Below are positions 1 through 64,000 of a stretch of 64,000 nt of DNA, one piece after another (positions within the stretch are counted from its first letter, which is position 1; each line of letters begins with the position of its first letter). The position numbers and the translations under genes are program-made. The notes under the pieces were generated by a model. The model had not been told where the DNA came from. It saw only the letters and a list, made by a program, of their open reading frames with translations, and did not search any database. The DNA comes from Shigella phage vB_SdyM_006, in the sequence record MK295204. The stretch is one strand, 5' to 3'.

Positions 1-1562
1 TTTTTATTCCATCAGCTAAAATTATTGCACATTCAAAAGCAATTGGCACATACCCACAATTAGGTGCAGGATGGACTGCCGAAGTTTCAAAAAGTACTTC
101 TGGTGTTGCAGGTTCAATCACTTTAGATTCTATTATTGTTGATTCAGGTATTTTACTAACAGAATCTGATTCTGCAAATAGTATTATTACTTCTGAAGAA
201 TATATGGAACAAATTAAAGCTTATTCATTACCTGCTATTGCAGCCGTATATCCGGGTGAACGAGGTTCTAATATTGAAGTAGAAATAGTCTCTAAAGAAT
301 CTTATGAGAAAAATACGACTATAAATCAATACCCAGATGGTGGCGAAAAACAAACTTCCGGTCCTTTAGTATTCCAATATGGACCTCAAAATGAAGACCA
401 GTATGGTATCATTGTTCGTGTTGACGGAATTATCCAAGAATCTATGATTCTTAGTGTTAAACGTGGCGATAAAGATGTGTATGGTTCTAACATTTTTATG
501 GATGACTATTTCTCTAAAGGTTCTAGTAAATTCATTTATGCTAGTTCAATGAATTGGCCTAAAGGTTTTTCTGGATTTATTAAATTAGGTGGCGGTTTAT
601 CATCAAATAAAACTGTTTCTGCTGGTGATTTAATGCAAGCTTGGGACCATTTTGCTGATCGTGAATCATTACATGTTAATTTGCTGATTGCTGGATCTTG
701 TGCTGGTGAATCTGAAGAAATTGCATCAACTGTCCAAAAACATGTTATTTCTATTGCAGATGAACGTCAAGATTGTTTAGCTTTAATTTCTCCTCCAAGA
801 GAGCTCCTGGTTAACGTTCCTTTGGCCAAAGCTGTTTCTAATATAACATCATGGAGAAAAGGTAGAAGTTCATCAGGCGAAGCCCTGGACAACAATATGA
901 ATGTTAATAGTACATATTTTGAGATTGACGGCAACTATAAATATCAGTATGACAAGTACAATGATGTTAATAGATGGGTTCCATTAGCAGCAGATATTGC
1001 AGGATTATGTGCTAGAACAGATTCAGTTGCACAACCATGGGCTTCACCAGCTGGATATAATCGTGGTCAAATCATGAATTGTATTAAACTTGCTATTGAG
1101 CCAAGACAATCACATCGTGATGAACTATATCAATTAGGAATTAACCCTGTTGCAGGATTTGCAGGTGGTGATGGATTCATTTTATTCGGAGATAAAACTG
1201 GTGCATTAGCTCCAACTCCATTTGACCATATTAACGTTCGTAGACTGTTTAATATGCTTAAGAAAAATATTGGTGATTCCGCTAAATATAAATTATTCGA
1301 AATCAATGATGATTTTACTCGTAAATCGTTCAGAATGGAAGTTTCTCAGTATCTGGCTGGATTAAAATCACTTGGTGCAATGTATGATTTCCGTGTAGTT
1401 TGTGATACAACAAACAATACTCCTGCAGTTATCGATAGAGGAGAATTTGTAGCTTCTATCTATATTAAACCTGCACGTAGTATTAACTATATTACATTGA
1501 ACTTTATCGCTACAAATACTGGCGCTGATTTTGATGAATTAATTGGACCTCAACAACAGTAA
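1..1562 (+). CDS. 18: tail sheath protein, C-terminal ~520 aa (5' end lies outside window)
   Basis: Reading frame is open from position 3 to the stop at 1560-1562 with no upstream stop; sits directly upstream of the tail tube gene as in T4; followed by a hairpin terminator. Confidence 0.8.
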   Translation, partial: FIPSAKIIAHSKAIGTYPQLGAGWTAEVSKSTSGVAGSITLDSIIVDSGILLTESDSANSIITSEEYMEQIKAYSLPAIAAVYPGERGSNIEVEIVSKESYEKNTTINQYPDGGEKQTSGPLVFQYGPQNEDQYGIIVRVDGIIQESMILSVKRGDKDVYGSNIFMDDYFSKGSSKFIYASSMNWPKGFSGFIKLGGGLSSNKTVSAGDLMQAWDHFADRESLHVNLLIAGSCAGESEEIASTVQKHVISIADERQDCLALISPPRELLVNVPLAKAVSNITSWRKGRSSSGEALDNNMNVNSTYFEIDGNYKYQYDKYNDVNRWVPLAADIAGLCARTDSVAQPWASPAGYNRGQIMNCIKLAIEPRQSHRDELYQLGINPVAGFAGGDGFILFGDKTGALAPTPFDHINVRRLFNMLKKNIGDSAKYKLFEINDDFTRKSFRMEVSQYLAGLKSLGAMYDFRVVCDTTNNTPAVIDRGEFVASIYIKPARSINYITLNFIATNTGADFDELIGPQQQ

Positions 1563-1565
1563 TAT

Positions 1566-1584
1566 AAGGCCGAAAGGCCTTTTA
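1566..1584 (+). terminator. hairpin terminator after gene 18
   Basis: AAGGCC-GAAA-GGCCTT stem-loop followed by TTTTAT. Confidence 0.5.
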
Positions 1585-1599
1585 TAAAAGGATTAAATA

Positions 1600-2091
1600 A
1601 TGAATCTTACAGATTTAACACGTGCCTTTGAATCAGGAGATTTCGCTCGTCCAAACTTGTTCGAGGTCGAAATTCCGTTTTTAGGTAATAATTTTAAACT
1701 TAAATGTAAAGCAGCAACTATGCCGCCAAGTGTGGTAGAAAAAATTCCTGTTGGGTACATGAACCGTAAACTAAATATTGCCGGTGACCGTACTTATGAT
1801 GACTGGACAATTACGGTTTATAATGATGATGCACACTCAACTCGTCAAAAAATCCTTGATTGGTCGCATTTAACACATGGCCGTGGTGACGAAATTTCTG
1901 GTGCTTCTCCTGCAGAATATAAGAAAACTGCTTTAATCCGTCAATTCCATCGTAATGGTAAAGATGTTACACACGAAGAGACAGTCCAAGGAATTTGGCC
2001 TACTAACGTTGGTGAAGTTCAATTAGATTGGGACTCAAATAACGAAGTTGAAACATTTGAAGTAACATTCTCTGTTGACTGGACCGAATAA
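1600..2091 (+). CDS. 19: tail tube protein
   Basis: 163 aa, same length as T4 gp19; shared stretches TRAFESGDFARPNLF, EKIPVG-MNRK, LDWDSNNE-TFEV. Confidence 0.93.
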   Translation: MNLTDLTRAFESGDFARPNLFEVEIPFLGNNFKLKCKAATMPPSVVEKIPVGYMNRKLNIAGDRTYDDWTITVYNDDAHSTRQKILDWSHLTHGRGDEISGASPAEYKKTALIRQFHRNGKDVTHEETVQGIWPTNVGEVQLDWDSNNEVETFEVTFSVDWTE

Positions 2092-2095
2092 TAAT

Positions 2096-2109
2096 GGGCC
2101 TACGGGCCC
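2096..2109 (+). terminator. GC hairpin after gene 19
   Basis: GGGCC-TACG-GGCCC followed by TTATTA. Confidence 0.4.
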
Positions 2110-2120
2110 TTATTAATGGA

Positions 2121-2128
2121 TATAAATA
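2121..2128 (+). promoter_or_regulatory. T4-type late promoter TATAAATA upstream of gene 20
   Basis: Exact TATAAATA 21 nt upstream of ATG 2149. Confidence 0.6.
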
Positions 2129-2148
2129 TTAGTAACAATGGAGATATT

Positions 2149-3699
2149 ATGTTTGAAACTTTAAAAATGTTTAGCCCTTGGGCTAAAGAAGACCAATCAA
2201 CGTATAACCAAATAATTAATAATAACAATGATTCTATAACAGCTCCTAAATTTGATGATGGCGCTATAGAATATGAATCTGATTCATCTTCATATAATGT
2301 TTTAATGCAACAATTCTTCGGTTCTAATATAAGTCCAGAAGTTAAAAACACAACAGATTTAATTAAAACCTATCGGGCTTTAGTTAATATACATGAAGTT
2401 GATAATGCTGTTTCTGAAATAGTCAACGATGCTATAGTTTTTGATGACGACGAAGAAGTTGTATCAATAAATTTAGACAATACTTCATTTAGTGATTCTA
2501 TTAAAACTAAAATACAAGAAGAGTTTGATTCTGTTTTAAATATCTTAGATTTTAGACGAAGAGCCCAAGACCATTTTAGAAGATGGTATATAGATTCAAG
2601 GATTTATTTCCATAAAGTAATAGATGTTAATAACCCTAAAAAAGGGATAATGGAACTTAGACGATTAAATCCTTTTAATGTCCAATATGTCAGAGAAATT
2701 ATCACTGAAACAGAAAATAATGTAAAGGTTGTTAAAGGGTATAAAGAATCTTTTATCTATGATACTGGAAATGAAAGTTATACAATTGGCGGTAGAATAT
2801 ACGGTCCTAACACTAAAATATCTATCCCAAAATCTGCTATAGTTTATGCTCACTCTGGTTTAGTTGATGAATGCGGTAAAAATATTATCGGATATTTGCA
2901 TAGAGCTGTTAAACCGGCTAATCAATTAAAACTATTAGAAGATGCTATGGTCATTTATCGTATCACACGTTCTCCGGAACGAAGAGTGTTTTACATAGAT
3001 ACTGGTAACATGCCAAATAAAAAAGCAACACAACACATGAACAATATTATGAATGGGCTTAAAAACCGAGTTGTCTATGATGCAACTACAGGTAAAATTA
3101 AGAACCAACAACATAATATGGCTATGACTGAAGACTACTGGTTACAAAGACGTGACGGTAAAGCAGTTACTGATGTTACTTCTCTTCCTGGTGCAACAGG
3201 AATGAATGAAATAGAAGACGTCAGATGGTTTAATCAAAAATTATATGAAGCACTAAGAATTCCGTTATCTAGAATCCCTAATCCACAAGGTGGTGTTAAT
3301 TTTGGAATGGGCTCAGAAATAACTCGGGATGAGGTAAACTTTTTTAAATTTATCAAAATTCTTAGACATCAATTTGAGGCTATTCTTTCAGACCCACTTA
3401 AATCTAATTTAATCCTTAAAAAGATTATTACAGAAGAAGAATGGAACGAAGAGCGTAATAATATTAAAATCATTTTTAATAATGATTCATATTTTACTGA
3501 ACTTAAAGATGCCGAAATATTAGAACGTAGATTGAATATGCTTCAAATGGTAGAACCGTTTATCGGTAAATATTATTCTAATAGATCTGTTATGAAAGGT
3601 ATTCTTAAAATGACAGATGAACAAATAGAACAAGAATTTAAACAAATAGAACTAGAATCTAAAGATTCTAAATTTAATGATGAGCCCGAGGAATTTTAA
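2149..3699 (+). CDS. 20: portal vertex protein
   Basis: Long collinear similarity to T4 gp20 (e.g. [47 protein letters not shown]); start moved to ATG 2149, which follows a GGAG and a TATAAATA late promoter and matches the T4 N-terminus (FSPWAK). Confidence 0.93.
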
Positions 3700-3927
3700 A
3701 TGGAAGACATAATTGTAGCAATTAAAAATAAAGACCTTGTAGAGGTTAAAAAACTTTTCAGTGAAGCAATGAAAGAGCGAACACTAGGTCTAATCGAAGC
3801 CGAAAAATTAAAAATCTGTCAAAATATTTTTGTCGAAGGCGAAGAATCTGACAAAGACGATTCAGATGACAAAGAAAAAGACGTTAAAGATACTAAAAAA
3901 GATAAAGATGACAAAGATGCCGAATAA
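3700..3927 (+). CDS. 67: prohead core protein (acidic C-terminus)
   Basis: 75 aa, position between gp20 and gp68 as in T4; acidic Asp/Lys-rich tail. Confidence 0.65.
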
Positions 3928-3938
3928 GGAGAATTCTT

Positions 3939-4361
3939 ATGATTATTGTAGAAGATGATTTCGACATCACATTAGAAAACATAGAATCTTTTTCTGAAGA
4001 AGCAAGTAAACAATTCGACCTTATAAAAGCGTTAGAAAAAACCGATATAAATAGAATTATAGAGAACATTGCTTCTAGTGGTGATTTTGGTACTGCGATT
4101 TGTATGGGCTCATTAAACGAAAATATGCCTTTAAACGAGTATATTGTTAAACATGTTTCTTCACGCGGTGAAGTTACAAGAACTAAAGATAGAAAAACTC
4201 GTGAACGAAATGCGTTTAAAACAACTGGTTTAAGTAAATCTAAACGTAGACAAATTGCAAGAAGAGCCGTAAAAACTAAACGCGCTAATCCTTCTATCCA
4301 AACACGTGCTCAAAGAAAACGTAAAAAAGCGATGAAGAGAAGAGAGGCCTTAGGGTTATGA
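3939..4361 (+). CDS. 68: prohead core protein
   Basis: 140 aa vs 141 aa in T4; position between gp67 and gp21; basic C-terminus. Confidence 0.6.
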
Positions 4362-4984
4362 GTGAAATACTTTTAATCGAAGACTGGGGATTACCAGGTG
4401 AAACCTTAAACGGAACACCCTTAATTGAATCTTCAGAATCAGACGGCGCTCTTTATATTGAAGGTATTTTTATGCAGGCTGAAGTCGTTAATAGAAATAA
4501 ACGACTTTATCCTAAAAAAATCCTAGAACAAGCCGTAAGTAAGTACATAAAAGAACAAGTTAATTCTAAACAGGCTTTAGGCGAATTAAACCACCCACCA
4601 AGAGCTTCAGTTGATCCGATGCAAGCAGCGATTTTAATAGAAAAATTGTGGTGGGAAGGCAATAACGTGTATGGGAGAGCTAGAGTCATTGAAGGCGATT
4701 ACGGCCCAGGCGATAAGCTTGCTGCTAATATACGAGCTGGATGGATTCCAGGTGTAAGTTCTCGTGGCCTTGGTTCTTTAAAATCTTCTGGTAAAGGATA
4801 TAACGTTGTTCAAGAAGGTTATAGATTAACAGTAGGTGTAGACGTTGTATGGGGTCCTTCAGCACCAGATGCTATGGTTACTCCAAAAAGAATTCAGGAA
4901 TCTGTAGATATTCCTAAAAATATGGAAAATAGTGCTGACAAGGCATTTTCTTTATTATCACAGCGCTTAAAACAAGCGTTATAA
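4358..4984 (+). CDS. 21: prohead core scaffold protease
   Basis: Strong similarity to T4 gp21 ([55 protein letters not shown]). Confidence 0.92.
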
Positions 4985-5016
4985 ATAATTATGTAATTTA
5001 ACAACAGGACTTAAAA

Positions 5017-5811
5017 ATGCTTAAAGAATTCTTAATTGAAGAAGCACAGAAAATCAATGATGTTTCTGTAGCTCTAGATGGCATTTTCGAATCAGTTGAA
5101 TTGTCTGATGATGTAAAAGCCCAATTCAGCACTGTTTTCGAAAACGCAGTAAAAACTAATGCTATCAAATTAGCAGAAACCCATATCAATGACTTAACTG
5201 AAAAAGCTGATCAAAAAGAACTAGAGATTAAAGAATCTGTTCAAGCTGCTATAGAAACAGAAATGACCGAAAACATTTCTAAATTTATGGACCATGTATC
5301 AGAACAGTGGTTAGAAGAAAATAAATTAGCTGTGACTAATGGTATTAAAGCCGATTTATTTGAATCTATGTTCCAAAGTATTAAAACCGTAGTTATTGAC
5401 CATAATGTTATTCTTCCTGAAGAATCTGTGGATGTAGTCAAAGAAATGGAAGAAGAACTGGAAGAAAGTAAATCTGAAGTTGCTTCATTATTCGATAAAA
5501 CTGTATCTTTGCAAGAAAAAGTAAACACTCTTGAAAAAGAAAAAATTATCAAAGAAGAAACTCAAAATTTGACTGAATCACAAAAAGAAAAAGTTGCTTC
5601 TTTAATTGAAGGACTTGCTTATGGTGATAAGTTCAAAGATAATTTAGAAGCTATTGTTTCTATGGTGTCTAAAACTAATGAAGAAAAAGCACCTATTTCT
5701 GAAGCTATAAATACTACTGATGAGAGCGGTATCAACTATACCCCAGAAAATCCTGTCGTAAAAAACGACCCAATGAGTGTTTATACAGCTGCGGCTAAAA
5801 AAATCAATTAA
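5017..5811 (+). CDS. 22: prohead core scaffold protein
   Basis: 264 aa, acidic coiled-coil rich; N-terminus MLKE-LIEEAQKI and NVILPEESVDVV-EMEEEL match T4 gp22. Confidence 0.85.
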   Translation: MLKEFLIEEAQKINDVSVALDGIFESVELSDDVKAQFSTVFENAVKTNAIKLAETHINDLTEKADQKELEIKESVQAAIETEMTENISKFMDHVSEQWLEENKLAVTNGIKADLFESMFQSIKTVVIDHNVILPEESVDVVKEMEEELEESKSEVASLFDKTVSLQEKVNTLEKEKIIKEETQNLTESQKEKVASLIEGLAYGDKFKDNLEAIVSMVSKTNEEKAPISEAINTTDESGINYTPENPVVKNDPMSVYTAAAKKIN

Positions 5812-5831
5812 TTTAATTTAAAGGTATTAAA

Positions 5832-7382
5832 ATGGAAATCAAAAATAAAGATGCATTAATCGAAAAATGGGGTGGTTTTATGAGCAACCCTGATCTTGGA
5901 GTTATCGAAGGTTCTACCAAACAAGCTATTATGGCTAAAATCTTAGAAAACCAAGAAATGGATATTCAAAAATCTCCAGAATATCGTGACGAAAAAATTG
6001 CTGAAGCTTTTGGTGATTTTTTAACTGAAGCCGAAGTTGGTGGTGACCATGGTTATGACGCTAGCAATATTGCTATGGGTAAAACAAGTGGTGCTGTAAC
6101 TCAAATTGGGCCTGCTGTAATGGGTATGGTTCGTCGTTCATTCCCTAATATGATCGGGTTTGATATCGCTGGTGTTCAGCCAATGAATGGACCAACTGGT
6201 CAGTACTTCTCATTACGTTCTATTTACGGTGAAGATCCACTGGCTAAAGATGCTAAAGAAGCATTCCATCCTATGTTTGCACCAGATGCAATGTACGGTG
6301 GTCGTGGTTCTCACGAAGTATTCGAAAAAATCGAAGCTTCAAAATCATTAACCGAAGGTAAAGTTTACACATTTGAATTTGCCGAAACTGGTACTGCACA
6401 TTTACAAGCTGTAGAAGCTGTTACTATTGCAGGTACAGATGTAGAAGTAGATGTTCTTAAGAATATTGAAGCTGGTAAATTAGTAGAAATCGCAGAAGCA
6501 ATGGCAACAAGTATTGCGGAACTGCAACAAAGCTTTAATAAGTCTAAAGACAATCCATGGGATGAAATGACTTTCCGTATCGACAAACAAGTTGTTGAAG
6601 CGAAATCAAAACAACTTAAAGCAAGTTATTCTATCGAACTGGCACAAGATTTACGTGCAGTACATGGTATGGATGCTGATGCTGAGTTGAGTTCTATCCT
6701 GGCTACAGAAATTCTGTTAGAAATGAACCGTGAATTAGTTAACTGGATTAACTATACTGCTCAACCTGGTAAAACTGGTATGACATTAACCATGGGTTCA
6801 AAAGCAGGTGTATTTGACTTCCAAGACCCAATCGATACACGTGGTGCAAGATGGGCTGGTGAAAGCTTCAAATCTCTGTTATACCAAATCGATAAAGAAG
6901 CTGCAGAAATTGCACGTCAAACTGGTCGTGGTGCTGGTAACTTCTTGATTGCTTCACGTAACGTTGTTAATATCTTAGCTTCTGTTGATGTTAACGTTAC
7001 TCCAGCTGCTCAAGGTTTAGCACGTGGTCTGAATACAGATACAACTAAAGCAGTATTTGCCGGTGTTCTTGGTGGTAAATACAAAGTTTATATTGACCAA
7101 TACGCTCGTCAAGATTACTTCACTGTTGGTTATAAAGGTGCTAACGAAATGGATGCAGGTATCTACTACTGTCCATACGTTGCATTAACACCATTACGTG
7201 GTAGCGATCCTAAGAACTTCCAACCAGTAATGGGCTTCAAAACTCGTTACGGTATTGGTATTAACCCATTTGCTGATTCTCGTTCACAAGCTCCAACAGA
7301 CAGAATCACTTCTGGTATGCCTTCTTTAGATTCAATCGGTAAGAATGCTTACTTCCGCCGTGTGTGGGTTAAAGGTGCATAA
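5832..7382 (+). CDS. 23: major capsid protein
   Basis: 516 aa; near-identical blocks to T4 gp23 (GDHGY, TSGAVTQIGPAVMGMVRR, RGSDPKNFQPVMGFKTRYGIGINPF); strong terminator downstream. Confidence 0.97.
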   Translation: MEIKNKDALIEKWGGFMSNPDLGVIEGSTKQAIMAKILENQEMDIQKSPEYRDEKIAEAFGDFLTEAEVGGDHGYDASNIAMGKTSGAVTQIGPAVMGMVRRSFPNMIGFDIAGVQPMNGPTGQYFSLRSIYGEDPLAKDAKEAFHPMFAPDAMYGGRGSHEVFEKIEASKSLTEGKVYTFEFAETGTAHLQAVEAVTIAGTDVEVDVLKNIEAGKLVEIAEAMATSIAELQQSFNKSKDNPWDEMTFRIDKQVVEAKSKQLKASYSIELAQDLRAVHGMDADAELSSILATEILLEMNRELVNWINYTAQPGKTGMTLTMGSKAGVFDFQDPIDTRGARWAGESFKSLLYQIDKEAAEIARQTGRGAGNFLIASRNVVNILASVDVNVTPAAQGLARGLNTDTTKAVFAGVLGGKYKVYIDQYARQDYFTVGYKGANEMDAGIYYCPYVALTPLRGSDPKNFQPVMGFKTRYGIGINPFADSRSQAPTDRITSGMPSLDSIGKNAYFRRVWVKGA

Positions 7383-7395
7383 TCTTTAAGTTTAA

Positions 7396-7420
7396 AGCCC
7401 GGGAAACCGGGCTATTTTAT
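7396..7420 (+). terminator. terminator after major capsid gene
   Basis: AGCCCGG-GAAA-CCGGGCT followed by ATTTTATT. Confidence 0.7.
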
Positions 7421-7500
7421 TAATATTTTATCGTAAAGTATTAATAAAATATTTTAAACTCTAACAACTAAAAAGATTTATACTTTAAGAGAGAAATAAA

Positions 7501-8751
7501 ATGACCAATAAGATTCAAAAATTATTGCGCGAATCAAGTACAACAGCCAGTTCATCTAATGGACGTCCTGATCTTGTTGGGTTAACACGCGCAACACATG
7601 ATTTAATTTTTACAGATTTAATTGCAATACAGAATACAAATCAGCCAGAAGCGACTCTTTATGGTGTCAAATATTTAAATGACAATAAAGATATGAGTTT
7701 TATGACACCAGCTACATATTCTGGTGCTATAAAATCAAGAGAAAATATCGAAGAACTTGACCCATCTAAATCATATTCTAAAGATGATATGTTTAAATTT
7801 GAAGAAGTGGTTTATAAAGTCGTTAAAGATAATCCATTTACAGATTTGACGTCATTACCAAAAAATGAAGCTTTAGGCCAAGCAATTATAGATGGTTCTA
7901 TTAGATTTATGTCTGAAGCGGCATTAACTGGGCATTTTGAAAAGAAAGACGTAGAAATAGCAGAAGCTTCTGTCAGATTAGATCGTTGGAATATTCCTGT
8001 AAGAACAAGAAAAATTAAAACAGAGCTCACAGTTGAATTTGCTCAAGACTTAAATTCAAACCAGTTTGAAGCAGGTGCCGTAATTGATGACATGTTAGCT
8101 ACTATTTTAGCTGAAGATGTTAATAAAGACGTTATCCAAAAAATTATGACTGTTTCTAGTCGATATAAGGTTAAAGGAATTTCTGATAAAGGAATGTTAG
8201 ATTTAACCAAAACGGATGTTGCTCCTGAACAAGGACGTACTTTATATCGTTATATTTGTGAAATGAATGCGTCTATCGAAAGAAATACAACTTATGATGG
8301 GACATATGTTTTAGCTAGTTCAAGATGTGCTGCTATTTTGTCTGCATCAGGTTGGATGGATATTAATCCTGATTATCCTTTAGCCGCTGGCACACTTAAA
8401 AATGGCTTACCTGTTTATTCTGACCCTTGGTCTCCTGTTGACTATGTAGTTGTAGGAACTAAACAAAACCTTGGTGAGCTAGAACATGTAGGTTCTTTAT
8501 TCTATGCACCTTATATTGATTTTGATGGCGCAGGTGCTTATAAATTAGTTGTCGATCCAGATAGTTTACAACCTAAACTTGCTTTAATGGTCCGATATGG
8601 GTTATCAATTAATCCATATACAGTCATTGAAGTAGACGAAACACCTCAAAAAGAATCTATGTTAGTTCAAGGTGATGATTGGGACAATTTAGTTGGTAAG
8701 TCTAAAATGTCATATATTTTAGGTGTTCAATTACCTAAACTTATAGAATAA
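7501..8751 (+). CDS. 24: capsid vertex protein (gp23 paralogue)
   Basis: 416 aa, directly downstream of gp23; C-terminal pattern RYGLSINPY echoes the gp23 fold. Confidence 0.88.
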   Translation: MTNKIQKLLRESSTTASSSNGRPDLVGLTRATHDLIFTDLIAIQNTNQPEATLYGVKYLNDNKDMSFMTPATYSGAIKSRENIEELDPSKSYSKDDMFKFEEVVYKVVKDNPFTDLTSLPKNEALGQAIIDGSIRFMSEAALTGHFEKKDVEIAEASVRLDRWNIPVRTRKIKTELTVEFAQDLNSNQFEAGAVIDDMLATILAEDVNKDVIQKIMTVSSRYKVKGISDKGMLDLTKTDVAPEQGRTLYRYICEMNASIERNTTYDGTYVLASSRCAAILSASGWMDINPDYPLAAGTLKNGLPVYSDPWSPVDYVVVGTKQNLGELEHVGSLFYAPYIDFDGAGAYKLVVDPDSLQPKLALMVRYGLSINPYTVIEVDETPQKESMLVQGDDWDNLVGKSKMSYILGVQLPKLIE

Positions 8752-8765
8752 TTTATTTAATTTCC

Positions 8766-8806
8766 GGTAATTTATTACCTTTTTTGGGAACTTCGGTTCC
8801 CTTTTT
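8766..8806 (+). terminator. tandem terminators after gene 24
   Basis: GGTAA-TTTA-TTACC + TTTTTT, then GGGAAC-TTCG-GTTCCC + TTTTT. Confidence 0.75.
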
Positions 8807-8807
8807 A

Positions 8808-9371
8808 TTAGAAAAAATCATCTAATGTAAACTCTTTATATCCTATCATTTCTTTGAATTCGCACATCACTATTGGGTTATATAAATTATAAGTCTTTAT
8901 CCCTAAATAACGTGCTAGATAAACAGCTGTTCTTGTCCCTCCAGAAACATTCCCATATTTATCCTCAGGTGCCCAAAATATAACTGAATCAACAGGATTT
9001 TCTAAAGTAGGTGTTAATATTTGCATACAATTTCTACATTGAAGATGTTTAACAGTTTTAGAAACACTGTCTAATTTAGGATAAAATCTTCTTATAATAT
9101 TAGCGGCTTTTTCTTGGATTTCGTCATTAAAGTCTGTAAATATATGAACACCATTCCCAGAATAGTGATTATTGAACCCCTGGTGAGGAATAATAACACA
9201 TTTATTTTCAGATGAGTATTTCTTCATAAACAAATAATCACTCCCAGGCGCTCCTCCTGATGTTCCTAGCACTCCTAAATTAGAAATATATTCTCCACCA
9301 CTTATTAAAATATTAGATAAACGACTTGGTATTTTTCTTGACCCTATTAAAGCTACAGAATTTTTAACCAT
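8808..9371 (-). CDS. SLOG/DprA-like Rossmann-fold protein
   Basis: N-terminal pattern LIGSRKIPS...GTSGGAPGSD and C-terminal GGTRTAVYLARYLGIKTYNL resemble the DprA/LOG/YpsA (SLOG) glycine-rich nucleotide-binding loops; motif-level call only. Confidence 0.45.
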   Translation of the reverse strand: MVKNSVALIGSRKIPSRLSNILISGGEYISNLGVLGTSGGAPGSDYLFMKKYSSENKCVIIPHQGFNNHYSGNGVHIFTDFNDEIQEKAANIIRRFYPKLDSVSKTVKHLQCRNCMQILTPTLENPVDSVIFWAPEDKYGNVSGGTRTAVYLARYLGIKTYNLYNPIVMCEFKEMIGYKEFTLDDFF

Positions 9372-9380
9372 GCTAACCTC

Positions 9381-9400
9381 AAAAAGGACCCGAAGGTCCT
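9381..9400 (-). terminator. hairpin terminator 14 nt upstream of SLOG-like gene start
   Basis: AGGACC-CGAA-GGTCCT with T-run on minus strand. Confidence 0.55.
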
Positions 9401-9405
9401 TTAAT

Positions 9406-9561
9406 TTATTGTAAAGCTAAAATTAAACCCACAATAATAAACCATAACACAAACCCAATCCATAATGGTGATAACACCCATAGCCAAGACCAAGCAATGA
9501 CACCAACTAGTTTTAAAACAATAAACACAATACCTAGTACACCCAAAAATCCAATTTTCAT
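9406..9561 (-). CDS. small hydrophobic protein, 51 aa, likely membrane-embedded
   Basis: My own translation: MKIGFLGVLGIVFIVLKLVGVIAWSWLWVLSPLWIGFVLWFIIVGLILALQ; start 2 nt after upstream gene stop; followed by a hairpin terminator; below the ORF-track length cutoff. Confidence 0.35.
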   Translation of the reverse strand: MKIGFLGVLGIVFIVLKLVGVIAWSWLWVLSPLWIGFVLWFIIVGLILALQ

Positions 9562-9562
9562 A

Positions 9563-9808
9563 TTACCAACCTGTTATTTGTATTATATTAGAATCAAATT
9601 GGGTTCTTTTAACAGTTAACCCTTCGTTTTGTAATTTTGTAATAACTTTCTCTTGGACTCGGTATGAGATTTCACCTAGAGTCCAAGTTAAACTATCATA
9701 CCCATGTTTAGATTTAAGCATTAATCGCTTTGCAATATCATTAAACACCTGTTTAGATTCAAGCTCAACTAAGCTATCTTTAGAATCTTTTAATTTATCA
9801 ATAAACAT
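9563..9808 (-). CDS. hypothetical protein
   Basis: 81 aa ORF tightly packed downstream of rnlB. Confidence 0.4.
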   Translation of the reverse strand: MFIDKLKDSKDSLVELESKQVFNDIAKRLMLKSKHGYDSLTWTLGEISYRVQEKVITKLQNEGLTVKRTQFDSNIIQITGW

Positions 9809-9815
9809 AATAAAC

Positions 9816-10820
9816 CTATTTTGTAATTAAATTGACCCAATCTTTTCGAATGAATTCTTGTATTTCTTTTTGAATAGATTTCTTGATTAATGCTGGGTCA
9901 TCGTAATCAAGAATATCATGCCCGTCTTTTAACATATCTTTTAAAACATCCTGCATCATTAGACCTTGAACTTTGCCAAAATCTTTTGAAGATATTTCGC
10001 CAACATGGCTAATCACATTAGATAAACGTTGTGCAGTGATATATGATGTAGAAAAATTAACCAGTTCTTGGTCGTCATTTGATAATTCTGGTGTAGGTCT
10101 AATTGTTTTTACTTTACCAGTTTCTTTGAACTTAGCATTTTTACATTTAAAAATTACACGGCTTTTATTATTGAACTGTGTTGGAGTAATAGGTTTAAGA
10201 ACATAACCTTCTGCAATATTTTCTGAACCTTCTTTTTGAGGACCAAATACGTGGGCATTTGCAGCCGGAATACCATGTTCTTTTACTATTGCATTAAATT
10301 CTGGGATTAAAGAATCAAATGAACGCTCTAAATTACTTAATTCATCAAAGTCACCAGTTAAAATAACAGGGCAGATTTTAAGATTTGTTTTAGAAGATAA
10401 CATTCTTAAAAATAAAGCATCTACTAAATCACCATTAATTAAAATATCAAATACCCAGAAATCTTTTTCTTCGTAATCTACTTCTCGTTGAATACCAGGG
10501 CCTGCATATTCGCCAAAGACTGTTAAAAGTTCTAAGTCAGGCATTGATTCTTTAACAGTATTAAACATGTCAAGAATGTTTTGTTTATAACGCTTTAAGA
10601 TTAATTCGTATCCAAAAAATGCTTCAGATTCACCAATAAGATTAGTTCGTTTTGCACAAACAACATCTACACCATCACAAATAAAACTAAAATTAGTCCC
10701 ATGTATTTTTTCTTGGGCAATCCAAGGAATACCTGGTGCTGTTTTTCCTTCAAAAAAGGCCTTTTCTACTAATTTAGTGTTATCAATATTTTCAATAGAA
10801 TCATATTTAATAAATTGCAT
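9816..10820 (-). CDS. rnlB: RNA ligase 2
   Basis: 334 aa; nucleotidyltransferase lysine motif KIHGTN, plus blocks GYVLKP and KCKN-KF and GKVQGLMMQDVL matching T4 Rnl2. Confidence 0.9.
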   Translation of the reverse strand: MQFIKYDSIENIDNTKLVEKAFFEGKTAPGIPWIAQEKIHGTNFSFICDGVDVVCAKRTNLIGESEAFFGYELILKRYKQNILDMFNTVKESMPDLELLTVFGEYAGPGIQREVDYEEKDFWVFDILINGDLVDALFLRMLSSKTNLKICPVILTGDFDELSNLERSFDSLIPEFNAIVKEHGIPAANAHVFGPQKEGSENIAEGYVLKPITPTQFNNKSRVIFKCKNAKFKETGKVKTIRPTPELSNDDQELVNFSTSYITAQRLSNVISHVGEISSKDFGKVQGLMMQDVLKDMLKDGHDILDYDDPALIKKSIQKEIQEFIRKDWVNLITK

Positions 10821-11156
10821 TTATACCTCAAACAATCGTATTTTAAGACTAGTTGTATATTTGATTTCTAAATTATAAACTTTACCACTATAAACAACAA
10901 GAATTTTATTTGGGTTTTCTTCACACCACATTATATTATCGTCATTAATAATGTTTAAAAATTCTAGCTCTGAATAACAAGCCCACGAGAATGATTTACT
11001 TAAAAACTCTTTTAAATCAAGCCAATCGGTTTCGTCACAAATAGCAGGACTCATAACAGCAAGTTTGTGGGTATATGTTTCTTTATCACACCAACGAGTA
11101 AAAAACACTTCACGTTTTTCTTCTAAAGGAATAACACCAGCAGTATACCAAGACAT
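10821..11156 (-). CDS. hypothetical protein (paralogue of next gene)
   Basis: C-terminal NKILVVYSGKVYNLEIKYT aligns with NSILVLYIGESTQLEVKFT of 11166..11450. Confidence 0.4.
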   Translation of the reverse strand: MSWYTAGVIPLEEKREVFFTRWCDKETYTHKLAVMSPAICDETDWLDLKEFLSKSFSWACYSELEFLNIINDDNIMWCEENPNKILVVYSGKVYNLEIKYTTSLKIRLFEV

Positions 11157-11165
11157 AATAATTCC

Positions 11166-11450
11166 TTATTTGATTGGGATGATTCTAAATTTGTATTCAC
11201 CGCCACGAGTAAATTTAACTTCTAACTGAGTTGATTCACCAATGTAAAGAACCAAAATTGAATTTTTATTAGAACGTAACCAGTCTTGATATTCTTCAAA
11301 AGACTTGCGTAAAGATGGGATGCTATTTTTATATCGGCCTAAAATAGTCCATGAGAATTCACCACTGCCCATCCATTTAGTGGAACGGTCATATTTTAAA
11401 AGGTTTTCAATATCAATATTTAACCATGTTTTAAAGTTTTCTTTAATCAT
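11166..11450 (-). CDS. hypothetical protein (paralogue of previous gene)
   Basis: 94 aa; shared C-terminal motif with 10821..11156. Confidence 0.4.
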   Translation of the reverse strand: MIKENFKTWLNIDIENLLKYDRSTKWMGSGEFSWTILGRYKNSIPSLRKSFEEYQDWLRSNKNSILVLYIGESTQLEVKFTRGGEYKFRIIPIK

Positions 11451-11650
11451 TTTCTTACCTTCATTCGTTTACGATAAACTACTTTTTCGCGAGTTTTAAA
11501 TTCCTTCTGTTTTTGTTCAACTTCAATATAAACAGAAGCCATTTCTTTAGCTGTTCCACCCATTTTTCTGGCTATATCAACAAAGTGCATACCTTGTTGT
11601 TTAAGAAAGTGGATTTTTATTTTATCATGATTTGTCATTATTTTCTTCAA
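11447..11650 (-). CDS. hypothetical small basic protein
   Basis: 67 aa ORF; 4-nt overlap with downstream gene. Confidence 0.35.
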   Translation of the reverse strand: MKKIMTNHDKIKIHFLKQQGMHFVDIARKMGGTAKEMASVYIEVEQKQKEFKTREKVVYRKRMKVRK

Positions 11651-11831
11651 AATCTTTACAGATATCCAAGAGTTTTTTGTTTAAAGCTTCAACAAATTCT
11701 GTAGCTGAATCAGGGTATTCGTTAAATAAATAACACAAATACTCACTATGTATTTCATGGGCCACTTGAGAAACCATAGTCTTAAGTTCTTTATTCATAT
11801 AATCACCTCTCAATAATGTGTATTCTATCAT
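11625..11831 (-). CDS. hypothetical protein
   Basis: 68 aa ORF; overlaps both neighbours by about 26-29 nt, so the true start may be internal. Confidence 0.3.
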   Translation of the reverse strand: MIEYTLLRGDYMNKELKTMVSQVAHEIHSEYLCYLFNEYPDSATEFVEALNKKLLDICKDFEENNDKS

Positions 11832-12237
11832 CTAAAATATCATTAAGCATAGGACCAATGACATCCCAATTTAAGCCACCATTAGAACACCCTGGTTTAG
11901 GCAGGAGAACTCTTTTAAAATTGTTATTAGATACTATCTCCATTAATTCTAATGCACTCTTACGTATCAGGTCTTTATCAGACTTGTTATACCAATCATG
12001 TTTAGTAGGAAATGATATTAAATTAATGTTATTATATTTCGTAAGAATTCTGCATACATGGCCGTATTGGATTAAGGATTTAGCCATGATTAAGTCTAAA
12101 TTAGGAACCTTCAACGAAAAGAGACGGGCAATTCCGGCTCCCATAACAGCTCTTTTATTTTTCTTGATATTCATGTTTGTTGTAATGCAAATAGCATCAC
12201 AAGGGATATCAAGAATATTTCCAGATACTATTTTCAT
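11803..12237 (-). CDS. macro-domain protein (ADP-ribose binding/hydrolase fold)
   Basis: 144 aa; N-terminal GNILD-x4-DAICITTN and glycine loop AVMGAGIA, C-terminal LLPKPGCSNGGL, resemble macro-domain signature loops. Confidence 0.55.
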   Translation of the reverse strand: MKIVSGNILDIPCDAICITTNMNIKKNKRAVMGAGIARLFSLKVPNLDLIMAKSLIQYGHVCRILTKYNNINLISFPTKHDWYNKSDKDLIRKSALELMEIVSNNNFKRVLLPKPGCSNGGLNWDVIGPMLNDILDDRIHIIER

Positions 12238-12656
12238 AAAGCTTCTTTTAAAACTTCTATAGCATGCTTAATTTCAAAAGGGATACCTTCTGATGGATGC
12301 TGGCGAATGTTATCGTCAATATGACTAAAATCCATGCCAATTACACGGACTTTATATTTTTGCTCACTATCAAATTCTGATATATTAGAACCCCAAGTGT
12401 TTGATGATGTAACTTCTTTAGTCTCAAAATAAGTACATCCACAATGACAATATTCGTGCCAAAAATCACAGTCTTTATCAAATAAAGGGTGGTCTTCGCG
12501 AAGAGTTAAATATACCGCATAACTCCAATCCGGACGACCATCATTAAATAAAGCTTTATAACTAGGTGGTAATCCTGTAAACCATGAAGTAACTTCAATA
12601 GCTTCGCCTTTCTTTTTATCTGCATGAACAGTGTATACATATTTTTGAATAGACAT
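12234..12656 (-). CDS. hypothetical protein with His/Cys cluster
   Basis: 140 aa; contains WHEYCHCGC (HExxH-like plus Cys cluster); start overlaps stop region of downstream macro gene by 4 nt. Confidence 0.45.
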   Translation of the reverse strand: MSIQKYVYTVHADKKKGEAIEVTSWFTGLPPSYKALFNDGRPDWSYAVYLTLREDHPLFDKDCDFWHEYCHCGCTYFETKEVTSSNTWGSNISEFDSEQKYKVRVIGMDFSHIDDNIRQHPSEGIPFEIKHAIEVLKEAL

Positions 12657-12854
12657 TTATTTTACCTCAATAATAGTGAGTTCAGTATCTTCTGTCAAAT
12701 CACAAAAGTCAAAAGCCAATGCAGCAATACCTGGGTATTCTGATTCGTCAATAATACATTCAGTATTATTATTTTTGATGTCTAAGGCTAATTGATAATT
12801 AGACGTAGTAAATCCAAGTTCAAGTTCTTCGCACCATACGGTATACTTTTTCAT
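12657..12854 (-). CDS. small protein, tandem paralogue A
   Basis: 65 aa; aligns along its length with 12855..13049 (VWCEE, GF-T--YQLA, C-terminal IEVK). Confidence 0.45.
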   Translation of the reverse strand: MKKYTVWCEELELGFTTSNYQLALDIKNNNTECIIDESEYPGIAALAFDFCDLTEDTELTIIEVK

Positions 12855-13049
12855 TTATTTTACCTCAATGAGTTCACAATCGTATAAACAACTACACAGT
12901 TCACAAAAAGAATAAGCCGATGCATATGAATCAGTGTCTATCCAAAACCCAAGATTATCAATAGCACCTTTACGAACTTCATAAGCAAGTTGATAATCAA
13001 CTGTTTCAAATCCAATTTTCTTTTCTTCGCACCATACTATATATTTCAT
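12855..13049 (-). CDS. small protein, tandem paralogue B
   Basis: 64 aa; paralogue of 12657..12854. Confidence 0.45.
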   Translation of the reverse strand: MKYIVWCEEKKIGFETVDYQLAYEVRKGAIDNLGFWIDTDSYASAYSFCELCSCLYDCELIEVK

Positions 13050-13894
13050 GAGTATTCCTTGTCATAATAAGAATCTGGAGTAAAAATATTTAACATATTT
13101 GTAGAATTATCAATAGTAATAATATTTTCCTGTTCAACTTCAGGTGTATAATATTTTAAAAACTCTTCTTTAACGTATTTTACTGGATCACTTTTATAAT
13201 CGTCAGTAGAAATATCAAATAATTCAATTGTATACGTATCAAGCCATTTTTCAGAACATGTTAATCGTCCACATAATAATCCATCATAAACGATAGCATA
13301 TTCAATATGGCCCCATTTATATGAGCTATCAGCGTCGTGTCTGATTAGATAAAACTTAATATCAGAATTCTCACAATCATCACTAATATTGTCACGAACA
13401 TCGTATTCATTGAGCTCGGTCAATTCACTTAAAGCATTAATAAACAGGTTTTTATATTGAGGGCCAGTTACTAACTTATCTTCTGTTAGTTCTTTCTCAA
13501 TAAATTCTTTTAAAGTTAAAACTGGCAATTCATACTTAGGAAATAATGCAGTTTCAGTAATAGTGCCGATATTCAATTCGGCCAATTTCTTAATAACAGA
13601 ATCTTCAGCTTTATCAGAATCAGTCCAAATATGAAGAACTTTAAAATTATGATTATTCCAAATTTTTTGTGGGTCAACATCAATCACATCTTGGGTTTTA
13701 GACAAAAACATTAAAAGGTAATCAGAATCATTCCACCCTACTGGGTTTTCGTATTTTTGAATGACTAGATATTGGAAATCAGTCATTAATGCATTATATC
13801 TTTCTTTAGAAGCTAAAGAAGTAGAATCCATAGATGAAGAAAAAGCTTCAATAACACTAGCTGGGTTTTTAATTAACATTTTGAATAGTCCCAT
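13046..13894 (-). CDS. hypothetical protein
   Basis: 282 aa ORF, no recognisable motif. Confidence 0.5.
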   Translation of the reverse strand: MGLFKMLIKNPASVIEAFSSSMDSTSLASKERYNALMTDFQYLVIQKYENPVGWNDSDYLLMFLSKTQDVIDVDPQKIWNNHNFKVLHIWTDSDKAEDSVIKKLAELNIGTITETALFPKYELPVLTLKEFIEKELTEDKLVTGPQYKNLFINALSELTELNEYDVRDNISDDCENSDIKFYLIRHDADSSYKWGHIEYAIVYDGLLCGRLTCSEKWLDTYTIELFDISTDDYKSDPVKYVKEEFLKYYTPEVEQENIITIDNSTNMLNIFTPDSYYDKEYS

Positions 13895-14115
13895 GTGATT
13901 TTAACACGATCATGATATATTACTCTATCATGGCTTTTTGAAACTGTAAATCCTTTTTCTTTAAGAATTTCAATCAACGCATCTTTAATGGCTTCATTTT
14001 CTGGAAGCTTTGCGTAATGCTCTGTACTATCATGCAAAGCCAGTTGGCAAATATCATTTAACACAATAGCTAAATTGTGTTCAACAACAGTATTTTTAAG
14101 ATCAGATAAATTCAT
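13873..14115 (-). CDS. hypothetical protein
   Basis: 80 aa ORF, first gene downstream of a putative minus-strand early promoter. Confidence 0.4.
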   Translation of the reverse strand: MNLSDLKNTVVEHNLAIVLNDICQLALHDSTEHYAKLPENEAIKDALIEILKEKGFTVSKSHDRVIYHDRVKITWDYSKC

Positions 14116-14149
14116 ATTATTCTCACAGTTGCGAATTGATGATGTGTAT

Positions 14150-14177
14150 ACTATATTATAAAATAGTGTTTGTAAAC
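14150..14177 (-). promoter_or_regulatory. putative divergent early promoter (GTTTAC-N16-TATAGT)
   Basis: GTTTAC on minus strand (plus 14172-14177) with TATAGT 16 nt downstream; weaker match. Confidence 0.3.
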
Positions 14178-14200
14178 ATCTAAAATAATTTAAAATAAAT

Positions 14201-14229
14201 GTTTACTTTTGCTGTCATTATGATATTAT
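14201..14229 (+). promoter_or_regulatory. T4-type early promoter (GTTTAC-N17-TATTAT)
   Basis: -35 GTTTAC 14201-14206, 17-nt spacer, -10 TATTAT 14224-14229; part of a conserved cassette. Confidence 0.6.
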
Positions 14230-14271
14230 ATACATATTGAAACGAAACATGAAAAACAAATGGAGTATATT

Positions 14272-14616
14272 ATGAATAAGACACAAATCAATGCAGTTTT
14301 AAAAACTTTAGGTTATGGTAATTTACGTTATTCTAATGGTAAAACATACCGCAGAGGAAACTCTATGGTTAAAGGTTTTCATTTAATTTCTACTGGTGCA
14401 TGTATGGTGACTTCACCAGAAACACAAAAATTTAGTGATCTTGTTAATGAGTTAAAACAACATTTTGAATTACAATCATATTATGACAATTGCATGGCAA
14501 TATTTGTGACAGGAAAATTAAAAATTGTTGTTTGTTTAACAAATTTTAATACATACGGTGGCTTAAACCCAGATTATAAAACATGGTTTGCATCTGTTAA
14601 TATTGAAAAGTTATAA
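14272..14616 (+). CDS. hypothetical protein, lone plus-strand gene in an accessory island
   Basis: Start placed at the second ATG, preceded by GGAGTATAT as in two other copies of the same promoter-leader cassette; own early promoter upstream and bidirectional terminator downstream. Confidence 0.5.
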   Translation: MNKTQINAVLKTLGYGNLRYSNGKTYRRGNSMVKGFHLISTGACMVTSPETQKFSDLVNELKQHFELQSYYDNCMAIFVTGKLKIVVCLTNFNTYGGLNPDYKTWFASVNIEKL

Positions 14617-14620
14617 AACA

Positions 14621-14645
14621 AAAATGGGACCGTAAGGTCCCATTT
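14621..14645. terminator. bidirectional terminator between plus-strand island gene and gene 54
   Basis: TGGGACC-GTAA-GGTCCCA flanked by A-run and T-run. Confidence 0.7.
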
Positions 14646-15560
14646 TCAAATTAATCTTGTTACAGCTCCTATTCCTCCTCCAGCACCACCTAATCTTGTT
14701 AAATTTCTTAATGAAGAGCTTAAAGAGTTTTCTTCTGAAATTGTATCTATGGCACCAATTGCTTTTGATTCTAACCAATCAAGAGCTGCTTGCCTACCGA
14801 CAGAACCTACCTGCATCACCCTGTATGCGAATGTAACATCAAAAACAGCAATAGTATTATTATCTTCATATGAAAGTTCAGGAGCACCTACCGACATAGG
14901 AACACACCCTGTGAACATGGCAACAGTATGTGGAAGACCGTTTCTATTGTGTAAATTAACCTGGATATCGGCTTCAACATCTATAGGTAAAGCACGTAGT
15001 CCTGTGATTGGGTCTTCAACTGAATTCACCCAATCTTGCATAGCTCGATAATTACTTGCTTCTGAATCCATCCTAAACGAAATTATCAACGGGTCATATT
15101 CTCTAGATAGAACTTTTATATTAGGTGAATTATGATTTTTATCCATCTCATAAGATAGTCTGTTTTCTGGTAATTTGACAGAATAAACCATTAACCCAGA
15201 TGTTGGAAATGCCATATTAAAGAAATCTAATAGATAAGTCCCTACTTCAAATTCTCCTAATAATGATTGAACCACACGATTAGACATGGCTCCTAAAAGA
15301 TATTTAGAAACACCAGATTTTCTCACTAGTTTTTGAGTACCAGCAACAACTAGACTTGATACTGCACTAGTTACATCATTTTGAGATATTCCAAGAAAAT
15401 CTGTATCTATAGGTAAATTGTTAAACAAAAAACCACCAAAATTATCTAAAAGCTCATTAGTTTTTGATGATGGGGCTGTGGCAAAAACAACACTAAACAT
15501 GTTTGTTCTTTGGAAGTCAAGATTGACAGCTTGGCTTTTAAATTCTTCTAATGTATACAT
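14646..15560 (-). CDS. 54: baseplate tail-tube junction protein
   Basis: 304 aa; last gene of the 51-27-28-29-48-54 hub series, matching T4 order and length (320 aa). Confidence 0.75.
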   Translation of the reverse strand: MYTLEEFKSQAVNLDFQRTNMFSVVFATAPSSKTNELLDNFGGFLFNNLPIDTDFLGISQNDVTSAVSSLVVAGTQKLVRKSGVSKYLLGAMSNRVVQSLLGEFEVGTYLLDFFNMAFPTSGLMVYSVKLPENRLSYEMDKNHNSPNIKVLSREYDPLIISFRMDSEASNYRAMQDWVNSVEDPITGLRALPIDVEADIQVNLHNRNGLPHTVAMFTGCVPMSVGAPELSYEDNNTIAVFDVTFAYRVMQVGSVGRQAALDWLESKAIGAIDTISEENSLSSSLRNLTRLGGAGGGIGAVTRLI

Positions 15561-16603
15561 TATAACAATCCTTCTGCAAACAAAGTTCCACGATTTAGTG
15601 TTAAAATCTCTCTAAACGTTATTTCAAGAGTAAACGTACTTGGTAAATTTGGGGCCATGGCTAGACCATTAAAATGTCCATTAGGAGATTTGTCAAATCT
15701 TATACTAGAAATCTGGGCTGGTCCAAATATATCAGTTCGGCCATCATAAGAAGATGTTTTACCAAAATTTCGTATAACCCATATTGTTGGGTTACTTACA
15801 ACAAGAACATTAGTTAAAAAACTTGTAATATTTTCCAATATTGTTCCTGAAGTATCAGCACCGTCTGGGGTATTAGGATTTATTAATGTTGTTTTATACC
15901 ATTCATCAATAGCGGCTTTAATTTCTTTAGCAAATTTAGACACACCTGTTTCACCATAAGAGAAATAACTAAATATTTCGTAAATATACAAAATTTGTAT
16001 AAGGTCTTGTGGAGTCCTTGGTGTTAAATGCCAGGTAAAAACTTTAGTTCTATTATCCGCTCCAGCATACATAGATCTAGCTGTAGTATAAATTTGTTCG
16101 CCTTTATCAGCCATAATTCCTTGTGTAATCGAATCTAATGCACCAAAAACAGCCGTTGACGCAACATTACTCAAAGCACCTGTTACGCTACCACCACCTT
16201 TAGTTAATAAAGAATCTCCAACATCATTAAATCTATGAGAAATGTTATCTACGTCAGATTGACTTCTTGGCATTAATATATTAGCAACAGATTCTTGACT
16301 AAAGGTGGTTGTCCCACCTTTTTTAGAAAAATCAATATTAATTGCGTCAACGGCATTTTGTTTTTTTCTAAAGTCTCTTAATGAGCCTGTATCGCGTGCA
16401 TTATAATTATATGCAGTAAATAACAGCCCGTTTTTATATAAGTCATTAAGTCTAAAATCTAAAGCATTATCTGTACCAGAGGCTCGTTCTGCTGGAAACT
16501 GAGCCACTAATGTTTTGGTTTGAGTATTTGTTGGATTAGAAGACCCAGCAGATATTTTTGTTCCTATTTTCTCTACTTCTTCATCCAGAACTTTTATTTT
16601 CAT
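15560..16603 (-). CDS. 48: baseplate tail-tube cap protein
   Basis: 347 aa; position between gp29 and gp54 as in T4 (364 aa). Confidence 0.75.
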   Translation of the reverse strand: MKIKVLDEEVEKIGTKISAGSSNPTNTQTKTLVAQFPAERASGTDNALDFRLNDLYKNGLLFTAYNYNARDTGSLRDFRKKQNAVDAINIDFSKKGGTTTFSQESVANILMPRSQSDVDNISHRFNDVGDSLLTKGGGSVTGALSNVASTAVFGALDSITQGIMADKGEQIYTTARSMYAGADNRTKVFTWHLTPRTPQDLIQILYIYEIFSYFSYGETGVSKFAKEIKAAIDEWYKTTLINPNTPDGADTSGTILENITSFLTNVLVVSNPTIWVIRNFGKTSSYDGRTDIFGPAQISSIRFDKSPNGHFNGLAMAPNLPSTFTLEITFREILTLNRGTLFAEGLL

Positions 16604-18324
16604 TAATTAACCTCTAAAGCTTTATACATGCCAGGAGCAGCATATCCTGTTACAGGATTTTGTTGAATAACAGTCTTATTATTAGCTACATTGTTTTGGA
16701 CATTAGCTGTATTTGTGGTCGTTTGAGATGATGTTTCTGTTGTTTCTATATTATTGATATTTTCTGCACTTGTGTAAGCTTGAGATTCTTTAGGATCTTC
16801 AGGTTTAATAGATGGGATCTGCTCTAATAACAAATCTGATCTATCTAATGCATCTATTCCTAATTTATAATAATCCGAATCGACTTCAACATCTTGGTTA
16901 TCAACAATAGAACTTGCAAGTTCTCTTAATTCGCCAGCTATTTTAGTTAAAGCCTCTGGGTTATTTCTATGAGCTTCAGATAAGGCCATTAATTGATTTA
17001 ATCTAGCTTCAGTTTTTACTTGTTCTTCTATATCGCCCATTTCTGGTGCAGATTCATCTTGCTTTTTAGCTAAAGCAATAGCCCTATCAGCATCTTCTCT
17101 ACTTATAACATTATTTTTTACATAAGTGTTTGCAGCTTCTTCTATAGACCCACCTGTAAATCTTGCTCTAGCTTTTATCATTGATAAATAGCCTTCATCA
17201 TCACTTTTGGCGGTATTTCTAATGTCGTTACCACGAACTTTAGCCATTAACTTAAGTTCATCTTCGTTAGGCATATAACCTGTATTTTTATTATATGCTT
17301 CTATAGTTGCAACTTCTAATTCGTCAGCCCAGTCGTCCTGCCCTATAGCTCGTAATAATGAAGATAACATTTTTCCTAATGCGTACTGTAAGCCTTGTAA
17401 AAGATTTTCTAAAACGTTTACCATACCTTTTACAATGGCTAATGCTAAATTACCAAAATCGCCTTCTTTCCAGAATTTTTTGACATCTTCTAGTGTAGCA
17501 AATATAGAACGCAATATCGGGGCTAGTGGTCCAAGTTTTTCTTCAAAATCGTCAAAGGCTTCATTAAATAATTTACCCCAATATTTAAAATGAATCATTA
17601 TAAGGTCCATAGCTAATACTATAGCCAACATTATTGCTGCCCATTTGGCAGCAAACAACGCCGCTGTTACAGTGTATTTAAACAACATATCAGCTATTCT
17701 GTTTGTCATCCCATAAGCAGATTTGAACCCAGTTTTAACATTTTTATTTAAAGAATTTAAAACTTTAGATAAAGAGTCTTTTTCTTTATTGTCATCTTTA
17801 GGTTCTTTCTTTTTCTTCTCTTCTTCTGGGACCGGTGCTCTATCGACGTCATCTCTTCTAATAACAAGGTCTTTAATAGCAGATTCTAGTTTATTATCTT
17901 CAACCGGAACAGGGAGTTTAGAAAAAGCTTCTTCGGTCTCAGAAACTTCTGGTTCTACAATTTCCTGTTTTTCTGGTTTAAATTTTTCTTTTAACATATT
18001 ACTTAATTTAGATATGTTCGAAGAAAAAGAATTTGATAATTTAGAATTACTTGTTGCTAAGTCTTTTAAGTTATTATTTGTTTCTTGACTAGAATCTATT
18101 AATAACTCAACACCAGCTTGAACATCTTCTACAGAAGAAACAACTTTAGAAGTCCCAGATTCTACGGTTTCTGCAACTAGCTCAATACCATTTGATAAGT
18201 CATCTAAAGAATCAGAAACATTAAGCATAGAGTTAGCAACATTTTCTTGGCCTTTAGATTCTTTAGATATTTTATTTTTTTCTTCTATTACTTTATTTCT
18301 TCTAAACGAATCAGGTGTTTTCAT
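16603..18324 (-). CDS. 29: baseplate hub / tail length determinator
   Basis: 573 aa vs 590 in T4; position after gp28; low-complexity Ser/Asn-rich segments and a central hydrophobic stretch. Confidence 0.75.
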   Translation of the reverse strand: MKTPDSFRRNKVIEEKNKISKESKGQENVANSMLNVSDSLDDLSNGIELVAETVESGTSKVVSSVEDVQAGVELLIDSSQETNNNLKDLATSNSKLSNSFSSNISKLSNMLKEKFKPEKQEIVEPEVSETEEAFSKLPVPVEDNKLESAIKDLVIRRDDVDRAPVPEEEKKKKEPKDDNKEKDSLSKVLNSLNKNVKTGFKSAYGMTNRIADMLFKYTVTAALFAAKWAAIMLAIVLAMDLIMIHFKYWGKLFNEAFDDFEEKLGPLAPILRSIFATLEDVKKFWKEGDFGNLALAIVKGMVNVLENLLQGLQYALGKMLSSLLRAIGQDDWADELEVATIEAYNKNTGYMPNEDELKLMAKVRGNDIRNTAKSDDEGYLSMIKARARFTGGSIEEAANTYVKNNVISREDADRAIALAKKQDESAPEMGDIEEQVKTEARLNQLMALSEAHRNNPEALTKIAGELRELASSIVDNQDVEVDSDYYKLGIDALDRSDLLLEQIPSIKPEDPKESQAYTSAENINNIETTETSSQTTTNTANVQNNVANNKTVIQQNPVTGYAAPGMYKALEVN

Positions 18325-18829
18325 TTTGGAATAATCCTAATATGTCGTCGCCATAAACAACTTTGTCTTCAAGGTTTATAGCAATACTTTTTCCAAGTTC
18401 ATCAGCCCATTTATACACAAAAGCTGGCATACTACCAAAATCAACTTTTTCTAAACATAATGTTTCTAAAAGTTCTTTAGCTGAAGTGAATCTTTCTCCT
18501 GGTAATATGTCTCTAAATTTATATTCTTTTCCTTGATAAGTAAATTTAGGTGTTGGTAATAGATAAACATCATTTATTGAGTAAGTTTTATCTTTATATA
18601 CGAATGTGTCTGTACATTTACCATTAAATTCGGCTAAATGAAGCAAGACTAAATGAGCTTCTTTAAATGACAAATTTTTATCTACAGAATCAAGAACTAT
18701 TTTTAAAGTATCTTCTGGAGATTTAGCTTCTTTGAATTTGTCATAATAATTAAGTCCGAGTTTAGGAATTGTTAATTCTTTTCCATTTATATTAATCTTC
18801 TTCAGTGGAAGAATTATCTTTAATTTCAT
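18311..18829 (-). CDS. 28: baseplate hub distal subunit
   Basis: 172 aa vs 177 in T4; position between gp27 and gp29. Confidence 0.65.
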   Translation of the reverse strand: MKLKIILPLKKININGKELTIPKLGLNYYDKFKEAKSPEDTLKIVLDSVDKNLSFKEAHLVLLHLAEFNGKCTDTFVYKDKTYSINDVYLLPTPKFTYQGKEYKFRDILPGERFTSAKELLETLCLEKVDFGSMPAFVYKWADELGKSIAINLEDKVVYGDDILGLFQNENT

Positions 18830-19937
18830 TTTTTACCTTAATATGATCTACTGGTTTAAGAATTTTACTATTACTGAACATGTAAATATGTGTAAAACTC
18901 TGATTATTAGACATTTCATGTATAACAGAATCTACATAAAAAGTACTTAAGAACTGATTCTTAGGGTCATAGAATTCTAATTTATTTCCAGGCGTTATAT
19001 CAAAATCCCCATAAGTTGTACATTTTGCATAGGAATCATATTGAGCCATTGTATTTAATTTAGTCGCTTCTTCATACCCATTTCTAAATAACTGATCTGA
19101 ATACCCGCCATTTCTCGAAACTAAAATAGAATTTTCGCCATTTCCATTCACTATCCTAGTACAAGTTTTATCAATCATACTAAAAGAATATATAGTCGAG
19201 TTTTCGTATGGGTTTCTATTATGAGAATTTGTTTTTGTTATCCATTCAAAATCATATGCAAGTGGATATTCAAGTTGATCTGCAAATTGTCCAACCATTA
19301 ACGGTTCTCCGACTACCATTTCCTTAACTTTTGAATTAATGATTTGTTGGAAATCTGTGACGTGGATCCCATTAAAATCATCCCAAACCAAAGCAAACAT
19401 ATCAGATGCAACAGAAATACCAGTATCTCTAACATAGTCCATATATTCCTTAATTCCAAGAACCCATGGAACTAAAGGAACGTGAATATTCGTGCCAGTG
19501 ATCGTAGGTTTCAATAAAGGGGTGTCGGTATATAAAACATTTATCATTTCTTCTATAGTCTCTGTGGCGTTCTTGAAGAACACTCGACTAAATTTAAGAT
19601 TTTTATTTTTATACGGTGGAATCAATTGCATTGTAATAATGTTATCGCCTTTTTGATCAACTGATACAGAAGAATATTTTACGGCATAAATTCTATTTTT
19701 AGTTATTGATGTATTTGCATTACCTACAGAAATTTGGATTATTTGGTCTCCATCTAATTTAGTATGCATATTTTTATGATCGTAAATTTGTAACATCCCT
19801 TCGTTGGTCCCGTATAAATCATCTCTAATTGTCAACGAAGTAAAAGTTCCTGCTAATTCTATAAATCGGTTTTCTAACCAAGCATCATAACTTTGGTATA
19901 ATTTTATCGATATATTAGGATAACCCACCTTTTGCAT
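18792..19937 (-). CDS. 27: baseplate hub protein
   Basis: 381 aa vs 391 in T4; position after gp51. Confidence 0.8.
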   Translation of the reverse strand: MQKVGYPNISIKLYQSYDAWLENRFIELAGTFTSLTIRDDLYGTNEGMLQIYDHKNMHTKLDGDQIIQISVGNANTSITKNRIYAVKYSSVSVDQKGDNIITMQLIPPYKNKNLKFSRVFFKNATETIEEMINVLYTDTPLLKPTITGTNIHVPLVPWVLGIKEYMDYVRDTGISVASDMFALVWDDFNGIHVTDFQQIINSKVKEMVVGEPLMVGQFADQLEYPLAYDFEWITKTNSHNRNPYENSTIYSFSMIDKTCTRIVNGNGENSILVSRNGGYSDQLFRNGYEEATKLNTMAQYDSYAKCTTYGDFDITPGNKLEFYDPKNQFLSTFYVDSVIHEMSNNQSFTHIYMFSNSKILKPVDHIKVKNEIKDNSSTEED

Positions 19938-20688
19938 GTTTTTTGTCCTTTAAATCTTTTTCTATTAATGCTAATGTGATTGTCCTGTTCATTGGGGTCA
20001 TTTTCTCTATATCGTTTAGAGAATAGCCTTGTTTAACCATGATATGATTAATTTTATAAAATGCTATAATTTCCTCTTCAGACAAAATTATTTTAAACAG
20101 GTCTAAAATGTTTCTATATACCATTTCGTGAGTATCACAACAACTAAATTTAACAGGGATATAAATTGGATATATCTCTTTTATTATTTGTTCAAAATCA
20201 TCTAGAGAAATAACAGACATAACAAGATTTTTATTCTCTTGGTCTAAATCTTCCCATATATAAGAACCATTATTGTCTTCAATTTTATATATACAGCTGT
20301 CAAATAATTTTTTTATATCAGTTGTCATTATATCTGTAAAATCAAAATGAATTTTTATTCCTGAAGTTTCTAGAACAGGTCTTTTAAGTCTTTTCAATTC
20401 TAAGTTTAAAAAGGTCTTCTTTTCTTTACCACATTTAGGGCATTTAAAACGTATAGGAAGAACAGATTTACCAATAGATGAAGTAAACCAAATTATAAAT
20501 GCATAAGCTCTATATATTTTTGGCATATAAGGAAATGACTCTTCTAATAATTCATCTAGTATTTGTTCTGCTTCTTCTTGATTTTTTTCTATTTCACTCC
20601 GTACAAATAATAATTGTAAATAATCATCATTAGTAAACTGACGAATTCTGTATGTTTTTTCTGGTGTGACTATTCTTATTATGTTCAT
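19915..20688 (-). CDS. 51: baseplate hub assembly protein
   Basis: 257 aa vs 249 in T4; divergently arranged from gp26 with a shared late-promoter region; contains CPKCG and CCDTHE motifs. Confidence 0.65.
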   Translation of the reverse strand: MNIIRIVTPEKTYRIRQFTNDDYLQLLFVRSEIEKNQEEAEQILDELLEESFPYMPKIYRAYAFIIWFTSSIGKSVLPIRFKCPKCGKEKKTFLNLELKRLKRPVLETSGIKIHFDFTDIMTTDIKKLFDSCIYKIEDNNGSYIWEDLDQENKNLVMSVISLDDFEQIIKEIYPIYIPVKFSCCDTHEMVYRNILDLFKIILSEEEIIAFYKINHIMVKQGYSLNDIEKMTPMNRTITLALIEKDLKDKKHAKGGLS

Positions 20689-20704
20689 AGTGTCTCCTCT
20701 TATT

Positions 20705-20712
20705 TATTTATA
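20705..20712 (-). promoter_or_regulatory. late promoter TATAAATA for gene 51 (divergent, overlapping)
   Basis: Exact octamer on minus strand 17 nt upstream of ATG 20688; overlaps the plus-strand octamer by 4 bp. Confidence 0.5.
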
Positions 20713-20716
20713 AATA
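20709..20716 (+). promoter_or_regulatory. late promoter TATAAATA for gene 26
   Basis: Exact octamer 18 nt upstream of ATG 20734. Confidence 0.6.
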
Positions 20717-20733
20717 GATAAAAAGGAGACACT

Positions 20734-21318
20734 ATGTTTGAAATAACATGTAACGACATAACATACAACGCTAGATATTTCACTCTAGACGAATACGAGG
20801 ACGTTCTTAATAAAATAACTGATAATAATATTAAAGACGCCATTAGTGGGCTCTTAATTGATTGTATAGACTCCTACGATACAAACTTGCCTAAACACTA
20901 TGCAGAATGTATTTTTCTTAAATTATGGGCTCACAGTTTAGGTGGAGTAACTAAAGAACTAAATGATATTTTTGTTAATTTTAATTATATAGAAACACCT
21001 AAAGAAAAAGGATTTATTTACAAATTAGATGGATTGAGTCTCAAAATGAGATATCCAAAATTATTTGAAGACTCTGATAAATTAGAAATGGTCATAAATT
21101 GTATTGACTCAGTATTATTAGAAGACCAAACAGAAATTAAAGCTTCAGAGCTTTCTTCAGATGATTTAAACGTTTTATATTCATACTTGACGAAAGACGT
21201 AATTTTTTCGTTAAGAGACGAATTACTTAGACCTAAACCGTATATCGCTTTTCCTGTTGATGACGAAATTAAAACAATAGAAGGGTTTAAAAATTTATTA
21301 GAGGTGATAGATGAGTAA
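20734..21318 (+). CDS. 26: baseplate hub subunit
   Basis: 194 aa vs 208 in T4; immediately upstream of gp25; TATAAATA late promoter 18 nt upstream. Confidence 0.7.
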   Translation: MFEITCNDITYNARYFTLDEYEDVLNKITDNNIKDAISGLLIDCIDSYDTNLPKHYAECIFLKLWAHSLGGVTKELNDIFVNFNYIETPKEKGFIYKLDGLSLKMRYPKLFEDSDKLEMVINCIDSVLLEDQTEIKASELSSDDLNVLYSYLTKDVIFSLRDELLRPKPYIAFPVDDEIKTIEGFKNLLEVIDE

Positions 21319-21697
21319 AATGAATGTTTTATATTCTGACTTAGACCCTAAAATGGAAAAAGGCTGGGATAAAGACCTGCATAAAGTCGTAGGAGATAGG
21401 GCTGTCAAAAATTCTATTCTAGGAATAATTAGTACTAGGAAAGGGTCTAGACCCTTTGACCCAGAATTTGGGTGTAATATAACAGACCAATTATTCGAAA
21501 ATATGAGTCCATTAATAGAAGACACTATAGAGCGATCTATAGTTTCGGCTATTAAAAATTATGAGCCAAGAGTACAAAGATTAAAAGTTTCTGTTACTGC
21601 ATTGTATGATTCAAATTCTATAGTTGTAGATATTATTTTTTCTATTGTAGATAATCCAGACACATTAGAACAGATAAAAGTTCAATTATCAAAATAG
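21311..21697 (+). CDS. 25: baseplate wedge protein (lysozyme-like fold)
   Basis: 128 aa; blocks LYSD-DP-M, TRKGSRPFDPEFGC and NYEPR--L-V match T4 gp25. Confidence 0.9.
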   Translation: MSKMNVLYSDLDPKMEKGWDKDLHKVVGDRAVKNSILGIISTRKGSRPFDPEFGCNITDQLFENMSPLIEDTIERSIVSAIKNYEPRVQRLKVSVTALYDSNSIVVDIIFSIVDNPDTLEQIKVQLSK

Positions 21698-21936
21698 TTT
21701 ACTATAGTTATTAATTTATTACTTAATAGTTATATATAATATATAAAGAACTTAATAAAATAATAAAAATTCTGGAGCTGCGCTCCAGATTTCTTTAGAA
21801 ATAGTAACATATAGTTATTAATTTATTACTTAATAGTTATATAGAATATACTATACTTTTAATAAATTAATTTACTAGAGTTACTATTAATAGGCTATTA
21901 TAATAAAATGGTTATAATGAATCATTTGGAGGAACT
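21698..21936. repeat. composite AT-rich intergenic repeat element, copy A (gp25/uvsY)
   Basis: Contains two copies of ATAGTTATTAATTTATTACTTAATAGTTATATA plus a stem-loop; near-identical modules at 58498..58703 in swapped order. Confidence 0.8.
21772..21788 (+). terminator. stem-loop inside composite repeat, downstream of gene 25
   Basis: CTGGAGC-TGC-GCTCCAG. Confidence 0.4.
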
Positions 21937-22347
21937 ATGAATTTAGAAGAATTACAAACAATGTTATCAGAAGATTTAAGAATTGATCCATTAAAACTTC
22001 AATATGAAGCTGCAAATAATCCAACATTATATGGAAAATGGTTAAAAATTTATTCTGATATAAAGAAAGGAATTATTTCTTATGAAGCTAATAAGAAAAA
22101 ACTTTTAAAACAAAGATTAGACCATTATACTGGACGTGGTGATGAAGTGTGTATGGACTTATATGAAAAATCAGAACTTAAAACTGTTATTGCAGCTGAC
22201 CCAGAAATTTTGAAAACACAAACATCTGTGGAATATAGAACATTATTATTGGATTTTGCATCAAAAGCTTTAGATGCTATTAAAGCCCGTGGATTTAGTA
22301 TTAAGCACATTCTAGAATGTAGACAATTTGAGGCAGGAACAAAATGA
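21937..22347 (+). CDS. uvsY: recombination mediator protein UvsY
   Basis: 136 aa; LQYEAANN, YTGRGDE, YEKSE-KTV, LLDF-S-ALDAIK-RGF-IKHI match T4 UvsY. Confidence 0.9.
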   Translation: MNLEELQTMLSEDLRIDPLKLQYEAANNPTLYGKWLKIYSDIKKGIISYEANKKKLLKQRLDHYTGRGDEVCMDLYEKSELKTVIAADPEILKTQTSVEYRTLLLDFASKALDAIKARGFSIKHILECRQFEAGTK

Positions 22348-22715
22348 CAAGCATTGATGTATTGAATCAACAGATTGATTTAGCTTCTTCAATTGAAGGA
22401 ATTACTGACAAAACTCCTGTAATAAAATCAATGAAACACTATTTAAGAGATATAAATAATATTAAGCCAATGGCTGAAGGTATACTTAAAAGTAATAAAT
22501 TACCTGATTATACATTATCTCAAATCATTGAAGAACTAAAAGGATGGGCTATGGACCATATTTGTGTAGTTTGTAAAAAGCCTATTGATGAGAGTTTAGT
22601 TATCTATAACGATAATAATGAACCTGTTCATCCGGGGCCTTGTTATAATTTTGCTAAAGAACAACCTGTAACAGAATCAGGTCATTCTTTAAATGAAGTA
22701 GAATTATTAATGTAA
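22344..22715 (+). CDS. hypothetical protein downstream of uvsY (UvsY.-2 position)
   Basis: 123 aa; overlaps uvsY stop by 4 nt. Confidence 0.5.
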   Translation: MTSIDVLNQQIDLASSIEGITDKTPVIKSMKHYLRDINNIKPMAEGILKSNKLPDYTLSQIIEELKGWAMDHICVVCKKPIDESLVIYNDNNEPVHPGPCYNFAKEQPVTESGHSLNEVELLM

Positions 22716-22720
22716 AAAAT

Positions 22721-22746
22721 AAAAGACGAGGGTTACTCGTCTTTTT
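22721..22746. terminator. bidirectional terminator between uvsY.-2 and uvsW.1
   Basis: AAAAGACGAG-GGTTA-CTCGTCTTTTT. Confidence 0.65.
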
Positions 22747-22954
22747 CTGTTTCTAAATCTTCTAATTCTAATCTCTTGCCTTCTAAGGCATCTCTTATAG
22801 AGATATCATCAGTATCTTTAATTTCTAATTCTTTTATACGTTTAGAATAATATTTTTCTAATTCGTCTAAACCAGCCAATGTTTGACATTCTCTTATTTT
22901 GTTCATAAAAGTTTCGACACTAGCTTCGATTAAAATATCTTTAAATTTTAACAT
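22733..22954 (-). CDS. small acidic protein downstream of uvsW (UvsW.1 position)
   Basis: 73 aa; overlaps uvsW 3' end by 7 nt. Confidence 0.5.
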   Translation of the reverse strand: MLKFKDILIEASVETFMNKIRECQTLAGLDELEKYYSKRIKELEIKDTDDISIRDALEGKRLELEDLETEKDE

Positions 22955-24453
22955 AATTTTACCTCTCTCATAGAATAATCAAATTGTTCACTTGCATACC
23001 TTTCTATACGTTCTAAAGCGTGTTTTAATGCATAATTTAAATGTACATATTTCTTTTTAGAATTTTTAGATTTAGGTTTTACACCCATGTCATCTACAAT
23101 GTCCCAAAGAACACCTTCAGCTTTAGAACCATGTAATCTAAGAACACGTCCAATAGATTGTAATACGGTTACTTTTGATTTAATTGGGTGTGCAAATATA
23201 ACATGGTGTAAATTTTTTATAGATACACCAGCACTGAAAACACCATAAGAAGCGACTACAACCATCCCTGAGCGTTTTTCTGCTAAGGCCTTTATAATAT
23301 CTCTATCTTTGTCTTTAACTTCTCCTGCGATAAAGAAGACGTTTTCTTCGCCATATATAGCCTTACATGCCTCGTATAGATCTTTACCATGGGCTATTCT
23401 ATCAAACATAACAAACACATTTTCATTTTTAGATGCTAATTTACATGCAAGTTTAGCTATCCATTCATTACGCTGTTTAGCTTTAATAATGATTTTAATT
23501 TCATCTTGATACGAAAATCCTTTAACTTTTTCTGTAAACGCATCCGGGTATCTTAAAAACAAAGTATTAATTTTAAGTTTAGACACTTGTCCTGCTTCCA
23601 TTAGTTCAGCCGTGGACACTGGTTTGTATATATCTCCAAATAATCCGATATATTGCATTACATTAGCTTTGCCATCTTTAACGGTTCCTGTTAGCCCGAA
23701 TTTAAATTTACAGTTGTTTAATCCGTTAATAATAGTACTAATACTTTTACCAGTCGCTAAATGACACTCATCATTCATTAACATTCCAAATTGACTAAAC
23801 CATTCTTTTGGTTGCTTAATAGCTGTCTGCCAGGTTGATACGTAAACCAAAGCATCAGAATCTTTAGCTGTACCGCCTTTTATTCCTAATAACATTTCTT
23901 TAGAAAATAGTCTATAGTCGACTAAGTCATCAATCATTTGTTTAACAAGAATAGTTGTTGGAACTAAAATTAAAACTTTACCTTGAAAGTTTTCTATATA
24001 ATAACGTGCTAAGAGCGCCTGGATCAACGATTTACCAGCTGATGTAGGTAAATTCAATAAAGCTCTATTTTGTGTTAAGCCTTTAACTACAGAATCTTTT
24101 TGATACCAATGAGGCGTTATCTTAGATGACCCAGAATATATTTCTTTAGAATCTATCCAATCAGAAACTTCTTTTTCAGTAATATCGCCATTATCATATA
24201 TTTTAGGATCCGTTTCTACAGTATAGTCCATATTAGAAGCAAACTTTTTAACATAGTTCACAAGCCCGTATGGTAATAAGCCGTCATACCCTAAAATTCT
24301 AATCTTGCCGTCCCATTGACCATATTTAAATTTTGGATTAAATTGGTACCCAGGAGTTTCGAAAGAGAAATAATCTCTTAATTCAAAGAACACAGAATCT
24401 TCACACTCGATTTTTACACTACTATAATCGTAAAACTTTAATTTAATATCCAT
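22948..24453 (-). CDS. uvsW: UvsW DNA helicase (SF2)
   Basis: Long identity runs with T4 UvsW (PTSAGKSLIQALLARYY, WFSQFGM-MNDECHLATGKSIS, KKKYVHLNY-LKH); start set at ATG 24453 (MDIKLKF), which lies downstream of a minus-strand TATAAATA. Confidence 0.92.
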   Translation of the reverse strand: MDIKLKFYDYSSVKIECEDSVFFELRDYFSFETPGYQFNPKFKYGQWDGKIRILGYDGLLPYGLVNYVKKFASNMDYTVETDPKIYDNGDITEKEVSDWIDSKEIYSGSSKITPHWYQKDSVVKGLTQNRALLNLPTSAGKSLIQALLARYYIENFQGKVLILVPTTILVKQMIDDLVDYRLFSKEMLLGIKGGTAKDSDALVYVSTWQTAIKQPKEWFSQFGMLMNDECHLATGKSISTIINGLNNCKFKFGLTGTVKDGKANVMQYIGLFGDIYKPVSTAELMEAGQVSKLKINTLFLRYPDAFTEKVKGFSYQDEIKIIIKAKQRNEWIAKLACKLASKNENVFVMFDRIAHGKDLYEACKAIYGEENVFFIAGEVKDKDRDIIKALAEKRSGMVVVASYGVFSAGVSIKNLHHVIFAHPIKSKVTVLQSIGRVLRLHGSKAEGVLWDIVDDMGVKPKSKNSKKKYVHLNYALKHALERIERYASEQFDYSMREVKLC

Positions 24454-24467
24454 TACTTTCACCTTGT

Positions 24468-24475
24468 TATAAATA
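24468..24475 (+). promoter_or_regulatory. late promoter TATAAATA for inh-like/hoc-like genes
   Basis: Exact octamer 33 nt upstream of ATG 24509. Confidence 0.6.
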
Positions 24476-24481
24476 CATATA

Positions 24482-24489
24482 TATTTATA
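24482..24489 (-). promoter_or_regulatory. late promoter TATAAATA for uvsW
   Basis: Exact octamer on minus strand 28 nt upstream of ATG 24453. Confidence 0.6.
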
Positions 24490-24508
24490 CAAAGCCTAAG
24501 AGGACATT

Positions 24509-25222
24509 ATGAAAATTGATCAACAATATATTGATTCTTTAACTGAAGAATATACTTCAGGCGAAATTGATAGAAAAACAGCTAAACAAAAATTAACAGA
24601 TTATGCTAAAGAATCTTTTAATTTTGATTTAAACAAACAAAAAAGTTTTGAGAATATGATTGTTCAGCTTAAAGAAATGATCGATAATTATGTAGAACCC
24701 GAATTAGAAGAACAAGATGGAATTTCTATTAAAGATCTAATTACCGCAGCTGACCAATTAGATGGTAAAAGTGTTTTTAATGATGCCAATGAAGAAGCAT
24801 TAGAATTACTTTCAGATGTTTCTTATGATGGAATTAAACCAGATTTGGTAATTAAAACACCCCAACCACAAATTACTAAAGAAGAAATTATTGATAAACC
24901 AGAAAAATCTTTAATAAGTAAGAATTTAGAAGTTAAAGAAGAAATTAAATCCCAAGAATATATGCCGGAATCGGCAAAATATGTTCTTCCTGATGGGTTC
25001 TCTCCAACTATTACATTAATTGGTAAAACTCCTGGATATTATACTCTTCCATGGTGGATTTATCAATGGATTTTAGAAAATGAAGATTGGAAAGATAGGC
25101 CAGAAGAATGCCCCGAGTATTCAGCTATTAATATTTTAAAATCATTGATTTACTTTATTAATAGAGATGGACAGGTCAAAATTAGAGAAACAAGAAATTC
25201 AAGATTTTATACCCTAAAATAA
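24509..25222 (+). CDS. hypothetical late protein (position of T4 inh)
   Basis: 237 aa; TATAAATA late promoter 33 nt upstream; assignment to Inh is positional only. Confidence 0.35.
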   Translation: MKIDQQYIDSLTEEYTSGEIDRKTAKQKLTDYAKESFNFDLNKQKSFENMIVQLKEMIDNYVEPELEEQDGISIKDLITAADQLDGKSVFNDANEEALELLSDVSYDGIKPDLVIKTPQPQITKEEIIDKPEKSLISKNLEVKEEIKSQEYMPESAKYVLPDGFSPTITLIGKTPGYYTLPWWIYQWILENEDWKDRPEECPEYSAINILKSLIYFINRDGQVKIRETRNSRFYTLK

Positions 25223-25231
25223 GGATTATAT

Positions 25232-26056
25232 ATGAGTATAGTACTAAAATTAACACCAGAGAACCCTAAAATTACTATAGGAGAATCTCAAGAATTCACC
25301 ATGACTACAGAGAATCAAACAGATGAGACTCTAAAATATGAATGGTATATTAATGAAGACATATATGAAGCCACAAATAAAAATATGACATATACACCTG
25401 ATAAATCAGGTGAATTTATTATAAAATGTAAAGTATCTTCTTTAGGATTAGAAGGGGAAACCGTTTTAGGCGAAGAATCCACCACTTTAACTGTAAATCT
25501 TAAAACTATAACCGATTTGACGACAAATATTACAGGCCCAAAAGAAGCAGAATATGGCGAAGAATTTGAACTTGTTGTAAATGCTGAAACTACAGCAGAA
25601 TCTCCTAAATATACATATAAATGGTCTAGTGGTGAAACTACAAAAAAAATAAAGGTAATTGAATCTGAAGAAGGTGAAAAAACTTTTACATGTACAGTAA
25701 CATGTAAATCAACTAATTATGAACCCGCTACTTCAACATCAGAACATAAAGTTTCTATATCAAAACCCGTAGTTCCTGAACCAGATCCGTCTTGTGAATC
25801 ATGTAGATATATTCATCCTTTAGACCATAGAGAATCAGCATATTTATGGGTAGGATACTGGGTACTAGAAGAAATAGAAAAAGCCGTGGAAGAAGGAATT
25901 GATTGGAAGAAGCCAGATGATACTGATCTAAAATATAAATGTGATTTGAAGACCCTCGCATTTATGTTAGAAAAATACCCTAATGTAGATGTACAAGAAT
26001 CAAGAAATGGATATATCTTATCTAAAGACGATATTGAAAATGGGGTTATTTACTAA
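25232..26056 (+). CDS. Ig-like domain protein, possible Hoc-like capsid decoration
   Basis: 274 aa; two roughly 90 aa repeats with Ig-like beta-strand patterns plus a C-terminal domain; position next to the inh-like gene. Confidence 0.4.
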   Translation: MSIVLKLTPENPKITIGESQEFTMTTENQTDETLKYEWYINEDIYEATNKNMTYTPDKSGEFIIKCKVSSLGLEGETVLGEESTTLTVNLKTITDLTTNITGPKEAEYGEEFELVVNAETTAESPKYTYKWSSGETTKKIKVIESEEGEKTFTCTVTCKSTNYEPATSTSEHKVSISKPVVPEPDPSCESCRYIHPLDHRESAYLWVGYWVLEEIEKAVEEGIDWKKPDDTDLKYKCDLKTLAFMLEKYPNVDVQESRNGYILSKDDIENGVIY

Positions 26057-26060
26057 ACAA

Positions 26061-26090
26061 AAAAGGGACCAATTGGTCCCTTTTTATTTT
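26061..26090. terminator. bidirectional terminator after hoc-like gene
   Basis: A-run, GGGACC-AATT-GGTCCC, T-run. Confidence 0.7.
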
Positions 26091-26359
26091 TATTTTCTAA
26101 AGATCTTACCAAATTTGCTAATCACAAAATTCTCACCAACTTTAATATCGATACGAATAGAAACATGTCCTATTGTATCAGTATTCAACATATCACTTAA
26201 AGACATTGAAGAATGTCTTTCGAAATCTTCAACAATATTAAACCCATCATTATCACAATGAGTGTCAATAAATTCTTTAAGCTTTACTGAGCTTCCTTCA
26301 GATAAAATAGGGTCATTATAGAAACGACAAGATGATTCAAATAATTTTAAAGTAACCAT
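26090..26359 (-). CDS. hypothetical protein downstream of alt
   Basis: Start set at ATG preceded by AAGGAG (MVTLKLFE...); about 89 aa. Confidence 0.4.
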   Translation of the reverse strand: MVTLKLFESSCRFYNDPILSEGSSVKLKEFIDTHCDNDGFNIVEDFERHSSMSLSDMLNTDTIGHVSIRIDIKVGENFVISKFGKIFRK

Positions 26360-26419
26360 GATATTCTCCTTTGTTGTTGATGTAAGTATAGTAACACTAC
26401 ACAAAGGAGATGTAAACAA

Positions 26420-28483
26420 TTAAATAATAAATTTTTCTGGGACAAAAGTAAGATCAACAGCTGTTGATAATAATTCTAGCCCTTTTTGACTAATTTTACC
26501 AGTATTTTCTTTTAAGAATTCTTTAAACCCAATTTTTTCGATTTTTCCTTCAGATAAAAACTTATTTCCGTCAATAAGTTCGCTTTCATCTAGTAATTCT
26601 GGATCCACTACAGATGTTTCTACTAATATTGGTCTATTAAATTCTATATCACGAGCGTTTTCATAACCGTGGATAGAATGAATCTTAAGAGCTAAACCTC
26701 TAGGTAAAATCACCTCGCATTCACTAGAGTATTTTGACATATTACCAGGAATAATAACATTGACTTTATGTGCACCTTTAATAGTTATACCCATAGAAAT
26801 GTTAATATCTGTTTTCTTAGTTGCTTTCTTACCATTAACGGCTACACCAATATTTTTTGGTGTCATAACTGTTGATATAACATCATCGAATGTTTCGGAT
26901 TCAAAAGTTACTGTAGTCGCGTTAGGTTTAATATTATCAAGAACATCATTTCGTTCCCCAAAAATAATTGGAGCTAATGAAGTCGAAATATAATTAGGAA
27001 AATATAATGTTTTATTTTTAGCAGCTTTTTCTACGTCGGCATAAGGTAATTTTTGTGCTCTATATAAAATAGTTCCTTTTTCTAACTTGGTTCCTTTTTT
27101 GAAGGCCCCATCTAAGACAGGAATTTTGTTTTCATACACAGATTTTAAACTTTTATCTTTACCAAGCAAAAAGTCGTTCATTTCTTCATATCCACGTAAA
27201 GCATAATCTGTGATAACTTTTCGCTCTTCTTCTGTTAAATCCATTTCTGTTTCGGTTCTAAATAACTCTTCTAAAGGAGTATAGAAAACATTTCTGTTTA
27301 AAGCAGAGATACAGCCTCTTAAAGCTCTAGTCTTAGCCACATTATCGTCAGGTCCATATGTTTCTAAATCTTCGGCTATTTTTTTGTAAACATCCATAGC
27401 ATTATTAGAAGTTTTGAGCGCATTGTTAATTATCAATATATACGGTTTTGCTAATTTATATTTTTCTTCACTAGATAAATGATAAAAATTTTCAACACCA
27501 TACCCAGATATGCGTTCTAAAGAATCTAATAAAAATCTAGCTTCTAGATCTGATTCTTCTTCACTCACGGCCGAATTTATTTTATCTAAAAACACAGATT
27601 TAGATTCATCAATTTTATTAAGGACATTTTTATGAACTAATGCAATTTTTGTAGAATCACTTTGGACAATAGGAGGATTATCTTGTAGTTCAATATATTT
27701 TCTTCTTCCTTCTTCAGAATAATTTTCTAAGTCTTCTGGTTTAGAAACACCATACATTGCTGATAATAATTCACGTCTAGAAACTTTAGTTTTTGAAATG
27801 ACAGATCGTTCACTTCTTGTGTTTTCTTGTGCTGCAATACTTCCTGCAATGGCTTCTAATTTAGACACTTGCTTGCCAGTTTTGTCATTGATATACACAT
27901 CACCTACTTTAGAATCGACTTTAGTATATAAGTCAGAATCAATACCAGGAATCCCAGCGATGTCTTCTAAAGGTCTGTTTTTACGATATATTAAAACATA
28001 AGCATGTTTACCTGTAAATTGATACAAATCTTCTAAGACAACAAATTTACCACCAGTACGTTGCATAGCCAGACGTTTGATTATTCTTTGTAATGTCTTT
28101 TCTTGGCCTTTCATTTTTTTAGCAGGGAATCTAAATAAAACTGCGTCCATTTTAAGTTTTTTAACTTGTTCGTATACAGTGTCAAAAATAGTATTCAATG
28201 CCCCAATAGGGTCTGAGCCTAAACCATTTCTTAATTCTGCTGCATTACCATTTTTAGACAAACTCATCAAAAACACTTGAACAAATTTATCACCTTGCTT
28301 TACTGCTTTTAATGCATCGCCTTTAGATAAATAAGACACCATTCTAACTAAAAGATTGTCATTTCCAGGAACACTGACATTCCATAATTGAGGGACCTTA
28401 GCCCTTTTATTAAGATTAATAGCTTTATATTGAGCTATTTCTGAATCAAAAACCTCATTTAAATTAATTTCATTTAATTCCAT
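26420..28483 (-). CDS. alt: Alt-like ADP-ribosyltransferase (packaged, R-S-ExE class)
   Basis: 687 aa vs 682 in T4; ART triad in order: LYRAQ (Arg), ISTSL (Ser-Thr-Ser), ECEVILPRG (Glu-x-Glu); TATAAATA late promoter upstream. Confidence 0.8.
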   Translation of the reverse strand: MELNEINLNEVFDSEIAQYKAINLNKRAKVPQLWNVSVPGNDNLLVRMVSYLSKGDALKAVKQGDKFVQVFLMSLSKNGNAAELRNGLGSDPIGALNTIFDTVYEQVKKLKMDAVLFRFPAKKMKGQEKTLQRIIKRLAMQRTGGKFVVLEDLYQFTGKHAYVLIYRKNRPLEDIAGIPGIDSDLYTKVDSKVGDVYINDKTGKQVSKLEAIAGSIAAQENTRSERSVISKTKVSRRELLSAMYGVSKPEDLENYSEEGRRKYIELQDNPPIVQSDSTKIALVHKNVLNKIDESKSVFLDKINSAVSEEESDLEARFLLDSLERISGYGVENFYHLSSEEKYKLAKPYILIINNALKTSNNAMDVYKKIAEDLETYGPDDNVAKTRALRGCISALNRNVFYTPLEELFRTETEMDLTEEERKVITDYALRGYEEMNDFLLGKDKSLKSVYENKIPVLDGAFKKGTKLEKGTILYRAQKLPYADVEKAAKNKTLYFPNYISTSLAPIIFGERNDVLDNIKPNATTVTFESETFDDVISTVMTPKNIGVAVNGKKATKKTDINISMGITIKGAHKVNVIIPGNMSKYSSECEVILPRGLALKIHSIHGYENARDIEFNRPILVETSVVDPELLDESELIDGNKFLSEGKIEKIGFKEFLKENTGKISQKGLELLSTAVDLTFVPEKFII

Positions 28484-28513
28484 TTTATCACCTTTATAAT
28501 AAGAATATATTAC

Positions 28514-28521
28514 TATTTATA
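28514..28521 (-). promoter_or_regulatory. late promoter TATAAATA for alt
   Basis: Exact octamer on minus strand 30 nt upstream of alt ATG 28483. Confidence 0.6.
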
Positions 28522-28527
28522 CCAAAA

Positions 28528-28550
28528 AGGAGACCGAAGTCTCCTTGTTT
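28528..28550 (-). terminator. hairpin terminator (AGGAGAC-CGAA-GTCTCCT family)
   Basis: 7-bp stem, CGAA loop, T-run on minus strand; between cassette gene and alt late promoter. Confidence 0.6.
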
Positions 28551-28563
28551 TTATATTATTTAT

Positions 28564-28773
28564 TTATTCACCAATTTCTTCTAAGAAATTCTCATAATCA
28601 GTTGGGAATCTTTTCCAAAACTTTTTAATTTTTTGTTCTTTATTCTTGCATTCTGCCAATGAAATCATTAAACCGTTATCAGAATCAGATTCAACTCGTG
28701 TTAATGTTAAACCTAATTCAGAAAGTGCTGTTAAGTGATTTTGTGCCAATACATATAAATATAAATCAAACAT
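28564..28773 (-). CDS. hypothetical early protein (cassette-driven)
   Basis: Start placed at ATG after GGAGTATATT within the conserved early promoter-leader cassette; 69 aa. Confidence 0.45.
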   Translation of the reverse strand: MFDLYLYVLAQNHLTALSELGLTLTRVESDSDNGLMISLAECKNKEQKIKKFWKRFPTDYENFLEEIGE

Positions 28774-28813
28774 AATATACTCCGTTGTTTCCGTGTGTTG
28801 TTTCAATATGTAT

Positions 28814-28842
28814 ATAATAACATGTCTACAGCAAAAGTAAAC
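28814..28842 (-). promoter_or_regulatory. early promoter (GTTTAC-N17-TATTAT), cassette copy
   Basis: Minus-strand GTTTAC (plus 28837-28842), 17-nt spacer, TATTAT (plus 28814-28819). Confidence 0.6.
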
Positions 28843-28861
28843 ATGTTATTGTGGCTTTTTA

Positions 28862-29098
28862 TTAAATAATTCTAGCTATCAATGCAGAAGTATTAATACT
28901 AACAGTAAATTCCATTGGCGTTTCATCTTCTTCAGAACTAATTACCATTGAATGGATTTCGGTAACACCAGATACGGATAAAACTCTATCTTCAATAATA
29001 GTTATATGTGAAGAATATTCAAAAGGACCATATGGGTCTCCATCTAATCTAGATGTATCTTTAAGCATTTTTAACAATTCAGCACTTGATAATTTCAT
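28862..29098 (-). CDS. hypothetical early protein (cassette-driven)
   Basis: Start placed at ATG after GGAGTATATA in the second copy of the cassette; 78 aa. Confidence 0.45.
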   Translation of the reverse strand: MKLSSAELLKMLKDTSRLDGDPYGPFEYSSHITIIEDRVLSVSGVTEIHSMVISSEEDETPMEFTVSINTSALIARII

Positions 29099-29135
29099 TA
29101 TATACTCCATTTTCGTATGTTGTTTCAATATGTAT

Positions 29136-29164
29136 ATAATAACATGTCTACAGCAAAAGTAAAC
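29136..29164 (-). promoter_or_regulatory. early promoter (GTTTAC-N17-TATTAT), cassette copy
   Basis: Minus-strand GTTTAC (plus 29159-29164), 17-nt spacer, TATTAT (plus 29136-29141); directly follows a terminator hairpin. Confidence 0.6.
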
Positions 29165-29185
29165 AAAAAAGAGCCTTTCGGCTCT
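29165..29185 (-). terminator. hairpin terminator upstream of cassette promoter
   Basis: GAGCC-TTTC-GGCTC followed on minus strand by TTTTTT then GTTTAC. Confidence 0.6.
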
Positions 29186-29387
29186 AAATAATTTTTGATA
29201 AATCATCTTGTATTGCTAAGATTTTATGAAAATCTGATTCTCTTATAGGACAAGACTTATCTAACTTAAATGATATTAAAGAATTCATAAAGATAGATTC
29301 TATTTGTTCTTCTAAATCATCTATTAAAATATTCTTCTGGTGATTGTCCAAAGATTTCATAAAAGTCATTTGCCTCTTGTTTATCAA
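29184..29387 (-). CDS. hypothetical small ORF overlapping ligase 3' end
   Basis: 67 aa ORF; overlaps the ligase gene by at least 44 nt in another frame, so doubtful. Confidence 0.2.
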   Translation of the reverse strand: MINKRQMTFMKSLDNHQKNILIDDLEEQIESIFMNSLISFKLDKSCPIRESDFHKILAIQDDLSKII

Positions 29388-30789
29388 GACGTCTCATTTT
29401 AACACGTGGTAAAAATAAACTATATGTTTCTCGTCCATCAACTTTTTGAGCTGCATTACATACACCCGAGATAATCATACCGACAAGTTTACCTTTCTTA
29501 TGAAGATCCCATAATAAACGACGGTCTAATTCATGACGTTTATCGAGTGGAATCCAGATTTTTTCTTTTGAACCTTTTACCTTTTCGTAATCTTTATCCT
29601 TAAAACCAGAACCACAGTCAACTAAAATAGTCCCATCTCTAGACCTTAAATTGACACCACCTAATTTTTCAGGGTCTTTAGAATGTGGATACGCACCAAT
29701 AATTTCTAAATCAAAATCTTTTTCTTCTTTAAATTTTACTTGGTCACAAGTACGTCCATCAGACCAAACACCAAGTTTATTTTTTAGAATAATACCTTCT
29801 AACTTCATATCAACATATTTTCTGTAAATAACTTGGGCTTCTTCTAAAGTCTTAACTTCTTCTGATGGAATTAATTCTAAACGTCCTGCTTTTTTAGTAA
29901 TTAATTCTAAATTTTTTAACCTTTCTTTGTAAGGTTTATTAATTTCTGAATTATCAGTCTGTGTACCTTGTGTAACTTCATAGTTAATTAGATCCCAGAC
30001 CTGGAATTTAACACAATCTGCTTCGGTTTTTGAAATGGTTCCTTGGATTGATTTATTTGCAATACCGTTACCTTCTTCTCTAGAAGCAACAATATTTTCT
30101 TCTTCGTCTTCATCAAAGAATAAATCTAGACCTTGTTTTGTTGATTTAGGAAAATAAACTAGTTCACCATCAAGAACAACGTTTCCTAATCCTTCAGTGA
30201 TAGATACAATTTCTTCTTTTAGCAAATCTAGACCAAGATATTCGCTACCAGAACGAGAATATAAATTAACTTCCCCGTCTACAACTTCGGCAAAACATCT
30301 AGCACCATCTGCTTTAAGCTGAGCTAATGCTGGGAATTTAATTTTAGATACATTAGCTTTACTAAAAGGCGCTGCTAAAAACTGCGGCTGCTTTGGTAAT
30401 AAATTTTCCCATACTTTGTTTGGAATACTTCTTCCTACACCACATTCCAAGTCACGTTTGACAATGCGTTTAATTAATGCTGCATCTTTAGGGCATAAAC
30501 TTTCTAATACATCTTTTAAAGCAGCAATTGCAGCATGTCCTGTTAAAACCCGTTCACCTAAAACATTTTCTAAAAAATCTAAAGCGTCACGAAGTGTTTT
30601 AGATTCGGTTTTAGGTTCATATTCTGGAATCTTTTTAATATGGAATTTGACTCTTTGAGAATATGTTAATCTAAACACATCTTTTACTAATAAATTGTTT
30701 TTATATTTTAAAAGAATATTTTCTTTTTCTTTTAATGAATCCGTAGAAGCTAGTTCTACAATAATATCGTATACCATACCTTTTTCCAT
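29317..30789 (-). CDS. 30: ATP-dependent DNA ligase
   Basis: 490 aa vs 487 in T4; adenylation motif FPALAQLKADGARCFAEV, plus RDLECG and GLEGIILKN blocks. Confidence 0.93.
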   Translation of the reverse strand: MEKGMVYDIIVELASTDSLKEKENILLKYKNNLLVKDVFRLTYSQRVKFHIKKIPEYEPKTESKTLRDALDFLENVLGERVLTGHAAIAALKDVLESLCPKDAALIKRIVKRDLECGVGRSIPNKVWENLLPKQPQFLAAPFSKANVSKIKFPALAQLKADGARCFAEVVDGEVNLYSRSGSEYLGLDLLKEEIVSITEGLGNVVLDGELVYFPKSTKQGLDLFFDEDEEENIVASREEGNGIANKSIQGTISKTEADCVKFQVWDLINYEVTQGTQTDNSEINKPYKERLKNLELITKKAGRLELIPSEEVKTLEEAQVIYRKYVDMKLEGIILKNKLGVWSDGRTCDQVKFKEEKDFDLEIIGAYPHSKDPEKLGGVNLRSRDGTILVDCGSGFKDKDYEKVKGSKEKIWIPLDKRHELDRRLLWDLHKKGKLVGMIISGVCNAAQKVDGRETYSLFLPRVKMRRLDKQEANDFYEIFGQSPEEYFNR

Positions 30790-30798
30790 TTATAGTCC

Positions 30799-31434
30799 TT
30801 ATTTTATACTATTTAATGATTCTTCTAAGTCTGGTAAAATGGATTCAAAATCATACCAGTCTTTAACATTGATAATAGGACAATCTGGCAAATCACGTTG
30901 TCCACGTGGCATATGAATCAAAGGTAGTCTCGAAATAACTTTATGACAATCTTCAAGATTATGAGCCAAATCATCAACAAAACATAAAAGATTTTTAGTG
31001 TGTTTAACTTTAACATCTAAATAATGAGGAGTTTTAGATTCACCATAATTCACAAGTAAAATATCACTAAATGCATTAGGAAATAAAGAATTCAAATTAT
31101 ATAACCGATTAAACAATGCCTGGTTAGTAGTTCCTAAAGCTGTGATAGCAACAAATTCATACTTATGTTTAAGCCTATTAATGACTTCAATGGCATCAGT
31201 ATATCCAGTTAGATACTTAATATATTTTGAGTTATTGTATTCCGTCATTAATTTTAAGCCAAGTTCTTCATTACAACGGAACATTTCGCCTGGCGACATA
31301 AAAACATTTTCTGTGATAACTCTTAAAATATTTGATGTATCAATACCATAATCTTGTGCAAAATAAGGAAGTCCAGATGCCCACTGGACTAAAATGCCAT
31401 CAACGTCAGTTAAAATAACAGGTTTTACTTGCAT
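30799..31434 (-). CDS. HAD-superfamily phosphatase, nucleotidase-like
   Basis: N-terminal HAD motif I VILTDVDGILV; 211 aa. Confidence 0.55.
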   Translation of the reverse strand: MQVKPVILTDVDGILVQWASGLPYFAQDYGIDTSNILRVITENVFMSPGEMFRCNEELGLKLMTEYNNSKYIKYLTGYTDAIEVINRLKHKYEFVAITALGTTNQALFNRLYNLNSLFPNAFSDILLVNYGESKTPHYLDVKVKHTKNLLCFVDDLAHNLEDCHKVISRLPLIHMPRGQRDLPDCPIINVKDWYDFESILPDLEESLNSIK

Positions 31435-31877
31435 TATGCATCCTCATATTTAATTGCCATAAGAGCCTTTTTAGTGAATTCGTAGATGTCAATATTTTTA
31501 ACACCTTGGCTTAAAATAGATTCCACTGTTTTATCAAGAACTGGCTTAATAAAAGGTCCTTGAAGATTCATTGTTCCAGTTCTATCTTTAAATGCGATAA
31601 CGAATTTACGATCGACCCAATTATTTTTGGGTTCAAGATTTTCTATTTTTTCAAAATAACCATGTTCATCAACGTCAATAATAAACGCTACTGTAAAATC
31701 GTCTTCGGTTAAAGTTTCGTCACCACATTTAAGTTTTTTGACATGTCCACTTTCGTCAAGTTCAATAACTTTAAATGGGCTATTTGAGATAGCATTAGCA
31801 ATACGTTCATTAGAATAATTTTCATCAACAAATCCGTCAATGTCAATTAATTTATACCAACCATTTAATTCAAACAT
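31434..31877 (-). CDS. hypothetical protein (paralogue of next gene)
   Basis: 147 aa; shares Y-x-LI, YS-x-E-I and NPFKV-x-L motifs with 31885..32337. Confidence 0.45.
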   Translation of the reverse strand: MFELNGWYKLIDIDGFVDENYSNERIANAISNSPFKVIELDESGHVKKLKCGDETLTEDDFTVAFIIDVDEHGYFEKIENLEPKNNWVDRKFVIAFKDRTGTMNLQGPFIKPVLDKTVESILSQGVKNIDIYEFTKKALMAIKYEDA

Positions 31878-31884
31878 AGTATTC

Positions 31885-32337
31885 TCACTTAAAAGTAATA
31901 GATTGGGTGATTTCAGCAGTTTTATCTAAAGTATACATTTCAACTTTACCAGTAGGATTTTTTGTTAAAAATGCTTCGATACTTTTATGTGCTGATTCTT
32001 CATCTAGAGGAACTGAAGAAGTTTCTACACCGTTTAAAATTTGGACTAAAACTACACGGGCTGACGGGACTACAACTTCATTAAAATACTCCACTTCATA
32101 TTTAGAAATCACCACTGTTAATTGAGAGTCAAAATCAGAAGGTGTGTATTCTTTTCCGTTAATTGAAATTAAAACAACATCACGATTGCCAGGCCCAAGA
32201 GCTAAAACTTTAAAAGGATTTTTCCCAATAAGGTTATAAATTTTTTCATTATATGCCGAGTACTCTTTAAACTCGTGTTCATTGATAAGTTGATAAGATT
32301 TACCGATTTCAAATTCAAAAGCTGTTTTAGTTTTCAT
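31885..32337 (-). CDS. hypothetical protein (paralogue of previous gene)
   Basis: 150 aa; paralogue of 31434..31877. Confidence 0.45.
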   Translation of the reverse strand: MKTKTAFEFEIGKSYQLINEHEFKEYSAYNEKIYNLIGKNPFKVLALGPGNRDVVLISINGKEYTPSDFDSQLTVVISKYEVEYFNEVVVPSARVVLVQILNGVETSSVPLDEESAHKSIEAFLTKNPTGKVEMYTLDKTAEITQSITFK

Positions 32338-32338
32338 A

Positions 32339-32659
32339 TTAGGACCTTATTTTTAAGATTGTTTTCATTGCAGCAACTAATGGTTTTTTATCCTCAACCC
32401 AGTCATCACAACATAAATTTTCATTATCGAAATTATTGTATCTAGAACCTAGACAATGTAAACCGATAAATGTATCATTTGATGTTTTTGTTACACTGAT
32501 ATCATGGTCTAACATTAAGACCCAAGCTTGATTAATATTATTACATGGATCAAATTTTAAGCCATTAATATAAACAAATAACTTAAACCCTTGGTTTTCT
32601 ACTGTGTATTCATACCCAAGACTTTTAGCTAGTTCAATATTAATATCAAGTTCAGTCAT
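32339..32659 (-). CDS. hypothetical protein
   Basis: 106 aa ORF with FDPCNN motif; 4-nt overlap with upstream NADAR-like gene. Confidence 0.45.
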   Translation of the reverse strand: MTELDINIELAKSLGYEYTVENQGFKLFVYINGLKFDPCNNINQAWVLMLDHDISVTKTSNDTFIGLHCLGSRYNNFDNENLCCDDWVEDKKPLVAAMKTILKIRS

Positions 32660-33093
32660 AACCGTCTCCTTAAAGATGTCAATATACCACAGAATTCTTG
32701 GTTTGTTAATATAGTTTCGAACTTATTTTCGCATCCTATAGTATGAACTAATGTTTTATCGCCTGTTGCTCTCAGAGCATCTCTGAATGATTTATTCTGA
32801 TTAAACATATGAATATATGCTCTGACTAGTAAACGTTTGTAGGCTTCACTGTGACGATTAATAGGGCATCCATTATACCACATAGTGTCATTTTTCATTT
32901 TAGGACCAGCTAATTTGGCCTTTAATCCATGCAGTTTAAACACTTCAGATTGTTCTTTAGGGTCTTTAATTTTTAATCCTTGTAAAAATCCTTCTATACT
33001 GCCAAAGAGCTGATTGTCCATTTTAAAAGGATGCTCAGCAAAATTACTTAAAGCACATGAAGGCCAAGGGCCTCTAGAATGAATATCAATCAT
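32656..33093 (-). CDS. NADAR-like (YbiA-type) putative ADP-ribose glycohydrolase
   Basis: 145 aa; LSNFAEHPFKMDNQLFGSIEGFLQGLKI aligns with the YbiA core FSNFA-x-PI-x-DG-x3-TSEHYFQAQKF. Confidence 0.55.
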   Translation of the reverse strand: MIDIHSRGPWPSCALSNFAEHPFKMDNQLFGSIEGFLQGLKIKDPKEQSEVFKLHGLKAKLAGPKMKNDTMWYNGCPINRHSEAYKRLLVRAYIHMFNQNKSFRDALRATGDKTLVHTIGCENKFETILTNQEFCGILTSLRRRL

Positions 33094-33107
33094 ATATCCT
33101 CTAAACC

Positions 33108-33130
33108 AAAAAAGGAGACCGGAGTCTCCT
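33108..33130 (-). terminator. hairpin terminator 20 nt upstream of NADAR-like gene start
   Basis: AGGAGAC-CGGA-GTCTCCT with T-run on minus strand. Confidence 0.55.
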
Positions 33131-33137
33131 TAATCAT

Positions 33138-33374
33138 TTATAGTGTCACCAAATCCAAGATACGCTCTATTTGGTCAATAATTGCTTTGCCAGAGTCATT
33201 ATCGTAAACAAACTTTGTTAATGCTATATTTCTTATAGTAGTTGTTTTTGCTAATTCTTTAAGATCGTTATTAAAGAAATAAAGTGCGTCGGCTTCATTG
33301 TCGAAATACTTATTATAAACCTTTTTTTCTTTAACAATTCTGTATACTAAATTATATTGAGTTGATGTTGACAT
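33138..33374 (-). CDS. hypothetical early protein
   Basis: 78 aa; early promoter upstream, hairpin terminator downstream. Confidence 0.45.
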   Translation of the reverse strand: MSTSTQYNLVYRIVKEKKVYNKYFDNEADALYFFNNDLKELAKTTTIRNIALTKFVYDNDSGKAIIDQIERILDLVTL

Positions 33375-33402
33375 TTTAGACCTCCGTTATTAATTGTGAT
33401 CT

Positions 33403-33432
33403 ATAATATCCTTTTTTAAAAGAGAAGTAAAC
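33403..33432 (-). promoter_or_regulatory. early promoter (GTTTAC-N18-TATTAT)
   Basis: Minus-strand GTTTAC (plus 33427-33432) and TATTAT (plus 33403-33408) upstream of gene 33138..33374. Confidence 0.45.
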
Positions 33433-33450
33433 ACTTATTTTCAATAAAAC

Positions 33451-33474
33451 CAAAAAAGGAGACCGAAGTCTCCT
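33451..33474 (-). terminator. hairpin terminator (AGGAGAC-CGAA-GTCTCCT family)
   Basis: Same stem as 28528 copy; T-run on minus strand. Confidence 0.6.
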
Positions 33475-33479
33475 TAAAT

Positions 33480-33614
33480 TTATTTCTTGTTTCCTAAATT
33501 AGCTAAAAACTTAGCTCGCCCATTTTCTTGTCGTTTAACAAATCCAACCAGTTTGTCTAGGTCTTGGTTAATACGTTTATTTGTTTTTCGTTTGTAACCT
33601 TTACGTGCGGACAT
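33480..33614 (-). CDS. small basic protein, 44 aa
   Basis: My own translation: MSARKGYKRKTNKRINQDLDKLVGFVKRQENGRAKFLANLGNKK; below ORF-track cutoff. Confidence 0.3.
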   Translation of the reverse strand: MSARKGYKRKTNKRINQDLDKLVGFVKRQENGRAKFLANLGNKK

Positions 33615-33623
33615 AGTAATTCC

Positions 33624-33869
33624 TTATTTCAATGTAACAATATAATGACGAACAGCTTTACGTGCATTAGAACTTAAATGCTTAGCATATTTTAAATTAT
33701 CATTTTCGATAAGCTCTTGGTGAAGATTTTTTTGTTCTGGATTTAAGTGTTTAAAACCTTCAAGAACTTTAAGTGCTTCAGCCAGAACATCGATTGATGC
33801 ACCATAGTTTTCATGGCCATTTTGGAAAGAATTACGTTGGATATCTAAAATTGTTTTTACAAAAGTCAT
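33624..33869 (-). CDS. hypothetical protein
   Basis: 81 aa ORF upstream of gene 31 region. Confidence 0.4.
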   Translation of the reverse strand: MTFVKTILDIQRNSFQNGHENYGASIDVLAEALKVLEGFKHLNPEQKNLHQELIENDNLKYAKHLSSNARKAVRHYIVTLK

Positions 33870-33900
33870 AGATGCCTCAAAAATGCGAGGTTAATATTTA

Positions 33901-33917
33901 GTGGTCATAATGACCAC
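33901..33917. promoter_or_regulatory. 17-bp perfect palindrome GTGGTCAT-A-ATGACCAC
   Basis: Exact palindrome in the intergenic region downstream of gene 31; no adjacent T-run. Confidence 0.3.
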
Positions 33918-33942
33918 CGGTTTAGAACACATGTTCATATAG

Positions 33943-34260
33943 TTATTTATACACTGCTGCAATAGATTTATAATGAGCAGTAATAAATTTTATTGGGAAT
34001 TCACTAGCTTTTTTATCATTAAAAACAGTTTCTGGATGAGGAACATTACGCATGTTACCTGTAGGTAAAGGGACCTTATCACCGATCTCAAAATAACCTT
34101 GAGGAACACAATCACCAATGGCATAAATTTCACCATATTGTGGTAATTCACCTTGTTGACGAACACCAATAACAATACCTGAAGCCGAAACTTCTTCGGT
34201 CCCAGCTGATTCTGCTTTTGCTGCTATAATAACGCTTTCACCTAATGCTTTAATATCCAT
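33943..34260 (-). CDS. 31: head assembly co-chaperonin (GroES-like)
   Basis: 105 aa vs 111 in T4; GNMRNVPHP and FITAHYKSIAAVYK align with T4 gp31 (IRNVPHP, FVTCHYKAIPCLYK). Confidence 0.85.
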   Translation of the reverse strand: MDIKALGESVIIAAKAESAGTEEVSASGIVIGVRQQGELPQYGEIYAIGDCVPQGYFEIGDKVPLPTGNMRNVPHPETVFNDKKASEFPIKFITAHYKSIAAVYK

Positions 34261-34589
34261 TAAACCAACCTTAAAATGTCTTCATACTTCATAGAATTAA
34301 CAGAAATAATTGATTCTGTTGTAATAGAACGCCATGCATTAATCTCTGTATCAAATACTCGGATATATGATGGTGTTTTTGTTTCTTTTTCTGTTAAAGG
34401 TTTAGAACTATCTTGTTTAGGATGATGTTCTTCAGGAATAATATCATAATCTAGTGTACAGCGAATAACTCTAATAGAACCATCTTTTTTAGTAAAAACA
34501 ATTTCATTTTTACCATTATGTAGTAAGGTTTTAATTAAAGCAGTTAATTTAGCTTTTCTTTCTTCTGTAAGTTTCATTTTACACCACAA
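34260..34589 (-). CDS. conserved hypothetical protein
   Basis: 109 aa ORF between cd and gene 31. Confidence 0.45.
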   Translation of the reverse strand: MWCKMKLTEERKAKLTALIKTLLHNGKNEIVFTKKDGSIRVIRCTLDYDIIPEEHHPKQDSSKPLTEKETKTPSYIRVFDTEINAWRSITTESIISVNSMKYEDILRLV

Positions 34590-35125
34590 TAGTTAGTTAT
34601 AGTAGACCAATCAATATGATTGAGATTAGAACGCTCATATTTAATAACTTCAATTCCAGAATCTAATAAAATCTGGTCCCATCCAGGAACATTGCGATCA
34701 TATGTTTCTGCATAAACAAGTTTTTTAATACCAGATTGAGCAATCGCTTTAGCACAATCAGGACATGGCGATAATGTTACATACATTGTTCCGCCATCAA
34801 TAGAAATACCATTACGAGCAGCAAAAATAATTGCATTTAATTCTGCATGGATTTCATGTTTAGAAGACCATGCATTATGTTGCTCACGGAATTCCATATT
34901 TAATCCTGTAATAGTTTTAGGACGAGGACCTGGAACAATAATAGGTTTAGTCCAACCTTTTTCTGCTGCATGGTCGCAGCAATTGACGCCACCAGTAGGA
35001 GAACCATTATAACCAGTAGAAATGATTCTTCCACCTTTTTCAATAACAGCACCAACTTTCCAAGAAACACATTTAGATTCTTGAGAAATGATATAAGCAA
35101 GTTGGAGATATGTCGAAGCTTTCAT
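34574..35125 (-). CDS. cd: dCMP deaminase
   Basis: 183 aa; N-terminus MKASTYLQLAYIISQESKC-SWKVGAVIEK-GRIISTGYNGSP nearly identical to T4 Cd; zinc motifs HAELNAI and PCPDCAKAI. Confidence 0.93.
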   Translation of the reverse strand: MKASTYLQLAYIISQESKCVSWKVGAVIEKGGRIISTGYNGSPTGGVNCCDHAAEKGWTKPIIVPGPRPKTITGLNMEFREQHNAWSSKHEIHAELNAIIFAARNGISIDGGTMYVTLSPCPDCAKAIAQSGIKKLVYAETYDRNVPGWDQILLDSGIEVIKYERSNLNHIDWSTITNYCGVK

Positions 35126-35411
35126 TAGAACGATCCTCTATGTATTCTAAACATTTAGACGGAGTTTGAACCTGTACATCATAAGTATGGCTCTCATAAT
35201 TGAATTCTGCTTTAACAACATATTTTAAAGCATGTTCTGGGTCCATTAATTGAATTAATGTATGGATTGTTGATTTCAAATTTAATTGAAGTTTCCAATC
35301 GCATATCTCAAATAAATTATTTTTATGCCATTGTTCAATATACAAACGAAGAAACTCATCCAAATTTTCTGGAGATGCATGATTTAATTCTTTTACAACT
35401 TTAATACTCAT
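35073..35411 (-). CDS. hypothetical protein
   Basis: 112 aa ORF; 52-nt overlap with cd start in another frame. Confidence 0.35.
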   Translation of the reverse strand: MSIKVVKELNHASPENLDEFLRLYIEQWHKNNLFEICDWKLQLNLKSTIHTLIQLMDPEHALKYVVKAEFNYESHTYDVQVQTPSKCLEYIEDRSNESFDISPTCLYHFSRI

Positions 35412-35413
35412 TA

Positions 35414-35752
35414 TTATTCCTTAAGCATATACATATAAACTAAATAGGTTGTGTTTCTAGTTTTTACAATAGCTACTCTATCATCTAACATTTTAAAGCT
35501 CTTTACAGTAGATGTACTAACATAAGTTTCATCTTTAAATCGATTAGAAATATCACTGTAAATAAGTCCAGAAATACCAAATCTGGCTTCTAAATTAACT
35601 TCAAGAATATGCTCTAATTTATCAGACATTCGATGTCCGATAACAGCTAGAATAGCATCGCATGCACAAGCATTTCGAATAGAAGATAATTCAGATTCTT
35701 GGTTTTGCCCTATTTTATCTTCAATTGCGTTAATCAATTTTTCTGTTTTCAT
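35414..35752 (-). CDS. hypothetical protein
   Basis: 112 aa ORF immediately downstream of the DAHP synthase gene. Confidence 0.45.
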   Translation of the reverse strand: MKTEKLINAIEDKIGQNQESELSSIRNACACDAILAVIGHRMSDKLEHILEVNLEARFGISGLIYSDISNRFKDETYVSTSTVKSFKMLDDRVAIVKTRNTTYLVYMYMLKE

Positions 35753-36723
35753 TATAAGTCCACAATTAATTGTGCAGTGTCAAAGATATCAATACAAGGA
35801 TCTGTAATTGATACACCCCATAAAAGATTATCGGAAATCTTTTGATTACCTTCTATTAAATTACTTTCAATCATAAGCCCAAAAGTATTTTTAGCTTTAA
35901 TTGCTTCTTTAGCTACATTAATTTGGTTTTTAAAATTACCTTCACAATTAGCGTGTGAGCAGTCAACCATAACTGGAATCTCTAAAGACTCAATATATTC
36001 TTTAGAATAATTAGTTTTATATTCTTTACCGATTTTACCACCACGTAAAATAATATGCGTATTTAGATTTCCACTTGCATAGATTTTACTAATCACGCCA
36101 TCCATATTAATACCTAAATACGAATGTGGAAAAGCTGAACTCTTCATAGCATCTAATGCTACTTGAATATCACCTGATGTTGAATTTTTAAATCCAACGG
36201 CCATAGGCAGCCCAGAAGCTATTTCACGATGAGTCTGTGATTCTGTTGTTCTAGCGCCGATAGCAGTCCAACTAAAAATACCAGATAGATACTTAATAGT
36301 AAATGGGTCTAAGACCTCTGTCGCCAAAGGAAGCCCAAGATTCAATAGTTCTATGCATAAGTGACGAGCAATTCTTAACCCTTCATCCATGTTAAACGAA
36401 CCATTTAATTCAGGGTCATTAACAAGTCCTTTCCAACCTACGGTTGTACGTGGCTTTTCAAAATAGACCCGCATTACTAAAAGACATTTATCACCAATAT
36501 GGTTTTGTAATCTTTTTAAATACTGCCCGTAAATGACCGCTTGTGCTGGGTCATGAATAGAACAAGGCCCAACAACGATCAGTTTTTTAGAACTCACGCC
36601 AGAAATAATATCTTTAACTTCTTGGCGATGATTTTCCACTTGTTGCTTTAATTCATCAGAAATTGGCAACTCATCATGTAGCTCTTGTGGTGTGCTAATA
36701 GTTTTAACGTGCATGGATATCAT
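35752..36723 (-). CDS. 3-deoxy-D-arabino-heptulosonate 7-phosphate (DAHP) synthase, class I (AroG-like)
   Basis: 323 aa; collinear with E. coli AroG: VVGPCSIHD, MRVYFEKPRTTVGWKGL, GARTTESQTHRE-ASGL, HIILRGG, DCSHAN, ESNLIEGNQ, SITDPCI; all four AroG metal ligands (Cys, His, Glu, Asp) conserved. Confidence 0.88.
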   Translation of the reverse strand: MISMHVKTISTPQELHDELPISDELKQQVENHRQEVKDIISGVSSKKLIVVGPCSIHDPAQAVIYGQYLKRLQNHIGDKCLLVMRVYFEKPRTTVGWKGLVNDPELNGSFNMDEGLRIARHLCIELLNLGLPLATEVLDPFTIKYLSGIFSWTAIGARTTESQTHREIASGLPMAVGFKNSTSGDIQVALDAMKSSAFPHSYLGINMDGVISKIYASGNLNTHIILRGGKIGKEYKTNYSKEYIESLEIPVMVDCSHANCEGNFKNQINVAKEAIKAKNTFGLMIESNLIEGNQKISDNLLWGVSITDPCIDIFDTAQLIVDL

Positions 36724-36964
36724 ATTCCTCTGAATGGATTAAATGAGTATCATCTTCGATTTTTAACCATAACGTTAATTTAAAAATACCTAAACGACAA
36801 CTGATATCCCATTCAACATCTGATTTAAATAGTGTTTTGAAAATACGATTGACCTGATAAACAATAGCTTCATCAGTAGAAGCATAATCAGAACACATGG
36901 AAATTACGCCTTGAGCCATATCTGATATTGATAATTGCTTAGGAACTTTGTATACATTACACAT
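36704..36964 (-). CDS. hypothetical protein
   Basis: Start set at internal ATG preceded by GGAGA (MCNVYK...), about 86 aa. Confidence 0.35.
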   Translation of the reverse strand: MCNVYKVPKQLSISDMAQGVISMCSDYASTDEAIVYQVNRIFKTLFKSDVEWDISCRLGIFKLTLWLKIEDDTHLIHSEEYDIHAR

Positions 36965-37163
36965 AAAGAATTCTCCAAGTATATCCACCTTCTGGATATT
37001 CACCAATAATAAAATATTGAATACCTTTTGGCGATTCAACTGTTACTAAAACTTCATTAATAAACCCAGAATTAATAGTATTGTGTGAGTTTAAAGTTAC
37101 AGTTGAATCAACTATTTTTTCTGAGAGAGCTTTTGCAAACTCTCTAACTTTATTTTTAAACAT
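36957..37163 (-). CDS. hypothetical protein
   Basis: 68 aa ORF. Confidence 0.35.
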   Translation of the reverse strand: MFKNKVREFAKALSEKIVDSTVTLNSHNTINSGFINEVLVTVESPKGIQYFIIGEYPEGGYTWRILYV

Positions 37164-37168
37164 TATAA

Positions 37169-37360
37169 TTAACCTAAGTTTAAAACAACTTTTTTAATTT
37201 CGCAATCAGGGCCGAAACGAGTATCTATTGCATCTTTAGCTTCTTTGAATGATTTGTACAAACACAAATGTTCTTCTCGTTTTCGTGTAAAGATTCCTTG
37301 CGAAATAGAAATACCTTGAATCATAAAAGTATTTTTACGAAAAATTGCAAATAATTCCAT
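37169..37360 (-). CDS. hypothetical protein
   Basis: 63 aa ORF abutting pnk stop. Confidence 0.35.
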   Translation of the reverse strand: MELFAIFRKNTFMIQGISISQGIFTRKREEHLCLYKSFKEAKDAIDTRFGPDCEIKKVVLNLG

Positions 37361-38358
37361 TAAAAGTCACCTCTATTAACTTGCCAGCACTCAAGTCCAA
37401 GAACTCGCCACATATCAACTACTTGTTGACGGTCATCTAAAACATAAAGAACATTATACCTATTTGCAATGTGTTTGTAAAACAATTCTTTCTTAACAAT
37501 AGAATCTTTTCTATGATCTTTATGACTACGCATAATAAGCTTAGAATATTTTACGCCGTGTTTGTTAAGCCATTTTTCGGTCCCAATACGATGCTCTTTT
37601 TCTTCACCTTCTTCGCGTCCAGATGTTAATAATATCTCAACACCTAAATCATGCATCATATTAATATGATTAATAACATTTTGACGAGGTGTATCTTTCC
37701 ATAATTTATACAGGTCATGTGGGCTACGATGATTGTTGTCAGCAATAGTTCCATCAATATCAACAATAATAGCTTTAGGCAAATCTAAAGTCTTAGACCA
37801 ATCAGGAACACCATGCAAGTAATGTTGCATTTTTTCATAAAACGAATAAATTACTGCTGGAGGAACTGCTGATTCTCCACGGTACAAGTTTCGTTTATAT
37901 AGTGTTTCTAAGTCTTCATCAAAATAAACCCAATCAAGCTGGTATTTAAAGGTTTTAGCAATATCTTTCCATTTATCTCGTGTTTTTGGATTTAAGTTTG
38001 TGTCTGACACAATAACAATGCGATGACCAGATTTATTAAGCCATTCAACTGCGAGCAATTGCTGTTTATCTGTAACTTCTCGCTCACGTTGTTTTGATGG
38101 CTTATATTCATTACGCTTGCAATTAAATAGTTCACAGCGTAAATCATCACGATTAACATTTAGAACAATACCTGGATTAGCAGATACCATTTCTTCAGCC
38201 CAAGTAGATTTACCAGAACCTGGTGCACCAACTGTCATAATAATTTGTTTTACAAATTCTTCTTTTGGTTTTGGAATATCATAACCCATGTACTTAAGAA
38301 CCTGTTCATTTTCAATATTAACCCAAGTAATATCATCACTTTGCATTGGTACAAACAT
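37360..38358 (-). CDS. pseT: polynucleotide 5'-kinase / 3'-phosphatase
   Basis: 332 aa; P-loop GAPGSGKST, HAD motif IIVDIDGTIA, C-terminal VDMWRVLGLECWQV-RGDF matching T4 Pnk. Confidence 0.93.
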   Translation of the reverse strand: MFVPMQSDDITWVNIENEQVLKYMGYDIPKPKEEFVKQIIMTVGAPGSGKSTWAEEMVSANPGIVLNVNRDDLRCELFNCKRNEYKPSKQREREVTDKQQLLAVEWLNKSGHRIVIVSDTNLNPKTRDKWKDIAKTFKYQLDWVYFDEDLETLYKRNLYRGESAVPPAVIYSFYEKMQHYLHGVPDWSKTLDLPKAIIVDIDGTIADNNHRSPHDLYKLWKDTPRQNVINHINMMHDLGVEILLTSGREEGEEKEHRIGTEKWLNKHGVKYSKLIMRSHKDHRKDSIVKKELFYKHIANRYNVLYVLDDRQQVVDMWRVLGLECWQVNRGDF

Positions 38359-38533
38359 AATAATCCTTATTCTTTAATCAAAGAATTCATAAATTCGATA
38401 AAAGCTTCACGTGCATCATTGAGTTGCTCAGCCGTTTTATTATATTCGTCGTAATCAGTCACATGTCTAAGAGATGTTCCTAATTGTTCGAATTGGCTAA
38501 ACAACCCATATAAAATATGAAACTCTAGAGGAG

Positions 38534-39247
38534 TCATTTTAATTCCTGCTCAATTTTGTCAATGATTGCATAAATTTCATGTTTAACTGGAGTAACGGTT
38601 TTACCTGATTTTTTAAACAACTTAGAAGCTTCTTCAGGATTTGTTTTATACAATTTTTTAGCTTCTTCTTTGATGATAGTGGCTTCTTCAACTGCAGACA
38701 TAAGTTCTTTAAGCTTTTTACGAAGATCTTCGATATCATTATTACATGGAACAAAATCTTTTTCTAAAATCATAAAACGATGCCATTGAGTAACAGAAAT
38801 TGGGTCAGTTAATTTAAAATCTGATATTTCTGTTTTACCAGGAATAATGATATCATTATCAGTCTCAGCAACTTTGACTACAACATGAGTCACTTTGTCA
38901 TCTTCAATAGTTGGAATAAACCGAGGTCTTAAATCAGGATTTGCCTTTTTAGTAGAATGCAAAGAAGCAAATCGTTTAAACCGAGTATCTGTAATACTAT
39001 GGACAAACGAAGCATCATTAAGCATATATACGTTCTGGTCATCTTCAAGAATGTGCACATCACCTGGGAGATGTAACATATATCCTGACGATGAAGCAGG
39101 GCTAGAATTGAAACCTGGTAAATGATTAACTTCAGAATAATCGATCTTAAAAAGACCATCAGATCTTCGTGTTGCATTGACAGTAATAGGGAACACAATA
39201 CCTGCCATGCTTGCAAAACCATTATGGCTTGTTAATTTAATTTTCAT
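38534..39247 (-). CDS. hypothetical protein (shares N-terminal motif with next gene)
   Basis: 237 aa; N-terminal F-x-S-x2-GI-x-FPI-x-V-x-AT motif shared with 39250..39471. Confidence 0.5.
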   Translation of the reverse strand: MKIKLTSHNGFASMAGIVFPITVNATRRSDGLFKIDYSEVNHLPGFNSSPASSSGYMLHLPGDVHILEDDQNVYMLNDASFVHSITDTRFKRFASLHSTKKANPDLRPRFIPTIEDDKVTHVVVKVAETDNDIIIPGKTEISDFKLTDPISVTQWHRFMILEKDFVPCNNDIEDLRKKLKELMSAVEEATIIKEEAKKLYKTNPEEASKLFKKSGKTVTPVKHEIYAIIDKIEQELK

Positions 39248-39249
39248 AA

Positions 39250-39471
39250 TTATTCCTCTATAACTGAAAACTCACGTGGTGTAAAATAATAAGAATCTGT
39301 TGATGCGGATTTGTCAAATCCTTTTAATTTAATGAACTGAGATTGGGCAACGTTGATACAAGCGCTGTTATCACAATCAGGTGTAGCATAGACTTCAATA
39401 GGAAACTGAATACCTTCTAAAGAAGTAAACCTGCCATCACATAATATTTTTACTTTTATCATAATTTTCAC
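39250..39471 (-). CDS. hypothetical protein (paralogous N-terminal motif)
   Basis: 73 aa. Confidence 0.4.
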   Translation of the reverse strand: MKIMIKVKILCDGRFTSLEGIQFPIEVYATPDCDNSACINVAQSQFIKLKGFDKSASTDSYYFTPREFSVIEE

Positions 39472-39745
39472 ACTTAGGTTCGTTTAAGTCAACACGGTAA
39501 TAACATACCATAGTTTTCATTTGTTGTAAATATCTTTTTACATCTTCAAGCCAAATTCTTAAATCTTGAGAGTCTTTATAAGATAAAGCAACTTGTGGGC
39601 CGTCTTTATTAATGACTTTCCATTTTACATCTAATGGCTGAACAGGAGCTGGCCATTGTGGATGGATTTTAGGCACTTCCTGTGGTGCAGGAACAACGCT
39701 ATTGCACCCGGTTAATAACATAATAGGAATTATCAGATGTTTCAT
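39437..39745 (-). CDS. o-spanin (outer-membrane lipoprotein)
   Basis: Signal peptide ending in lipobox LLTGC, proline-rich N-terminal region; overlaps i-spanin gene by 4 nt. Confidence 0.7.
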   Translation of the reverse strand: MKHLIIPIMLLTGCNSVVPAPQEVPKIHPQWPAPVQPLDVKWKVINKDGPQVALSYKDSQDLRIWLEDVKRYLQQMKTMVCYYRVDLNEPKCENYDKSKNIM

Positions 39746-40101
39746 TTCGTTTCCTCTACAACACTATCAGTGAACTTTTTAAACGAATTATTAATAAGTT
39801 TAGACACTAGTCCAGGTTTAGATTCAACGATATGTTCACGAGCTGCATCTTTTTTTAGTTTATAAGTTATGCTATTGGTTTCCGTCTGAATAGAACTAAA
39901 CTTATCGTTTAAAGCGTTGTATTGCTTTATTTGATTATTAAGTTTTTCTTTATAATCATCAAATTCTGTATTAAGCTTTTGTAGTGCTTTTTCTGTTTGA
40001 TCTAGTTTTGTTGCATTTTCTGTGTATAAATGGAATAATACCCCATTACTCAAAATAAGAACAAGACCAATAACTAAATAAATTTTTGTGTTCATTGACA
40101 C
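39742..40101 (-). CDS. i-spanin (inner-membrane, coiled-coil)
   Basis: N-terminal hydrophobic helix IYLVIGLVLILSNGVLFHL followed by coiled-coil-like periplasmic region; translationally coupled to o-spanin. Confidence 0.7.
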   Translation of the reverse strand: MSMNTKIYLVIGLVLILSNGVLFHLYTENATKLDQTEKALQKLNTEFDDYKEKLNNQIKQYNALNDKFSSIQTETNSITYKLKKDAAREHIVESKPGLVSKLINNSFKKFTDSVVEETK

Positions 40102-40592
40102 ACCTTAAAAATTGTGTTAATGATGTCGTCAGAAGATAATCCTCTGAATAGAATATGATTTCTTGATGTTGAAGAACTACAGGAAAAAGAAGGGATTAAA
40201 GAAGCCATATCATCGTATGTTAGTTCTTTATGCATAATACCAAGTTGGTGTTTTTCATAAATCGGGTCAACGATAATATAGCATTTATGGCCATTGATAT
40301 GAACATTAGGCTGTGAAATATTAATAAAGACCTCTGCATCAGTGTTAGCTAAATAACTTTCTAAAAATGACTTCATTTCTTGAACAGCTTCAGGTAATTT
40401 TTCGCGTCGTTCTTCAGAAACACGATTATTATATTCTTTTTGTTTGAGTGATTTAGATTTATTACGACCTAAAGCTGCTCTTAAATCAGACAAATAGCCT
40501 ACGCGTTTAGAGCCTTTCCAAACAGATAACCCATCATGACGGTCTCCAAAAGAAGCCACTACCATATCATTTGTAATTAGTTGTAAATCCAT
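40092..40592 (-). CDS. hypothetical protein (position and size of T4 alc)
   Basis: 166 aa vs 167 aa for T4 Alc; positional inference only. Confidence 0.4.
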   Translation of the reverse strand: MDLQLITNDMVVASFGDRHDGLSVWKGSKRVGYLSDLRAALGRNKSKSLKQKEYNNRVSEERREKLPEAVQEMKSFLESYLANTDAEVFINISQPNVHINGHKCYIIVDPIYEKHQLGIMHKELTYDDMASLIPSFSCSSSTSRNHILFRGLSSDDIINTIFKVCQ

Positions 40593-40649
40593 GTTAACCT
40601 CTCATTTTCAAATTTGTCTTACTATATTATAAAAATGAGAGGTTGTAAA

Positions 40650-41768
40650 CTACTTTTTATATACTTCTGGGATAAAAAATGTGTAGTATTTAACAAATAG
40701 ATCGTTTAAACATGATAATAATACGTCATAGTCAAATCCATTATACATTTTCATATAGGCAGAAAACACTTGTGGCACGCCTGCTTTATTGAATTCTGTC
40801 TGACCATTGATTGCGTAGTCTTTTCGATCTTTTCCAAGATTTGCTTCATAAACCATTTTAACAGATTCAACTTGGTCATGAATAGCTTGAGTATAGACTT
40901 CTTCAAAGGCTTTAATTTTTTCTAAAGATTCTTGGTCATTTGCAAATAATGATTTCAAATCGTCAGAGGTTCCTTCTACAATTGCTTTAAAAAGGTCTTC
41001 ATTTGAAGTAATAGAATCTTTTGTTCTGTGTAAAGAAACATAAGCATAACTTTTTACTTTAAATTTAGTCCCATCAGACATCTGAGCAACAACGCCTTCA
41101 ATACCTTGTGATTCATAAACACGCTCTACCCAACCTTCTTCAGGTTCGTATCTAGTAACCAAAATTGGTCTTAATTCTTTAATTGCTTTTAAAGAGTCAT
41201 AATCAATATATTCGCCGGTTTCATTATGACGAGCATTTAACAAGATTAAAGCTGGCTCAGAGTATTTAAGAACAATACGATTTGTTGGTGCAACATATTC
41301 AAAATTAAAAGTGTACTCAGGGTTATCTTTAATCACTTTCCTAACTTCAGAATACATTTCACTATTGATTAGTTTACATGCCTCTAGAGCCTGTTCTGAG
41401 CTAATAGAACCTTTAGATTTTAGATAAACGAACCCGTCAACAAGATAAGAACTAATTAATGAGCCGTCAGCTTTATCCATGAGATATTCTACTTTAGAAA
41501 GATCTAAATCCATTGTCATAGGATTTTCGTTTAAATTAAAAAACTTTTCCATAGGTCTAGAAAGAACTTTGACTGGATTATTATCTTTATCAAGTTCAAA
41601 CATAATACCACGACATTCTAAAGCATCTGGCAATAACCAATCTGAATATGAAGCATAATTATAATTAAAAATCCTTCCTTTTTTATCTATACTCAAATTT
41701 ACGTCATTATAGAAAAACTTTGTTCTATCATACTCGCATAAAGCCATCAAATTGTCAAATAGTTTCAT
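40650..41768 (-). CDS. rnlA: RNA ligase 1
   Basis: 372 aa vs 374 in T4; nucleotidyltransferase motif KADG (KxDG) and position upstream of denA. Confidence 0.8.
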   Translation of the reverse strand: MKLFDNLMALCEYDRTKFFYNDVNLSIDKKGRIFNYNYASYSDWLLPDALECRGIMFELDKDNNPVKVLSRPMEKFFNLNENPMTMDLDLSKVEYLMDKADGSLISSYLVDGFVYLKSKGSISSEQALEACKLINSEMYSEVRKVIKDNPEYTFNFEYVAPTNRIVLKYSEPALILLNARHNETGEYIDYDSLKAIKELRPILVTRYEPEEGWVERVYESQGIEGVVAQMSDGTKFKVKSYAYVSLHRTKDSITSNEDLFKAIVEGTSDDLKSLFANDQESLEKIKAFEEVYTQAIHDQVESVKMVYEANLGKDRKDYAINGQTEFNKAGVPQVFSAYMKMYNGFDYDVLLSCLNDLFVKYYTFFIPEVYKK

Positions 41769-42175
41769 TCTTTTTCCTTATGTTGTGTATTCCAATCAGG
41801 GTTAAACATTTTAATAAAAATTGGCTCTTCAAGGTCCATAGTACTTATTTCCATTTGCCCTAAATCATTTTTAGCCACTAAGTCAAAACACTGACGATAA
41901 TAAAATATTACAGATTTACCTTGATTTAAAGAATCATAGATATTTTTAGATTTAGTGGAATCTGAAGTCCAAGTTTGCCTGTTCATGGAAGTTCTGTAAT
42001 AATTTATCCTCTTTCTAAGATTTTTAGTTTTACCAATGTAAACTAATTGTCCATCAACTTCTATAGCGTATATTACATTTCTTTTTGTTTTAAGCTCTTT
42101 TGGAATAGGTGATATTTCATTATTGTCTAAATTGAGCTCTAAATATTTTACAAATCCGAATTGTTTAAATGACAT
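41765..42175 (-). CDS. denA: endonuclease II (GIY-YIG family)
   Basis: 136 aa, same length as T4 DenA; GIY-YIG core VIYAIEVDGQLVYIGKTKNLRKRINYYR. Confidence 0.85.
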   Translation of the reverse strand: MSFKQFGFVKYLELNLDNNEISPIPKELKTKRNVIYAIEVDGQLVYIGKTKNLRKRINYYRTSMNRQTWTSDSTKSKNIYDSLNQGKSVIFYYRQCFDLVAKNDLGQMEISTMDLEEPIFIKMFNPDWNTQHKEKE

Positions 42176-42182
42176 AAAAATA

Positions 42183-42198
42183 AAGGGCCGAAGCCCTT
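42183..42198 (-). terminator. hairpin terminator between nrdB and denA
   Basis: AAGGGC-CGAA-GCCCTT, T-run on minus strand. Confidence 0.55.
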
Positions 42199-42202
42199 CT
42201 CC

Positions 42203-43375
42203 TTATAAGTATTTCTTAAATCCATCTAAAACTTCTGGATTAATATCTTCATCAATTTGAGAAATTAAATAAGAATCGATTTCAACTTCTTGAGGTGCTG
42301 ATTGAACACCTTCAGAATTTAGATATTTAGACATCCAGACTAAAGGATTTTTAAGACCTTTATATGGACTATTTAATCCAGCATGACGCATTCGGATATC
42401 AGTAATATAGTCTACATAGCCTTTAAGATTTGTATGGTTTAAACCTGAGACAGTCCCAAATTTAAACAGATCATCTACCCAATCTTTTTCTTGTTGATTT
42501 ACTTCTAAGAATAATGTAGTAGCTTCTTCTTCAAGTTCATCTGCGATTTTTTTCCAGTGTTCGCCTTCTTTACCAGATTGCCATTGACGAATCATATATT
42601 GAGTGCCTTTAAGATGTAATTGTTCATCACGGGCAATCAACTTCATGATTTTGGTATTGCCTTCAAGAACACCTTTGTTTTCGAAGAAATTAAATGTACA
42701 CGCAAAAGATACATAAAACCGAATAGCTTCTAAAGCATTAATGGCATGCATACATAGATATAGTTTACGCATGGCATCATCTAAATCTTTTTCATATCGA
42801 TTCCAAGCGCCAATTAATTGGAATCCTGTTGGGTCTCGTTGTTCTTCTTCCTCAATAATGTCTTTAATATTTTCGTATTCTCTGATAGCCTTAATTAAAG
42901 AATCATAATATTTTGTGATTGATTCTGCACGAGCCATAATAGCATCATCAAGAACAATTTCGTCAAATTCTTTTGATGGGTCTTCATAAAGATTACGCAT
43001 AATATGAGTATAAGACCTAGAATGAATTGTTTCGCTAAATGACCATGTTTGAATCCATGTTTCTAATGAGACATCAGAACAAATAGACAATAAAGCTTCT
43101 GATGGACCACGTCCTTGAATAGAATCAAGAAGTGTTTGATATTTTAAGTTATTAGTAAAAATTCTTTTTTCGTGTTCAAGTAATTTGTCGTACTGTGATT
43201 TGTCTGTCATTAAATTAACTTCTTCTGGCCGCCAAAAAAAGCTTAAAGCTTTTTCAGTCAAATCTTCAAAGACTCGATGTTTTACTGTTTCGTAACGTGC
43301 AATACCTGTTGATTCACCAAAGAACATTGGCTGAGACATGATGTCGATTTGTTCTTTATTAAAAATAGTTGCCAT
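42203..43375 (-). CDS. nrdB: ribonucleotide reductase small subunit (class Ia), uninterrupted
   Basis: 390 aa vs 388 in T4; contiguous ORF, so no intron. Confidence 0.9.
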   Translation of the reverse strand: MATIFNKEQIDIMSQPMFFGESTGIARYETVKHRVFEDLTEKALSFFWRPEEVNLMTDKSQYDKLLEHEKRIFTNNLKYQTLLDSIQGRGPSEALLSICSDVSLETWIQTWSFSETIHSRSYTHIMRNLYEDPSKEFDEIVLDDAIMARAESITKYYDSLIKAIREYENIKDIIEEEEQRDPTGFQLIGAWNRYEKDLDDAMRKLYLCMHAINALEAIRFYVSFACTFNFFENKGVLEGNTKIMKLIARDEQLHLKGTQYMIRQWQSGKEGEHWKKIADELEEEATTLFLEVNQQEKDWVDDLFKFGTVSGLNHTNLKGYVDYITDIRMRHAGLNSPYKGLKNPLVWMSKYLNSEGVQSAPQEVEIDSYLISQIDEDINPEVLDGFKKYL

Positions 43376-43476
43376 TTTAATCCTTAATTTTTCTTTTTAC
43401 AAGGGTCCCATCTTTTACTGCTTTGTCATAAGCAATTTTAATTAATCGTAGACGTTCCACTTTAGAATTTCTAATT

Positions 43477-43510
43477 TTGTTAAAATCTATCTCGGACGAA
43501 TCCGAGATAG
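43477..43510 (-). terminator. terminator after nrdA
   Basis: 10-bp stem CTATCTCGGA-CGAA-TCCGAGATAG then T-run on minus strand. Confidence 0.65.
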
Positions 43511-43515
43511 TTGTA

Positions 43516-45756
43516 TTATAACTTACAGCTTTCGCAATCTGACTGTCCTTGATCTTCATCTTGATTATTACCATCATTAGTATTATGATAATACATAGTT
43601 TTTCCACCTAATGACCAGAAGTATAACATATCATCCATGATTACGCTCATTGGTACCTTAGATTTTTCATAAATACTTGGAGTGTAATAAGTATTAACAG
43701 AAATACTTTGGTCTACAAACTTCTGCATAATAGCAGCTTGAGTTAAATAACCTTTCATTCCGCGTTTACTTAGGTCCCAGGCATAATCATAAAGATCTTC
43801 ATTAAACTCAATATTAGGAACAACTTGATTAAACGACCCGTCTTTAGAAGCTTTAGCTGTTACAGATTTTCTTGGTGGTTCAATACCATTTGTGCTATTA
43901 GAAACTTGAGAAGACGATTCACACGGCATTAATGCAGATAAAGTACTGTTTCTGATACCATATTTCTTAAGGTCTTTTCTTAAAGATTCCCAATCACAAA
44001 CATATTCCGGTTTAACAATTTTATCTAAATTTTTATTATACCAATCAATAGGTAATAAGCCTTGAGAATACTTAGTTTCGTGATAAAGTTCGCATGGACC
44101 TTTTTCTTTAGCTAAATCAACAGAAGCTCTGATTAATGCATATTGTAGTCGTTCAAATAACTCATGAGTAAACTGTTGTGCATTATCATAATTTAAGAAC
44201 TGAGAAGCTAACGCCGCTGCATAGTTAGTTACACCCATTCCTAATGCTCTACGTTTTTTAGCAATTAAAGCTTTTTCAACAGGATAATCTTGATAATCTA
44301 ATAAAGCATCTAATGCTCGGACACCGACACGTGCAATTTTATTAATTTGTTCTTGGTCTTGATAATCAAAAGAATCTAGAACAAATGCACTTAATGTACA
44401 TAAAGCTATTTCGCCATCAGGTTTGCCTACATCACTTGTTGGCAATGTAATTTCAGCACATAAATTACTTAATCTGATAGGTGATGTTCTTCTGATAAAA
44501 GAACCTTGTCTATTAACATTATCGACAAAGAACGGATAAATTCTTGCAGTGTTAGCTCGTTCAGTTAATAGAATAGAAAATACTTCTGAAGCCTTAATTC
44601 GTTTTTTACGAATATTAGGGTCTTTTTCTGCTGCTTCATATAAATTACGGAATTTCTCTTCATCAGAAAAATATGAATCATACATTCCTTGGACTTCATG
44701 TGGGCTGAACAGAGTAATATAATCGTTATTAATTAAACGTTCAATCATAAGGTTATTAATTTGAATTCCATAGTCAAGATGTCGAATACGGTTTTCTTCA
44801 ATGCCTTTATTATTTTTTAGAACAAGCAATTTTTCTAATTCAAGATGCCAAATTGGATAATATAATGTAGCAGACCCACCACGAATACCACCTTGAGAAC
44901 AACTTTTTACAGAAGCCAAATGAGTTTTCCAGAAAGGAATAACGCCAGTGTGTCTTACTTCGCCTGAACCAATTTTAGAACCTTCAGCACGATACATACC
45001 AGCATTAATGCCAATCCCAGCTCGTTTAGAAATATATTTGATAATTGAACGGTTTGTTTCATTAATAGAATCTAATGAGTCACCACTATCAATAACAACA
45101 CAAGAGCTAAATTGACGAGTAGGTGTTCGTACACCAGCTAAAATAGGTGTAGGTAATGATAATTGTTTATCCGAGACTACGTCATAGAATTCAATGACCT
45201 GGTTTAATCGATTATTAGTTTCTTCTTGGAATAAGCACATCCCAATTAGCATAAATGCATATTGAGGAGTCTCGTAAATAATTCCAGTCGAACGGTCTTT
45301 AACTAAGTATTTACTTATTAATTGCATTGTCCCTGCATAAGTAAATTTAAAATCTTTATCATGATTGATATGATTTTCTAATTCTTCAATTTCTTGTGCT
45401 GTATATTTACTTAAAATCTCAGAATCATATAATCCCAGGTTTACATTACGAGAAATTAATTCAATAAATGGAATAGGATTAGATTGTCCATATACTTTTT
45501 TACGTAATGCAATATGCTCTAAATTAGAAGCCACATACTGATAATCTGGGGTTTCTTTTGAAATATTAGAAGCAGCAACTTTAATAATTGTTCGTTGAAT
45601 CTGCTCTGTGGTCATATTATCTGTAAACATTGGTCTAGAGATTTCCATTACTTCATATGGGTCCACTGATGTATTTCTGCATGCAATCTCTAGTACATTA
45701 ATAATTTTAGATTCGTCAAAATCTTGAGTTACACCTGATGATTTAATTACTTTCAT
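43516..45756 (-). CDS. nrdA: ribonucleotide reductase large subunit (class Ia)
   Basis: 746 aa; catalytic blocks NLCAEI, SNLC, C-terminal CESCKL redox pair; 10-bp-stem terminator directly after stop. Confidence 0.95.
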   Translation of the reverse strand: MKVIKSSGVTQDFDESKIINVLEIACRNTSVDPYEVMEISRPMFTDNMTTEQIQRTIIKVAASNISKETPDYQYVASNLEHIALRKKVYGQSNPIPFIELISRNVNLGLYDSEILSKYTAQEIEELENHINHDKDFKFTYAGTMQLISKYLVKDRSTGIIYETPQYAFMLIGMCLFQEETNNRLNQVIEFYDVVSDKQLSLPTPILAGVRTPTRQFSSCVVIDSGDSLDSINETNRSIIKYISKRAGIGINAGMYRAEGSKIGSGEVRHTGVIPFWKTHLASVKSCSQGGIRGGSATLYYPIWHLELEKLLVLKNNKGIEENRIRHLDYGIQINNLMIERLINNDYITLFSPHEVQGMYDSYFSDEEKFRNLYEAAEKDPNIRKKRIKASEVFSILLTERANTARIYPFFVDNVNRQGSFIRRTSPIRLSNLCAEITLPTSDVGKPDGEIALCTLSAFVLDSFDYQDQEQINKIARVGVRALDALLDYQDYPVEKALIAKKRRALGMGVTNYAAALASQFLNYDNAQQFTHELFERLQYALIRASVDLAKEKGPCELYHETKYSQGLLPIDWYNKNLDKIVKPEYVCDWESLRKDLKKYGIRNSTLSALMPCESSSQVSNSTNGIEPPRKSVTAKASKDGSFNQVVPNIEFNEDLYDYAWDLSKRGMKGYLTQAAIMQKFVDQSISVNTYYTPSIYEKSKVPMSVIMDDMLYFWSLGGKTMYYHNTNDGNNQDEDQGQSDCESCKL

Positions 45757-45767
45757 TTTATTCCTTT

Positions 45768-46379
45768 CTAGATATAATATTGATCTATTTTTCTAATATG
45801 GCTTTTAATAAACGAACTTAATATGGATGACAATTTTATAGAATTTTCTACATTGTAACACCCCATAATCTTTTTATCACAAGATGCTAAAGAAAACATA
45901 TAAACAGGTTCTTTGTTTTCATCATTTAAATAATTAACAATAGATACAGCAGAAGAAAAATGGTTATTGTTTTTATCATCTGTTAAAAAATCTTTGATAC
46001 ATATTTCTGTCTTAGATTCTGCATGGTATTTCCAACTATCTAGATATTTCACAAGTTTATTAAGCTTAGTTTTATAATGGGATAAAATTTTATCTGCACA
46101 TATTTTATTAGGGGTTTTACCGTATGAATAAAAACTTGGTGTGTGTAAAATAATATGTCTAGTCCCGAAATTAAATCCTATAGATGCCACTAAATTTATA
46201 GGTCTATTTTTATTTCTTATCTTTTTGTATTCTAAAGAAACAGATTCTGATAAAACAATCCATTCGGATTCGTTAATTTCATAAAAAGCATTATTTGATA
46301 TTTCTGTGGAAATATCAGTTTTATTAATATACATAAAAGTCTCACAAATATATTTTATCATTAAACAGTTTATTAACAA
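45768..46379 (-). CDS. hypothetical protein
   Basis: 203 aa ORF between nrdA and td; no nuclease motifs recognised. Confidence 0.5.
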   Translation of the reverse strand: MLINCLMIKYICETFMYINKTDISTEISNNAFYEINESEWIVLSESVSLEYKKIRNKNRPINLVASIGFNFGTRHIILHTPSFYSYGKTPNKICADKILSHYKTKLNKLVKYLDSWKYHAESKTEICIKDFLTDDKNNNHFSSAVSIVNYLNDENKEPVYMFSLASCDKKIMGCYNVENSIKLSSILSSFIKSHIRKIDQYYI

Positions 46380-46626
46380 CTTCGGCTATTATATCACCAT
46401 GGCATGGCTTAGGATAACATGTGCAACCAAGTCTAGAGCCTCTTAAAACTTCAAGATGATGTTTATTTATTTCGCCAGTTTTTATTTTATTAAGAAAATA
46501 TGGGATAAACCTTTTGATGTTTTCTTCTCTAGTTCCATCTTTAAAAGGATTACCCCACATTGTCCCTCTTTGAATATTAATATCAAAGTCAGAGTTATAT
46601 TTATTAACGACTCTACAATGTTTCAT
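46342..46626 (-). CDS. small Cys/His protein, possibly DUF4326-like
   Basis: 94 aa; motifs WGNPF and LGCTCYPKPCHGD; family assignment from memory, not verified. Confidence 0.45.
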   Translation of the reverse strand: MKHCRVVNKYNSDFDINIQRGTMWGNPFKDGTREENIKRFIPYFLNKIKTGEINKHHLEVLRGSRLGCTCYPKPCHGDIIAEVVNKLFNDKIYL

Positions 46627-46787
46627 TAACTATACATTAAAGGAAGAATTACAACAAACAATAATAGCATAATTAATAATAATTCCATTATATCTCCTTA
46701 AACCAAGGTTGGGTTTCTTCATACAAAAATCCGGCCATTAAACAAATAACAGGAAACCAAATAATAAAAGCTATTAAATATTCCATG

Positions 46788-47135
46788 TTAGTCCTTTGGC
46801 TTCATGAATTCTAATAAAGCTTCTTTAAGTTCGCTAATATTAAGCCAGGCATTAAATTCTGATTTATATTCTCTAAAGTCTATAATATATTCTAAAGGAA
46901 CAATAGAACCCAATTTTAGTTCATGTGTATAATCAAACAGTAACGTTGAACCAGAATAACAACTAATTTTTAAATTTTCGTATTCGTTATAATTAAATTC
47001 AATTGTCTTATCAAATGGGTCTACATCATACAATAATTCGCATTTATACAATTCGGAACAAAGGGATTCTACAGAATCCCAAATTCCTAAAGTGTGCTCA
47101 TAATCATCATAGACCGCTTGGACTAAAAAATTCAT
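46788..47135 (-). CDS. hypothetical protein
   Basis: 115 aa ORF. Confidence 0.45.
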   Translation of the reverse strand: MNFLVQAVYDDYEHTLGIWDSVESLCSELYKCELLYDVDPFDKTIEFNYNEYENLKISCYSGSTLLFDYTHELKLGSIVPLEYIIDFREYKSEFNAWLNISELKEALLEFMKPKD

Positions 47136-47143
47136 AATATTTC

Positions 47144-47995
47144 CTATACACTGAAAGGGTATTTAATAGCAGGGTGATATTGATAATCTTGTACTTCAAA
47201 ATCATCTACAGTGACCCAGGTTTCAATATCTTCTAATGATCTGATATTATCATTAATAATAAGTTTAGGTGCATTAAACGGCGTCCTAGACACATGCTCT
47301 GGGACTAAAGATAATTGGTCTTCATAGATATGGGCATTTGTTATCTTATGAAACACTTTACCAGGTTTATTTGCTGTAATCTGGGCCATTAAATGTAAAA
47401 GCACATAACACTGAATCATATTAAAATTTAAACCTAATGGGACATCACATGATCTTTGGTATGAAGTTAAATATAAAGTCCCATTAACGAGAGAAAAATT
47501 ATGGGTATGCATACAAGGACGTAAACAACCTAAGTCAAATTCTCCTGGATTCCAGAACGTTAGGATTTCTCCACGATCATCAGTTCCTTCACTTAAATTA
47601 TCATAGATTTTTCTGAGTTGGTCAATAGTGCTATTAGGTCCTTGCCATTGTCGTCCTTGAACACCATAAACACGGCCCATATCGTCTTCACCTTTGCGAT
47701 GAGGGTTATTTAGCCATGCTTGATTTTCATTAGCGTTTGCATTCCATGTATTACAACCAATTTCACGAAATTGCGCTGCATTGTCGTAACCACGAAGATA
47801 TCCTAACAGTTCAGCAATAGCAGCTTTATAAAAGCTTTTACGAGTTGTATCAATTGGGAATTCAGAATATTCTAGGTCGGCATTAATAATAACACGACAA
47901 AATTTTCCAGTTCGTTTATTATATACGTCTTGGCCTTCATTATAAATCTTTTTTAATAATTGTTGATACTGATTCTTTTCTAAGATCTTTTCCAT
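47144..47995 (-). CDS. td: thymidylate synthase, uninterrupted
   Basis: 283 aa; active-site region [11 protein letters not shown] and C-terminal [10 protein letters not shown]; single contiguous ORF. Confidence 0.95.
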
Positions 47996-48285
47996 TTATT
48001 ATCACTCACGTACACCAATTGTTTAAAAGATAGTTTAAGCTGTTCTATAGATACTTTAGAATCCGCTGTAACGAATTCTAATTCACCCATTCCTAGCATT
48101 TTACCATCAACCCAAAGTTCAATACATGTCATGTCCCACCAATTTTTTCTAGAATTCAAGAAATCTCTAACTTGTTCTAAGTTAGAGAAAACTCCTGCGT
48201 TTCTAGAGGATTCACACATATTATGGTCAACAACAATAAGTATCTTCGACATTTTTATCCACCAAAACAAAATAAATTTGCTCAC
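47980..48285 (-). CDS. hypothetical protein
   Basis: 101 aa ORF overlapping td start by 16 nt. Confidence 0.4.
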
Positions 48286-48634
48286 CTTGTTTAATAAAAT
48301 ATCCGTAGATTTTTACTTCAGTATCTTTAACTTTAACATACCCTTCAGAAACGGCTTTTGTTATGTCAAATAGTGTAGTACGAATATAAACCAAGCCATC
48401 TTTAGTTCTAATAGATGTACATGATGAATTTATATTTGAGCCAAGTTCTTTTATATCACAAGAAATCTCATAAATACCATGGTGTAATTCTCGTTCTTGA
48501 CAATTTCTATAATTAGATTTAAAAGTTTTTAAAGAAATAGAATCTAAAAAGAATGTTCTTGAAGGAGGCGCTTTAACTAATTTCCATGAGCACATTGGTT
48601 GTACAAACTTTTTATACAATTTAATTTCAGCCAT
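48227..48634 (-). CDS. hypothetical protein, tandem paralogue A
   Basis: 135 aa; shares W-x-LV-x-AP, FF-x-D, HG(I/V)YE and SEG motifs with 48627..49028. Confidence 0.45.
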   Translation of the reverse strand: MAEIKLYKKFVQPMCSWKLVKAPPSRTFFLDSISLKTFKSNYRNCQERELHHGIYEISCDIKELGSNINSSCTSIRTKDGLVYIRTTLFDITKAVSEGYVKVKDTEVKIYGYFIKQGEQIYFVLVDKNVEDTYCC

Positions 48635-49028
48635 TATTCAAGTCCTCATTTATTAAAGGATAAAGACAAATAATACGGCCATTTTTTCTAAAGATACCTT
48701 TAACTGTAATTAAGTTATTTTCAATTTTAGTATGTCCTTCAGAAATAGATTTAAAAAGACGACATAAACATGTGTCCATTTTAACAGCTCGTTTATCTGT
48801 GATATCTGAATTTGTCAAATATAAATCGTGTCCATTACCGCCATATTCTCTATCAATTTTATAATTTTTTAATTCGTAGACACCATGCGGCATAACATCA
48901 ACATGTTCTTTTCGTATTAAAGATTTATACCCATCGATAGTAAGGTCTTTAAAGAATAAGAAATGTTCTTTAGGTGCTTCTACAAGAACCCAATTATTTT
49001 GTTCTTCAAATCTGTGAATTAGTTGCAT
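48627..49028 (-). CDS. hypothetical protein, tandem paralogue B
   Basis: 133 aa; paralogue of 48227..48634. Confidence 0.45.
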   Translation of the reverse strand: MQLIHRFEEQNNWVLVEAPKEHFLFFKDLTIDGYKSLIRKEHVDVMPHGVYELKNYKIDREYGGNGHDLYLTNSDITDKRAVKMDTCLCRLFKSISEGHTKIENNLITVKGIFRKNGRIICLYPLINEDLNNG

Positions 49029-49648
49029 ACTCGTTCCAGTATAGTTTCTTCGATATAATTTTTAATATCGATATCGTTAAAATAATCAGTAACATATAAA
49101 TGAGATTCTACTAACTTAAATTTAGCGTATCCACTCAAATATTGCCCAATAGATTTATCTAAAAATGTATCTGCAGGATTTGTATCTGCATGTAAAACAG
49201 AAGTCCAAATAATCCTATCACAAAATTCAAATGAAGCTTCGATTAAACGTTTACCACCTATAATAGAAACTAAGTTCTTAGGGTTCTTGTTGTTAAATGT
49301 TGGAGCAACTTCGGCTTCTTTACAGATTTGTTCTAATTCATAAGGACCCCATGGTCCTACTATTTCTTTATCAGCAGGTTTTCCGTCTAATGAAAGTAGT
49401 TCACCTCTAGGGTCATCAACAAGAACAATAGAAATTCGGTCTTTCAATTTAGGCATAGACATAAATGTTTTAGGGCCCATGATAACATACGAATCAATTT
49501 GAGACGTAACAGGAACCATTCTAGGAGCTATAGTTCTTGATCTGAAGTTATCCATATCTTTTTTAATACGTGGCCAAGGAAGGGTTCCTTTGAATCCTAT
49601 TCCGTATCCTTTCTGGTCGTATTGAGTTGCAAAAACGGTCTGAATCAT
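49019..49648 (-). CDS. frd: dihydrofolate reductase
   Basis: 209 aa; DHFR N-terminal signature GTLPWPRIKKDMDNFRSRT and glycine pair IIGGKRL; position upstream of td. Confidence 0.8.
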   Translation of the reverse strand: MIQTVFATQYDQKGYGIGFKGTLPWPRIKKDMDNFRSRTIAPRMVPVTSQIDSYVIMGPKTFMSMPKLKDRISIVLVDDPRGELLSLDGKPADKEIVGPWGPYELEQICKEAEVAPTFNNKNPKNLVSIIGGKRLIEASFEFCDRIIWTSVLHADTNPADTFLDKSIGQYLSGYAKFKLVESHLYVTDYFNDIDIKNYIEETILERVCN

Positions 49649-49682
49649 AGAATCTCCAAAGGGACTTTCGTCCTTTAATTTA

Positions 49683-50033
49683 TTAAGCTAGCCAAAAATC
49701 TTTATTCGTACCAAAAATATTAATTGTGACCTTATCAGCAGTCTCATCATATTTTTTATTAACTAAAACTAGGTCATCAATCTTGTGACATACACGAAGT
49801 TTCTTATAAAAATAATTTAATATTTCATAAAGTTCTTTTGTTTCTTCACGCGGTTCGTTAGACATACAATAACAACGAATAGCAGATAAATCATATCCAA
49901 ATTCTTCTGGGCCCATAAGTTTTGCATTAATTTCTGCAGGGTCAACATCTTTATAACAACACATAGGGTAGACAGTCCCATCCATGTCACGAAATTTGAA
50001 GCCGTAATCTGCCAGTGTTTTTAAAGTTTTCAT
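49683..50033 (-). CDS. hypothetical protein
   Basis: 116 aa ORF. Confidence 0.45.
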   Translation of the reverse strand: MKTLKTLADYGFKFRDMDGTVYPMCCYKDVDPAEINAKLMGPEEFGYDLSAIRCYCMSNEPREETKELYEILNYFYKKLRVCHKIDDLVLVNKKYDETADKVTINIFGTNKDFWLA

Positions 50034-50040
50034 ATTGTTC

Positions 50041-50544
50041 TCACATTTTTACCAAAGTTTCTTTTAAAAATTCATATGCACTGATGAAGTCTTTTTCTTC
50101 AGTATATCCAAGTTCAGGTATTTCAATAGAAGGGTCTTTAAATCTAGCTTCAAGAGTTTTTATCATTTTCTTGACACCTTTTTTATCTAAAAATACCGCT
50201 TTACCTGGTGTATATAAATTCGCAGAATACACTTTATGCTTAGTGGGCCCATCTACAATCTTACCTTCATCTAAAGGTTCTAAAAACTGTATTGTAAATT
50301 GAGTAAACAAATAAGGTGTAATAACCCATGGAACAAATACACCATCAACACAGAGTCGATAACAAGATTGATTAATTCGTTTAAGCCCAAATTCAACATC
50401 CCATTTACTAAAATCATTATTTGTAATATAATTAGCAATTTGAGTATTTTGAACTCCATTTTTAGCATTAATGAATTTATTAAAATCTTCTTTAGATTTA
50501 AATTTGTACCGACATACGTTTTTAAGGTTTTTAGGCTGTTTCAT
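50041..50544 (-). CDS. hypothetical early protein
   Basis: 167 aa; preceded by GTTTAC-N17-TATTAT early promoter and SD GAGG. Confidence 0.5.
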   Translation of the reverse strand: MKQPKNLKNVCRYKFKSKEDFNKFINAKNGVQNTQIANYITNNDFSKWDVEFGLKRINQSCYRLCVDGVFVPWVITPYLFTQFTIQFLEPLDEGKIVDGPTKHKVYSANLYTPGKAVFLDKKGVKKMIKTLEARFKDPSIEIPELGYTEEKDFISAYEFLKETLVKM

Positions 50545-50572
50545 AATCTACCTCATTTGTTTTGATGTGTCC

Positions 50573-50601
50573 ATAATATCACGCTAAAAATCTTTGTAAA
50601 C
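50573..50601 (-). promoter_or_regulatory. early promoter (AAATAAATGTTTAC-N17-TATTAT)
   Basis: Minus-strand GTTTAC (plus 50596-50601), 17-nt spacer, TATTAT (plus 50573-50578); follows the gene 32 terminator. Confidence 0.55.
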
Positions 50602-50620
50602 ATTTATTTTCTATAAAACC

Positions 50621-50643
50621 AAAAAAGGAACCCGAAGGTTCCT
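50621..50643 (-). terminator. terminator after gene 32 (AGGAACC-CGAA-GGTTCCT)
   Basis: Hairpin then T-run on minus strand, directly followed by an early promoter. Confidence 0.65.
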
Positions 50644-50655
50644 TTTATTAAGAAA

Positions 50656-51552
50656 TTAGATGAGTTCGTTTAAAATATCATCAACTGACTGGTCAGTCAT
50701 TGAGCTTTCACCCAAATCAACTGGTTCGTTAAATGAAGACATTTGACTAGAAAAATCATCTTGAGCAGATAAATTATCTAATTCGGCATCAATATCAGCA
50801 GAAGCATTTGATGCAGAACCTGCAACCATTCCAACACCCATAACTTGTTTAAACTTAGTTTCTAACTCAGCATAAGGTTTAAACTGGTCTTTAGCAACGA
50901 TAGCTTGTAAATCTACACATTGATCAATAATTGATTTTTGAACAGCTTCATCATCAATATTAGGAATTTCTGATTGTGCATAGAACTTACAGTCATCATA
51001 ATTAGGGAAATTACTTACTTTTTTAACTTTAAGAGCAAAGTTAGCACCTTCAAAAGGACAGAAAATATTTACTGGTGTCTCACCCATTTCGATATCAACG
51101 TTTGCCATAGAATCAATCTTATCCATGATTTTTTGACCGAAACGATATTTAAATACTTTACCTTCATTTTCAGGAGCACTTGGGTCTTTAACAACTAAAA
51201 TATTAGCCCAATAAGAATGTTTACGTTTAATCAGTTTATATTCTTCTGGATTAGTATTGTATGAGTCTTTTTCTGTTAAATATTTACACACTGGGCATGA
51301 ATCATAATCGCCGTGTGTAGAACTACAATTATTGATATACCATTTACCATTTTTCTTAAAACCATGATTTGTTAGTTTAACAAATGGAGTAGCATTATCA
51401 TCTTTAGCTGGTAAAAAACGAATTACTGCGTTACCATTACCTGCGGCATCAGTTTTTAATTTCCATTCGTTTTTATCTTCGTTTTGAAAACCACCACCTT
51501 TTAAGCCAGCTAATTGTTCTTGAAGTTCTGTTACTGATTTACGTTTAAACAT
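50656..51552 (-). CDS. 32: single-stranded DNA-binding protein
   Basis: 298 aa vs 301 in T4; zinc ligands in [15 protein letters not shown], acidic C-terminal tail. Confidence 0.93.
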
Positions 51553-51593
51553 ACTTTTACCTTTATATTATTTACAGTTTTACTTTATTTACT

Positions 51594-52247
51594 TTAATAT
51601 TTACATGCATTGATTGTTTCAACAAAAACTTTCTTTGCCGTTTCACTATCTATTTCTAGAAGTTTTTTATATGAACTTAATTTAGTTGAATATGTAGACC
51701 AAACTAAGTCAGTCGAACATTGGTCATGTTTATTTATAATACCTAAAAACGAATCAAGTAAAATAAAAGTTTCATAACCAATGATATTAGATTGGAGAAG
51801 TTTGAATATATAAGATGTTTGTGTTTTAGTATTATATTCAAATATATCTTTAAGCGAACTTACATTTATCTTTTTAGAGAAGTAATAAATGTTTTTAAGG
51901 TCTTCTTTATAAACATCAGAAAGACCTTGTAATTTACCAATATATTCTCTATAAAATACCAAGGCGTCGGCGTCGGATATTTCACCTATCCAAGCATCTT
52001 GGTTAGCTACTAAATTAGAAATAAAAATATAAACAAGTTCATTAAGTTTATATTTATCAGAAAGTTTTTCAAAAAAATATTTATCACGACGTTTATTATA
52101 AGCCGCATCCGATATACGCATTGTCCAGTTATACTTAATTACATCGTATTTACCGTTCATATGATTTTTTAACATCAAATATAATTGGTACACACTTTTA
52201 CCGGTAATATATCTATTTGAATTATGTGGAATACGGACTTTAATCAT
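51594..52247 (-). CDS. 59: helicase loader
   Basis: 217 aa, same length as T4 gp59; long identity runs (GKSVYQLYLM-K-HMNGKYDVIKYNW, FISNLVANQDAWIG-ISDADALVFYREYIG, FKLLQSNII). Confidence 0.95.
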   Translation of the reverse strand: MIKVRIPHNSNRYITGKSVYQLYLMLKNHMNGKYDVIKYNWTMRISDAAYNKRRDKYFFEKLSDKYKLNELVYIFISNLVANQDAWIGEISDADALVFYREYIGKLQGLSDVYKEDLKNIYYFSKKINVSSLKDIFEYNTKTQTSYIFKLLQSNIIGYETFILLDSFLGIINKHDQCSTDLVWSTYSTKLSSYKKLLEIDSETAKKVFVETINACKY

Positions 52248-52251
52248 AATA

Positions 52252-52521
52252 TTAAAATAAGAAATCTAATGTATTCATTGTAAAAGATTTACGAACAGAT
52301 GGACGAAGCTCGTTGTTTTCTAAAGCTTCTTTAGTAATTTTATCAACTATAGCACCTGGTAAATACTTATTACATAAATTGTATGGAATAGAATTTTCTT
52401 CTAACCAATTTGTAGAAGCTTCTAAATAAGAAGCTCCTTCTTTAACTTTTTGTTCAATTAAAGCTCCAACTAATGTTGGGTCTTCTATATCAATATTATT
52501 GGTTTGGGAACAAAGAGTCAT
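52252..52521 (-). CDS. 33: late transcription accessory protein (gp33 position)
   Basis: 89 aa; position between gene 59 and dsbA as in T4; positional call. Confidence 0.5.
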   Translation of the reverse strand: MTLCSQTNNIDIEDPTLVGALIEQKVKEGASYLEASTNWLEENSIPYNLCNKYLPGAIVDKITKEALENNELRPSVRKSFTMNTLDFLF

Positions 52522-52765
52522 ATAAATCTAATGCCTCGTCAGTTTCTGCTTCGAATCGTTCACGAGTTTGTTTATGGTAAATTGCAAATACACGATTCCA
52601 CATTTTAGAATCAACACCTAATTCGTCTTTGGCTTGGTTTTTAATGTCTTTAATTTTTTCGGCGTATCCTTCCATAATAGTTTTTTGGTCAGATGCATCT
52701 TTAATCATTGCTGCTAATTTTTCACCATGGACTGCTTCATCAAATTCAATTTTTTCTTTAGACAT
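52496..52765 (-). CDS. dsbA: dsDNA-binding protein (DsbA position)
   Basis: 89 aa, same length as T4 DsbA; positional call. Confidence 0.5.
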   Translation of the reverse strand: MSKEKIEFDEAVHGEKLAAMIKDASDQKTIMEGYAEKIKDIKNQAKDELGVDSKMWNRVFAIYHKQTRERFEAETDEALDLYDSLFPNQ

Positions 52766-52773
52766 AATTACCT

Positions 52774-53691
52774 CTAAAACATGTTAATATCTTTAGTTAA
52801 TTTAACTAAACCGGATTTTATAAAATATGGATAAATTTTACTTCTTCCAGGAACTTTAAAATTATCAAACTCATCAATAATTTTTGTTTTAATATCTTCT
52901 GGAATACAAGTCATATCTATCATAATCTTGTTTTCATTAAAGCGTTTAAGTTCTTCTTCAGAAAGATGTTTTTCTGGACCATCGTCTAAACAATCTTGAA
53001 TTAACTTAGACGAAATACTTGGTGCACGTTCACCTTCTAAACGAGTAAACCAGTAGTCTGAACGGCATTTTACACCAGCTACAGCATCTTTTCTATCACC
53101 TTTAAGAAGTTTAGTCATTAAAAACTCTGGGATAGGTTCTTTTGATTTAACCATCTTTTTAAGTTGTGGTGCCCATTGTTCAACATTATTATGTATATGC
53201 AATTGTTTATAGTCACCATCTGAAGAAATAATCATTATTTTTCTGTCTAAACATTCTCTAAGAGTAAGAACGCCGATAATATCATCAGCTTCAACTCGTG
53301 GAATGTCAATAGAATAATAAGGCATATTATCTTTAAATTCGGCTTTAATTATTTCCATTGCTGAAAAATAACCTTCCCAATCAAAAGAAGTATTATCTTC
53401 ACGGGCGGCTGCACGTGTTTTCTTGTAATAATACCCGTAGTCTCGACGCCAATAGCCGTTATTAGCATTATCAAAAGCTAGCACTGTAATTGGATATTTG
53501 TCATTAAATTTTTTAAGATTGTACCTGATACTGTTTAAGATAATATGGCGTAACATCCCGATTTTAATAGGAACATTTTGGAATTCTTGTAAGGCTGAAG
53601 CTAATGCAATTTGAGACATATCAAAAAACTTAATTCCAGGTTTTTCGTCTTCTTCGTCTTCAAAAAATGCGCTTAAATTAACTTGATTCAT
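52774..53691 (-). CDS. rnh: RNase H (5'-3' exonuclease, FEN family)
   Basis: Blocks FDMSQIAL, HLILNS, GYWRRD-xYYYKK-R, WDWEGYF, ISSDGD-KQLH, SDYWFTRLEGER match T4 RNase H; start set at internal ATG 53691 (MNQ...). Confidence 0.9.
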   Translation of the reverse strand: MNQVNLSAFFEDEEDEKPGIKFFDMSQIALASALQEFQNVPIKIGMLRHIILNSIRYNLKKFNDKYPITVLAFDNANNGYWRRDYGYYYKKTRAAAREDNTSFDWEGYFSAMEIIKAEFKDNMPYYSIDIPRVEADDIIGVLTLRECLDRKIMIISSDGDYKQLHIHNNVEQWAPQLKKMVKSKEPIPEFLMTKLLKGDRKDAVAGVKCRSDYWFTRLEGERAPSISSKLIQDCLDDGPEKHLSEEELKRFNENKIMIDMTCIPEDIKTKIIDEFDNFKVPGRSKIYPYFIKSGLVKLTKDINMF

Positions 53692-53729
53692 AAATCCTCT
53701 AATAAATATAGTAAAGAAAGGAGCCATAT

Positions 53730-56700
53730 ATGACTTTAAATAAATCACTTAAAGCAACGTACGGACTTGATGCCTCTAATGAAAAAGTTATAAATGTCGG
53801 ATTAGCTGACAAAAATACTTTAACAGATGGCGTTAATGTCGAATTTTTAATTCAAGAAAACACAATCCAAGCATACGACAAAAATCGTGGATATGAAAAA
53901 GGCTTTGCTGTTATATTTGAAAATAGAATTTATGTTTCAAATCAAAAAATAGAATCTCCAGCTGGAGATTTTGAGCCTCATAAATGGTTTTCTTTACGTG
54001 TAGACCCTAAATGGGACACGGTATTTGAAACCGTAGCATCAGGTCAAATTATAACATCAGGACAGTTTATTGCAGCTAATACGTCAATAAACGATTTATA
54101 TTTTAAATTGCCTAGAAAACCACAACCAGGTGATACAATTTGTATCAAAGAGGTCTCTGGTAATTCAGGCTATAAGTTCCTTAAAATAGGTAAAACCGAT
54201 AATAATATTTTATGGAACGGAACTAATGTTGAAGAATTATATCTAACACGTCCGTATTCGCAAACTTATTTTATATTTTCTGGGAACGTTTGGAATGTAT
54301 TTCAAATAGAGCACGAAGATATTGGTAGAATAATATCTACTTCACCATTAAAGCAACAAGTTTCTTCTGGAGAGAGATTATATAGATTATCCAATACTGG
54401 TCCTATCAATATCATGTTACCTAAATATGCTATGCATGGTGATGTTATTGAGATGTTTGATATTGATGGATTAACTTCAATAAATCACTTAACTCTTTAC
54501 ACGTCTGAAGGGTCTGGGCATGCTATAGGAACTTTAGGACAATCTAAATTAGAAATAAGAACTATTGGTAACGGGCGATTAGTATTTGATAGTTCTAATA
54601 ATCTATGGAGATTATGGGACGGCGATATAAGAACTCGTTTAAAAACTATCAAAGAAGATCGTAAACTATTACCTAATGAACAGGTTCTTGTCTATGGGAT
54701 GAATAATACAGTTAAAGAAACCGTCACTCTAACGTTACCTAGAAATATTGCTGTCGGTGACACAGTTGAGATTTCTTTAGGTTATATGAGAAAAGGCCAG
54801 ACAGTTATCATAAAGACTGAGGGCGATGATATTATTGGGACTGATAAAACATTATTACAATTCCCTAAACGATCTCAGTATCCGCCTGAAATGACCTGGG
54901 TTGAAGTAAAAGAACTTGTGTTTAATGGTACTGATGATTATTTACCTTATTTAAAATTTGCGTATGTAGAAACATTATCTGATTTAGGGTGGGCAGTTCA
55001 ACATTATCGTCCTAATGTTGAGCGTGTAGATTTTAAAAATCCAGAAAGAATCGGATTGATAGCATTAGCTACTCAAGATCAAGCAAACAAAGATCATGAA
55101 AACAACCCAGAAAAAGAATTGGCTGTAACACCATTTACTTTGGCAAATAGAGTTGCTACAGAAGAACGACGTGGTATTGCTAAAACAGCAAAAACTTCTA
55201 TGGTCAATCAAAACTCAAATGGAAAATTTGAAGATGACACAATTGTCACACCTAAAAAATTAAACGAACGAACAGCTACAGAAGAACGACGTGGCCTAGC
55301 CGAAATTGCTACTCAAGAAGAAACAAATACAGGTAAAGATGATACGACTATTGTTTCTCCATTAAAACTCGAGAACAGGAAAGCCTCAGAAACTTTATCT
55401 GGTATTGCTAAAATAGTCCCATCTAAAGGAACGCCAGGAACACAGCGTGATAAACAAGGAACTGGTGTTTATAATTACACGGATAATAAGACTATTGTTT
55501 CTCCTTCAGCTATACATGAGCTTTTAAGTACAGAAAATTCTCATGGTGTTGTTTATTTAGCTTCTGAAACTGAAGTTATTGAAGCACCAGATATGGACCC
55601 TAAATTTCCTGTTGCTGTAACTCCGGTTCAATTACATAAGAAAACTGCTACAGAAGATAGAATAGGTTTCTCTCAAATCGCTACACAAGAAGAAACTGAT
55701 GAAGGAACTGATAATTTTAAATTTATAACACCTAAAAAATTAAATGATCGAAGATCAACAGAAACTTTAGAAGGTATCTCAAGATACGCTACTTATGAAG
55801 AGTTTAAAAAAGGTGATTCAAATTTAATATCCGAGCCTAATAAAATAAAACAGTTTTTACAAGAAGCAAGAATAAAAGTTGTTCCTGAATCTGGAATAGT
55901 TTTTACTGGTAATATTTGGGACACATGTAATTTTGATATCAAACCTTCAACTGAAGTTGATAGAGGGACATTAAAATTATCAACTCAAGGCCAAGCTAAT
56001 ACTGGTGAAGATGATACAACAGCAATTACACCTAAAAAATTACATAATAAAAAATCAACTGAATTGGTTGAAGGTATAATCCAACTTTCTAATTACGCTG
56101 AAACAATAGCAGGTGATGTTAATAATAAAGCAATATCTCCTCAGAATTTTGTTTTAGCTGTTCAAACAGAAAATAATGGATTAGAAGCCTCTACTTCTTT
56201 ACGTGGATTTGTTAGACTGTTAGATGGTGCTAGTATTTGGCAAGGAACAGATGAATCTGGTAGTGACCCGGATAATGAAGACTTTTTGCATAATGGATAT
56301 GCAGTATCTCCACGAGAATTAAATAAAGCTTTAAGTCATTATCTTCCTATCAAAGGAAAAGCAGTTAACTCTACTTTATTTGATGACTTAAAAACTTCTG
56401 ATTTTATTAGAAGAAACATAGACCAAGAAATTGATGGGGATATGACTTTTAATAACCCAGTTATTCTTAAAGATACATTAGTTTCTACAAGTTCTGGTAA
56501 ATTTGAATCACTAGAAAGTAAAACGGTTTCTGTCGGTGACGGTACTAAAGGTTCAATAAACTTTTTGTCTGCTACACCATGGAAAATTGATGTACAAGAT
56601 GATTTCAAAATTAACAATGTAAAAATTGATAAAGATGAAGTTATCCATTCTAAAGGATTAGAAACAATTTCTCATGTTGACACTTCAGAATATAGATTAA

Positions 56701-57386
56701 ATGGTAAAACATTTATTTCTGGACAAGGTACTATCAATGTAGGTGATGCTGAATCTCAAATTAGATTCCAATCCAAAAATCCTAATGATGTTAGAATTTC
56801 TGGCTCTACAATTATTGTTAATACCAATTTAGAAGAAAAAGGTAATAAGCACTTTATTAATCGTAAACAAGATACCGTTGACGGAGATATTGAATTTACT
56901 AAACCAGTTAAAATCAATATCCAAGAAAATATGGTTGAAGTTTCCGAAGGTATATTTGTTGCCAAAATAACTTCTAAACAAGAATATGAGAAATATCCAG
57001 GTATTGCAGTTCCTAAAATAGACCAAGAAACACAAAAAGTTATTGATTATACTTATGTTAAAGGACCTGGTACACTTACTCAATATGGTGATACTAAATC
57101 TTATACATACAGAATCTGGGCTCCACAAGCTTTAGGTCAAGAAGATAATCATAACAACTATTCATTATGGATGCAGGTTTATAATCCAGTTAAAGGAGAA
57201 TTTGATGCATGGGGTAGAATATACACATCTCAAAATCCACCAACTGCTGCTGAAATAGGAGCTGTGTCTTCATCTGGTTCTACTTTCGAAACACTTAAAG
57301 TTAATCAATGGTTACAAGTTGGACCTGTAAGAATGGTTCCAGACCCAGTAACTAAAACTGTAAGGTATATATGGATCGATGAGTAA
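53730..57386 (+). CDS. 34: long tail fibre proximal subunit
   Basis: 1218 aa; internal repeats of the form ATEERRG-x-A...DDTT-x-TPKKL; first gene of the 34-35-36-37 series. Confidence 0.85.
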   Translation: MTLNKSLKATYGLDASNEKVINVGLADKNTLTDGVNVEFLIQENTIQAYDKNRGYEKGFAVIFENRIYVSNQKIESPAGDFEPHKWFSLRVDPKWDTVFETVASGQIITSGQFIAANTSINDLYFKLPRKPQPGDTICIKEVSGNSGYKFLKIGKTDNNILWNGTNVEELYLTRPYSQTYFIFSGNVWNVFQIEHEDIGRIISTSPLKQQVSSGERLYRLSNTGPINIMLPKYAMHGDVIEMFDIDGLTSINHLTLYTSEGSGHAIGTLGQSKLEIRTIGNGRLVFDSSNNLWRLWDGDIRTRLKTIKEDRKLLPNEQVLVYGMNNTVKETVTLTLPRNIAVGDTVEISLGYMRKGQTVIIKTEGDDIIGTDKTLLQFPKRSQYPPEMTWVEVKELVFNGTDDYLPYLKFAYVETLSDLGWAVQHYRPNVERVDFKNPERIGLIALATQDQANKDHENNPEKELAVTPFTLANRVATEERRGIAKTAKTSMVNQNSNGKFEDDTIVTPKKLNERTATEERRGLAEIATQEETNTGKDDTTIVSPLKLENRKASETLSGIAKIVPSKGTPGTQRDKQGTGVYNYTDNKTIVSPSAIHELLSTENSHGVVYLASETEVIEAPDMDPKFPVAVTPVQLHKKTATEDRIGFSQIATQEETDEGTDNFKFITPKKLNDRRSTETLEGISRYATYEEFKKGDSNLISEPNKIKQFLQEARIKVVPESGIVFTGNIWDTCNFDIKPSTEVDRGTLKLSTQGQANTGEDDTTAITPKKLHNKKSTELVEGIIQLSNYAETIAGDVNNKAISPQNFVLAVQTENNGLEASTSLRGFVRLLDGASIWQGTDESGSDPDNEDFLHNGYAVSPRELNKALSHYLPIKGKAVNSTLFDDLKTSDFIRRNIDQEIDGDMTFNNPVILKDTLVSTSSGKFESLESKTVSVGDGTKGSINFLSATPWKIDVQDDFKINNVKIDKDEVIHSKGLETISHVDTSEYRLNGKTFISGQGTINVGDAESQIRFQSKNPNDVRISGSTIIVNTNLEEKGNKHFINRKQDTVDGDIEFTKPVKINIQENMVEVSEGIFVAKITSKQEYEKYPGIAVPKIDQETQKVIDYTYVKGPGTLTQYGDTKSYTYRIWAPQALGQEDNHNNYSLWMQVYNPVKGEFDAWGRIYTSQNPPTAAEIGAVSSSGSTFETLKVNQWLQVGPVRMVPDPVTKTVRYIWIDE

Positions 57387-58497
57387 TATAATGGTTGAAT
57401 TCGGCCAAGATTATGTAGGTGCTCAAACGTTTGCAGAGAACAATGCACTTACATATAAGTTAACTATTAAGGCTAGTAATAAAAACACACAGGGTGAATC
57501 CTGTGTGTTAATTAACGATAATCAAATAACAACTGAATGCGATACTGGTATTAATGTTTGGGTCATTAATAATATAGGTAAACTTGATAATACTATGTGT
57601 TTTGATGTATCAACAGAATCTGGTATAACAGCATTTATAACATTTTTGAAAGAACAAACTTCTGGAATAATTTGTTTAGCTTCATCTAACGAATTAGATT
57701 CAACTCAAGTCTTAGCTGATTATATGAAATCTATAGGTTCTGCTTCATGGAATAATTTTATGATTTCTAAAATCAAAACAGTGTCTTATGCAGCAGTCTA
57801 TCGTCCAGAATTAAAATCCATTGTTCTGGAATCTATACAATATTCTGATGGAATTAAAGAAGATGAATTACTTGAGTTAGAAACCATTTTTGATTCTAAT
57901 AATTCTATAGGAATAACAGGATTTCCTGGTTCAATCGTATATGATTATAAAGAATACACGTCAATTGAACAAGATTATAAAAAATGGCCTACTAATCTTT
58001 TAAATAACAAGCTTTCTGATTATGGTCTTAAACCTGGCGATTGGGTTTCTTTGAGTGCTTCTATATTTGGAGATAAAGAATTAAAAGATGACGGTGGATG
58101 GACTAGAATAGATTGTAGATGGGTATTTGGTAATGCATGGAAACAATCATTTTATTTAGAAAGTACATTGAAAGGGAATTATCCTGTTCAGTCTATGGTT
58201 AATCCTGGTATCTGGGAATCTAAAACAGTTTATTCTCAAATACCAGAAGGTGTAGATGGATTTGTTATAATAGCTTCAAGATATAATTCAGACTTAGGCC
58301 ATTCTGCTGTAAAAAATGTTGCATTCGGAAGAGCTGCAGAACCTATAATAGAAAAATCTGATAGACAAATAGGTATAAATGGTATTAGAAATTCTTTTGT
58401 AAAAGAGGAAGAACAAAAAGTAGGATCGTTATTAAGTTTGTTAAATCTTAAAGACAAATCCGACACAGTTTCTTCTATAAACTTTAAAGAAATATAG
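57379..58497 (+). CDS. 35: long tail fibre hinge protein
   Basis: 372 aa, same length as T4 gp35; overlaps gp34 stop by 8 nt. Confidence 0.75.
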   Translation: MSNIMVEFGQDYVGAQTFAENNALTYKLTIKASNKNTQGESCVLINDNQITTECDTGINVWVINNIGKLDNTMCFDVSTESGITAFITFLKEQTSGIICLASSNELDSTQVLADYMKSIGSASWNNFMISKIKTVSYAAVYRPELKSIVLESIQYSDGIKEDELLELETIFDSNNSIGITGFPGSIVYDYKEYTSIEQDYKKWPTNLLNNKLSDYGLKPGDWVSLSASIFGDKELKDDGGWTRIDCRWVFGNAWKQSFYLESTLKGNYPVQSMVNPGIWESKTVYSQIPEGVDGFVIIASRYNSDLGHSAVKNVAFGRAAEPIIEKSDRQIGINGIRNSFVKEEEQKVGSLLSLLNLKDKSDTVSSINFKEI

Positions 58498-58634
58498 TAA
58501 CATATAGTTATTAATTTATTACTTAATAGTTATATAGAATATACTAGACTTTTAATAAATTAATTTACTAGAGTTACTAATTTATTACTTAATAGTTATA
58601 TATAATATAAAGAACTTAATAAAAATAATAAATT

Positions 58635-58658
58635 CTGGGAGCTTTGCTCCCAGTTTTC
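58635..58658 (+). terminator. stem-loop inside composite repeat, downstream of gene 35
   Basis: CTGGGAGC-TTT-GCTCCCAG followed by TTTTC. Confidence 0.5.
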
Positions 58659-58675
58659 TTTAGAAAATGCTCTTT

Positions 58676-58683
58676 TATAAATA
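58676..58683 (+). promoter_or_regulatory. late promoter TATAAATA for gene 36
   Basis: Exact octamer 20 nt upstream of ATG 58704. Confidence 0.6.
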
Positions 58684-58703
58684 GTATAAAGAAAGGAGAT
58701 TAT

Positions 58704-59168
58704 ATGGCAGATCTTAAAAGAGGAAGTACTGCTGGAGGAGAATTAATCCTTACACAAGGTAATTTTCCATTAATTCCAGTAGGAAATTCCTTATATTTTA
58801 ATAAGCATAAAGTCTATACCGAACACGATAAGCCTACAGCAGAAGAAGTTGATTCTGTTTCGGCATCTAAAGGTGGAGAATTTAAAGAAAGAGTAATTTT
58901 TAAAGAATTACAGGTAGGGAAACAAGACCCTTTAATTATTAAAGACCATTCTATAGCTGGGACTGAAATAATTCTTAAACAATTAGAAATTAAAAACTTA
59001 GAAAAATCATTACTAGTTCTTAATCCTGATAATCCAGAATTACTTCAAGTTCAATCAATGAAAACAGATAGATTGGTTTTAGACACAATATCAACTCAAC
59101 CTAATCATGCAGTTAGATATGACCAAGTGGTTCTTGTTGGAGATATTATAGATTTTGGAGAATTCTAA
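58704..59168 (+). CDS. 36: long tail fibre distal small subunit
   Basis: Start at ATG 58704 (MADLKRGSTAGGELILTQGNFPL), matching the T4 gp36 N-terminus; AAGGAG SD and TATAAATA late promoter upstream. Confidence 0.85.
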   Translation: MADLKRGSTAGGELILTQGNFPLIPVGNSLYFNKHKVYTEHDKPTAEEVDSVSASKGGEFKERVIFKELQVGKQDPLIIKDHSIAGTEIILKQLEIKNLEKSLLVLNPDNPELLQVQSMKTDRLVLDTISTQPNHAVRYDQVVLVGDIIDFGEF

Positions 59169-61261
59169 TGGCAAAAATTCCAAGAATACAATTTAAAAGA
59201 ACTAAAACACCAGGAACAAAGCCTTCAAAAGATATTTTAGCTGAAGGTGAATTAGCAATTAACTTAGCTGATAGAACTCTTTTTACAAAATCCGGAGATG
59301 ATATTATTGATCTTGGCTTTGCTAAAGGCGGCACAGTTAATGGAGATATTAATCAAGAAGCTGGAAATTTTACAACCAATGGGTCAATGACTGCTAAAAC
59401 ATACATTGATATAAAAAATAGCTTAAATGACAAAAAAATATTTAGGCTTTCTTATGAAGGAGATCGTGGCGCTTTATTGTCTGTTAATGAAGGCGACAAT
59501 AAATGGAAAACTATACTTGTTCCATTAGACGAAGATGGGACTAAAACTATAGCTACTCGTGAACACGTAGGAAAAATGGTTTCTACTAATGATGGAGAAA
59601 CCAAATTAAGGGCTCCAAACCAGACTAACTTATTGATTGCAAAAGACAATAAAGAACTTGTTTGGTACGATGGATCCACTAATAATAGAATGGTTAATTT
59701 TGGTGCAGGTGGTTTAGATTTAGCCCACAAAGGTAGTGATATTGTCGGAGTTAGTTTATACAAAAAAGATGGCAATCAGGTTCGAATAGAAACCCATGCC
59801 CATTCATCGGCCCTTATGTTAGCTTTTGCATATAAAGATTCTGCAGGAAATAATTCATATGTAATCAATATGCCAAAAGAAAATGGTATATTAGCTACAC
59901 AAGGATGGACAGATGCCAAATACTATAAAAGGAATGACAGCCCATCGTTCAAAGAATACGTTAATGTTTTTCATAATACCACAGGGTCTTATACTCAATT
60001 AGGATATGGTAATGCAGGTGCTACATGGTCAGTTAACACAGGCGGCAATTGGTATATATTAAAACATCCCCTAGCTAATGGTACAGTTGCTTCTCAAGAA
60101 TGGAGTCAAGCTACGCATTACAATAAATCAGAATCTGATAATAGATATGTTAAAATTGGTATAGGTGGTGGTTACCCACTACATAATTATAATGCAGGTG
60201 GCCATGGCTATTCTACTTGGAATGAAAAAGGTGTACGTCAAGCTTATATAGGATTCGCAAATGATGGTTCTACAGAATTTACCATTAGTAACGAAAAAGG
60301 ATCTAATAGTACTATTAACCTTAAAGCGGGTAATGTTTTAGTTAATGGTGTAACTATCGCCTCTCAAAACTGGGTAATTTCTAATTTTTATAAAAAAACA
60401 GAAACATATAATAAATCTGAAATTGATGGCAAAGTTAATGGACGATTAACACAGGCCCAAGGTGATGCTAGATATTATACTAAAACCGATTCTGACGGTC
60501 GTTACTTACGAATGAATATCACCAACAAAACTAGTATGCCGGTATTCTATAGAACAGCAAACTATGGAGATGATGCAAACCAACGTGATTTAAATTACGC
60601 AGGATTTTATAGAACTAACGGATTAAACAGCTTACCGAGTCTCATAATTCATGTTCCTCATAGTAGTGGGCTAGCTCATGGAAGAGGTATAGGATTTGAC
60701 TACGGTTCAGCCGGATATGGGATTTATACTTATGCATATGATGCGAATGGAAAATATCAAGGTCAAAAATCTATCGCATTGAGCGAGTATCACTATTCAA
60801 AAACTGTATCAGATGATAGATATTACCAGAAGTCTCAAACATATTCTAGAGCAGAAGTTGATTCTAGAGTAAACGGAAGATTAACTCAAGCCACGGCGGA
60901 TGGAAGATACGCGTATAAAGGTGGTGCTAATGCTCAAAACTTTGGTGCTAACATAGTTGATGCTGCTGACGTTAATATTCGTTCAGATTTAACTGTAAAA
61001 TCAAATTTAGTTAAAATAAATAATGCTATACAAACTGTTAAAACATTAACAGGGTATACATATGATTTAAAATTAAACGATAATACATATAAACAATCTG
61101 CAGGTATAATAGCACAAGATGTACAAAAAGTTCTACCAGCATTAGTTACAGAGGACTCTTTAGGATTATTATCTGTTAATTATAATGGTTTAACTGCAGT
61201 TCTTGTTAATGCTATAAATGAATTATCTGAAAGATTAGAAAGATTAGAACGAGGTGTATAA
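59168..61261 (+). CDS. 37: long tail fibre distal subunit with C-terminal intramolecular chaperone domain
   Basis: 697 aa; N-terminus MAKIPRIQFKRTKT-GT-PS; D-x-RY fibre repeats; C-terminal ~92 aa with SDLTVK Ser-Lys dyad and GIIAQDVQKVLPALV...AINELSERLERLE typical of peptidase S74 chaperone domains. Confidence 0.85.
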   Translation: MAKIPRIQFKRTKTPGTKPSKDILAEGELAINLADRTLFTKSGDDIIDLGFAKGGTVNGDINQEAGNFTTNGSMTAKTYIDIKNSLNDKKIFRLSYEGDRGALLSVNEGDNKWKTILVPLDEDGTKTIATREHVGKMVSTNDGETKLRAPNQTNLLIAKDNKELVWYDGSTNNRMVNFGAGGLDLAHKGSDIVGVSLYKKDGNQVRIETHAHSSALMLAFAYKDSAGNNSYVINMPKENGILATQGWTDAKYYKRNDSPSFKEYVNVFHNTTGSYTQLGYGNAGATWSVNTGGNWYILKHPLANGTVASQEWSQATHYNKSESDNRYVKIGIGGGYPLHNYNAGGHGYSTWNEKGVRQAYIGFANDGSTEFTISNEKGSNSTINLKAGNVLVNGVTIASQNWVISNFYKKTETYNKSEIDGKVNGRLTQAQGDARYYTKTDSDGRYLRMNITNKTSMPVFYRTANYGDDANQRDLNYAGFYRTNGLNSLPSLIIHVPHSSGLAHGRGIGFDYGSAGYGIYTYAYDANGKYQGQKSIALSEYHYSKTVSDDRYYQKSQTYSRAEVDSRVNGRLTQATADGRYAYKGGANAQNFGANIVDAADVNIRSDLTVKSNLVKINNAIQTVKTLTGYTYDLKLNDNTYKQSAGIIAQDVQKVLPALVTEDSLGLLSVNYNGLTAVLVNAINELSERLERLERGV

Positions 61262-61854
61262 TGGCAGTAACAGGACCACGAGTCGGTAGTTCTGCTAAAG
61301 CAGAAACCGGCCTAGCTAGTATGAAGGCCGCCGGCGCTAAATTAGGTTTAAGTGTCCCTTTTAAAATGTCACAAATGATTGGTAAAAGTGTAGCAGTTAA
61401 ATGTATTATGGGTTCAGCACAGAAGCCAGTGTTTAATCAACAAATCTATTTTGTCTATGCATCAAAAGGGGTACTACAAAGTCCGAGAATACCAAGTACA
61501 TTGAACATTGGTGATATACCTGAATCTAACCCGCCATTGAACACTACTTATAAAATTGAAGATGTGGAAGTTATCTCTATATACCGTTCTGATGATGTGG
61601 CTAAAACTAAAAATGAATATGGTTTTGGTATTCAAACAAAAGATTATAAACAACCGTGTAATGAGATAGAAGTTGAAATTAAAGGATATAAAGCTAAATT
61701 GAAATTAGTGTGGCGTGTTGGGGGTTATGCAAAGCCAACATTTTATGTAAGCACTCGTGATGTTGGTAATAACAACTGGCAAGACGTTAGAGATGTTTAT
61801 GATTTCTTACAAGCTGGCAAAGAATACGAATTTATTATTAAAAAGGTGAGTTAA
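61261..61854 (+). CDS. hypothetical protein in the gp38 slot (possible fibre tip or assembly factor)
   Basis: 197 aa; start overlaps gp37 stop (TAATG); lies between gene 37 and holin t where T4 has gp38; no glycine-rich adhesin motifs. Confidence 0.4.
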   Translation: MAVTGPRVGSSAKAETGLASMKAAGAKLGLSVPFKMSQMIGKSVAVKCIMGSAQKPVFNQQIYFVYASKGVLQSPRIPSTLNIGDIPESNPPLNTTYKIEDVEVISIYRSDDVAKTKNEYGFGIQTKDYKQPCNEIEVEIKGYKAKLKLVWRVGGYAKPTFYVSTRDVGNNNWQDVRDVYDFLQAGKEYEFIIKKVS

Positions 61855-61895
61855 CAATATTTTGCGCATAATTTAATTAGTTTAAGAGAACAACT

Positions 61896-62519
61896 ATGGA
61901 TAAAGGCTTTTTTCTAAGCCTGCTTGATACATTGTTTAAAGACGCCGATGGAAAATTAATCCTTTGGCGTCTTCTTTCTATAGGAGTACTTGGGATTGGA
62001 TGTTTTTTATATGTCGCTAGAAATGAATTTTTGGAATTATATAAAAACACTAGATATGAGGCTTATCAACAAGTTCAAAAACAAGAAAGAGAACTTAAAT
62101 TTGAAAAAGCTGTTGTAGACCAATTGCAAATAGTCCATGTATCATCTGAAGCAGAGTTCAGTGGAATAACTGAATTTAGACCTGTAGGATTAAATTATTT
62201 TTTTGATTTAATTGCTTATGAAGGGAAACTTCCTGAGGAATTAAACTCAAAAAATTTAGGAGGCTGGCCTGTAGATAAAACTGCAGAAGAATATATCAAT
62301 CATATGAATGGACATTATTATACATCAACAGAACATTTTAGATTACCAACAAGGACTAAAATAGAAAATAAATGGTTGTTTTCTTGTCCTTATTATAATT
62401 TAAATAATAATTATGCCGGGAGTATATTTATGATGTGGCCTGAAAAACCTGAGATAAATGAAGATAGACTTAATATTATATGTTCTCAGGCTTCCAGGAC
62501 CATAGGTAGGACTAAATAA
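61896..62519 (+). CDS. t: holin (T-type)
   Basis: 207 aa; N-terminal TMD and blocks LQIVH-SSEA-FS, FRP--LNYF-D-IAYEGKLP, CPY-NL-N-YAG-I-M-W match T4 holin T. Confidence 0.9.
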   Translation: MDKGFFLSLLDTLFKDADGKLILWRLLSIGVLGIGCFLYVARNEFLELYKNTRYEAYQQVQKQERELKFEKAVVDQLQIVHVSSEAEFSGITEFRPVGLNYFFDLIAYEGKLPEELNSKNLGGWPVDKTAEEYINHMNGHYYTSTEHFRLPTRTKIENKWLFSCPYYNLNNNYAGSIFMMWPEKPEINEDRLNIICSQASRTIGRTK

Positions 62520-62521
62520 AA

Positions 62522-62917
62522 TTACGAATATAATCTATCATATTGTTGTTTATGTTGTGACTGAAAGGATTCTACACAACATTTACAATATGGAAATAAC
62601 TTGTCTTCAGAATTATTCGATTCTGAAAATGAACTAATCATTAATTGTTTACCACATCCTTTACAAACTTTTGTTGATTTAACAAATGTGTCTGGGCATG
62701 GCTCTACTAATAATTTTGATAAAACCGATTTACCTAATGTAACCACTACTAAATCCGATTGTAAATAATTGTTTTTACAATCACCCCAATCAACATAAAT
62801 AGTACGTCGCCCTCTATCTTTAACTACACCAATTTTATTAATAGGGTTTTGTTTATCGCCTATATAGTATTTTGATGACGGACTAATATAAACTAAATCG
62901 CCAGTTTTAATGTGCAT
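62522..62917 (-). CDS. hypothetical protein with C-terminal zinc-ribbon-like Cys cluster
   Basis: 131 aa; CKGCGKQ ... YCKCC. Confidence 0.45.
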   Translation of the reverse strand: MHIKTGDLVYISPSSKYYIGDKQNPINKIGVVKDRGRRTIYVDWGDCKNNYLQSDLVVVTLGKSVLSKLLVEPCPDTFVKSTKVCKGCGKQLMISSFSESNNSEDKLFPYCKCCVESFQSQHKQQYDRLYS

Positions 62918-62919
62918 AA

Positions 62920-63174
62920 TTAATCCTTATGATGTTTGCTTGTAGCGGTTTTAATAATTGTGTTGTTATTAACAAAATCTTCAGCTTCTTGTTCAGAAAC
63001 AATTTTGATAACTAATGTGTCTTCGCCATTTTCTAAACGTTCTTCTAAAGGGCATATCGAATCCACATAATCTTTAATAGATTTGATATAATTATTGTCT
63101 GTTACTACTCGCTGAGTCCCAGAAGCAAACATATCCACTTTACCATTTCTTTTATAAGATGCAATAGAATACAT
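62920..63174 (-). CDS. hypothetical protein
   Basis: 84 aa ORF. Confidence 0.4.
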   Translation of the reverse strand: MYSIASYKRNGKVDMFASGTQRVVTDNNYIKSIKDYVDSICPLEERLENGEDTLVIKIVSEQEAEDFVNNNTIIKTATSKHHKD

Positions 63175-63533
63175 TATAAGTGACCTTCTTCTTGATTTAA
63201 GTTAATTTTATATTCAAATACGTGAGCGTAATAACCGTTATGAATATTAACAAGTTCTAAATAATACCCACCTGTGATTTCAAAACAGATACTATTAAAA
63301 TAATTAGAATTGTCATCGCCAATAGAAAAGTCTGTTAGCCCAATAAAGCAAACATCTTCCGGAAGATCTTCAAATTCAACTGAGGTAAAGCCATCATCAG
63401 ATTTTTGATAAAATTTATAATACGCTGATTCACAACAGTGTTGAGAAGACACATCGTATCCAACAAAATTATCATTTTGATCAATAAAATTTGTTGTAGT
63501 AGACCACTCTTTTACACATTTCTTTTTAATCAT
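63174..63533 (-). CDS. hypothetical protein
   Basis: 119 aa ORF. Confidence 0.4.
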   Translation of the reverse strand: MIKKKCVKEWSTTTNFIDQNDNFVGYDVSSQHCCESAYYKFYQKSDDGFTSVEFEDLPEDVCFIGLTDFSIGDDNSNYFNSICFEITGGYYLELVNIHNGYYAHVFEYKINLNQEEGHL

Positions 63534-63877
63534 TTTTTAAGTTCCAATTCTTCTTTAGAAAACCAACGAATCATACCGTATTTGTCAACACACGCATAAG
63601 ATAAACTATCACTATCATCAATCTCGTGAACAGTAAGTTCTTCGCCAATAGAAACATCAGATTCACAACCTACTAGATTCTTAGTAAATACAACCTTATC
63701 ACCAACAGAGAATCCTTCATATAGATTCCAGTCTTCTAGTTTAAATTTACCTTTTAGTCCAGGACTTAATTCAATTTCTAAAGGATAATCACCACCTGAA
63801 ACACCTACAAGAGTTCCTTTAATATTACCATTTATGACAGTAGCACCAATATTGATACCATTACCAACTTTAAACAT
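63530..63877 (-). CDS. hypothetical protein
   Basis: 115 aa ORF, glycine-rich N-terminus. Confidence 0.45.
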   Translation of the reverse strand: MFKVGNGINIGATVINGNIKGTLVGVSGGDYPLEIELSPGLKGKFKLEDWNLYEGFSVGDKVVFTKNLVGCESDVSIGEELTVHEIDDSDSLSYACVDKYGMIRWFSKEELELKK

Positions 63878-64000
63878 ATTAACCTCTATTTAAATGCATT
63901 TCAATAATAGAATAAGTCGATTTATGGCCCATATTAAATTCTTCAATTAATTGTTTTTTCTCGTCTTCAGTTAATGACTTAATTAAAGACTTTAAGTTAC
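63870..64000 (-). CDS. hypothetical protein, C-terminal fragment (5' end outside window)
   Basis: Open minus-strand frame entering from the window end and stopping at 63870-63872 (...LTEDEKKQLIEEFNMGHKSTYSIIEMHLNRG). Confidence 0.3.

Follow-up and report, generated by a model that had tools for sequence, protein, structure and literature searches.

Composite promoter/terminator repeats known as PeSLs occur in T4-like phages and recombine with one another (PMC2839356, PMC4122927). These repeated intergenic elements, in which an AT-rich promoter-like part is joined to a GC stem–loop terminator, insulate neighbouring transcription units; their promoters match the sigma70 or T4-early consensus, and the elements are numerous, variable between close relatives and located in hyperplastic regions beside ORFans (PMC2839356, PMC4122927). 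T4 middle promoters are defined by a (a/t)(a/t)(a/t)TGCTTtA box situated 12 ± 1 bp upstream of an excellent -10 (PMC2988021). Minimal T4 replication origins are about 100 bp long, consist of a promoter and an AT-rich DUE, and coincide with recombination hotspots; they have no common sequence motif and use MotA promoters (PMC3016281). Here we describe a repeated unit, associated with a GC-rich hairpin at four fixed gene junctions of T4-like phages, that has features of each of these systems, and we tentatively interpret it as a PeSL-like cassette.

The window, a stretch of 64,000 nucleotides (nt) from sequence record MK295204 (Shigella phage vB_SdyM_006), is, by its sequence, DNA of a T4-like Proteus phage of the genus Bragavirus. 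Depending on the region, it is 99.0-99.7% identical to phiP4-3, 94.7-99.5% to SJ_PmiM and 84-88% to Pm5461 and PM2. It approximates the reverse complement of phiP4-3 from about 69.8 kb to 4.5 kb, so the late genes lie on the + strand of the window. Two regions concern us: 21698-21936, which is the whole gp25–uvsY spacer (locus A), and 58498-58703, the gp35–gp36 spacer (locus B), both of which are 85-93% A+T. Pfam matches and the annotation of relatives bear out the coordinates and gene labels under which the original prediction had placed them.

That prediction held that the two junctions share two long modules, X and Y, in swapped order. Self-BLAST of the window recovered both. The two copies of Y (positions as for unit Y in Table 1) agree at 85 of 86 nt (98.8%, E about 5e-39), and module X is repeated at 21691-21801 and 58557-58666 with 100 of 114 nt matching (87.7%, E about 6e-32); no other match in the 64-kb window was better than E 0.04. 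With the hairpins included, the order is X–hairpin–Y at 21.7 kb and Y–X–hairpin at 58.5 kb. A repeat search of the window placed all four unit copies in one family (D1), and a 31-bp core, AGTTA(T/C)TAATTTATTACTTAATAGTTATATA, is common to X and Y. These are two variants of a single non-coding unit of about 45 bp (U), which diverge directly after a -10-like hexamer; it reads TATAAT in the X variant, TAGAAT in the Y variant. At locus A, the tail of unit Y ends as a partial restart of the unit (TTTACTAGAGTTACTA).

Table 1. Features of the two repeat-bearing spacers and flanking genes of the window, and the four loci in phiP4-3. Positions are those of the window.
Feature	Position	Strand	Details
gp25	21311-21697	+	ORF; stop codon 21695-21697; Pfam GPW_gp25, E 4e-16
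Unit X, locus A	21698-21770	+	Begins directly after gp25 stop; core 21706-21736
Unit X, locus A, sub-elements		+	TTATTACTTAA 21716-21726; TTATATATA 21730-21738; -10-like TATAAT 21735-21740
Unit X, locus A, A-rich tail	21741-21770	+	TAATAAA 21753-21759 and 21761-21767
Hairpin, locus A	21771-21796	both	TCTGGAGC-TGC-GCTCCAGA (21771-21789), then TTTCTTT; RNA fold about -12.7 kcal/mol
Unit Y, locus A	21801-21886	+	Core 21813-21843; TTATATAGA 21837-21845; -10-like TAGAAT 21842-21847
Unit Y, locus A, further elements		+	TATACT 21847-21852 and 21852-21857; TAATAAA 21860-21866
uvsY-specific stretch outside repeat	21887-21936	+	Box-like AGGCTATTA 21892-21900; 12-bp spacer; TATAAT 21913-21918; GAATC
uvsY Shine-Dalgarno	21928-21932	+	GGAGG; ATG at 21937
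UvsY	21937-22347	+	ORF; Pfam UvsY, E 2e-44
gp35	57379-58497	+	ORF; stop codon 58495-58497; annotation of near-identical relatives
Unit Y, locus B	58494-58579	+	Overlaps gp35 stop; core 58506-58536; TAGAAT 58535-58540; TAATAAA 58553-58559
Unit X, locus B	58560-58634	+	5' end fused to unit Y tail; core 58572-58602 (AGTTACTAATTT... variant)
Unit X, locus B, further elements		+	TATAAT 58601-58606; A-rich tail 58607-58634; TAATAAA 58617-58623 and 58626-58632
Hairpin, locus B	58635-58660	both	CTGGGAGC-TTT-GCTCCCAG (58635-58653), then TTTTCTT
gp36 late promoter	58676-58683	+	TATAAATA; outside repeat; annotated promoter in Pm5461
gp36 Shine-Dalgarno	58693-58698	+	AAGGAG
gp36	58704-59168	+	ORF; ATG at 58704; annotation of near-identical relatives
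Locus A, phiP4-3			gp25>uvsY; order X-T-Y (T, hairpin part)
Locus B, phiP4-3			gp35>gp36; order Y-X-T
Locus C, phiP4-3			gp2>gp3; order X-T-Y
Locus D, phiP4-3			473-aa helicase-like gene>gp55; order Y-X-T'

The two junctions first noticed are half of a larger set: a search of the complete phiP4-3 genome found eight unit copies at four loci and no more, adding loci C and D, which lie outside the window. Pm5461 has the same four loci, each with two units and one hairpin, and none of the 16 Bragavirus units examined shows a change in the core. A version of the unit is present at the same four junctions in Gualtarvirus (Morganella phage Rgz1), at only these four loci in a whole-genome scan of Providencia phage PSTCR6, and, as one unit per junction, at the same four in Muldoonvirus (Serratia phages PS2 and Muldoon). 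We also found it at junctions B and D of a 176-kb T4-like contig from IMG/VR and at junction B of Yersinia phage MHG19, the one junction inspected there; BLAST additionally lists Serratia phages WSPA, 4S and 92A1 and Cronobacter phage VP8, with one to four places each. The cassette thus occupies the same four junctions in at least four groups of T4-like phages, and probably occurs in six. In every genome examined across the four junctions, U points the same way as the genes on either side of it at each locus. In T4 the repeat is missing from the four equivalent junctions, which carry locus-specific terminator and promoter signals. A 'promoter' match in phiR1-37 lies on the opposite strand and was rejected as a chance match.

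When the Bragavirus, Gualtarvirus and PSTCR6 lineages are compared, the identity of gp25 and UvsY is 58-78% at the protein level and 64-72% at the DNA level, which makes these lineages about as distant from each other as each is from T4. Nevertheless, Bragavirus and PSTCR6 agree exactly over 28 bp of the core, and in these alignments the unit is more conserved than the genes that adjoin it. The positions under constraint become visible from the GC-richer Serratia version, which keeps a skeleton, TTATTAnTTAA-N3-TTATATAKA-N14-17-TAATAA(A), with fixed spacing; the N14-17 segment often holds AC(C)TAG. That the sequence is kept nearly base for base at four junctions, although the essential proteins of these genera are only about 60% identical, points to a specific reader, which could be an initiator, a transcription factor or some form of the polymerase. 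The motif has no copy in Morganellaceae host genomes, on which ground mimicry of a host sequence was rejected, and was otherwise met as seven scattered singletons in unrelated metagenome-assembled genomes (MAGs) and five in metagenomes, where no related copies were found; the IMG/VR singletons sit in unrelated coding sequence. A MITE-like insertion was rejected, as no target-site duplications lie beside the units.

On each strand, the hairpin part (T) of both window loci is scored as an intrinsic terminator (0.1 expected by chance), and the A tract 5' of the locus A hairpin makes it terminator-like in either direction. The locus B stem has one more G-C pair than that of locus A, gained on both arms. 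Among 18 locus copies from six genomes, all 18 hairpins have perfect 7-9 bp stems, with predicted energies of -11.5 to -16.5 kcal/mol, and pairing has been kept through compensatory changes; because every stem is perfect despite at least six different stem sequences, it is the pairing itself that is selected. The upstream A tract, which is a U tract on the antisense strand, is present in most of the 18 copies (the exceptions, both in Pm5461, being the first hairpin of locus A and that of locus C), whereas a good sense-strand U tract is found only in Bragavirus and is absent in Gualtarvirus and PSTCR6. With a GC stem, a 3-4 nt loop and a T tract at all four loci, T is by these features an ordinary intrinsic terminator, predicted to be bidirectional in the window phage. 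It differs from the textbook form in that other genera have the U tract on the antisense side only, and it accounts for only about 25 bp of each spacer of about 200 bp. The claim that nothing in the T4 promoter or terminator repertoire explains the elements is therefore incorrect: the GC hairpin with its A/T tracts belongs to that repertoire, and composite repeats of the PeSL kind had been described in T4-like phages (PMC2839356, PMC4122927). The original prediction was right that the repeats are long, specific and differently arranged at the two loci, and the unit core fits no promoter class.

The copies also exchange sequence. In phiP4-3, locus A is 99.4% identical to locus C over 169 nt and locus B 97.1% identical to locus D over 137 nt, whereas phiP4-3 and Pm5461 show 81-90% identity in their orthologous spacers; paralogues that are closer than orthologues indicate gene conversion, and the recombination that had been proposed as one role of the elements is supported to this extent. 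Two individual cases trace the concerted evolution directly. Locus A of Pm5461 has the gp3 leader (AATAATAAACTAAGGAAACTAT) 5' of its hairpin. The gp35 stop codon of the window lies in the context ATA TAG TAACATATAG, which is how the sequence before unit Y reads at locus A (and at phiP4-3 locus D), whereas phiP4-3 gp35 ends in ATC TAA TAACGTATAG; the window gp35 stop-codon context has been converted to the locus A version. Together, these cases show copies swapping sequence across tens of kilobases.

We then compared U with the known promoter classes. Early promoters of the window phage read GTTTAC(A/T)-N17-TAT(T/A)AT, its middle promoters have ATGCTT(A/T)A boxes, and the late genes of these phages use the canonical TATAAATA. 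Neither a -35 hexamer nor GTTTAC, a TGCTT MotA box or TATAAATA occurs in the unit core, which belongs to none of the three T4-type classes. A sigma70 scan of the cores gave nothing above chance (best TTAATA-16-TATACT, 9/12, in unit Y of locus A only). The late promoter motif, expected about 6-7 bp upstream of a start site, has its sole copy in the two spacers before gp36, outside the repeat. The own promoter of uvsY (21892-21918) likewise lies outside the repeat and aligns with T4 PuvsY/oriF (AATGCTTCA-N13-TATAAT-GAATC; GGTATAATGAATC in T4 versus GGTTATAATGAATC in the window). Several more specific candidates were rejected. TACTTAA as a P46-type MotA box with an ACTT centre has the right spacing only in Bragavirus unit Y (13 bp to TATACT); it sits just 8 bp from the -10-like hexamer and fails in other units and genera. 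A late promoter with an insertion (TATA+TAG+AATA) fails across genera, and the likeness of ACTATAG(A/G) to a T7/SP6 promoter start extends to only 6-7 common nt, the specificity region being absent and no phage RNA polymerase being annotated.

Even so, U resembles a promoter in its anatomy. The conserved block ends in TATAAT, TAGAAT or TATAAA and in Bragavirus spans about 35 bp upstream of this hexamer, with an invariant TTATTA 13 bp upstream of it. This geometry (TTATTA-N13-TAKAAW) is that of a T4 middle promoter (PMC2988021), and the spacer is nearly that of the Gualtarvirus uvsY middle promoter, which reads AGCTTTA-CTTAATAGTATAT-TATAAT against TTTATTA-CTTAATAGTTATA-TATAAT in U, near-identical at the same spacing. 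Aligning the 10-nt MotA-box window 13 bp from the -10 puts W at -33 and T at -32 and -28 of U, all positions that MotA is reported to sense; the differences fall at -31 and -30, for which reported base recognition is slight, and at -29, a position reportedly sensed by MotA, where U has A for T (PMC2988021). The box is nonetheless TTTATTA rather than TGCTTwA, and the -10 is often imperfect, whereas middle promoters need an excellent one. Its placement is also promoter-like: 3' of the hairpin, U abuts the gp3 ribosome-binding site or ATG in Bragavirus, Gualtarvirus, PSTCR6 and Muldoonvirus, and in PSTCR6 another copy stands directly before gp36. No other promoter motif was found in the spacers where U abuts gp3 (or gp36, in PSTCR6). 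From the -10-like anatomy, the middle-promoter geometry and the position before gp3 and gp36, we tentatively infer that U is a promoter plus leader, and that a particular polymerase form or factor reads its conserved 30 bp.

On this basis, the reading we favour, tentatively and with less than even confidence, is that the repeats form a PeSL-like cassette made up of a promoter-plus-leader-like U of about 45 bp and the GC-rich terminator T. The cassette would punctuate four fixed co-directional gene junctions. T would stop transcription arriving from the upstream genes and, in the window phage, antisense transcription as well. Where U follows T (Y at gp25>uvsY and gp2>gp3), it would restart transcription into the next gene; where U precedes T (X at both window loci, and Y-X at gp35>gp36), it would yield only a short abortive transcript, and the downstream gene would use its own promoter, TATAAATA for gp36 and a T4-PuvsY-like one for uvsY. 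The swapped order would then amount to changed wiring, with X-T-Y feeding uvsY and Y-X-T shut off from gp36: both restarts would end before gp36, leaving this gene late-only. Gene conversion between the loci would keep the copies alike.

The cassette shares with PeSLs a repeated intergenic motif, an adjoining predicted terminator stem–loop and recombination of its copies. In contrast to PeSLs, it occupies exactly four loci, all between conserved core genes rather than in hyperplastic regions, is kept across genera, and has neither a -35 hexamer nor the early promoter GTTTAC-N17-TATwAT in its core. Few viruses have been studied as thoroughly as the T4-like phages, yet in the genome papers on these phages the only promoters and terminators given are those found with MEME and ARNold, respectively, and a full-text literature search for the motif returned nothing relevant. 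The element is therefore new to the literature searched: PeSL-like in its presumed working, and set apart by its four fixed sites and cross-genus conservation. If U defines a promoter class, it would be a fourth, beside early, middle and late, in part of the family. Several observations count against a promoter. In many units the -10-like hexamer lacks the key last T (TATAAA, TAGAAA, or TAGATA in MHG19). A search for other members of the class with TTATTA-N13-TAKAAW gave the eight cassette matches and three more, where chance alone would give 2.6. U runs into the hairpin at three of the four junctions, and since the gene beyond it has a promoter of its own, a second one would be unneeded there. 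Moreover, conservation of about 28 bp beside genes that are 60-72% identical exceeds the usual contacts of RNA polymerase, and the even spacing of the loci round the genome is left unexplained by the cassette model.

This spacing is one of the properties that would suit a role in replication. By analogy with T4 oriF(uvsY) and oriG(34), in which a promoter and a downstream unwinding element give rise to an R-loop, the four cassettes could be sequence-defined origins or initiation sites, where a promoter-like or initiator-binding core and easily melted DNA beside a GC hairpin would prime or open the DNA at evenly spaced places; we regard this as rather unlikely, although it is the main alternative. 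The loci of phiP4-3 are 38, 45, 36 and 49 kb apart (minimum gap p = 0.0026 against random draws of 4 of 60 intergenic gaps, for a statistic picked post hoc). They are also the four most AT-rich and least stable stretches of this 168-kb genome (windows of 60-150 bp, 100-bp stretches included; z 4.0-4.9), and those of PSTCR6 rank 1, 2, 3 and 5 for low stability. Exactly four loci in complete genomes, at junctions conserved in at least four lineages, would fit such sites. Like the two T4 origins, the cassette amounts to about 100 bp in which a promoter-type element lies beside very AT-rich DNA (PMC3016281), has one copy in the gp25–uvsY spacer and another in the long-tail-fibre gene cluster, and is found at a handful of genome-wide sites linked to recombination. 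Locus A coincides exactly with the position of T4 oriF, and oriG (152947) and oriE (79355) are each some 3 kb away from a junction of the set, gp35/36 and gp2/3, respectively. The X tail, at 60-65% A, recalls the T4 oriF leader (50% A), and the predicted transcript would be non-coding at three of the four junctions.

Other comparisons weigh against origins. The T4 origins require a MotA-box middle promoter, and the sequence of their DUE is irrelevant (PMC3016281), whereas the cassette has a specific sequence of about 45 bp common to all sites, followed by a hairpin, and U, lacking the TGCTT box, does not show the MotA-dependent middle promoter of a T4 R-loop origin. None of the T4 origins located in the review or in the T4 record (oriA near soc, oriC near rI.-1, oriE, oriF and oriG) corresponds to the gp55 junction. 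The primers of T4 oriE and oriG are antisense to late genes, whereas U is co-directional. The spacers within U are GC-rich in Muldoonvirus, which speaks against conservation of DUE-like AT richness. No GC-skew change was found at the gp55 locus, where a weak AT-skew difference was noted (p 0.02). In its broadest form, that the unit marks four replication-initiation sites (or sites of replication or clamp-loading recruitment) of a large T4-like clade comprising Bragavirus, Gualtarvirus, Muldoonvirus, the PSTCR6 lineage and probably MHG19 and relatives, we consider the proposal unlikely. If the cassettes were origins, they would be sequence-defined and evenly spaced, with one at the T4 oriF position, in relatives of a phage that itself has no common origin motif, and would supply a defined sequence for the questions of Kreuzer and Brister on origin usage and on R-loops at other origins.

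The identity of U across genera, far above that of the flanking genes, would suit a DNA site for a phage or host protein with a genome role other than initiation; candidate roles are an operator, a nucleoid or silencer target, a programmed break site and a recombination hotspot. Consistent with a protein-binding site, an inverted pair, TTATTA...TAATAA, is present in every unit inspected (30 and further ones) with a gap of 31 bp in most measured units (range 29-33), and submotifs containing ATAG lie about 21 bp apart. No candidate protein was found, however, and host genomes have no copies. The helicase-like gene beside locus D was rejected as a cassette-specific partner, since it is widespread in T4-like phages (241 phage records, counted for the gene alone). 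The units might instead serve as homology linkers between genome quarters, to which the inter-locus exchange described above would lend support, but a pure evolvability role leaves the base-by-base conservation unexplained. We find this family of explanations, protein site or linker, quite improbable. The 473-aa product of the gene upstream of gp55 itself gave a weak DEAD-helicase match.

More doubtful still is an action of U as RNA, either as a 3' untranslated region (UTR) or processing element or as a small RNA gene of about 40-55 nt in which an A-rich ARN-type stretch precedes the terminator hairpin. U lies 0-20 nt from the upstream stop codon and would therefore be transcribed as a 3' UTR wherever it stands before T. 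Compared with shuffled sequence, the X-to-T segment has the better fold (z -3.4 and -4.1), although this is mostly the signal of the hairpin, and the tail, AAU-AAA-AAU-AAU-AAA, may resemble an Hfq distal-face motif. Against this, the best-conserved part of U lies upstream of any plausible start, and the part that would be transcribed varies between genera; the 3' U tract needed for small-RNA release is missing in Gualtarvirus and PSTCR6, and at gp2>gp3 of Muldoonvirus T comes before U. A search of Rfam 15 (E <= 10) returned noise only, with E values of 1-8 and scores of about 14-19 bits, where the gathering scores are 39-56. A long AU hairpin in unit Y was discarded because its folding is not significant (z -1.7) and its arms show no covariation. 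The original suggestion of a small RNA thus finds no support.

The explanation that the similarity reflects low-complexity AT bias or an assembly artefact, for which the base composition of the region is the argument, has practically no probability left, as the matches in the self-comparison are long and of high identity with no others of note, the window arrangement recurs in seven independent Bragavirus records and the skeleton is kept in the GC-richer Serratia phages.

As sites of exchange, the cassettes represent recombination-active patches of homology within the structural gene blocks of therapy phages of Proteus, Providencia, Morganella and Serratia. Apart from family D1, the window phage also has ordinary PeSL-like repeats, in which a hairpin accompanies a GTTTAC promoter (family D2).

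Besides the unit U cassette, which combines a repeated unit of about 45 bp with hairpin T at four gene junctions, the window contains the repeat families D2, D3 and D4. D2 is an ordinary terminator/early-promoter cassette resembling the promoter-early stem-loop (PeSL) cassettes of T4-like phages, and is separate from the four-junction unit U cassette. On the - strand, its GC hairpin, AAGGAGACTTCGGTCTCCTT, is accompanied by a T tract, and in several copies a T4-type early promoter (..AATAA(G/A)TGTTTAC..) comes after them. D3 and D4 lie in coding sequence for the proximal tail fibre and repeat in frame, with units of 31–41 nt spaced at multiples of 12–60 nt. A further direct repeat of 56 nt, also on the - strand, reads as an early promoter plus leader, TGTTTACTTTTGCTGTAGACATGTTATTATATACAT..., with two adjacent small genes downstream of its copies.

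Coordinates of repeats, genes and gene groups in the window and in phage phiP4-3
Feature	Window	phiP4-3	Remarks
Repeat family D2	28498–28551, 33083–33136, 33427–33480, 50596–50649		- strand features
56-nt direct repeat	28788–28843, 29110–29165		- strand; 96% identity
Repeat families D3 and D4	55155–56063		inside gp34 gene (53730–57386)
49-bp tandem duplication	21680–21727 (equivalent position)	about 48022–48070 (L002 1881–1930)	
gp26–gp25–uvsY group	19915–24492		same strand as tail-fibre genes gp34–37
Conserved 473-aa gene	outside window	127294–128715 (L008 27294–28715)	just upstream of gp55 cassette

In phiP4-3, a 49-bp stretch that takes in the gp25 end and the unit core's first half is tandemly duplicated. 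The window, SJ_PmiM, Pm5461 and PM2 all lack this duplication, which is due either to unequal recombination at the repeat or to misassembly there. The T4 uvsY promoter has a small hairpin, CACGTTAAAACGTG, in its spacer, between the MotA box and TATAAT (L012, a T4 sequence piece, 1560–1600), and the uvsY promoter spacer in the gp25>uvsY region of Serratia phages PS2 and Muldoon likewise forms a small hairpin, CTCGAGGCTGCGCCTCGA. In the T4 record, the gp26–gp25–uvsY and gp34–37 groups lie on opposite strands, whereas in the window one strand carries both, a difference suggesting that a block is inverted in this lineage compared with T4.

The conserved gene upstream of the gp55 cassette belongs to phrog_2467, and its product has a sub-threshold match to DEAD/DEAH helicases (E = 6.5e-4). 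It occurs in 241 phage records, among them Aeromonas, RB43 and RB49/JSE-type phages. In T4, the 55.1–nrdH region upstream of gene 55 lacks it.

The promoter-like pattern taken from unit U, TTATTA-N13-TAGAAT, has one extra match at phiP4-3 99251 (outside the window); the tRNA cluster's first tRNA gene lies about 10 nt downstream of it. This match may be a coincidence, because the total of extra matches in phiP4-3 is consistent with chance expectation.

Follow-up and report, generated by a model that had tools for sequence, protein, structure and literature searches.

The question raised by this locus is whether the 274-aa protein encoded at positions 25232-26056 of the window, i.e. of the whole 64,000-nucleotide stretch of DNA analyzed in the present study, is a Hoc-type capsid decoration protein with only two Ig-like domains, and whether such an architecture would be unusual. 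An earlier note had proposed this reading by comparison with the T4 protein, taken to carry three Ig-like domains. This agrees with the published description, in which T4 Hoc comprises three Ig-like domains and a C-terminal domain, and the same report describes Hoc homologues whose Ig-like domains number one, two, three or ten (Fokine et al. 2023, PMC10385173).

The reading frame is real. It runs on the plus strand from an ATG at 25232 to a stop codon at 26054-26056 (counted in the coordinates of the gene), and a Shine-Dalgarno-like AAGGA is located 7 nt 5' of the ATG. Over 2.1 kb, the region shares 99.7-99.8% DNA identity with SJ_PmiM and phiP4-3, T4-like Proteus phages of the genus Bragavirus (Straboviridae), in which the 274-aa gene is annotated as "head outer capsid protein" or "Hoc-like head decoration" and the upstream ORF as "inhibitor of prohead protease". 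SJ_PmiM encodes exactly this protein, phiP4-3 encodes one with at least 99% identity to it, and a 100% identical protein named head outer capsid protein has been deposited for Shigella phage vB_SdyM_006; thus, the hoc gene and its name were already public. The genome of vB_SdyM_006, which was isolated on Shigella dysenteriae, is 98% similar to that of phiP4-3, and Shigella dysenteriae and Proteus are an unusual host pair for near-identical phages.

Homology searches and annotation both identified the gene as hoc, encoding the head outer capsid decoration protein. The protein matched PHROG 1149, "Hoc-like head decoration" (E 1.2e-67), and its only sequence match in the PDB was T4 Hoc (5vf3_Z and others; E 3.5e-49). 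The HMMER alignment joins aa 4-274 to T4 Hoc 98-373 (domain E 1.2e-44), includes a C-terminal domain homologous to the capsid-binding domain of T4 Hoc (T4 281-376), and is accompanied by a second alignment, of aa 2-95 to T4 Hoc domain 1. With the same protein as tblastn query, 1222 phage records were matched, nearly all of them T4-like and with gene names such as hoc. The calculated pI of 4.56 is acidic and falls within the range of 4.2-5.2 published for Hoc proteins (PMC10385173). A six-frame HMM scan of the 64-kb window matched only hoc and inh, and no second Hoc-like gene was found there.

The earlier note had also read two internal repeats and a distinct C-terminal domain in the protein, and the AlphaFold2 model obtained herein (input alignment of 18 sequences; mean pLDDT 88) bears this out, with two beta-sandwich domains followed by an alpha/beta domain. 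First, Ig-like domain 1 (aa 1-92; 25232-25507, plus strand) is an all-beta sandwich with strands within aa 4-89 and pLDDT values of 81-97. Second, Ig-like domain 2 (aa 93-181; 25508-25774, plus strand) is likewise all-beta, with strands within aa 97-177 and pLDDT values of 93-97. [quoted passage not shown] A Foldseek search of the PDB with this model returned tandem Ig, FN3 and PKD proteins as top matches, and the N-terminal domains of RB49 Hoc (3SHS) ranked second (E 2e-8). Inside domain 1, the coding strand contains a terminator-like hairpin (CACCTGATAAATCAGGTG, with a T-rich run after it; 25395-25412) that is probably a chance match.

The two repeats are very diverged. The BLASTP comparison of aa 1-92 with aa 93-181 was not significant (E 0.67), and the relationship is therefore visible only at the level of profiles and structures: hhalign profiles built from 17 homologues aligned domain 1 with domain 2 at 97.8% probability (E 9e-13) over 84 columns with 13% identity. 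The HMM search for Big and I-set domains that had been proposed as a check fails formally, with no Big or I-set hit in the Pfam search of the protein and no hit of any family at the gathering score; the best match, restricted to domain 1, was PKD_4 with 20.6 bits where the cut-off is 27, and no Pfam hit was obtained for the C-terminal domain. The fold is nonetheless Ig-like in the model, in the Foldseek matches and in the profile homology between the two domains, and some relatives carry precomputed PF00801, PF18911 or PF13927 assignments. As the Pfam scores are below threshold here, "Ig-like" is used for this protein as a statement about the fold and not about Pfam family membership.

The residues through which T4 Hoc contacts gp23 have been given by Fokine et al. 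(PMC10385173), and these positions are retained in the window protein. The T4 residues Y293, H295, H299, R300, Y304, W306 and W310 correspond to Y193, H195, H199, R200, Y204, W206 and W210, and the T4 stretch Q354, E355-S356-R357-N358-G359 and Y360 corresponds to Q255-E-S-R-N-G-Y261. The E-S-R-N-G loop and the aromatic and basic contacts to gp23* are thus preserved with one conservative W-to-Y change (T4 W309 to Y209), and T4 D313 is conservatively replaced by E213. The partner is conserved as well. The major capsid protein gp23, the presumed partner of Hoc, is encoded at 5832-7376 on the plus strand (tblastn, 73% identity to T4 gp23), and its Hoc-binding loop, GSKAGVFDFQDPIDTRGAR, is identical at 18 of 19 positions to T4 G326-R344, GSKAGVFDFQDPIDIRGAR, including D336, P337 and R344. 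The genes for gp23 and gp24 lie at 5832-8622, about 18-19 kb upstream of hoc.

Homology, domain architecture and the conservation of the interface on both partners make the mechanism known from T4 the best supported one for the window protein. According to this mechanism, Hoc would be a dispensable, acidic, monomeric fiber produced late in infection. Upon expansion of the capsid, one monomer would dock at the center of each gp23* hexamer through its C-terminal domain, by means of several aromatic residues and the conserved QESRNG loop, and the two tandem Ig-like (PKD/Ig-type) beta-sandwiches would point outwards. If they behave like their counterparts in T4 and RB49 Hoc, these domains might mediate adhesion to bacterial or mucosal surfaces that is weak and reversible, and might add negative charge to the capsid surface. 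[quoted passage not shown]

On its upstream side, the neighborhood of the gene is that of T4 as well. The earlier note had described an inh-sized neighbor, and this neighbor is inh itself, annotated as an inhibitor of prohead protease (24509-25222, plus strand; 237 aa; PHROG 1051, E 1.4e-74). T4, RB49, PEi26 and Acinetobacter phage Berthold all share the order of uvsW on the minus strand followed by inh and hoc on the plus strand. As for the late promoter mentioned in the earlier note, an exact -10 motif of the T4 late type, TATAAATA, was found 33 nt 5' of inh (24468-24475, plus strand), and no late-promoter motif was found directly 5' of hoc. With 15 copies of TATAAATA in the AT-rich window against an expectation of 16.9, the motif shows no enrichment, and the promoter call therefore depends on its position and on a promoter annotated in the Bragavirus phage vB_PmiM_Pm5461 at the corresponding site; on these grounds it is the probable promoter of an inh-hoc unit. 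The gap between inh and hoc is 9 nt, and this short gap, together with the lack of a motif directly before hoc, suggests that hoc is probably co-transcribed with inh. Downstream of hoc, a GC-rich hairpin, GGGACCAATTGGTCCC, between A and T runs scores as a bidirectional intrinsic terminator at 26060-26085 (both strands), at a site equivalent to a terminator annotated in Pm5461.

Several further features of the surroundings were recorded. A second TATAAATA motif, on the minus strand at 24482-24489, faces uvsW and is 7 nt from the plus-strand copy; the opposed pair between uvsW and inh resembles divergent late promoters and agrees with the promoter pair annotated in Pm5461. On the 3' side of hoc (26090-30789), a small ORF (PHROG 25116), alt (687 aa) and the DNA ligase gene gp30 are found on the minus strand, where T4 instead has 24.3, 24.2, rnlB and gene 24 downstream of hoc.

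With the interface and the locus in view, a different location for the protein was considered, namely that this Ig-bearing protein is an accessory adhesin of the tail or neck rather than a decoration of the hexamer centers. Ig-like domains are frequent on phage tail proteins, and some database entries sharing the C-terminal domain are labeled as tail fiber or tail protein. These labels are unverified automatic annotations, however, and the C-terminal domain is the capsid-binding domain of T4 Hoc with its gp23 contacts conserved, the cognate gp23 loop is also conserved, and the inh-hoc gene order is that of T4; a position on the tail or neck is accordingly very improbable. Homology, the AlphaFold2 model and synteny agree with the proposal in the earlier note of a Hoc-like decoration protein with two Ig-like domains, one fewer than in T4, and there is very little doubt that 25232-26056 encodes the Hoc orthologue of a Bragavirus phage, with a C-terminal domain that would dock on gp23* hexamers and two Ig-like domains that would project from them.

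Comparison with named Hoc proteins places this orthologue among close and distant counterparts. T4 Hoc (PDB 5VF3, 8T1X) shares with it homology over the full length, the same capsid-binding domain (ESRNG loop and aromatic contacts included), tandem Ig-like domains, an acidic pI and the position of the gene 3' of inh near uvsW, whereas it differs in having three Ig-like domains in 376 aa instead of two in 274 aa, at an identity of about 34%. The Hoc proteins of PM2 and Pm5461 are encoded at the same locus with the same flanking genes and possess a capsid-binding domain that is 88-89% identical, but they are 359 aa long with three Ig-like domains, two of which belong to a W-x-[ST]-G-[EQ] subtype represented by a single domain in the window protein. 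Two Ig-like domains and a capsid-binding domain are also present in the Hoc proteins of Edwardsiella phage PEi26 (273 aa) and Serratia phage 92A1 (273 aa) and in the second Hoc of Serratia phage Muldoon (314 aa), although these phages belong to other genera and the proteins are 36-47% identical to the window protein. RB49 Hoc likewise forms a linear row of Ig-like beta-sandwiches (3SHS), but with three domains and 18% identity.

The earlier note had implied that a two-Ig form is noteworthy, and this point is not supported. Close relatives are about 182, 274 or 360 aa long, according to whether they have one, two or three Ig-like domains. For a broader census, a 93-aa C-terminal-domain query of a word-indexed protein database returned two hits only, a limit set by the sensitivity of the tool, and a full-length query and an exhaustive search of cluster representatives were therefore used. 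[quoted passage not shown] In this sample, which is biased towards the architecture of the query itself as a result of ranking by score, the two-Ig length class comprised 36 proteins, the three-Ig class 17 and the one-Ig class 15, the rest being up to 1473 aa long. The two-Ig length class is thus large, and it is the commonest among the relatives sampled. Proteins of 1879-3347 aa with 11-20 Hoc-Ig-like repeats were also seen among the best hits, several of them apparently without the capsid-binding domain. Since the protein had already been deposited, its length class is the commonest in the sample and a variable number of Ig-like domains has been published, the window Hoc is an already annotated, ordinary member of the family and a published architectural variant.

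Within Bragavirus itself, the difference from the three-Ig proteins is informative. The Ig-like domains are 22-34% identical to those of PM2 and Pm5461, in contrast to the 88-89% identity of the capsid-binding domain, and at the DNA level blastn similarity to these phages extends through the last base of inh (25222), is lost between 25223 and 25799 and returns at 25800, in the linker, with flanks of 82-89% identity. Domain 1 matches PM2 domain 1 (34% identity, likewise to T4 domain 2), and domain 2 is equally similar to domains 2 and 3 of PM2, which are of one subtype. A simple loss of one domain relative to PM2 was considered and rejected, because the entire Ig-coding part lacks DNA similarity and domain 2 shows no preference between PM2 domains 2 and 3. 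To judge from these alignments, it looks as if the whole Ig module has been replaced as a cassette on a constant capsid anchor, and such a replacement fits the reported behavior of hoc, which is unusually plastic in T4-type phages (PMC2839356; PMC10385173). The GC content of the Ig module (0.317) equals that of the window, and base composition thus gives no indication that it was imported recently. Another gap in similarity to PM2 and Pm5461 lies inside inh (24799-24975, aa ~98-156) and coincides with a predicted disordered linker.

These data also bear on the possibility that the 274-aa protein derives from a three-Ig Hoc by a recent deletion, is now in decay and has lost its function in capsid decoration. 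The congeners PM2 and Pm5461 do have a 359-aa protein with three Ig-like domains, and T4 Hoc is dispensable (PMC10385173). Against such decay, the ORF is intact, all three domains are modeled at high confidence, the capsid-contact positions are retained (two as conservative replacements), and the protein is unchanged in SJ_PmiM and the Shigella-isolated phage and nearly so in phiP4-3. Moreover, the break with PM2 is not a clean deletion but a stretch of DNA dissimilarity between conserved flanks, and two-Ig lengths are the most frequent in the sample of relatives. Decay by recent deletion can hardly account for these observations.

A further proposal, which is compatible with an intact Hoc orthologue, is that the two-Ig form is adaptive, its shorter fiber and unrelated Ig sequences conferring another ligand specificity or reach suited to the urinary or gut niche of Proteus, and that the Ig module passes between phages as a cassette. 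The contrast between the diverged Ig part and the conserved capsid-binding domain, together with the stop of DNA similarity at the hoc start codon and its return at the linker, favors this proposal. The known plasticity of hoc points in the same direction, and single Hoc substitutions are reported to alter the adherence of T4 to mucus. On the other side, the GC content of the module does not differ from that of the window, and relaxed constraint on a dispensable surface protein could explain the divergence. We therefore regard adaptation as possible but doubtful, and an ordinary Hoc orthologue of a Bragavirus phage remains the reading adopted here.

A weak pairwise match between Hoc aa 206-260 and Inh aa 183-231 (E 0.007) drew attention to the neighboring Inh protein. 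In the AlphaFold2 model of Inh, a helical N-terminal domain and a disordered segment (aa 107-155) are followed by an alpha/beta C-terminal domain (pLDDT about 93), and a Hoc-type domain was assigned to aa ~160-237 (24986-25219, plus strand) from profiles and the predicted fold. In a profile comparison, hhalign of 106 Hoc C-terminal domains against 121 Inh proteins gave 94% probability (E 1.5e-7) over 60 columns, compared with 1-2% in reversed-sequence controls. HMM-to-sequence searches from Hoc to Inh and from Inh to Hoc succeeded in both directions, always at the C-terminus of Inh. Foldseek assigned the Hoc-type fold to Inh with a probability of 0.87 but an E of only 0.27, and in a viral fold library, ranks 7-25, which follow the Inh orthologues, were mostly Hoc proteins (~60 columns, RMSD 1.3-3.5 Å). 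The most conserved residues of Inh, W182, W183 and E227-T228-R229-N230, align with the gp23 contacts W309, W310 and E355-S356-R357-N358 of T4 Hoc. PF26097 and PF26098 are precomputed for Inh in Pfam. Based on these results, the C-terminal domain of Inh is most likely homologous to the capsid-binding domain of Hoc, and the adjacent and co-oriented position of inh and hoc in several genera suggests that the anchor domain was duplicated in tandem long ago. No report of this relationship was found in the literature searched, the coverage of which was incomplete.

Inh has traditionally been classed as an internal head protein and inhibitor of the prohead protease. One source groups it among the internal head components, which sits oddly with an anchor for the outer surface. 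Inh might nevertheless dock on gp23 hexamers through its Hoc-type C-terminal domain, although this is doubtful and much less probable than the homology itself. If so, Inh would possibly compete with Hoc for identical hexamer sites, and the inh-hoc unit would encode two paralogues with one common gp23-hexamer anchor domain. This domain would then serve as a general capsid anchor for swappable cargo, which would be a helical domain in the case of Inh and, in the case of Hoc, an Ig cassette with one, two, three or a larger number of domains.

The finding of a two-Ig Hoc matters little in itself, as it amounts to the routine annotation of a dispensable decoration gene. The two-Ig and three-Ig Hoc proteins of Bragavirus nevertheless provide a clean within-genus case of cassette-like Ig replacement, and the pair could be used to test the effects of fiber length and Ig sequence on adherence in the urinary-tract niche of Proteus and might also be of use for Hoc-based display. 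The anchor domain common to Inh and Hoc is the only lead worth keeping, and if Inh does dock on the hexamers, the location and action of a poorly understood head protein of T4 would need to be revisited.

Follow-up and report, generated by a model that had tools for sequence, protein, structure and literature searches.

The open reading frame at 26420..28483, on the minus strand of the window (the whole stretch of 64,000 nucleotides analysed here, from Shigella phage vB_SdyM_006, sequence record MK295204), raises the question of whether it encodes an ADP-ribosyltransferase (ART) of the type of phage T4 Alt, and whether the phage controls both the writing and the erasing of ADP-ribose. Comparison of the 687-aa product with PHROG profiles returned phrog_802 (Alt-like; E 1.2e-217), with residues 5-686 placed on profile positions 2-673 of 674, and BLASTP aligned residues 1-686 with T4 Alt, collinear from end to end (30% identity, E 2e-90). 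The original prediction of an Alt-type protein matching T4 Alt was borne out by these two results. The gene is strongly supported, by homology, as a full-length ortholog of T4 alt (PHROG 802) that would encode an Alt-type ADP-ribosyltransferase, and nothing was found that contradicts this assignment. Full-length relatives were found in 1,142 phage records, and the 7-kb alt region shares 99.6% DNA identity with Proteus phage SJ_PmiM; in SJ_PmiM and Proteus phage phiP4-3 the counterpart already bears the annotation RNA polymerase ADP-ribosylase. The phiP4-3 protein (YP_010093607) is 99.4% identical and is the same gene with essentially no difference, while the Alt proteins of the T4-like Proteus and Providencia phages PM2, Pm5461 and PSTCR6 show 54-59% identity; across all five phages the annotation is either RNA polymerase ADP-ribosylase or Alt-like. 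The ORF is confirmed as an intact, real gene, and it belongs to a T4-like phage of Proteus, genus Bragavirus of the Straboviridae. The gene is a strain-level variant of an annotated alt, and Alt is a textbook T4 protein. Its features and those of its surroundings are collected in Table 1.

Table 1. Features of the alt locus and of related genes in the window; positions are those of the window.
Feature	Position	Strand	Basis or remarks
alt CDS	26420..28483	-	ATG start, 687 aa, 77.2 kDa precursor; ORF list
Predicted N-terminal propeptide / capsid-targeting peptide MELNEINLNE, ending in (L/I)xE motif LNE-10	28454..28483	-	aligned with T4 Alt ITE-6
Conserved N-terminal domain, residues 16-235	27779..28438	-	
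Hypervariable helical linker, residues 236-410	27254..27778	-	13% mean identity; helical by prediction
R-S-E clade ADP-ribosyltransferase domain, residues 411-612	26648..27253	-	PF03496, family profile, Foldseek
Catalytic Arg475 (LYRAQ, starts residue 473)	27059..27061	-	homolog and toxin alignments
S500-T-S502 motif (ISTSL, from residue 499)	26978..26986	-	homolog conservation, Vis STS alignment
E588-C-E590 ExE catalytic motif (ECEVILPRG, from 588)	26714..26722	-	invariance, toxin and ModA/ModB alignment
Predicted C-terminal protease site L631-D-E633	26585..26593	-	aligned with T4 Alt LTE-619
Predicted C-terminal propeptide, 54 aa	26423..26584	-	conserved LDE-633 motif; low pLDDT over residues 633-663
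Ribosome-binding site AAGGTGA	28494..28488	-	sequence
T4-type late promoter motif TATAAATA	28514..28521 (28521..28514)	-	exact match, 30 nt 5' of alt ATG
Terminator-like hairpin, 8 bp stem, UUCG loop; closes upstream early-gene unit	28527..28546	-	terminator scan
Small ORF 3' of alt, probably co-transcribed	26090..26359	-	hypothetical in phiP4-3
Bidirectional terminator hairpin, end of alt unit and convergent hoc unit	26060..26085	.	terminator scan
DNA ligase (gene 30)	29317..30789		
30.2 homolog	30799..31434		
gp30.3/AdfN NADAR-family protein	32656..33093	-	PF08010, T4 gp30.3 homology
Prohead protease, gp21 homolog, expected processor of Alt	4358..4984	+	annotated head maturation protease in phiP4-3

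The three ART elements that had been predicted, in their correct order, are present as R475, S500-T-S502 and E588-x-E590, and T4 Alt carries LYRSQ, VSTSL and EMEVILPRG in alignment with LYRAQ, ISTSL and ECEVILPRG of the 687-aa protein. Among 34 Alt homologs, S500, E588 and E590 are invariant and R475 is kept in 33, the one exception being an RB69 entry that is garbled at that point; the flanking motifs Y-F-x-N-[YF]-[IV]-S-T-S and E-x-E-V-I-L-P-R-G are also conserved across the family. Residues 414-608 match Pfam PF03496 (ADPrib_exo_Tox) with 54 bits (gathering cut-off 23.4, E 1.7e-14). A search of solved structures with the single sequence gave marginal matches only (a bromodomain at E 0.06 and Vis at E 0.2) and was insufficient to reach the toxins, whereas a profile of the Alt family matched Certhrax, C3-like toxins, BECa, CDTa, VIP2, Iota, Vis and ExoS/T. 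In this profile comparison R475 falls on the YR of Certhrax, BECa and the C3-like toxins, and E588-x-E590 on the QxE/ExE of the C3-like toxins and BECa; S500-T-S502 aligns with the STS of Vis. An AlphaFold2 (AF2) model of the C-terminal domain, with pLDDT 80-93 over the ART core strands, was matched by Foldseek to Vis, CDTa, Plx2A, C3bot and VIP2 (E 4e-7 to 1e-5, target TM 0.53-0.64) and also matches Certhrax. R475 lies in a predicted beta-strand and the STS in the predicted strand 499-502, as expected for triad residues, and the modelled domain gives a clear fold-level match to ARTs.

With the R-S-E toxins of PF03496 (Vis, C3 exoenzymes, Certhrax, VIP2, Iota Ia and CDTa) Alt has in common the predicted fold of the catalytic domain and the active-site motifs R / STS / (Q/E)xE, at a sequence identity of 14-20%. 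Unlike these toxins, Alt carries a variable insert of about 50 residues between STS and ExE (residues 511-560, hypervariable at 6% identity), and in place of the delivery domains of the toxins it has propeptides, a linker and an N-terminal domain that are specific to phages.

A late promoter had also been predicted, and at motif level it is there: an exact TATAAATA precedes the alt ATG, in the same arrangement as upstream of T4 alt, where an equivalent hairpin is followed by TATAAATA as at 28514..28546. The motif is not over-represented across the window (15 copies seen, 16.9 expected), so that its abundance alone is not significant and it is informative through placement only. The placement is non-random: six of the 15 copies stand 9-45 nt in front of a start codon on their own strand, the top count among all 56 8-mers of equal composition (mean 1.3). 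We infer that alt is transcribed late from this putative gp55-type promoter.

The gene adjoins a block of ligase, 30.2 and 30.3, as on the T4 map, and in both phages alt lies downstream of 30.3-30.2-ligase. The distal neighbours differ, being hoc, inh and uvsW here and gene 54 and alt.-1 to alt.-3 in T4. The small ORFs flanking alt show no similarity to T4 alt.1, to alt.-3 or to the duplicated fragments alt.-1 and alt.-2, and the one at 26090..26359, which likewise resembles none of alt.-1, alt.-2 and alt.-3, has no Pfam match.

T4 Alt (NP_049811; NAD+--arginine ADP-ribosyltransferase, a packaged internal head protein) is 682 aa long, against 687 aa here, and the two proteins have in common the R-S-ExE motifs and (L/I)xE motifs for cleavage by gp21 near both termini. 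In T4 Alt, ITE-6 is a known gp21 cleavage site and LTE-619 is the site at which gp21 trims 63 C-terminal residues (PMC5694885). The aligned sites here are LNE-10 and LDE-633, and at each of them L/I is found in 31 and E in 33 of the 34 Alt homologs; at the level of motifs, the family as a whole thus shares both processing sites that have lately been mapped in the T4 protein. The N-terminal propeptide would be longer than that of T4 Alt (10 aa with two tandem LNE motifs, against 6 aa), and it has a pLDDT below 50 in the AF2 model. The mature protein is predicted to comprise residues 11-633, about 70 kDa.

Taken together, homology over the full length, a triad conserved throughout the family, the fold prediction, the promoter architecture, the protease motifs and the ligase synteny make the core reading as Alt well supported. 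The protein is very probably a T4-type Alt, made late, packaged into the prohead, trimmed by gp21, ejected and active in ADP-ribosylating host proteins. Its packaging and injection, its activity as an enzyme, its specificity for arginine and the identity of its targets are carried over from T4 in this reading. T4 Alt is present at about 40 copies per capsid and is injected with the DNA, and its 687-aa counterpart is presumably packaged in the head as well. Under this scheme, alt would be transcribed late from the TATAAATA promoter, and the 77-kDa precursor would enter the prohead core, where the prohead protease would cut after LNE-10 and LDE-633 to leave a mature enzyme of roughly 70 kDa. The mature enzyme would stay in the filled head and be ejected with the DNA at the next infection. 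With host NAD+, its C-terminal R-S-E-type domain would then mono-ADP-ribosylate arginines on host proteins. If T4 is a guide, this would happen chiefly at Arg265 of the RNA polymerase alpha subunit, whose modification may bias transcription to phage early promoters, and a wider set of secondary targets would be expected.

Several other readings of the protein were weighed against a T4-type Alt. ModA and ModB belong to the same ART clade, but are expressed early, are not packaged and do not have the Alt N-terminal domain, and they share with Alt the ExE context E-x-E-[VW]-[IM]-[LI]-P-x-G. It is scarcely conceivable that the gene encodes an early ART of this kind in place of a packaged Alt, since the protein is multi-domain and 687 aa long, where ModA and ModB have about 200 aa, and contains the Alt-specific N-terminal domain, the linker and both propeptides, behind a promoter motif of the late and not the early type. 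When an alignment is forced, the protein is just 15-19% identical to ModA and ModB. The ExE block was all that MAFFT aligned, with E588-C-E590 on the EQE of T4 ModA and ModB; it displaced the R and S motifs of these two proteins, so that this alignment is not evidence for either motif. Neither ModA/ModB nor a second ART came up when 97% of the genome of phiP4-3, the closest complete genome, was searched with tblastn, phmmer and an ART-domain HMM, and PHROG scans of ORFs at the T4-syntenic srd/dda position were negative as well. Both are probably absent from the lineage, judging from these searches, although their absence is not proven because ModA and ModB diverge fast. Also extremely unlikely, if a little less so, is a catalytically dead internal head protein with a structural or packaging role only. 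The non-catalytic N-terminal domain is indeed more conserved than the ART domain, and a few relatives keep it with no detectable ART domain, but the R, the S and both E residues are conserved with their flanking ART motifs here and family-wide, and the ART fold is predicted with high pLDDT over its core strands.

A more serious alternative, though still an unlikely one, accepts an active packaged ART whose main targets in Proteus are not the RNA polymerase alpha subunit but toxin-antitoxin components, translation factors or defence proteins. Its main role would in that case be that of an anti-defence or takeover effector, and its specificity would differ from that of T4 Alt. Identity to T4 Alt is only 30%, and a linker at 13% and an STS-ExE insert at 6% identity beside a fixed catalytic core form a pattern typical of changing substrate recognition. 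Because linker and insert are hypervariable, the target range may differ from that of T4 Alt. Against other main targets, the C-terminal domain of RNA polymerase alpha is highly conserved among Enterobacterales, and more than 1,100 T4-like genomes with many hosts have kept Alt, as would be expected if its target is conserved too. The T4 enzyme is itself known to modify many proteins, which would suit the alternative (PMC10468400; PMC5512222).

Whichever targets a T4-type Alt would have here, the part of the protein under the strongest constraint is its uncharacterised N-terminal domain. This domain of about 220 aa is the best-conserved part of Alt, above the catalytic domain; the reviews consulted assign it no function, and it is the likeliest place for new Alt biology. 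In a few relatives it is followed by a stretch of 300-900 residues in which no ART domain is detectable, and a PARP-type domain is present in one weak match. In line with these relatives we entertain, as a rather improbable idea, that the domain is autonomous, with a fold distantly like that of GNAT proteins that binds nucleotides or acyl-CoA, and provides a second activity or serves as a portable virion-delivery domain for cargo of a kind other than R-S-E ARTs. Membership in the GNAT family as such is kept as speculation only: the domain bears a weak resemblance to the GNAT fold, and no sequence support for membership was found.

The original prediction had further placed macro and NADAR candidates in the same genome and proposed that writing and erasing of ADP-ribose may both be phage-controlled. 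A NADAR candidate was indeed located, at 32656..33093 on the minus strand, with 145 bits to PF08010 (cut-off 36, E 1e-42); to the generic NADAR family PF08719 it scores 26 bits (E 1e-5), below the cut-off of 35. It shares 46% identity with T4 gp30.3 (E 3e-42), and its catalytic E34 and K41 correspond to E36 and K43 of the T4 protein, which identifies it, by sequence, as an ortholog of gp30.3/AdfN. For the macro candidate, no counterpart was detected in the window: 30 unannotated ORFs gave no Pfam match to a macro domain and 10 gave none to PHROGs, and none of the 162 frames running from stop to stop with 70 aa or more combines the motifs NAAN, GGG[VIL] and G[IVL][YF]. A heuristic phmmer search with a macro sequence, of value as a lead only, was also negative. 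A DprA/SLOG-like Rossmann protein encoded at 8808..9371 may be what was read as a macro protein.

The idea of a reversible circuit, in which Alt writes ADP-ribose and the phage strips it off again with NADAR (and macro) proteins, draws on the position of the NADAR-family gene, 4.2 kb from alt in the same orientation, and on the co-occurrence of ART, Macro and NADAR genes above chance in myoviruses, for which T4-like phages have already been surveyed (PMC9503650). T4 AdfN, however, takes the ADP-ribose installed by host DarT1 off DNA, and against DarTG1 it is both necessary and sufficient (PMC11257639); its demonstrated job is not the reversal of arginine ADP-ribosylation of proteins. With the catalytic E and K kept in the ortholog and no macro domain in the ORFs and motif scan above, such a circuit is very unlikely. 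It was dropped as a lead because no macro gene was detected in the window and the NADAR gene, by orthology with the DNA-directed T4 enzyme, would serve DNA repair as a counter-defence against DarT1.

The original prediction was of an Alt-type ADP-ribosyltransferase (ART) matching T4 Alt, and the ORF was recovered, on the minus strand, at exactly the position and length claimed. Its three ART elements were all located in the expected, canonical order: LYRAQ (R475), ISTSL (S500-T-S502) and ECEVILPRG (E588 and E590). The PHROG family of Alt-like RNA polymerase ADP-ribosyltransferases matched across the whole protein (E 1.2e-217), while Pfam ADPrib_exo_Tox matched residues 414-608 with 54 bits, far over its curated threshold of 23.4 bits. 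BLASTP aligned T4 Alt collinearly over residues 1-686 (30% identity, E 2e-90), with its LYRSQ, VSTSL and EMEVILPRG motifs opposite those of the window protein. When 34 diverse Alt proteins are aligned, S500, E588 and E590 never vary and R475 is kept in 33, the exception being an RB69 entry that is garbled across that segment. With this full-length family match, collinearity and triad conservation, the product can be assigned as an Alt-type ART with high confidence.

Neither the gene nor its type is new: near-identical genomes in public databases already carry the annotation. Approximately 7 kb around alt shares 99.6% DNA identity with Proteus phage SJ_PmiM and 98.9% with Proteus phage phiP4-3 (Straboviridae, genus Bragavirus), whose records label the gene 'RNA polymerase ADP-ribosylase' or 'Alt-like RNA polymerase ADP-ribosyltransferase'. 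With tblastn, 1,223 phage records yielded a relative, and for 1,142 the match spanned 80% or more of the protein; T4-like phages infecting enterobacteria, Acinetobacter and Aeromonas make up nearly all of these.

Features of the alt region and related loci
Feature	Position	Strand	Note
alt ORF	26420..28483	-	ATG start, 687 codons
N-terminal domain	residues 16-235 (27779..28438)	-	61% mean identity
Helical linker	residues 236-410		13% mean identity
ART core, first part	residues 411-510		39% mean identity
Insert between STS and ExE	residues 511-560		6% mean identity
ART core, second part	residues 561-610		44% mean identity
GC-rich hairpin	28546..28527	-	upstream of alt; 8-bp stem, UUCG loop
Late-promoter motif TATAAATA	28521..28514	-	exact T4 motif; ATG 30 nt past promoter
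Ribosome-binding site	between TATAAATA and alt ATG	-	AAGGTGA
Bidirectional terminator	26060..26085		closes alt unit after one small ORF without recognisable family
gp21-type head maturation protease	4358..4984		encoded within window
NADAR candidate, gp30.3/AdfN ortholog	32656..33093	-	Pfam Phage_30_3 E 1e-42; NADAR match weak

A profile built from the 34-protein alignment matched solved structures of R-S-E toxins, comprising Certhrax, a Listeria ART effector, C3-like enzymes, BECa, CDTa, VIP2, Iota Ia, Vis, ExoS/T and SpvB. This search aligned the catalytic arginine of the toxins with the Y-R of the Alt family and their QxE or ExE with its ExE, and a single-sequence alignment placed the STS of Vis on that of Alt. 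In an AlphaFold model (mean pLDDT 75, ART core strands 80-93), R475, the STS motif and E590 are carried on beta-strands, and E588 directly precedes the E590 strand. Foldseek matched this model to Vis, CDTa, Plx2A, Certhrax, C3bot and VIP2 (E 4e-7 to 1e-5; target-normalised TM 0.53-0.64). The profile alignments and predicted fold point against a misplacement of the triad relative to ART catalytic positions.

Mass spectrometry of T4 heads has shown that the prohead protease gp21 cleaves Alt after ITE-6 and LTE-619, the latter cut removing 63 C-terminal residues (PMC5694885). Pairwise alignment places LNE-10 and LDE-633 of the Proteus-type Alt opposite them, and both motifs are conserved among the homologs (L or I first in 31/34, E third in 33/34). 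Both termini are predicted to be disordered in the AlphaFold model, and the window encodes a gp21-type protease. These features support, but do not prove, T4-like packaging and processing, which would convert a 77 kDa precursor to a predicted mature protein of ∼70 kDa (residues 11-633). The propeptide features two tandem LNE motifs (MELNE-INLNE, 28454..28483, minus strand), an arrangement shared with Proteus phage PM2 Alt and one relative from metagenomic data; most Alt proteins carry just one LNE.

Within this Alt, conservation is stronger in the N-terminal domain than in the catalytic one (61% vs 39-44%, as means across the Alt alignment), and the N-terminal domain is predicted to fold confidently alone (pLDDT 87, pTM 0.86). 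When 1.84 billion representative proteins were searched exhaustively with its profile, the domain turned up in only 75 clusters (50% identity), nearly all of which are complete Alt proteins of 600-712 aa. A few relatives, including P0148 (1142 aa), P0152, P0146 and P0151, carry it with no detectable ART domain (lengths 1142, 541, 485 and 347 aa), and one weak match features a PARP-type domain. This strong conservation suggests a module for virion incorporation or ejection, or for substrate docking. A GNAT-like ligand-binding role, to which the weak and mostly GNAT-like structural matches of the domain model would point, is a low-probability alternative; the domain profile matched nothing below E 0.5 among solved structures, and the domain has no Pfam match.

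A motif for the late promoter claimed for alt is present, and the minus strand reads hairpin, TTTGG, TATAAATA, AAGGTGA and ATG; T4 alt is likewise preceded by a hairpin and then TATAAATA. The motif is not enriched overall (15 occurrences vs 16.9 expected from shuffles of the AT-rich window), so its presence alone proves nothing. Unlike its abundance, its placement is informative: in six of the 15 cases a start codon on the same strand follows at a distance of 9-45 nt (those of the scaffold protein, baseplate hub genes, inh, uvsW and alt), the highest count among all 56 same-composition 8-mers (mean 1.3). Divergent back-to-back copies at 20705..20716 (baseplate hub genes) and 24468..24489 (uvsW/inh) occupy short gaps separating divergently transcribed late genes.

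No ModA/ModB homolog or second ART was detected by tblastn, phmmer or an ART-domain HMM in the window or in 97% of the genome of phiP4-3, the nearest complete reference. PHROG scans likewise found no ART at the T4-syntenic srd/dda position of phiP4-3, which instead holds two paralogous phrog_11307 proteins. From these searches, Alt may be the sole R-S-E enzyme of this lineage, which is not proven because ModA and ModB are quick to diverge. A hypothetical protein of phiP4-3, gp123 (21750..23813 of genome part L006, outside the window and between baseplate genes gp5 and gp6), has the same length of 687 aa, but the HMM shows no resemblance to Alt (E>0.9) and the length match appears coincidental. 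T4 Alt shows only slight RNAylation in vitro (PMC10468400), so plain ADP-ribosylation is the chemistry expected of its window counterpart.

The original prediction also listed macro and NADAR candidates as possible erasers of ADP-ribose. The NADAR candidate stands: its product shares 46% identity with T4 gp30.3, and the gene belongs to the 30.2-30.3 block next to ligase, as in T4. T4 gp30.3 is AdfN, a DNA ADP-ribosylglycohydrolase that strips host DarT1 ADP-ribose from phage DNA and is both necessary and sufficient against DarTG1; its catalytic E36 and K43 (PMC11257639) correspond to E34 and K41 here. As far as is known, then, AdfN acts in counter-defence on DNA, a role that would extend to this ortholog by analogy, and not in reversing the arginine modification made by Alt. 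For the macro candidate, no domain of this kind came up in the window when 30 unannotated ORFs were run against Pfam, 10 against PHROGs, and every frame was scanned for motifs. A phage-encoded eraser of Alt products is unlikely. The AdfN ortholog may imply DarT1-type defences in Proteus hosts of this lineage. Tandem paralogs without Pfam matches lie between the 30.2 and 30.3 homologs (phrog_3710, 31434..31877 and 31885..32337, minus strand) and between frd and td (phrog_1928, 48227..48634 and 48627..49028, minus strand).

Co-occurrence of ARTs, Macro and NADAR in myoviruses was surveyed earlier (PMC9503650), and Alt/VIP2 genes in T4-like contexts are also already known from previous surveys. 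At 8808..9371 (minus strand), ∼440 nt from RNA ligase 2 with a small ORF (9563..9808) between, lies a gene for a 187-aa DprA/SLOG-like Rossmann protein with GSR...GGAPGSD motifs and a weak Pfam DNA_processg_A match. SLOG domains have been discussed within phage NAD/ADPr networks, and this protein may be the source of the macro candidate.

Follow-up and report, generated by a model that had tools for sequence, protein, structure and literature searches.

The repeated hairpins in this DNA are very probably Rho-independent transcription terminators acting on minus-strand transcripts of a T4-like Proteus phage, as judged from their sequence, orientation and intergenic position. The window, the whole 64,000-nucleotide stretch analysed here (record MK295204, Shigella phage vB_SdyM_006), is 98-99% identical to phiP4-3 and SJ_PmiM, both T4-like Proteus phages (Bragavirus). 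The analysis established the sequence, strand, position and stability of the hairpins and the conservation of their structure.

Sequence, strand and context of the hairpins

Stem-loops were found at all five sites listed in the initial annotation, three of them close copies (28527, 33112 and 33456) and two of them relatives (50623 and 9383; Table 1). The sequence GGAGACCGAAGTCTCC is exact at 28529-28544 and 33458-33473 and has one loop mismatch at 33114-33129. Two of the checks proposed at that time, a stem-sequence search and a fold-energy calculation, both supported the family. When up to 3 mismatches were allowed, the search for GGAGACCGAAGTCTCC returned 3 matches where 0.07 were expected, and none of 100 shuffles gave 3. 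The predicted folding energies of the five sites were -11.5 to -14.8 kcal/mol (z -2.4 to -4.3). On the plus strand the relatives read AAAAGGAACC-CGAA-GGTTCCTTTT at 50623 and AAAGGACC-CGAA-GGTCCTTT at 9383. The loop had been given as GAAG, but the correct parse has four loop nucleotides closed by an 8-bp stem, and the loop reads CGAA on the plus strand and UUCG on the minus strand. In minus-strand RNA the loop is cUUCGg at four of the five sites and cUCCGg at 33112, carried on stems of 8-10 bp with 4 G-C pairs.

Each stem had been described as having an A-run on one side and a T-run on the other. The A-run is there and corresponds to a minus-strand U-tract: 5-6 consecutive U directly 3' of GUCUCC or GGUUCC at 5/5 sites. 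The T-run was seen only at 28527 and, within the stem, at 50623; no comparable tract of T was found on the plus strand at 33112 and 33456. The genes flanking the five hairpins are all encoded on the minus strand. The stop codon of a minus-strand ORF precedes each hairpin by 3-17 nt, and a terminator scan flagged all five on that strand. The terminator assignment is supported, but with the strand reversed from that originally described and with a UUCG tetraloop. Terminator-like sites numbered 21 in the region compared with 6.2 +/- 3.2 in shuffles.

Two hairpins adjoin start codons, as had been noted. The 33112 hairpin ends 18 nt ahead of the AUG (33093) of a gp30.3/NADAR-like gene (32656-33093), and the 9383 hairpin ends 11 nt ahead of the AUG (9371) of a DprA-like gene (8808-9371). 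No promoter was found between hairpin and AUG at either site. The 28527 hairpin lies upstream of alt; a 69-aa ORF stops 17 nt before it, and a late promoter motif comes after it. The same motif, TATAAATA, is also found 3' of the orthologous hairpin in Pm5461, whose record annotates an 8-nt promoter upstream of alt.

Table 1. Putative terminator hairpins, predicted promoters and direct repeat in the window
Feature	Position	Strand	Remarks
Hairpin AAGGAGAC-UUCG-GUCUCCUU + UUUGG	28527..28546	-	-13.5 kcal/mol, z -4.3
T4-type late promoter TATAAATA	28514..28521	-	for alt (26420-28483); 6 nt past 28527 hairpin
Hairpin AAGGAGAC-UCCG-GUCUCCUU + UUUUGG	33112..33131	-	6 nt past 78-aa ORF stop
Hairpin AAGGAGAC-UUCG-GUCUCCUU + UUUUGG	33456..33475	-	4 nt past 44-aa ORF stop
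Early sigma-70-type promoter TTTACT-N17-TATTAT	33403..33431	-	past 33456 hairpin
31-nt direct repeat	33103..33133	.	97% identical to 33447-33477; 77% to 28518-28548
Hairpin AAAAGGAACC-UUCG-GGUUCCUUUU + UUGG	50623..50646	-	9 nt past gene 32 stop (50656-51552)
Early promoter TTTACA-N16-TATTAT	50573..50600	-	past gene 32 terminator; PeSL-type cassette
Hairpin AAAGGACC-UUCG-GGUCCUUU + UUGAGG	9383..9402	-	3 nt past stop codon
Hairpin AGAGCC-GAAA-GGCUCU + UUUUU	29170..29185	-	followed by early promoter
Early promoter TTTACT-N16-TATTAT	29136-29163	-	abuts 29170 hairpin
Hairpin AAGGGC-UUCG-GCCCUU, nrdB/denA interval	42183..42198	-	same class; identical in Pm5461
Hairpin CUAUCUCGGA-UUCG-UCCGAGAUAG, past nrdA	43487..43510	-	Pm5461 orthologue: compensatory stem changes, UCCG loop
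Hairpin GGGAAC-UUCG-GUUCCC + UUUUU, past late gene 24 (capsid vertex)	8786..8801	+	plus-strand member
Hairpin AGCCCGG-GAAA-CCGGGCU, past gene 23 (major capsid)	7396..7413	+	plus-strand member

When RNA polymerase passes the end of a gene, the newly made RNA would form the 8-10 bp, G/C-cored stem, on which the C(UUCG)G tetraloop, or UCCG in one copy, is an exceptionally stable cap. The hairpin and the run of 5-6 U after it would then bring about release of the transcript, and the hairpin remaining at the 3' end should shield the upstream message from 3' exonucleases. That transcription stops at the hairpins, like the efficiency of termination and any effect on RNA stability, is an inference from these features. 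What comes next on the transcript differs among the sites. Where an early promoter follows (33456, 50623 and 29170), the hairpin would be part of a PeSL (promoter-early stem-loop) cassette insulating small genes as separate units; by its sequence, the 33456 hairpin with its promoter is such a PeSL-type cassette, predicted to drive the 78-aa ORF (33138-33374). At 28527 the late promoter ahead of alt follows. Where an SD and AUG come directly next (33112 and 9383), the downstream gene would be expressed only by read-through. Because an efficient terminator would silence the promoter-less next gene, these two hairpins must, to judge from their context, be partial terminators, acting as leaky attenuators, or mainly RNA stability or processing elements.

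Conservation of the hairpin structure in related phages

Comparison with relatives indicated that the loop is tied to the direction of transcription. Among unidirectional intergenic tetraloop hairpins in the full phiP4-3 genome, which is 98% identical to the window, the UNCG/GNRA loop was in the sense orientation in 19 of 22 and in the antisense orientation in 0 (binomial p=4e-6). The hairpins within phiP4-3 genes had no sense/antisense loop bias. A fourth GGAGAC-UUCG-GUCUCC copy occurs among the late baseplate genes of phiP4-3 and is oriented with them, so the family extends beyond the early region to which it was first assigned.

A more distant comparison was made with Pm5461, where the flanks are about 83% identical. 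The stems at 7396, 28527 and 29170 are entirely different there, yet a hairpin is still in place, and the loop changes at 33112, 43487 and 50623 remain UNCG. At the gene 23 site Pm5461 has a hairpin whose loop is UUCG and whose stem is unrelated, and its alt site carries AAGGGC-UUCG-GCCCUU, identical to the nrdB/denA hairpin, where the window has GGAGAC. On this sequence comparison, what is conserved at orthologous sites is the hairpin structure and not the stem sequence. At the gene 32 site a hairpin was found in 8 other T4-like genera or species with differing stems; in the 7 phages with a tetraloop core, 4 of the 6 stem pairs had changes on both sides, a count that is partly circular because the stems were picked as hairpins. 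The strand-specific UNCG/GNRA loops and the compensatory stem changes show selection at the RNA level.

The orthologous hairpins around the 78-aa ORF are annotated as terminators in the record of Morganella phage MP1, as is the gene 32 hairpin in that of E. coli phage NBG1, which has an identical GGAGAC-UUCG-GUCUCC core past gene 32. The closest records, phiP4-3 and SJ_PmiM, carry no terminator annotations. Terminators have also been predicted upstream of alt in 5/6 T4-like genomes and past gene 23 in 6/6 genomes compared (Nolan et al. 2006, PMC1524935). Furthermore, the exact 16-mer is present in at least 120 IMG/VR contigs from unrelated viruses and is nearly always followed by a U-tract; in the UUCG orientation, T occupies each of positions +3 to +7 past the stem in 94-103 of the 120 contigs listed. 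The near-identity of the window copies has two sources: GGAGAC-UUCG-GUCUCC is a terminator core shared by many unrelated phages, and the two copies on either side of the 78-aa ORF seem to have undergone local duplication or homogenisation.

Alternative roles of the hairpins

The hairpins at 33112 and 9383 could instead serve the downstream gene mainly as 5'-terminal stabilisers or as boundaries of RNA processing: after endonucleolytic cleavage in the AU-rich stretch just upstream, the hairpin would cap the new 5' end and slow decay. The distance from hairpin to AUG is indeed short and regular, 12-20 nt at 33112, 9383, 1566 and, in phiP4-3, nine more sites, the SD is unpaired in the predicted folds, and the 9383 arrangement is kept in Pm5461 despite an unrelated upstream flank. 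However, canonical U-tracts right past stop codons would be needless for a 5' cap structure, and identical hairpins elsewhere precede promoters, which rules out a 5' role there. The idea would apply only to the sites without a promoter before the AUG (33112 and 9383), and even for these we regard it as improbable. The stem GGAG had also been pointed out as the target tetranucleotide of the RegB endoribonuclease, and the suggestion would be that RegB cuts there to inactivate or process early mRNAs. As with T4 RegB/S1 sites, the tetranucleotide lies in an early-transcript intergenic region, here at the three GGAGAC copies, and RegB is encoded in this phage lineage: the nearest relative has a homologue, phiP4-3 phiP43_172 (PF10715, E=1e-51), at a gene position beyond the 64-kb window. 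Nevertheless, the suggestion is extremely unlikely to be correct. RegB/S1 sites are single-stranded and 11 nt long, with the consensus GGAGRAYARAA, and positions 6 and 9 never or hardly ever have C (PMC1702504). The hairpin GGAG is fully paired in the 8-bp stem in both MFE and centroid structures, and its context, GGAGACUUCGG, matches only 6/11 of the consensus, lacks the A-rich 3' half and has C at both disfavoured positions. Moreover, most of the hairpin class has no GGAG, including 50623, 9383 and the Pm5461 alt-site orthologue, and in T4, 16 structured GGAG RNAs were resistant to RegB experimentally, among them intergenic stem-loops such as terminators, often with UUCG tetraloops (Durand et al. 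2006, PMC1702504). The likely RegB targets are the single-stranded SDs adjoining the hairpins.

The possibility that the hairpins matter mainly at the DNA level was also weighed. They would then be PeSL-type recombination modules, with termination a by-product, and small ORFs would be excised, inserted or exchanged through the short homologies that the hairpin-promoter repeats provide. Between 28.4 and 33.7 kb a 31-nt repeat is present in three copies and a 56-nt promoter repeat in two. The close 31-nt copies, 97% identical and 344 bp apart, lie either side of the 78-aa ORF, and the promoter copies (96%) lie upstream of two unrelated small ORFs. In Pm5461 an additional promoter and gene (gp175) occupy precisely the interval from the 33112 hairpin orthologue to gp30.3. 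Hairpin-plus-promoter cassettes stand on both sides of the same ORF in Morganella and Providencia phages; in Gualtarvirus relatives the two hairpins around it differ, whereas both are GGAGAC here, which suggests homogenisation. Recombination and mini-circles of PeSL have been shown in RB49 and phi1 (PMC2839356). Set against this are the indications of RNA-level selection given above, the early promoter that accompanies only 3 window hairpins, and the occurrence of the same 16-mer in unrelated phages, by which identity is possible without copying. There are no hairpin-bounded differences between the window and phiP4-3; the rearrangements involve insertions of homing endonucleases and introns, and a tail-fibre segment that has diverged. 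The sole hairpin-bounded indel, Pm5461 gp175, is a weak link between hairpins and gene shuffling, and a primarily DNA-level role is very unlikely. We consider it possible, although doubtful, that the GGAGAC cassettes combine both functions, as terminators and as recombination-active ends of small mobile ORF modules whose hairpin alleles are exchanged by gene conversion. If so, the 31-nt repeats could excise the 78-aa ORF as a mini-circle, and PeSL-type shuffling would reach Bragavirus and terminators coupled to late promoters.

Relation to known elements and significance for annotation

As terminators, the hairpins belong to a known and ordinary class of element in T4-type phages. C(UUCG)G tetraloop hairpins in T4 intercistronic regions were reportedly described by Tuerk et al. 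in PNAS in 1988; UUCG-tetraloop terminators have been known from T4-type phages since 1988 and PeSL cassettes since 2010. The window hairpins share with the T4 UUCG terminators a C-G-closed UUCG on a G/C-cored stem followed by a U-tract, an intergenic position in the sense orientation, and the positions past gene 32, ahead of alt and past gene 23. They differ in nothing substantial other than the host and genus (Proteus, Bragavirus). The U-tract is often followed by GG in this lineage, but not in other phages that share the core.

The likeness to PeSL is partial. The stem-loops of PeSL were effective terminators in lacZ fusions (Arbiol et al. 2010, PMC2839356), and the PeSL promoter consensus is TTTACW-N17-TAYWAT (Comeau et al. 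2014, PMC4122927). The window has the same succession of stem-loop, TTTACW-N16/17-TAYWAT promoter, SD and ATG (PMC2839356, PMC4122927), repeated among the small ORFs of a variable region, with a single small ORF between direct repeats and one hairpin-bounded gene indel relative to Pm5461. This architecture (hairpin, early promoter, SD, ATG) is present at 33456, 50623 and 29170 and not at 28527, 33112 or 9383. Thus, only 33456 and 50623 of the five originally listed sites have the early promoter, while the promoter at 28527 is a late one and 33112 and 9383, with none, are 'half' PeSLs at best. Furthermore, in most rearrangements relative to the closest relative homing endonucleases are involved and the breakpoints are not at PeSLs.

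For annotation, the strand of the hairpins is corrected and the RegB speculation removed. The hairpins mark the probable limits of transcription units, both in the alt-ligase-rIII-gene 31 region and past gene 32, and they flag the gp30.3/NADAR-like and DprA-like genes as ones that would be expressed only through terminator read-through.

Sequence, strand and loop of the hairpins

All of the stem-loops described in the initial annotation were present. GGAGACCGAAGTCTCC has exact copies at 28529-28544 and 33458-33473, and a third copy at 33114-33129 differs by a single mismatch in the loop. These are three matches where 0.07 were expected, a number that 0 of 100 shuffles reached; kindred hairpins lie at 50623-50646 and 9383-9402. 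The loop had been given as GAAG, which is wrong, the correct parse being a stem of 8-10 bp and a loop of 4 bases. Read on the minus strand, the sequence is AAGGAGAC-UUCG-GUCUCCUU, followed by UUUUGG. Each of the five elements, designated by their start coordinates as 28527, 33112, 33456, 50623 and 9383, is a C(UUCG)G tetraloop hairpin (UCCG in 33112) with 5-6 U, begins 3-17 nt past a stop codon and has a folding energy within the range -11.5 to -14.8 kcal/mol (z -2.4 to -4.3). The minus strand carries every gene around the hairpins and is also the strand on which a terminator scan placed these sites. An A-run on one side and a T-run on the other had been described; the A-run exists and corresponds to the minus-strand U-tract, but the plus-strand T-run is found only at 28527 and, within the stem, at 50623. 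The region contains more terminator-like sites than expected (21 vs. 6.2 +/- 3.2 in shuffles), and a chance origin of the hairpins was rejected on this figure and on the number of matches. An Rfam scan of the whole window at the gathering threshold gave no family match.

Taken in the sense of the gene that ends there, nearly all intergenic tetraloop hairpins in the window carry UNCG or GNRA in the loop, the exception being 26060, a hairpin between convergent genes with the loop AAUU. In the complete genome of the close relative phiP4-3, the unidirectional intergenic tetraloop hairpins had such loops in the sense reading in 19 of 22 cases and in the antisense reading in none (p=4e-6), and the strand bias was absent from the intragenic hairpins of that genome. 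A bias that is sense-only and does not occur inside genes indicates that the selected object is the RNA, on the coding strand. The possibility was considered that the elements are DNA-level palindromes or protein operators, and it was rejected because the loop identity is strand-specific (19:0) and the stems co-vary.

The hairpins are real, non-random and very probably functional. They are most probably intrinsic terminators of the T4 type with stable tetraloops, part of them within terminator-promoter cassettes known as PeSL (promoter-early stem-loop), and this type of element is an ordinary one that has been described before. The initial reading as terminators is supported once the strand is corrected to minus; a 5'-stabilising role would be at most secondary. 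About half of this phage's terminators have GG directly after the U-tract (UUUUUUGGU; 28520-28526, 33105-33111, 33449-33455, 50615-50622 and many phiP4-3 sites), a feature that other phages with this hairpin core do not show. The GG may aid RNA polymerase pausing at the end of the tract.

Hairpins, promoters and neighbouring genes in the window (hairpins by start coordinate)
Feature	Position	Strand or sense
Intergenic tetraloop hairpins, GAAA loop	1566, 7396, 29170	sense of gene ending there
Intergenic tetraloop hairpin, UACG loop	2096	sense of gene ending there
Intergenic tetraloop hairpins, UUCG loop	8786, 9383, 28527, 33456, 42183, 43487, 50623	sense of gene ending there
Intergenic tetraloop hairpin, UCCG loop	33112	sense of gene ending there
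Early promoter after 33456, TTTACT-N17-TATTAT	33431-33403	-
Early promoter after 50623, T4-type	50600-50573	-
Early promoter after 29170, T4-type	29163-29136	-
Late promoter after 28527, ahead of alt, TATAAATA	28521-28514	-
alt	26420-28483	-
DNA ligase	29317-30789	-
gp30.3/NADAR-like gene	32656-33093	-
rIII	33624-33869	-
gene 31	33943-34260	-
cd	34574-35125	-

Conservation and distribution

By its sequence, the window is assigned to a T4-like Proteus phage (Straboviridae, Bragavirus); identity is 98-99% to SJ_PmiM and phiP4-3 and ~83-87% to PM2 and Pm5461. Compared with Pm5461, hairpin 43487 showed compensatory stem changes (UCGGA/UCCGA to CUGGC/GCCAG) and a loop change from UUCG to UCCG, the loop of 50623 changed from UUCG to UACG, and at 7396, 28527 and 29170 the hairpin was kept with unrelated stems. 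The hairpin at 14621-14646, between convergent genes, has an identical stem in the two phages and a plus-strand loop of GUAA in the window and UUAC in Pm5461, the stable GNRA loop having swapped strands. A further hairpin at 22721-22745, between uvsW.1 and a converging gene, has an A-run and a T-run on its two sides; a bidirectional terminator at the same position has been reported to be shared by T4 and five of its relatives (PMC1524935). Terminators at conserved positions after genes 23 and 32 and before alt have likewise been reported for T4-like genomes (PMC1524935), and two of the four hairpins initially annotated fall on those positions. In the Pm5461 record (NC_028762), a feature labelled terminator (121614-121853; 2060-2299 of the Pm5461 sequence L003) has coordinates identical to those of the gp182 CDS, apparently through an error of annotation. 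The actual hairpin, AAGGGC-UUCG-GCCCUU, is immediately 3' of that CDS, ahead of alt.

A hairpin 3' of gene 32 was found in T4-like phages of E. coli, Klebsiella, Salmonella, Acinetobacter, Aeromonas, Enterobacter and Vibrio. The stems differ, five of the eight hairpins have a UUCG or UACG loop, and a GTTTAC promoter is usually next. Among seven tetraloop cores at this site, both-sided changes were seen in 4 of 6 stem pairs, a count that is partly circular as the stems had been selected as hairpins. E. coli phage NBG1 has the identical core, GGAGAC-UUCG-GUCUCC, after gene 32, and its record annotates it as a terminator.

The family had been described as reused across the early region, and the possibility was considered that it is private to this genome. 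Neither limit was upheld. A fourth copy of GGAGAC-UUCG-GUCUCC lies in phiP4-3 amid late baseplate genes and in the same orientation as those genes, so the family is not early-region specific. Furthermore, the exact 16-mer occurs in at least 120 IMG/VR contigs; among the matches listed, read in the UUCG orientation, T was present at +3 to +7 past the stem in 94-103 of 120 per position, and the stem extensions vary by contig. A private family was rejected since the 16-mer and U-tract are common in unrelated viral contigs. The 16-mer is a likely terminator core of repeated occurrence among unrelated phages, which means that identical copies need not share descent.

Promoters, start codons and repeats around the hairpins

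The three sites at which the hairpin is followed by an early promoter match the PeSL cassette of T4-type phages, in which a stem-loop lies just 5' of a TTTACW-N17-TAYWAT promoter, followed by a Shine-Dalgarno sequence (SD) and ATG, and which is repeated among small ORFs in hyperplastic regions (PMC4122927). The PeSL stem-loops, tested in lacZ fusions, have been described as effective terminators (PMC2839356). At 33112 (gp30.3/NADAR-like), 9383 (DprA-like gene) and 1566 and, in phiP4-3, at nine other sites, an SD and AUG are found directly 3', 12-20 nt past the stem. Since the genes at sites of this kind lack a promoter of their own, we infer that their expression must rely on read-through. A cUUCGg hairpin at 42183-42198 on the minus strand, identical in Pm5461, lies between an AAGGAG SD and the denA AUG (42175), and in the predicted fold at 42165-42215 the stem is extended across both. 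This hairpin could move the SD near the AUG in a split-SD arrangement, as in T4 genes 38 and 25, or could sequester SD and AUG.

A 31-nt repeat (97% identical, 344 bp apart) lies on either side of a 78-aa ORF at 33138-33374. The Morganella and Providencia relatives have hairpin-plus-promoter cassettes on both sides of this ORF, annotated in the MP1 record as rho-independent terminators and promoters, and the two stems differ from each other. In the window, however, the stems on both flanks are GGAGAC, suggesting local homogenisation. A 56-nt repeat (96% identical; 28788-28843 and 29110-29165) comprises an early promoter and 5' leader ahead of two small ORFs; tandem gene duplication was rejected as its source because the ORFs downstream have no detectable mutual similarity. 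In Pm5461, the interval between gp30.3 and the orthologue of hairpin 33112 is exactly where an extra promoter and gene, gp175, are located. The repeats, the extra gp175 and the suggested stem homogenisation would fit PeSL-type recombination, for which the evidence is thin.

The hairpins were also considered as rearrangement breakpoints, and this was rejected relative to phiP4-3, from which the window showed no hairpin-bounded structural difference. The differences consist of a homing-endonuclease ORF, the I-TevI-containing td intron, a segment replaced 5' of nrdA and a tail-fibre segment that has diverged. Between nrdA and nrdB lies, in the window, a 138-bp spacer containing a UUCG hairpin (43377-43515) and, in phiP4-3, a 630-bp homing-endonuclease ORF; td is uninterrupted in the window (at 47457-47462) and holds the ~1 kb intron in phiP4-3. 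At 31847-31884, SJ_PmiM has ~600 bp more (small ORFs SJ_105 and SJ_106), with a 38-bp direct repeat forming the junction, consistent with a deletion via short-repeat recombination. Near 21675-21731, where overlapping BLAST pieces hinted at a duplication, AT-rich microrepeats alone were found.

The GGAG tetranucleotide and RegB

A RegB homologue is encoded by phiP4-3 (PF10715, E=1e-51), the gene lying outside the window. The SD that follows the hairpin at phiP4-3 genome position 125720 (~25738-25760 of the phiP4-3 sequence L006) reads GGAGAAUAAAAUG, which agrees at every position with the T4 RegB/S1 consensus, GGAGAAUAAAA.

The GGAG within the stem had been put forward as a RegB target. The RegB/S1 target is an 11-nt single-stranded GGAGRAYARAA, and in T4 16 structured GGAG-containing RNAs, including intergenic stem-loops such as terminators, often with UUCG tetraloops, are RegB-resistant (PMC1702504; PMC3014915). 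The GGAG of the hairpin is fully paired in the predicted fold, and its context, GGAGACUUCGG, matches 6 of 11 consensus positions, with C at two disfavoured positions. Moreover, GGAG is not conserved, being absent from most of the hairpin class and from the orthologous hairpin before alt in Pm5461. On these grounds, together with the resistance of the structured T4 sites, the stem was rejected as a target. The single-stranded SDs just past some hairpins, among them the one in phiP4-3 that matches the consensus, would be more plausible candidates than the stems. RegB sites may therefore adjoin terminator hairpins and, if this is true, the upstream fragment would be left with a hairpin cap.
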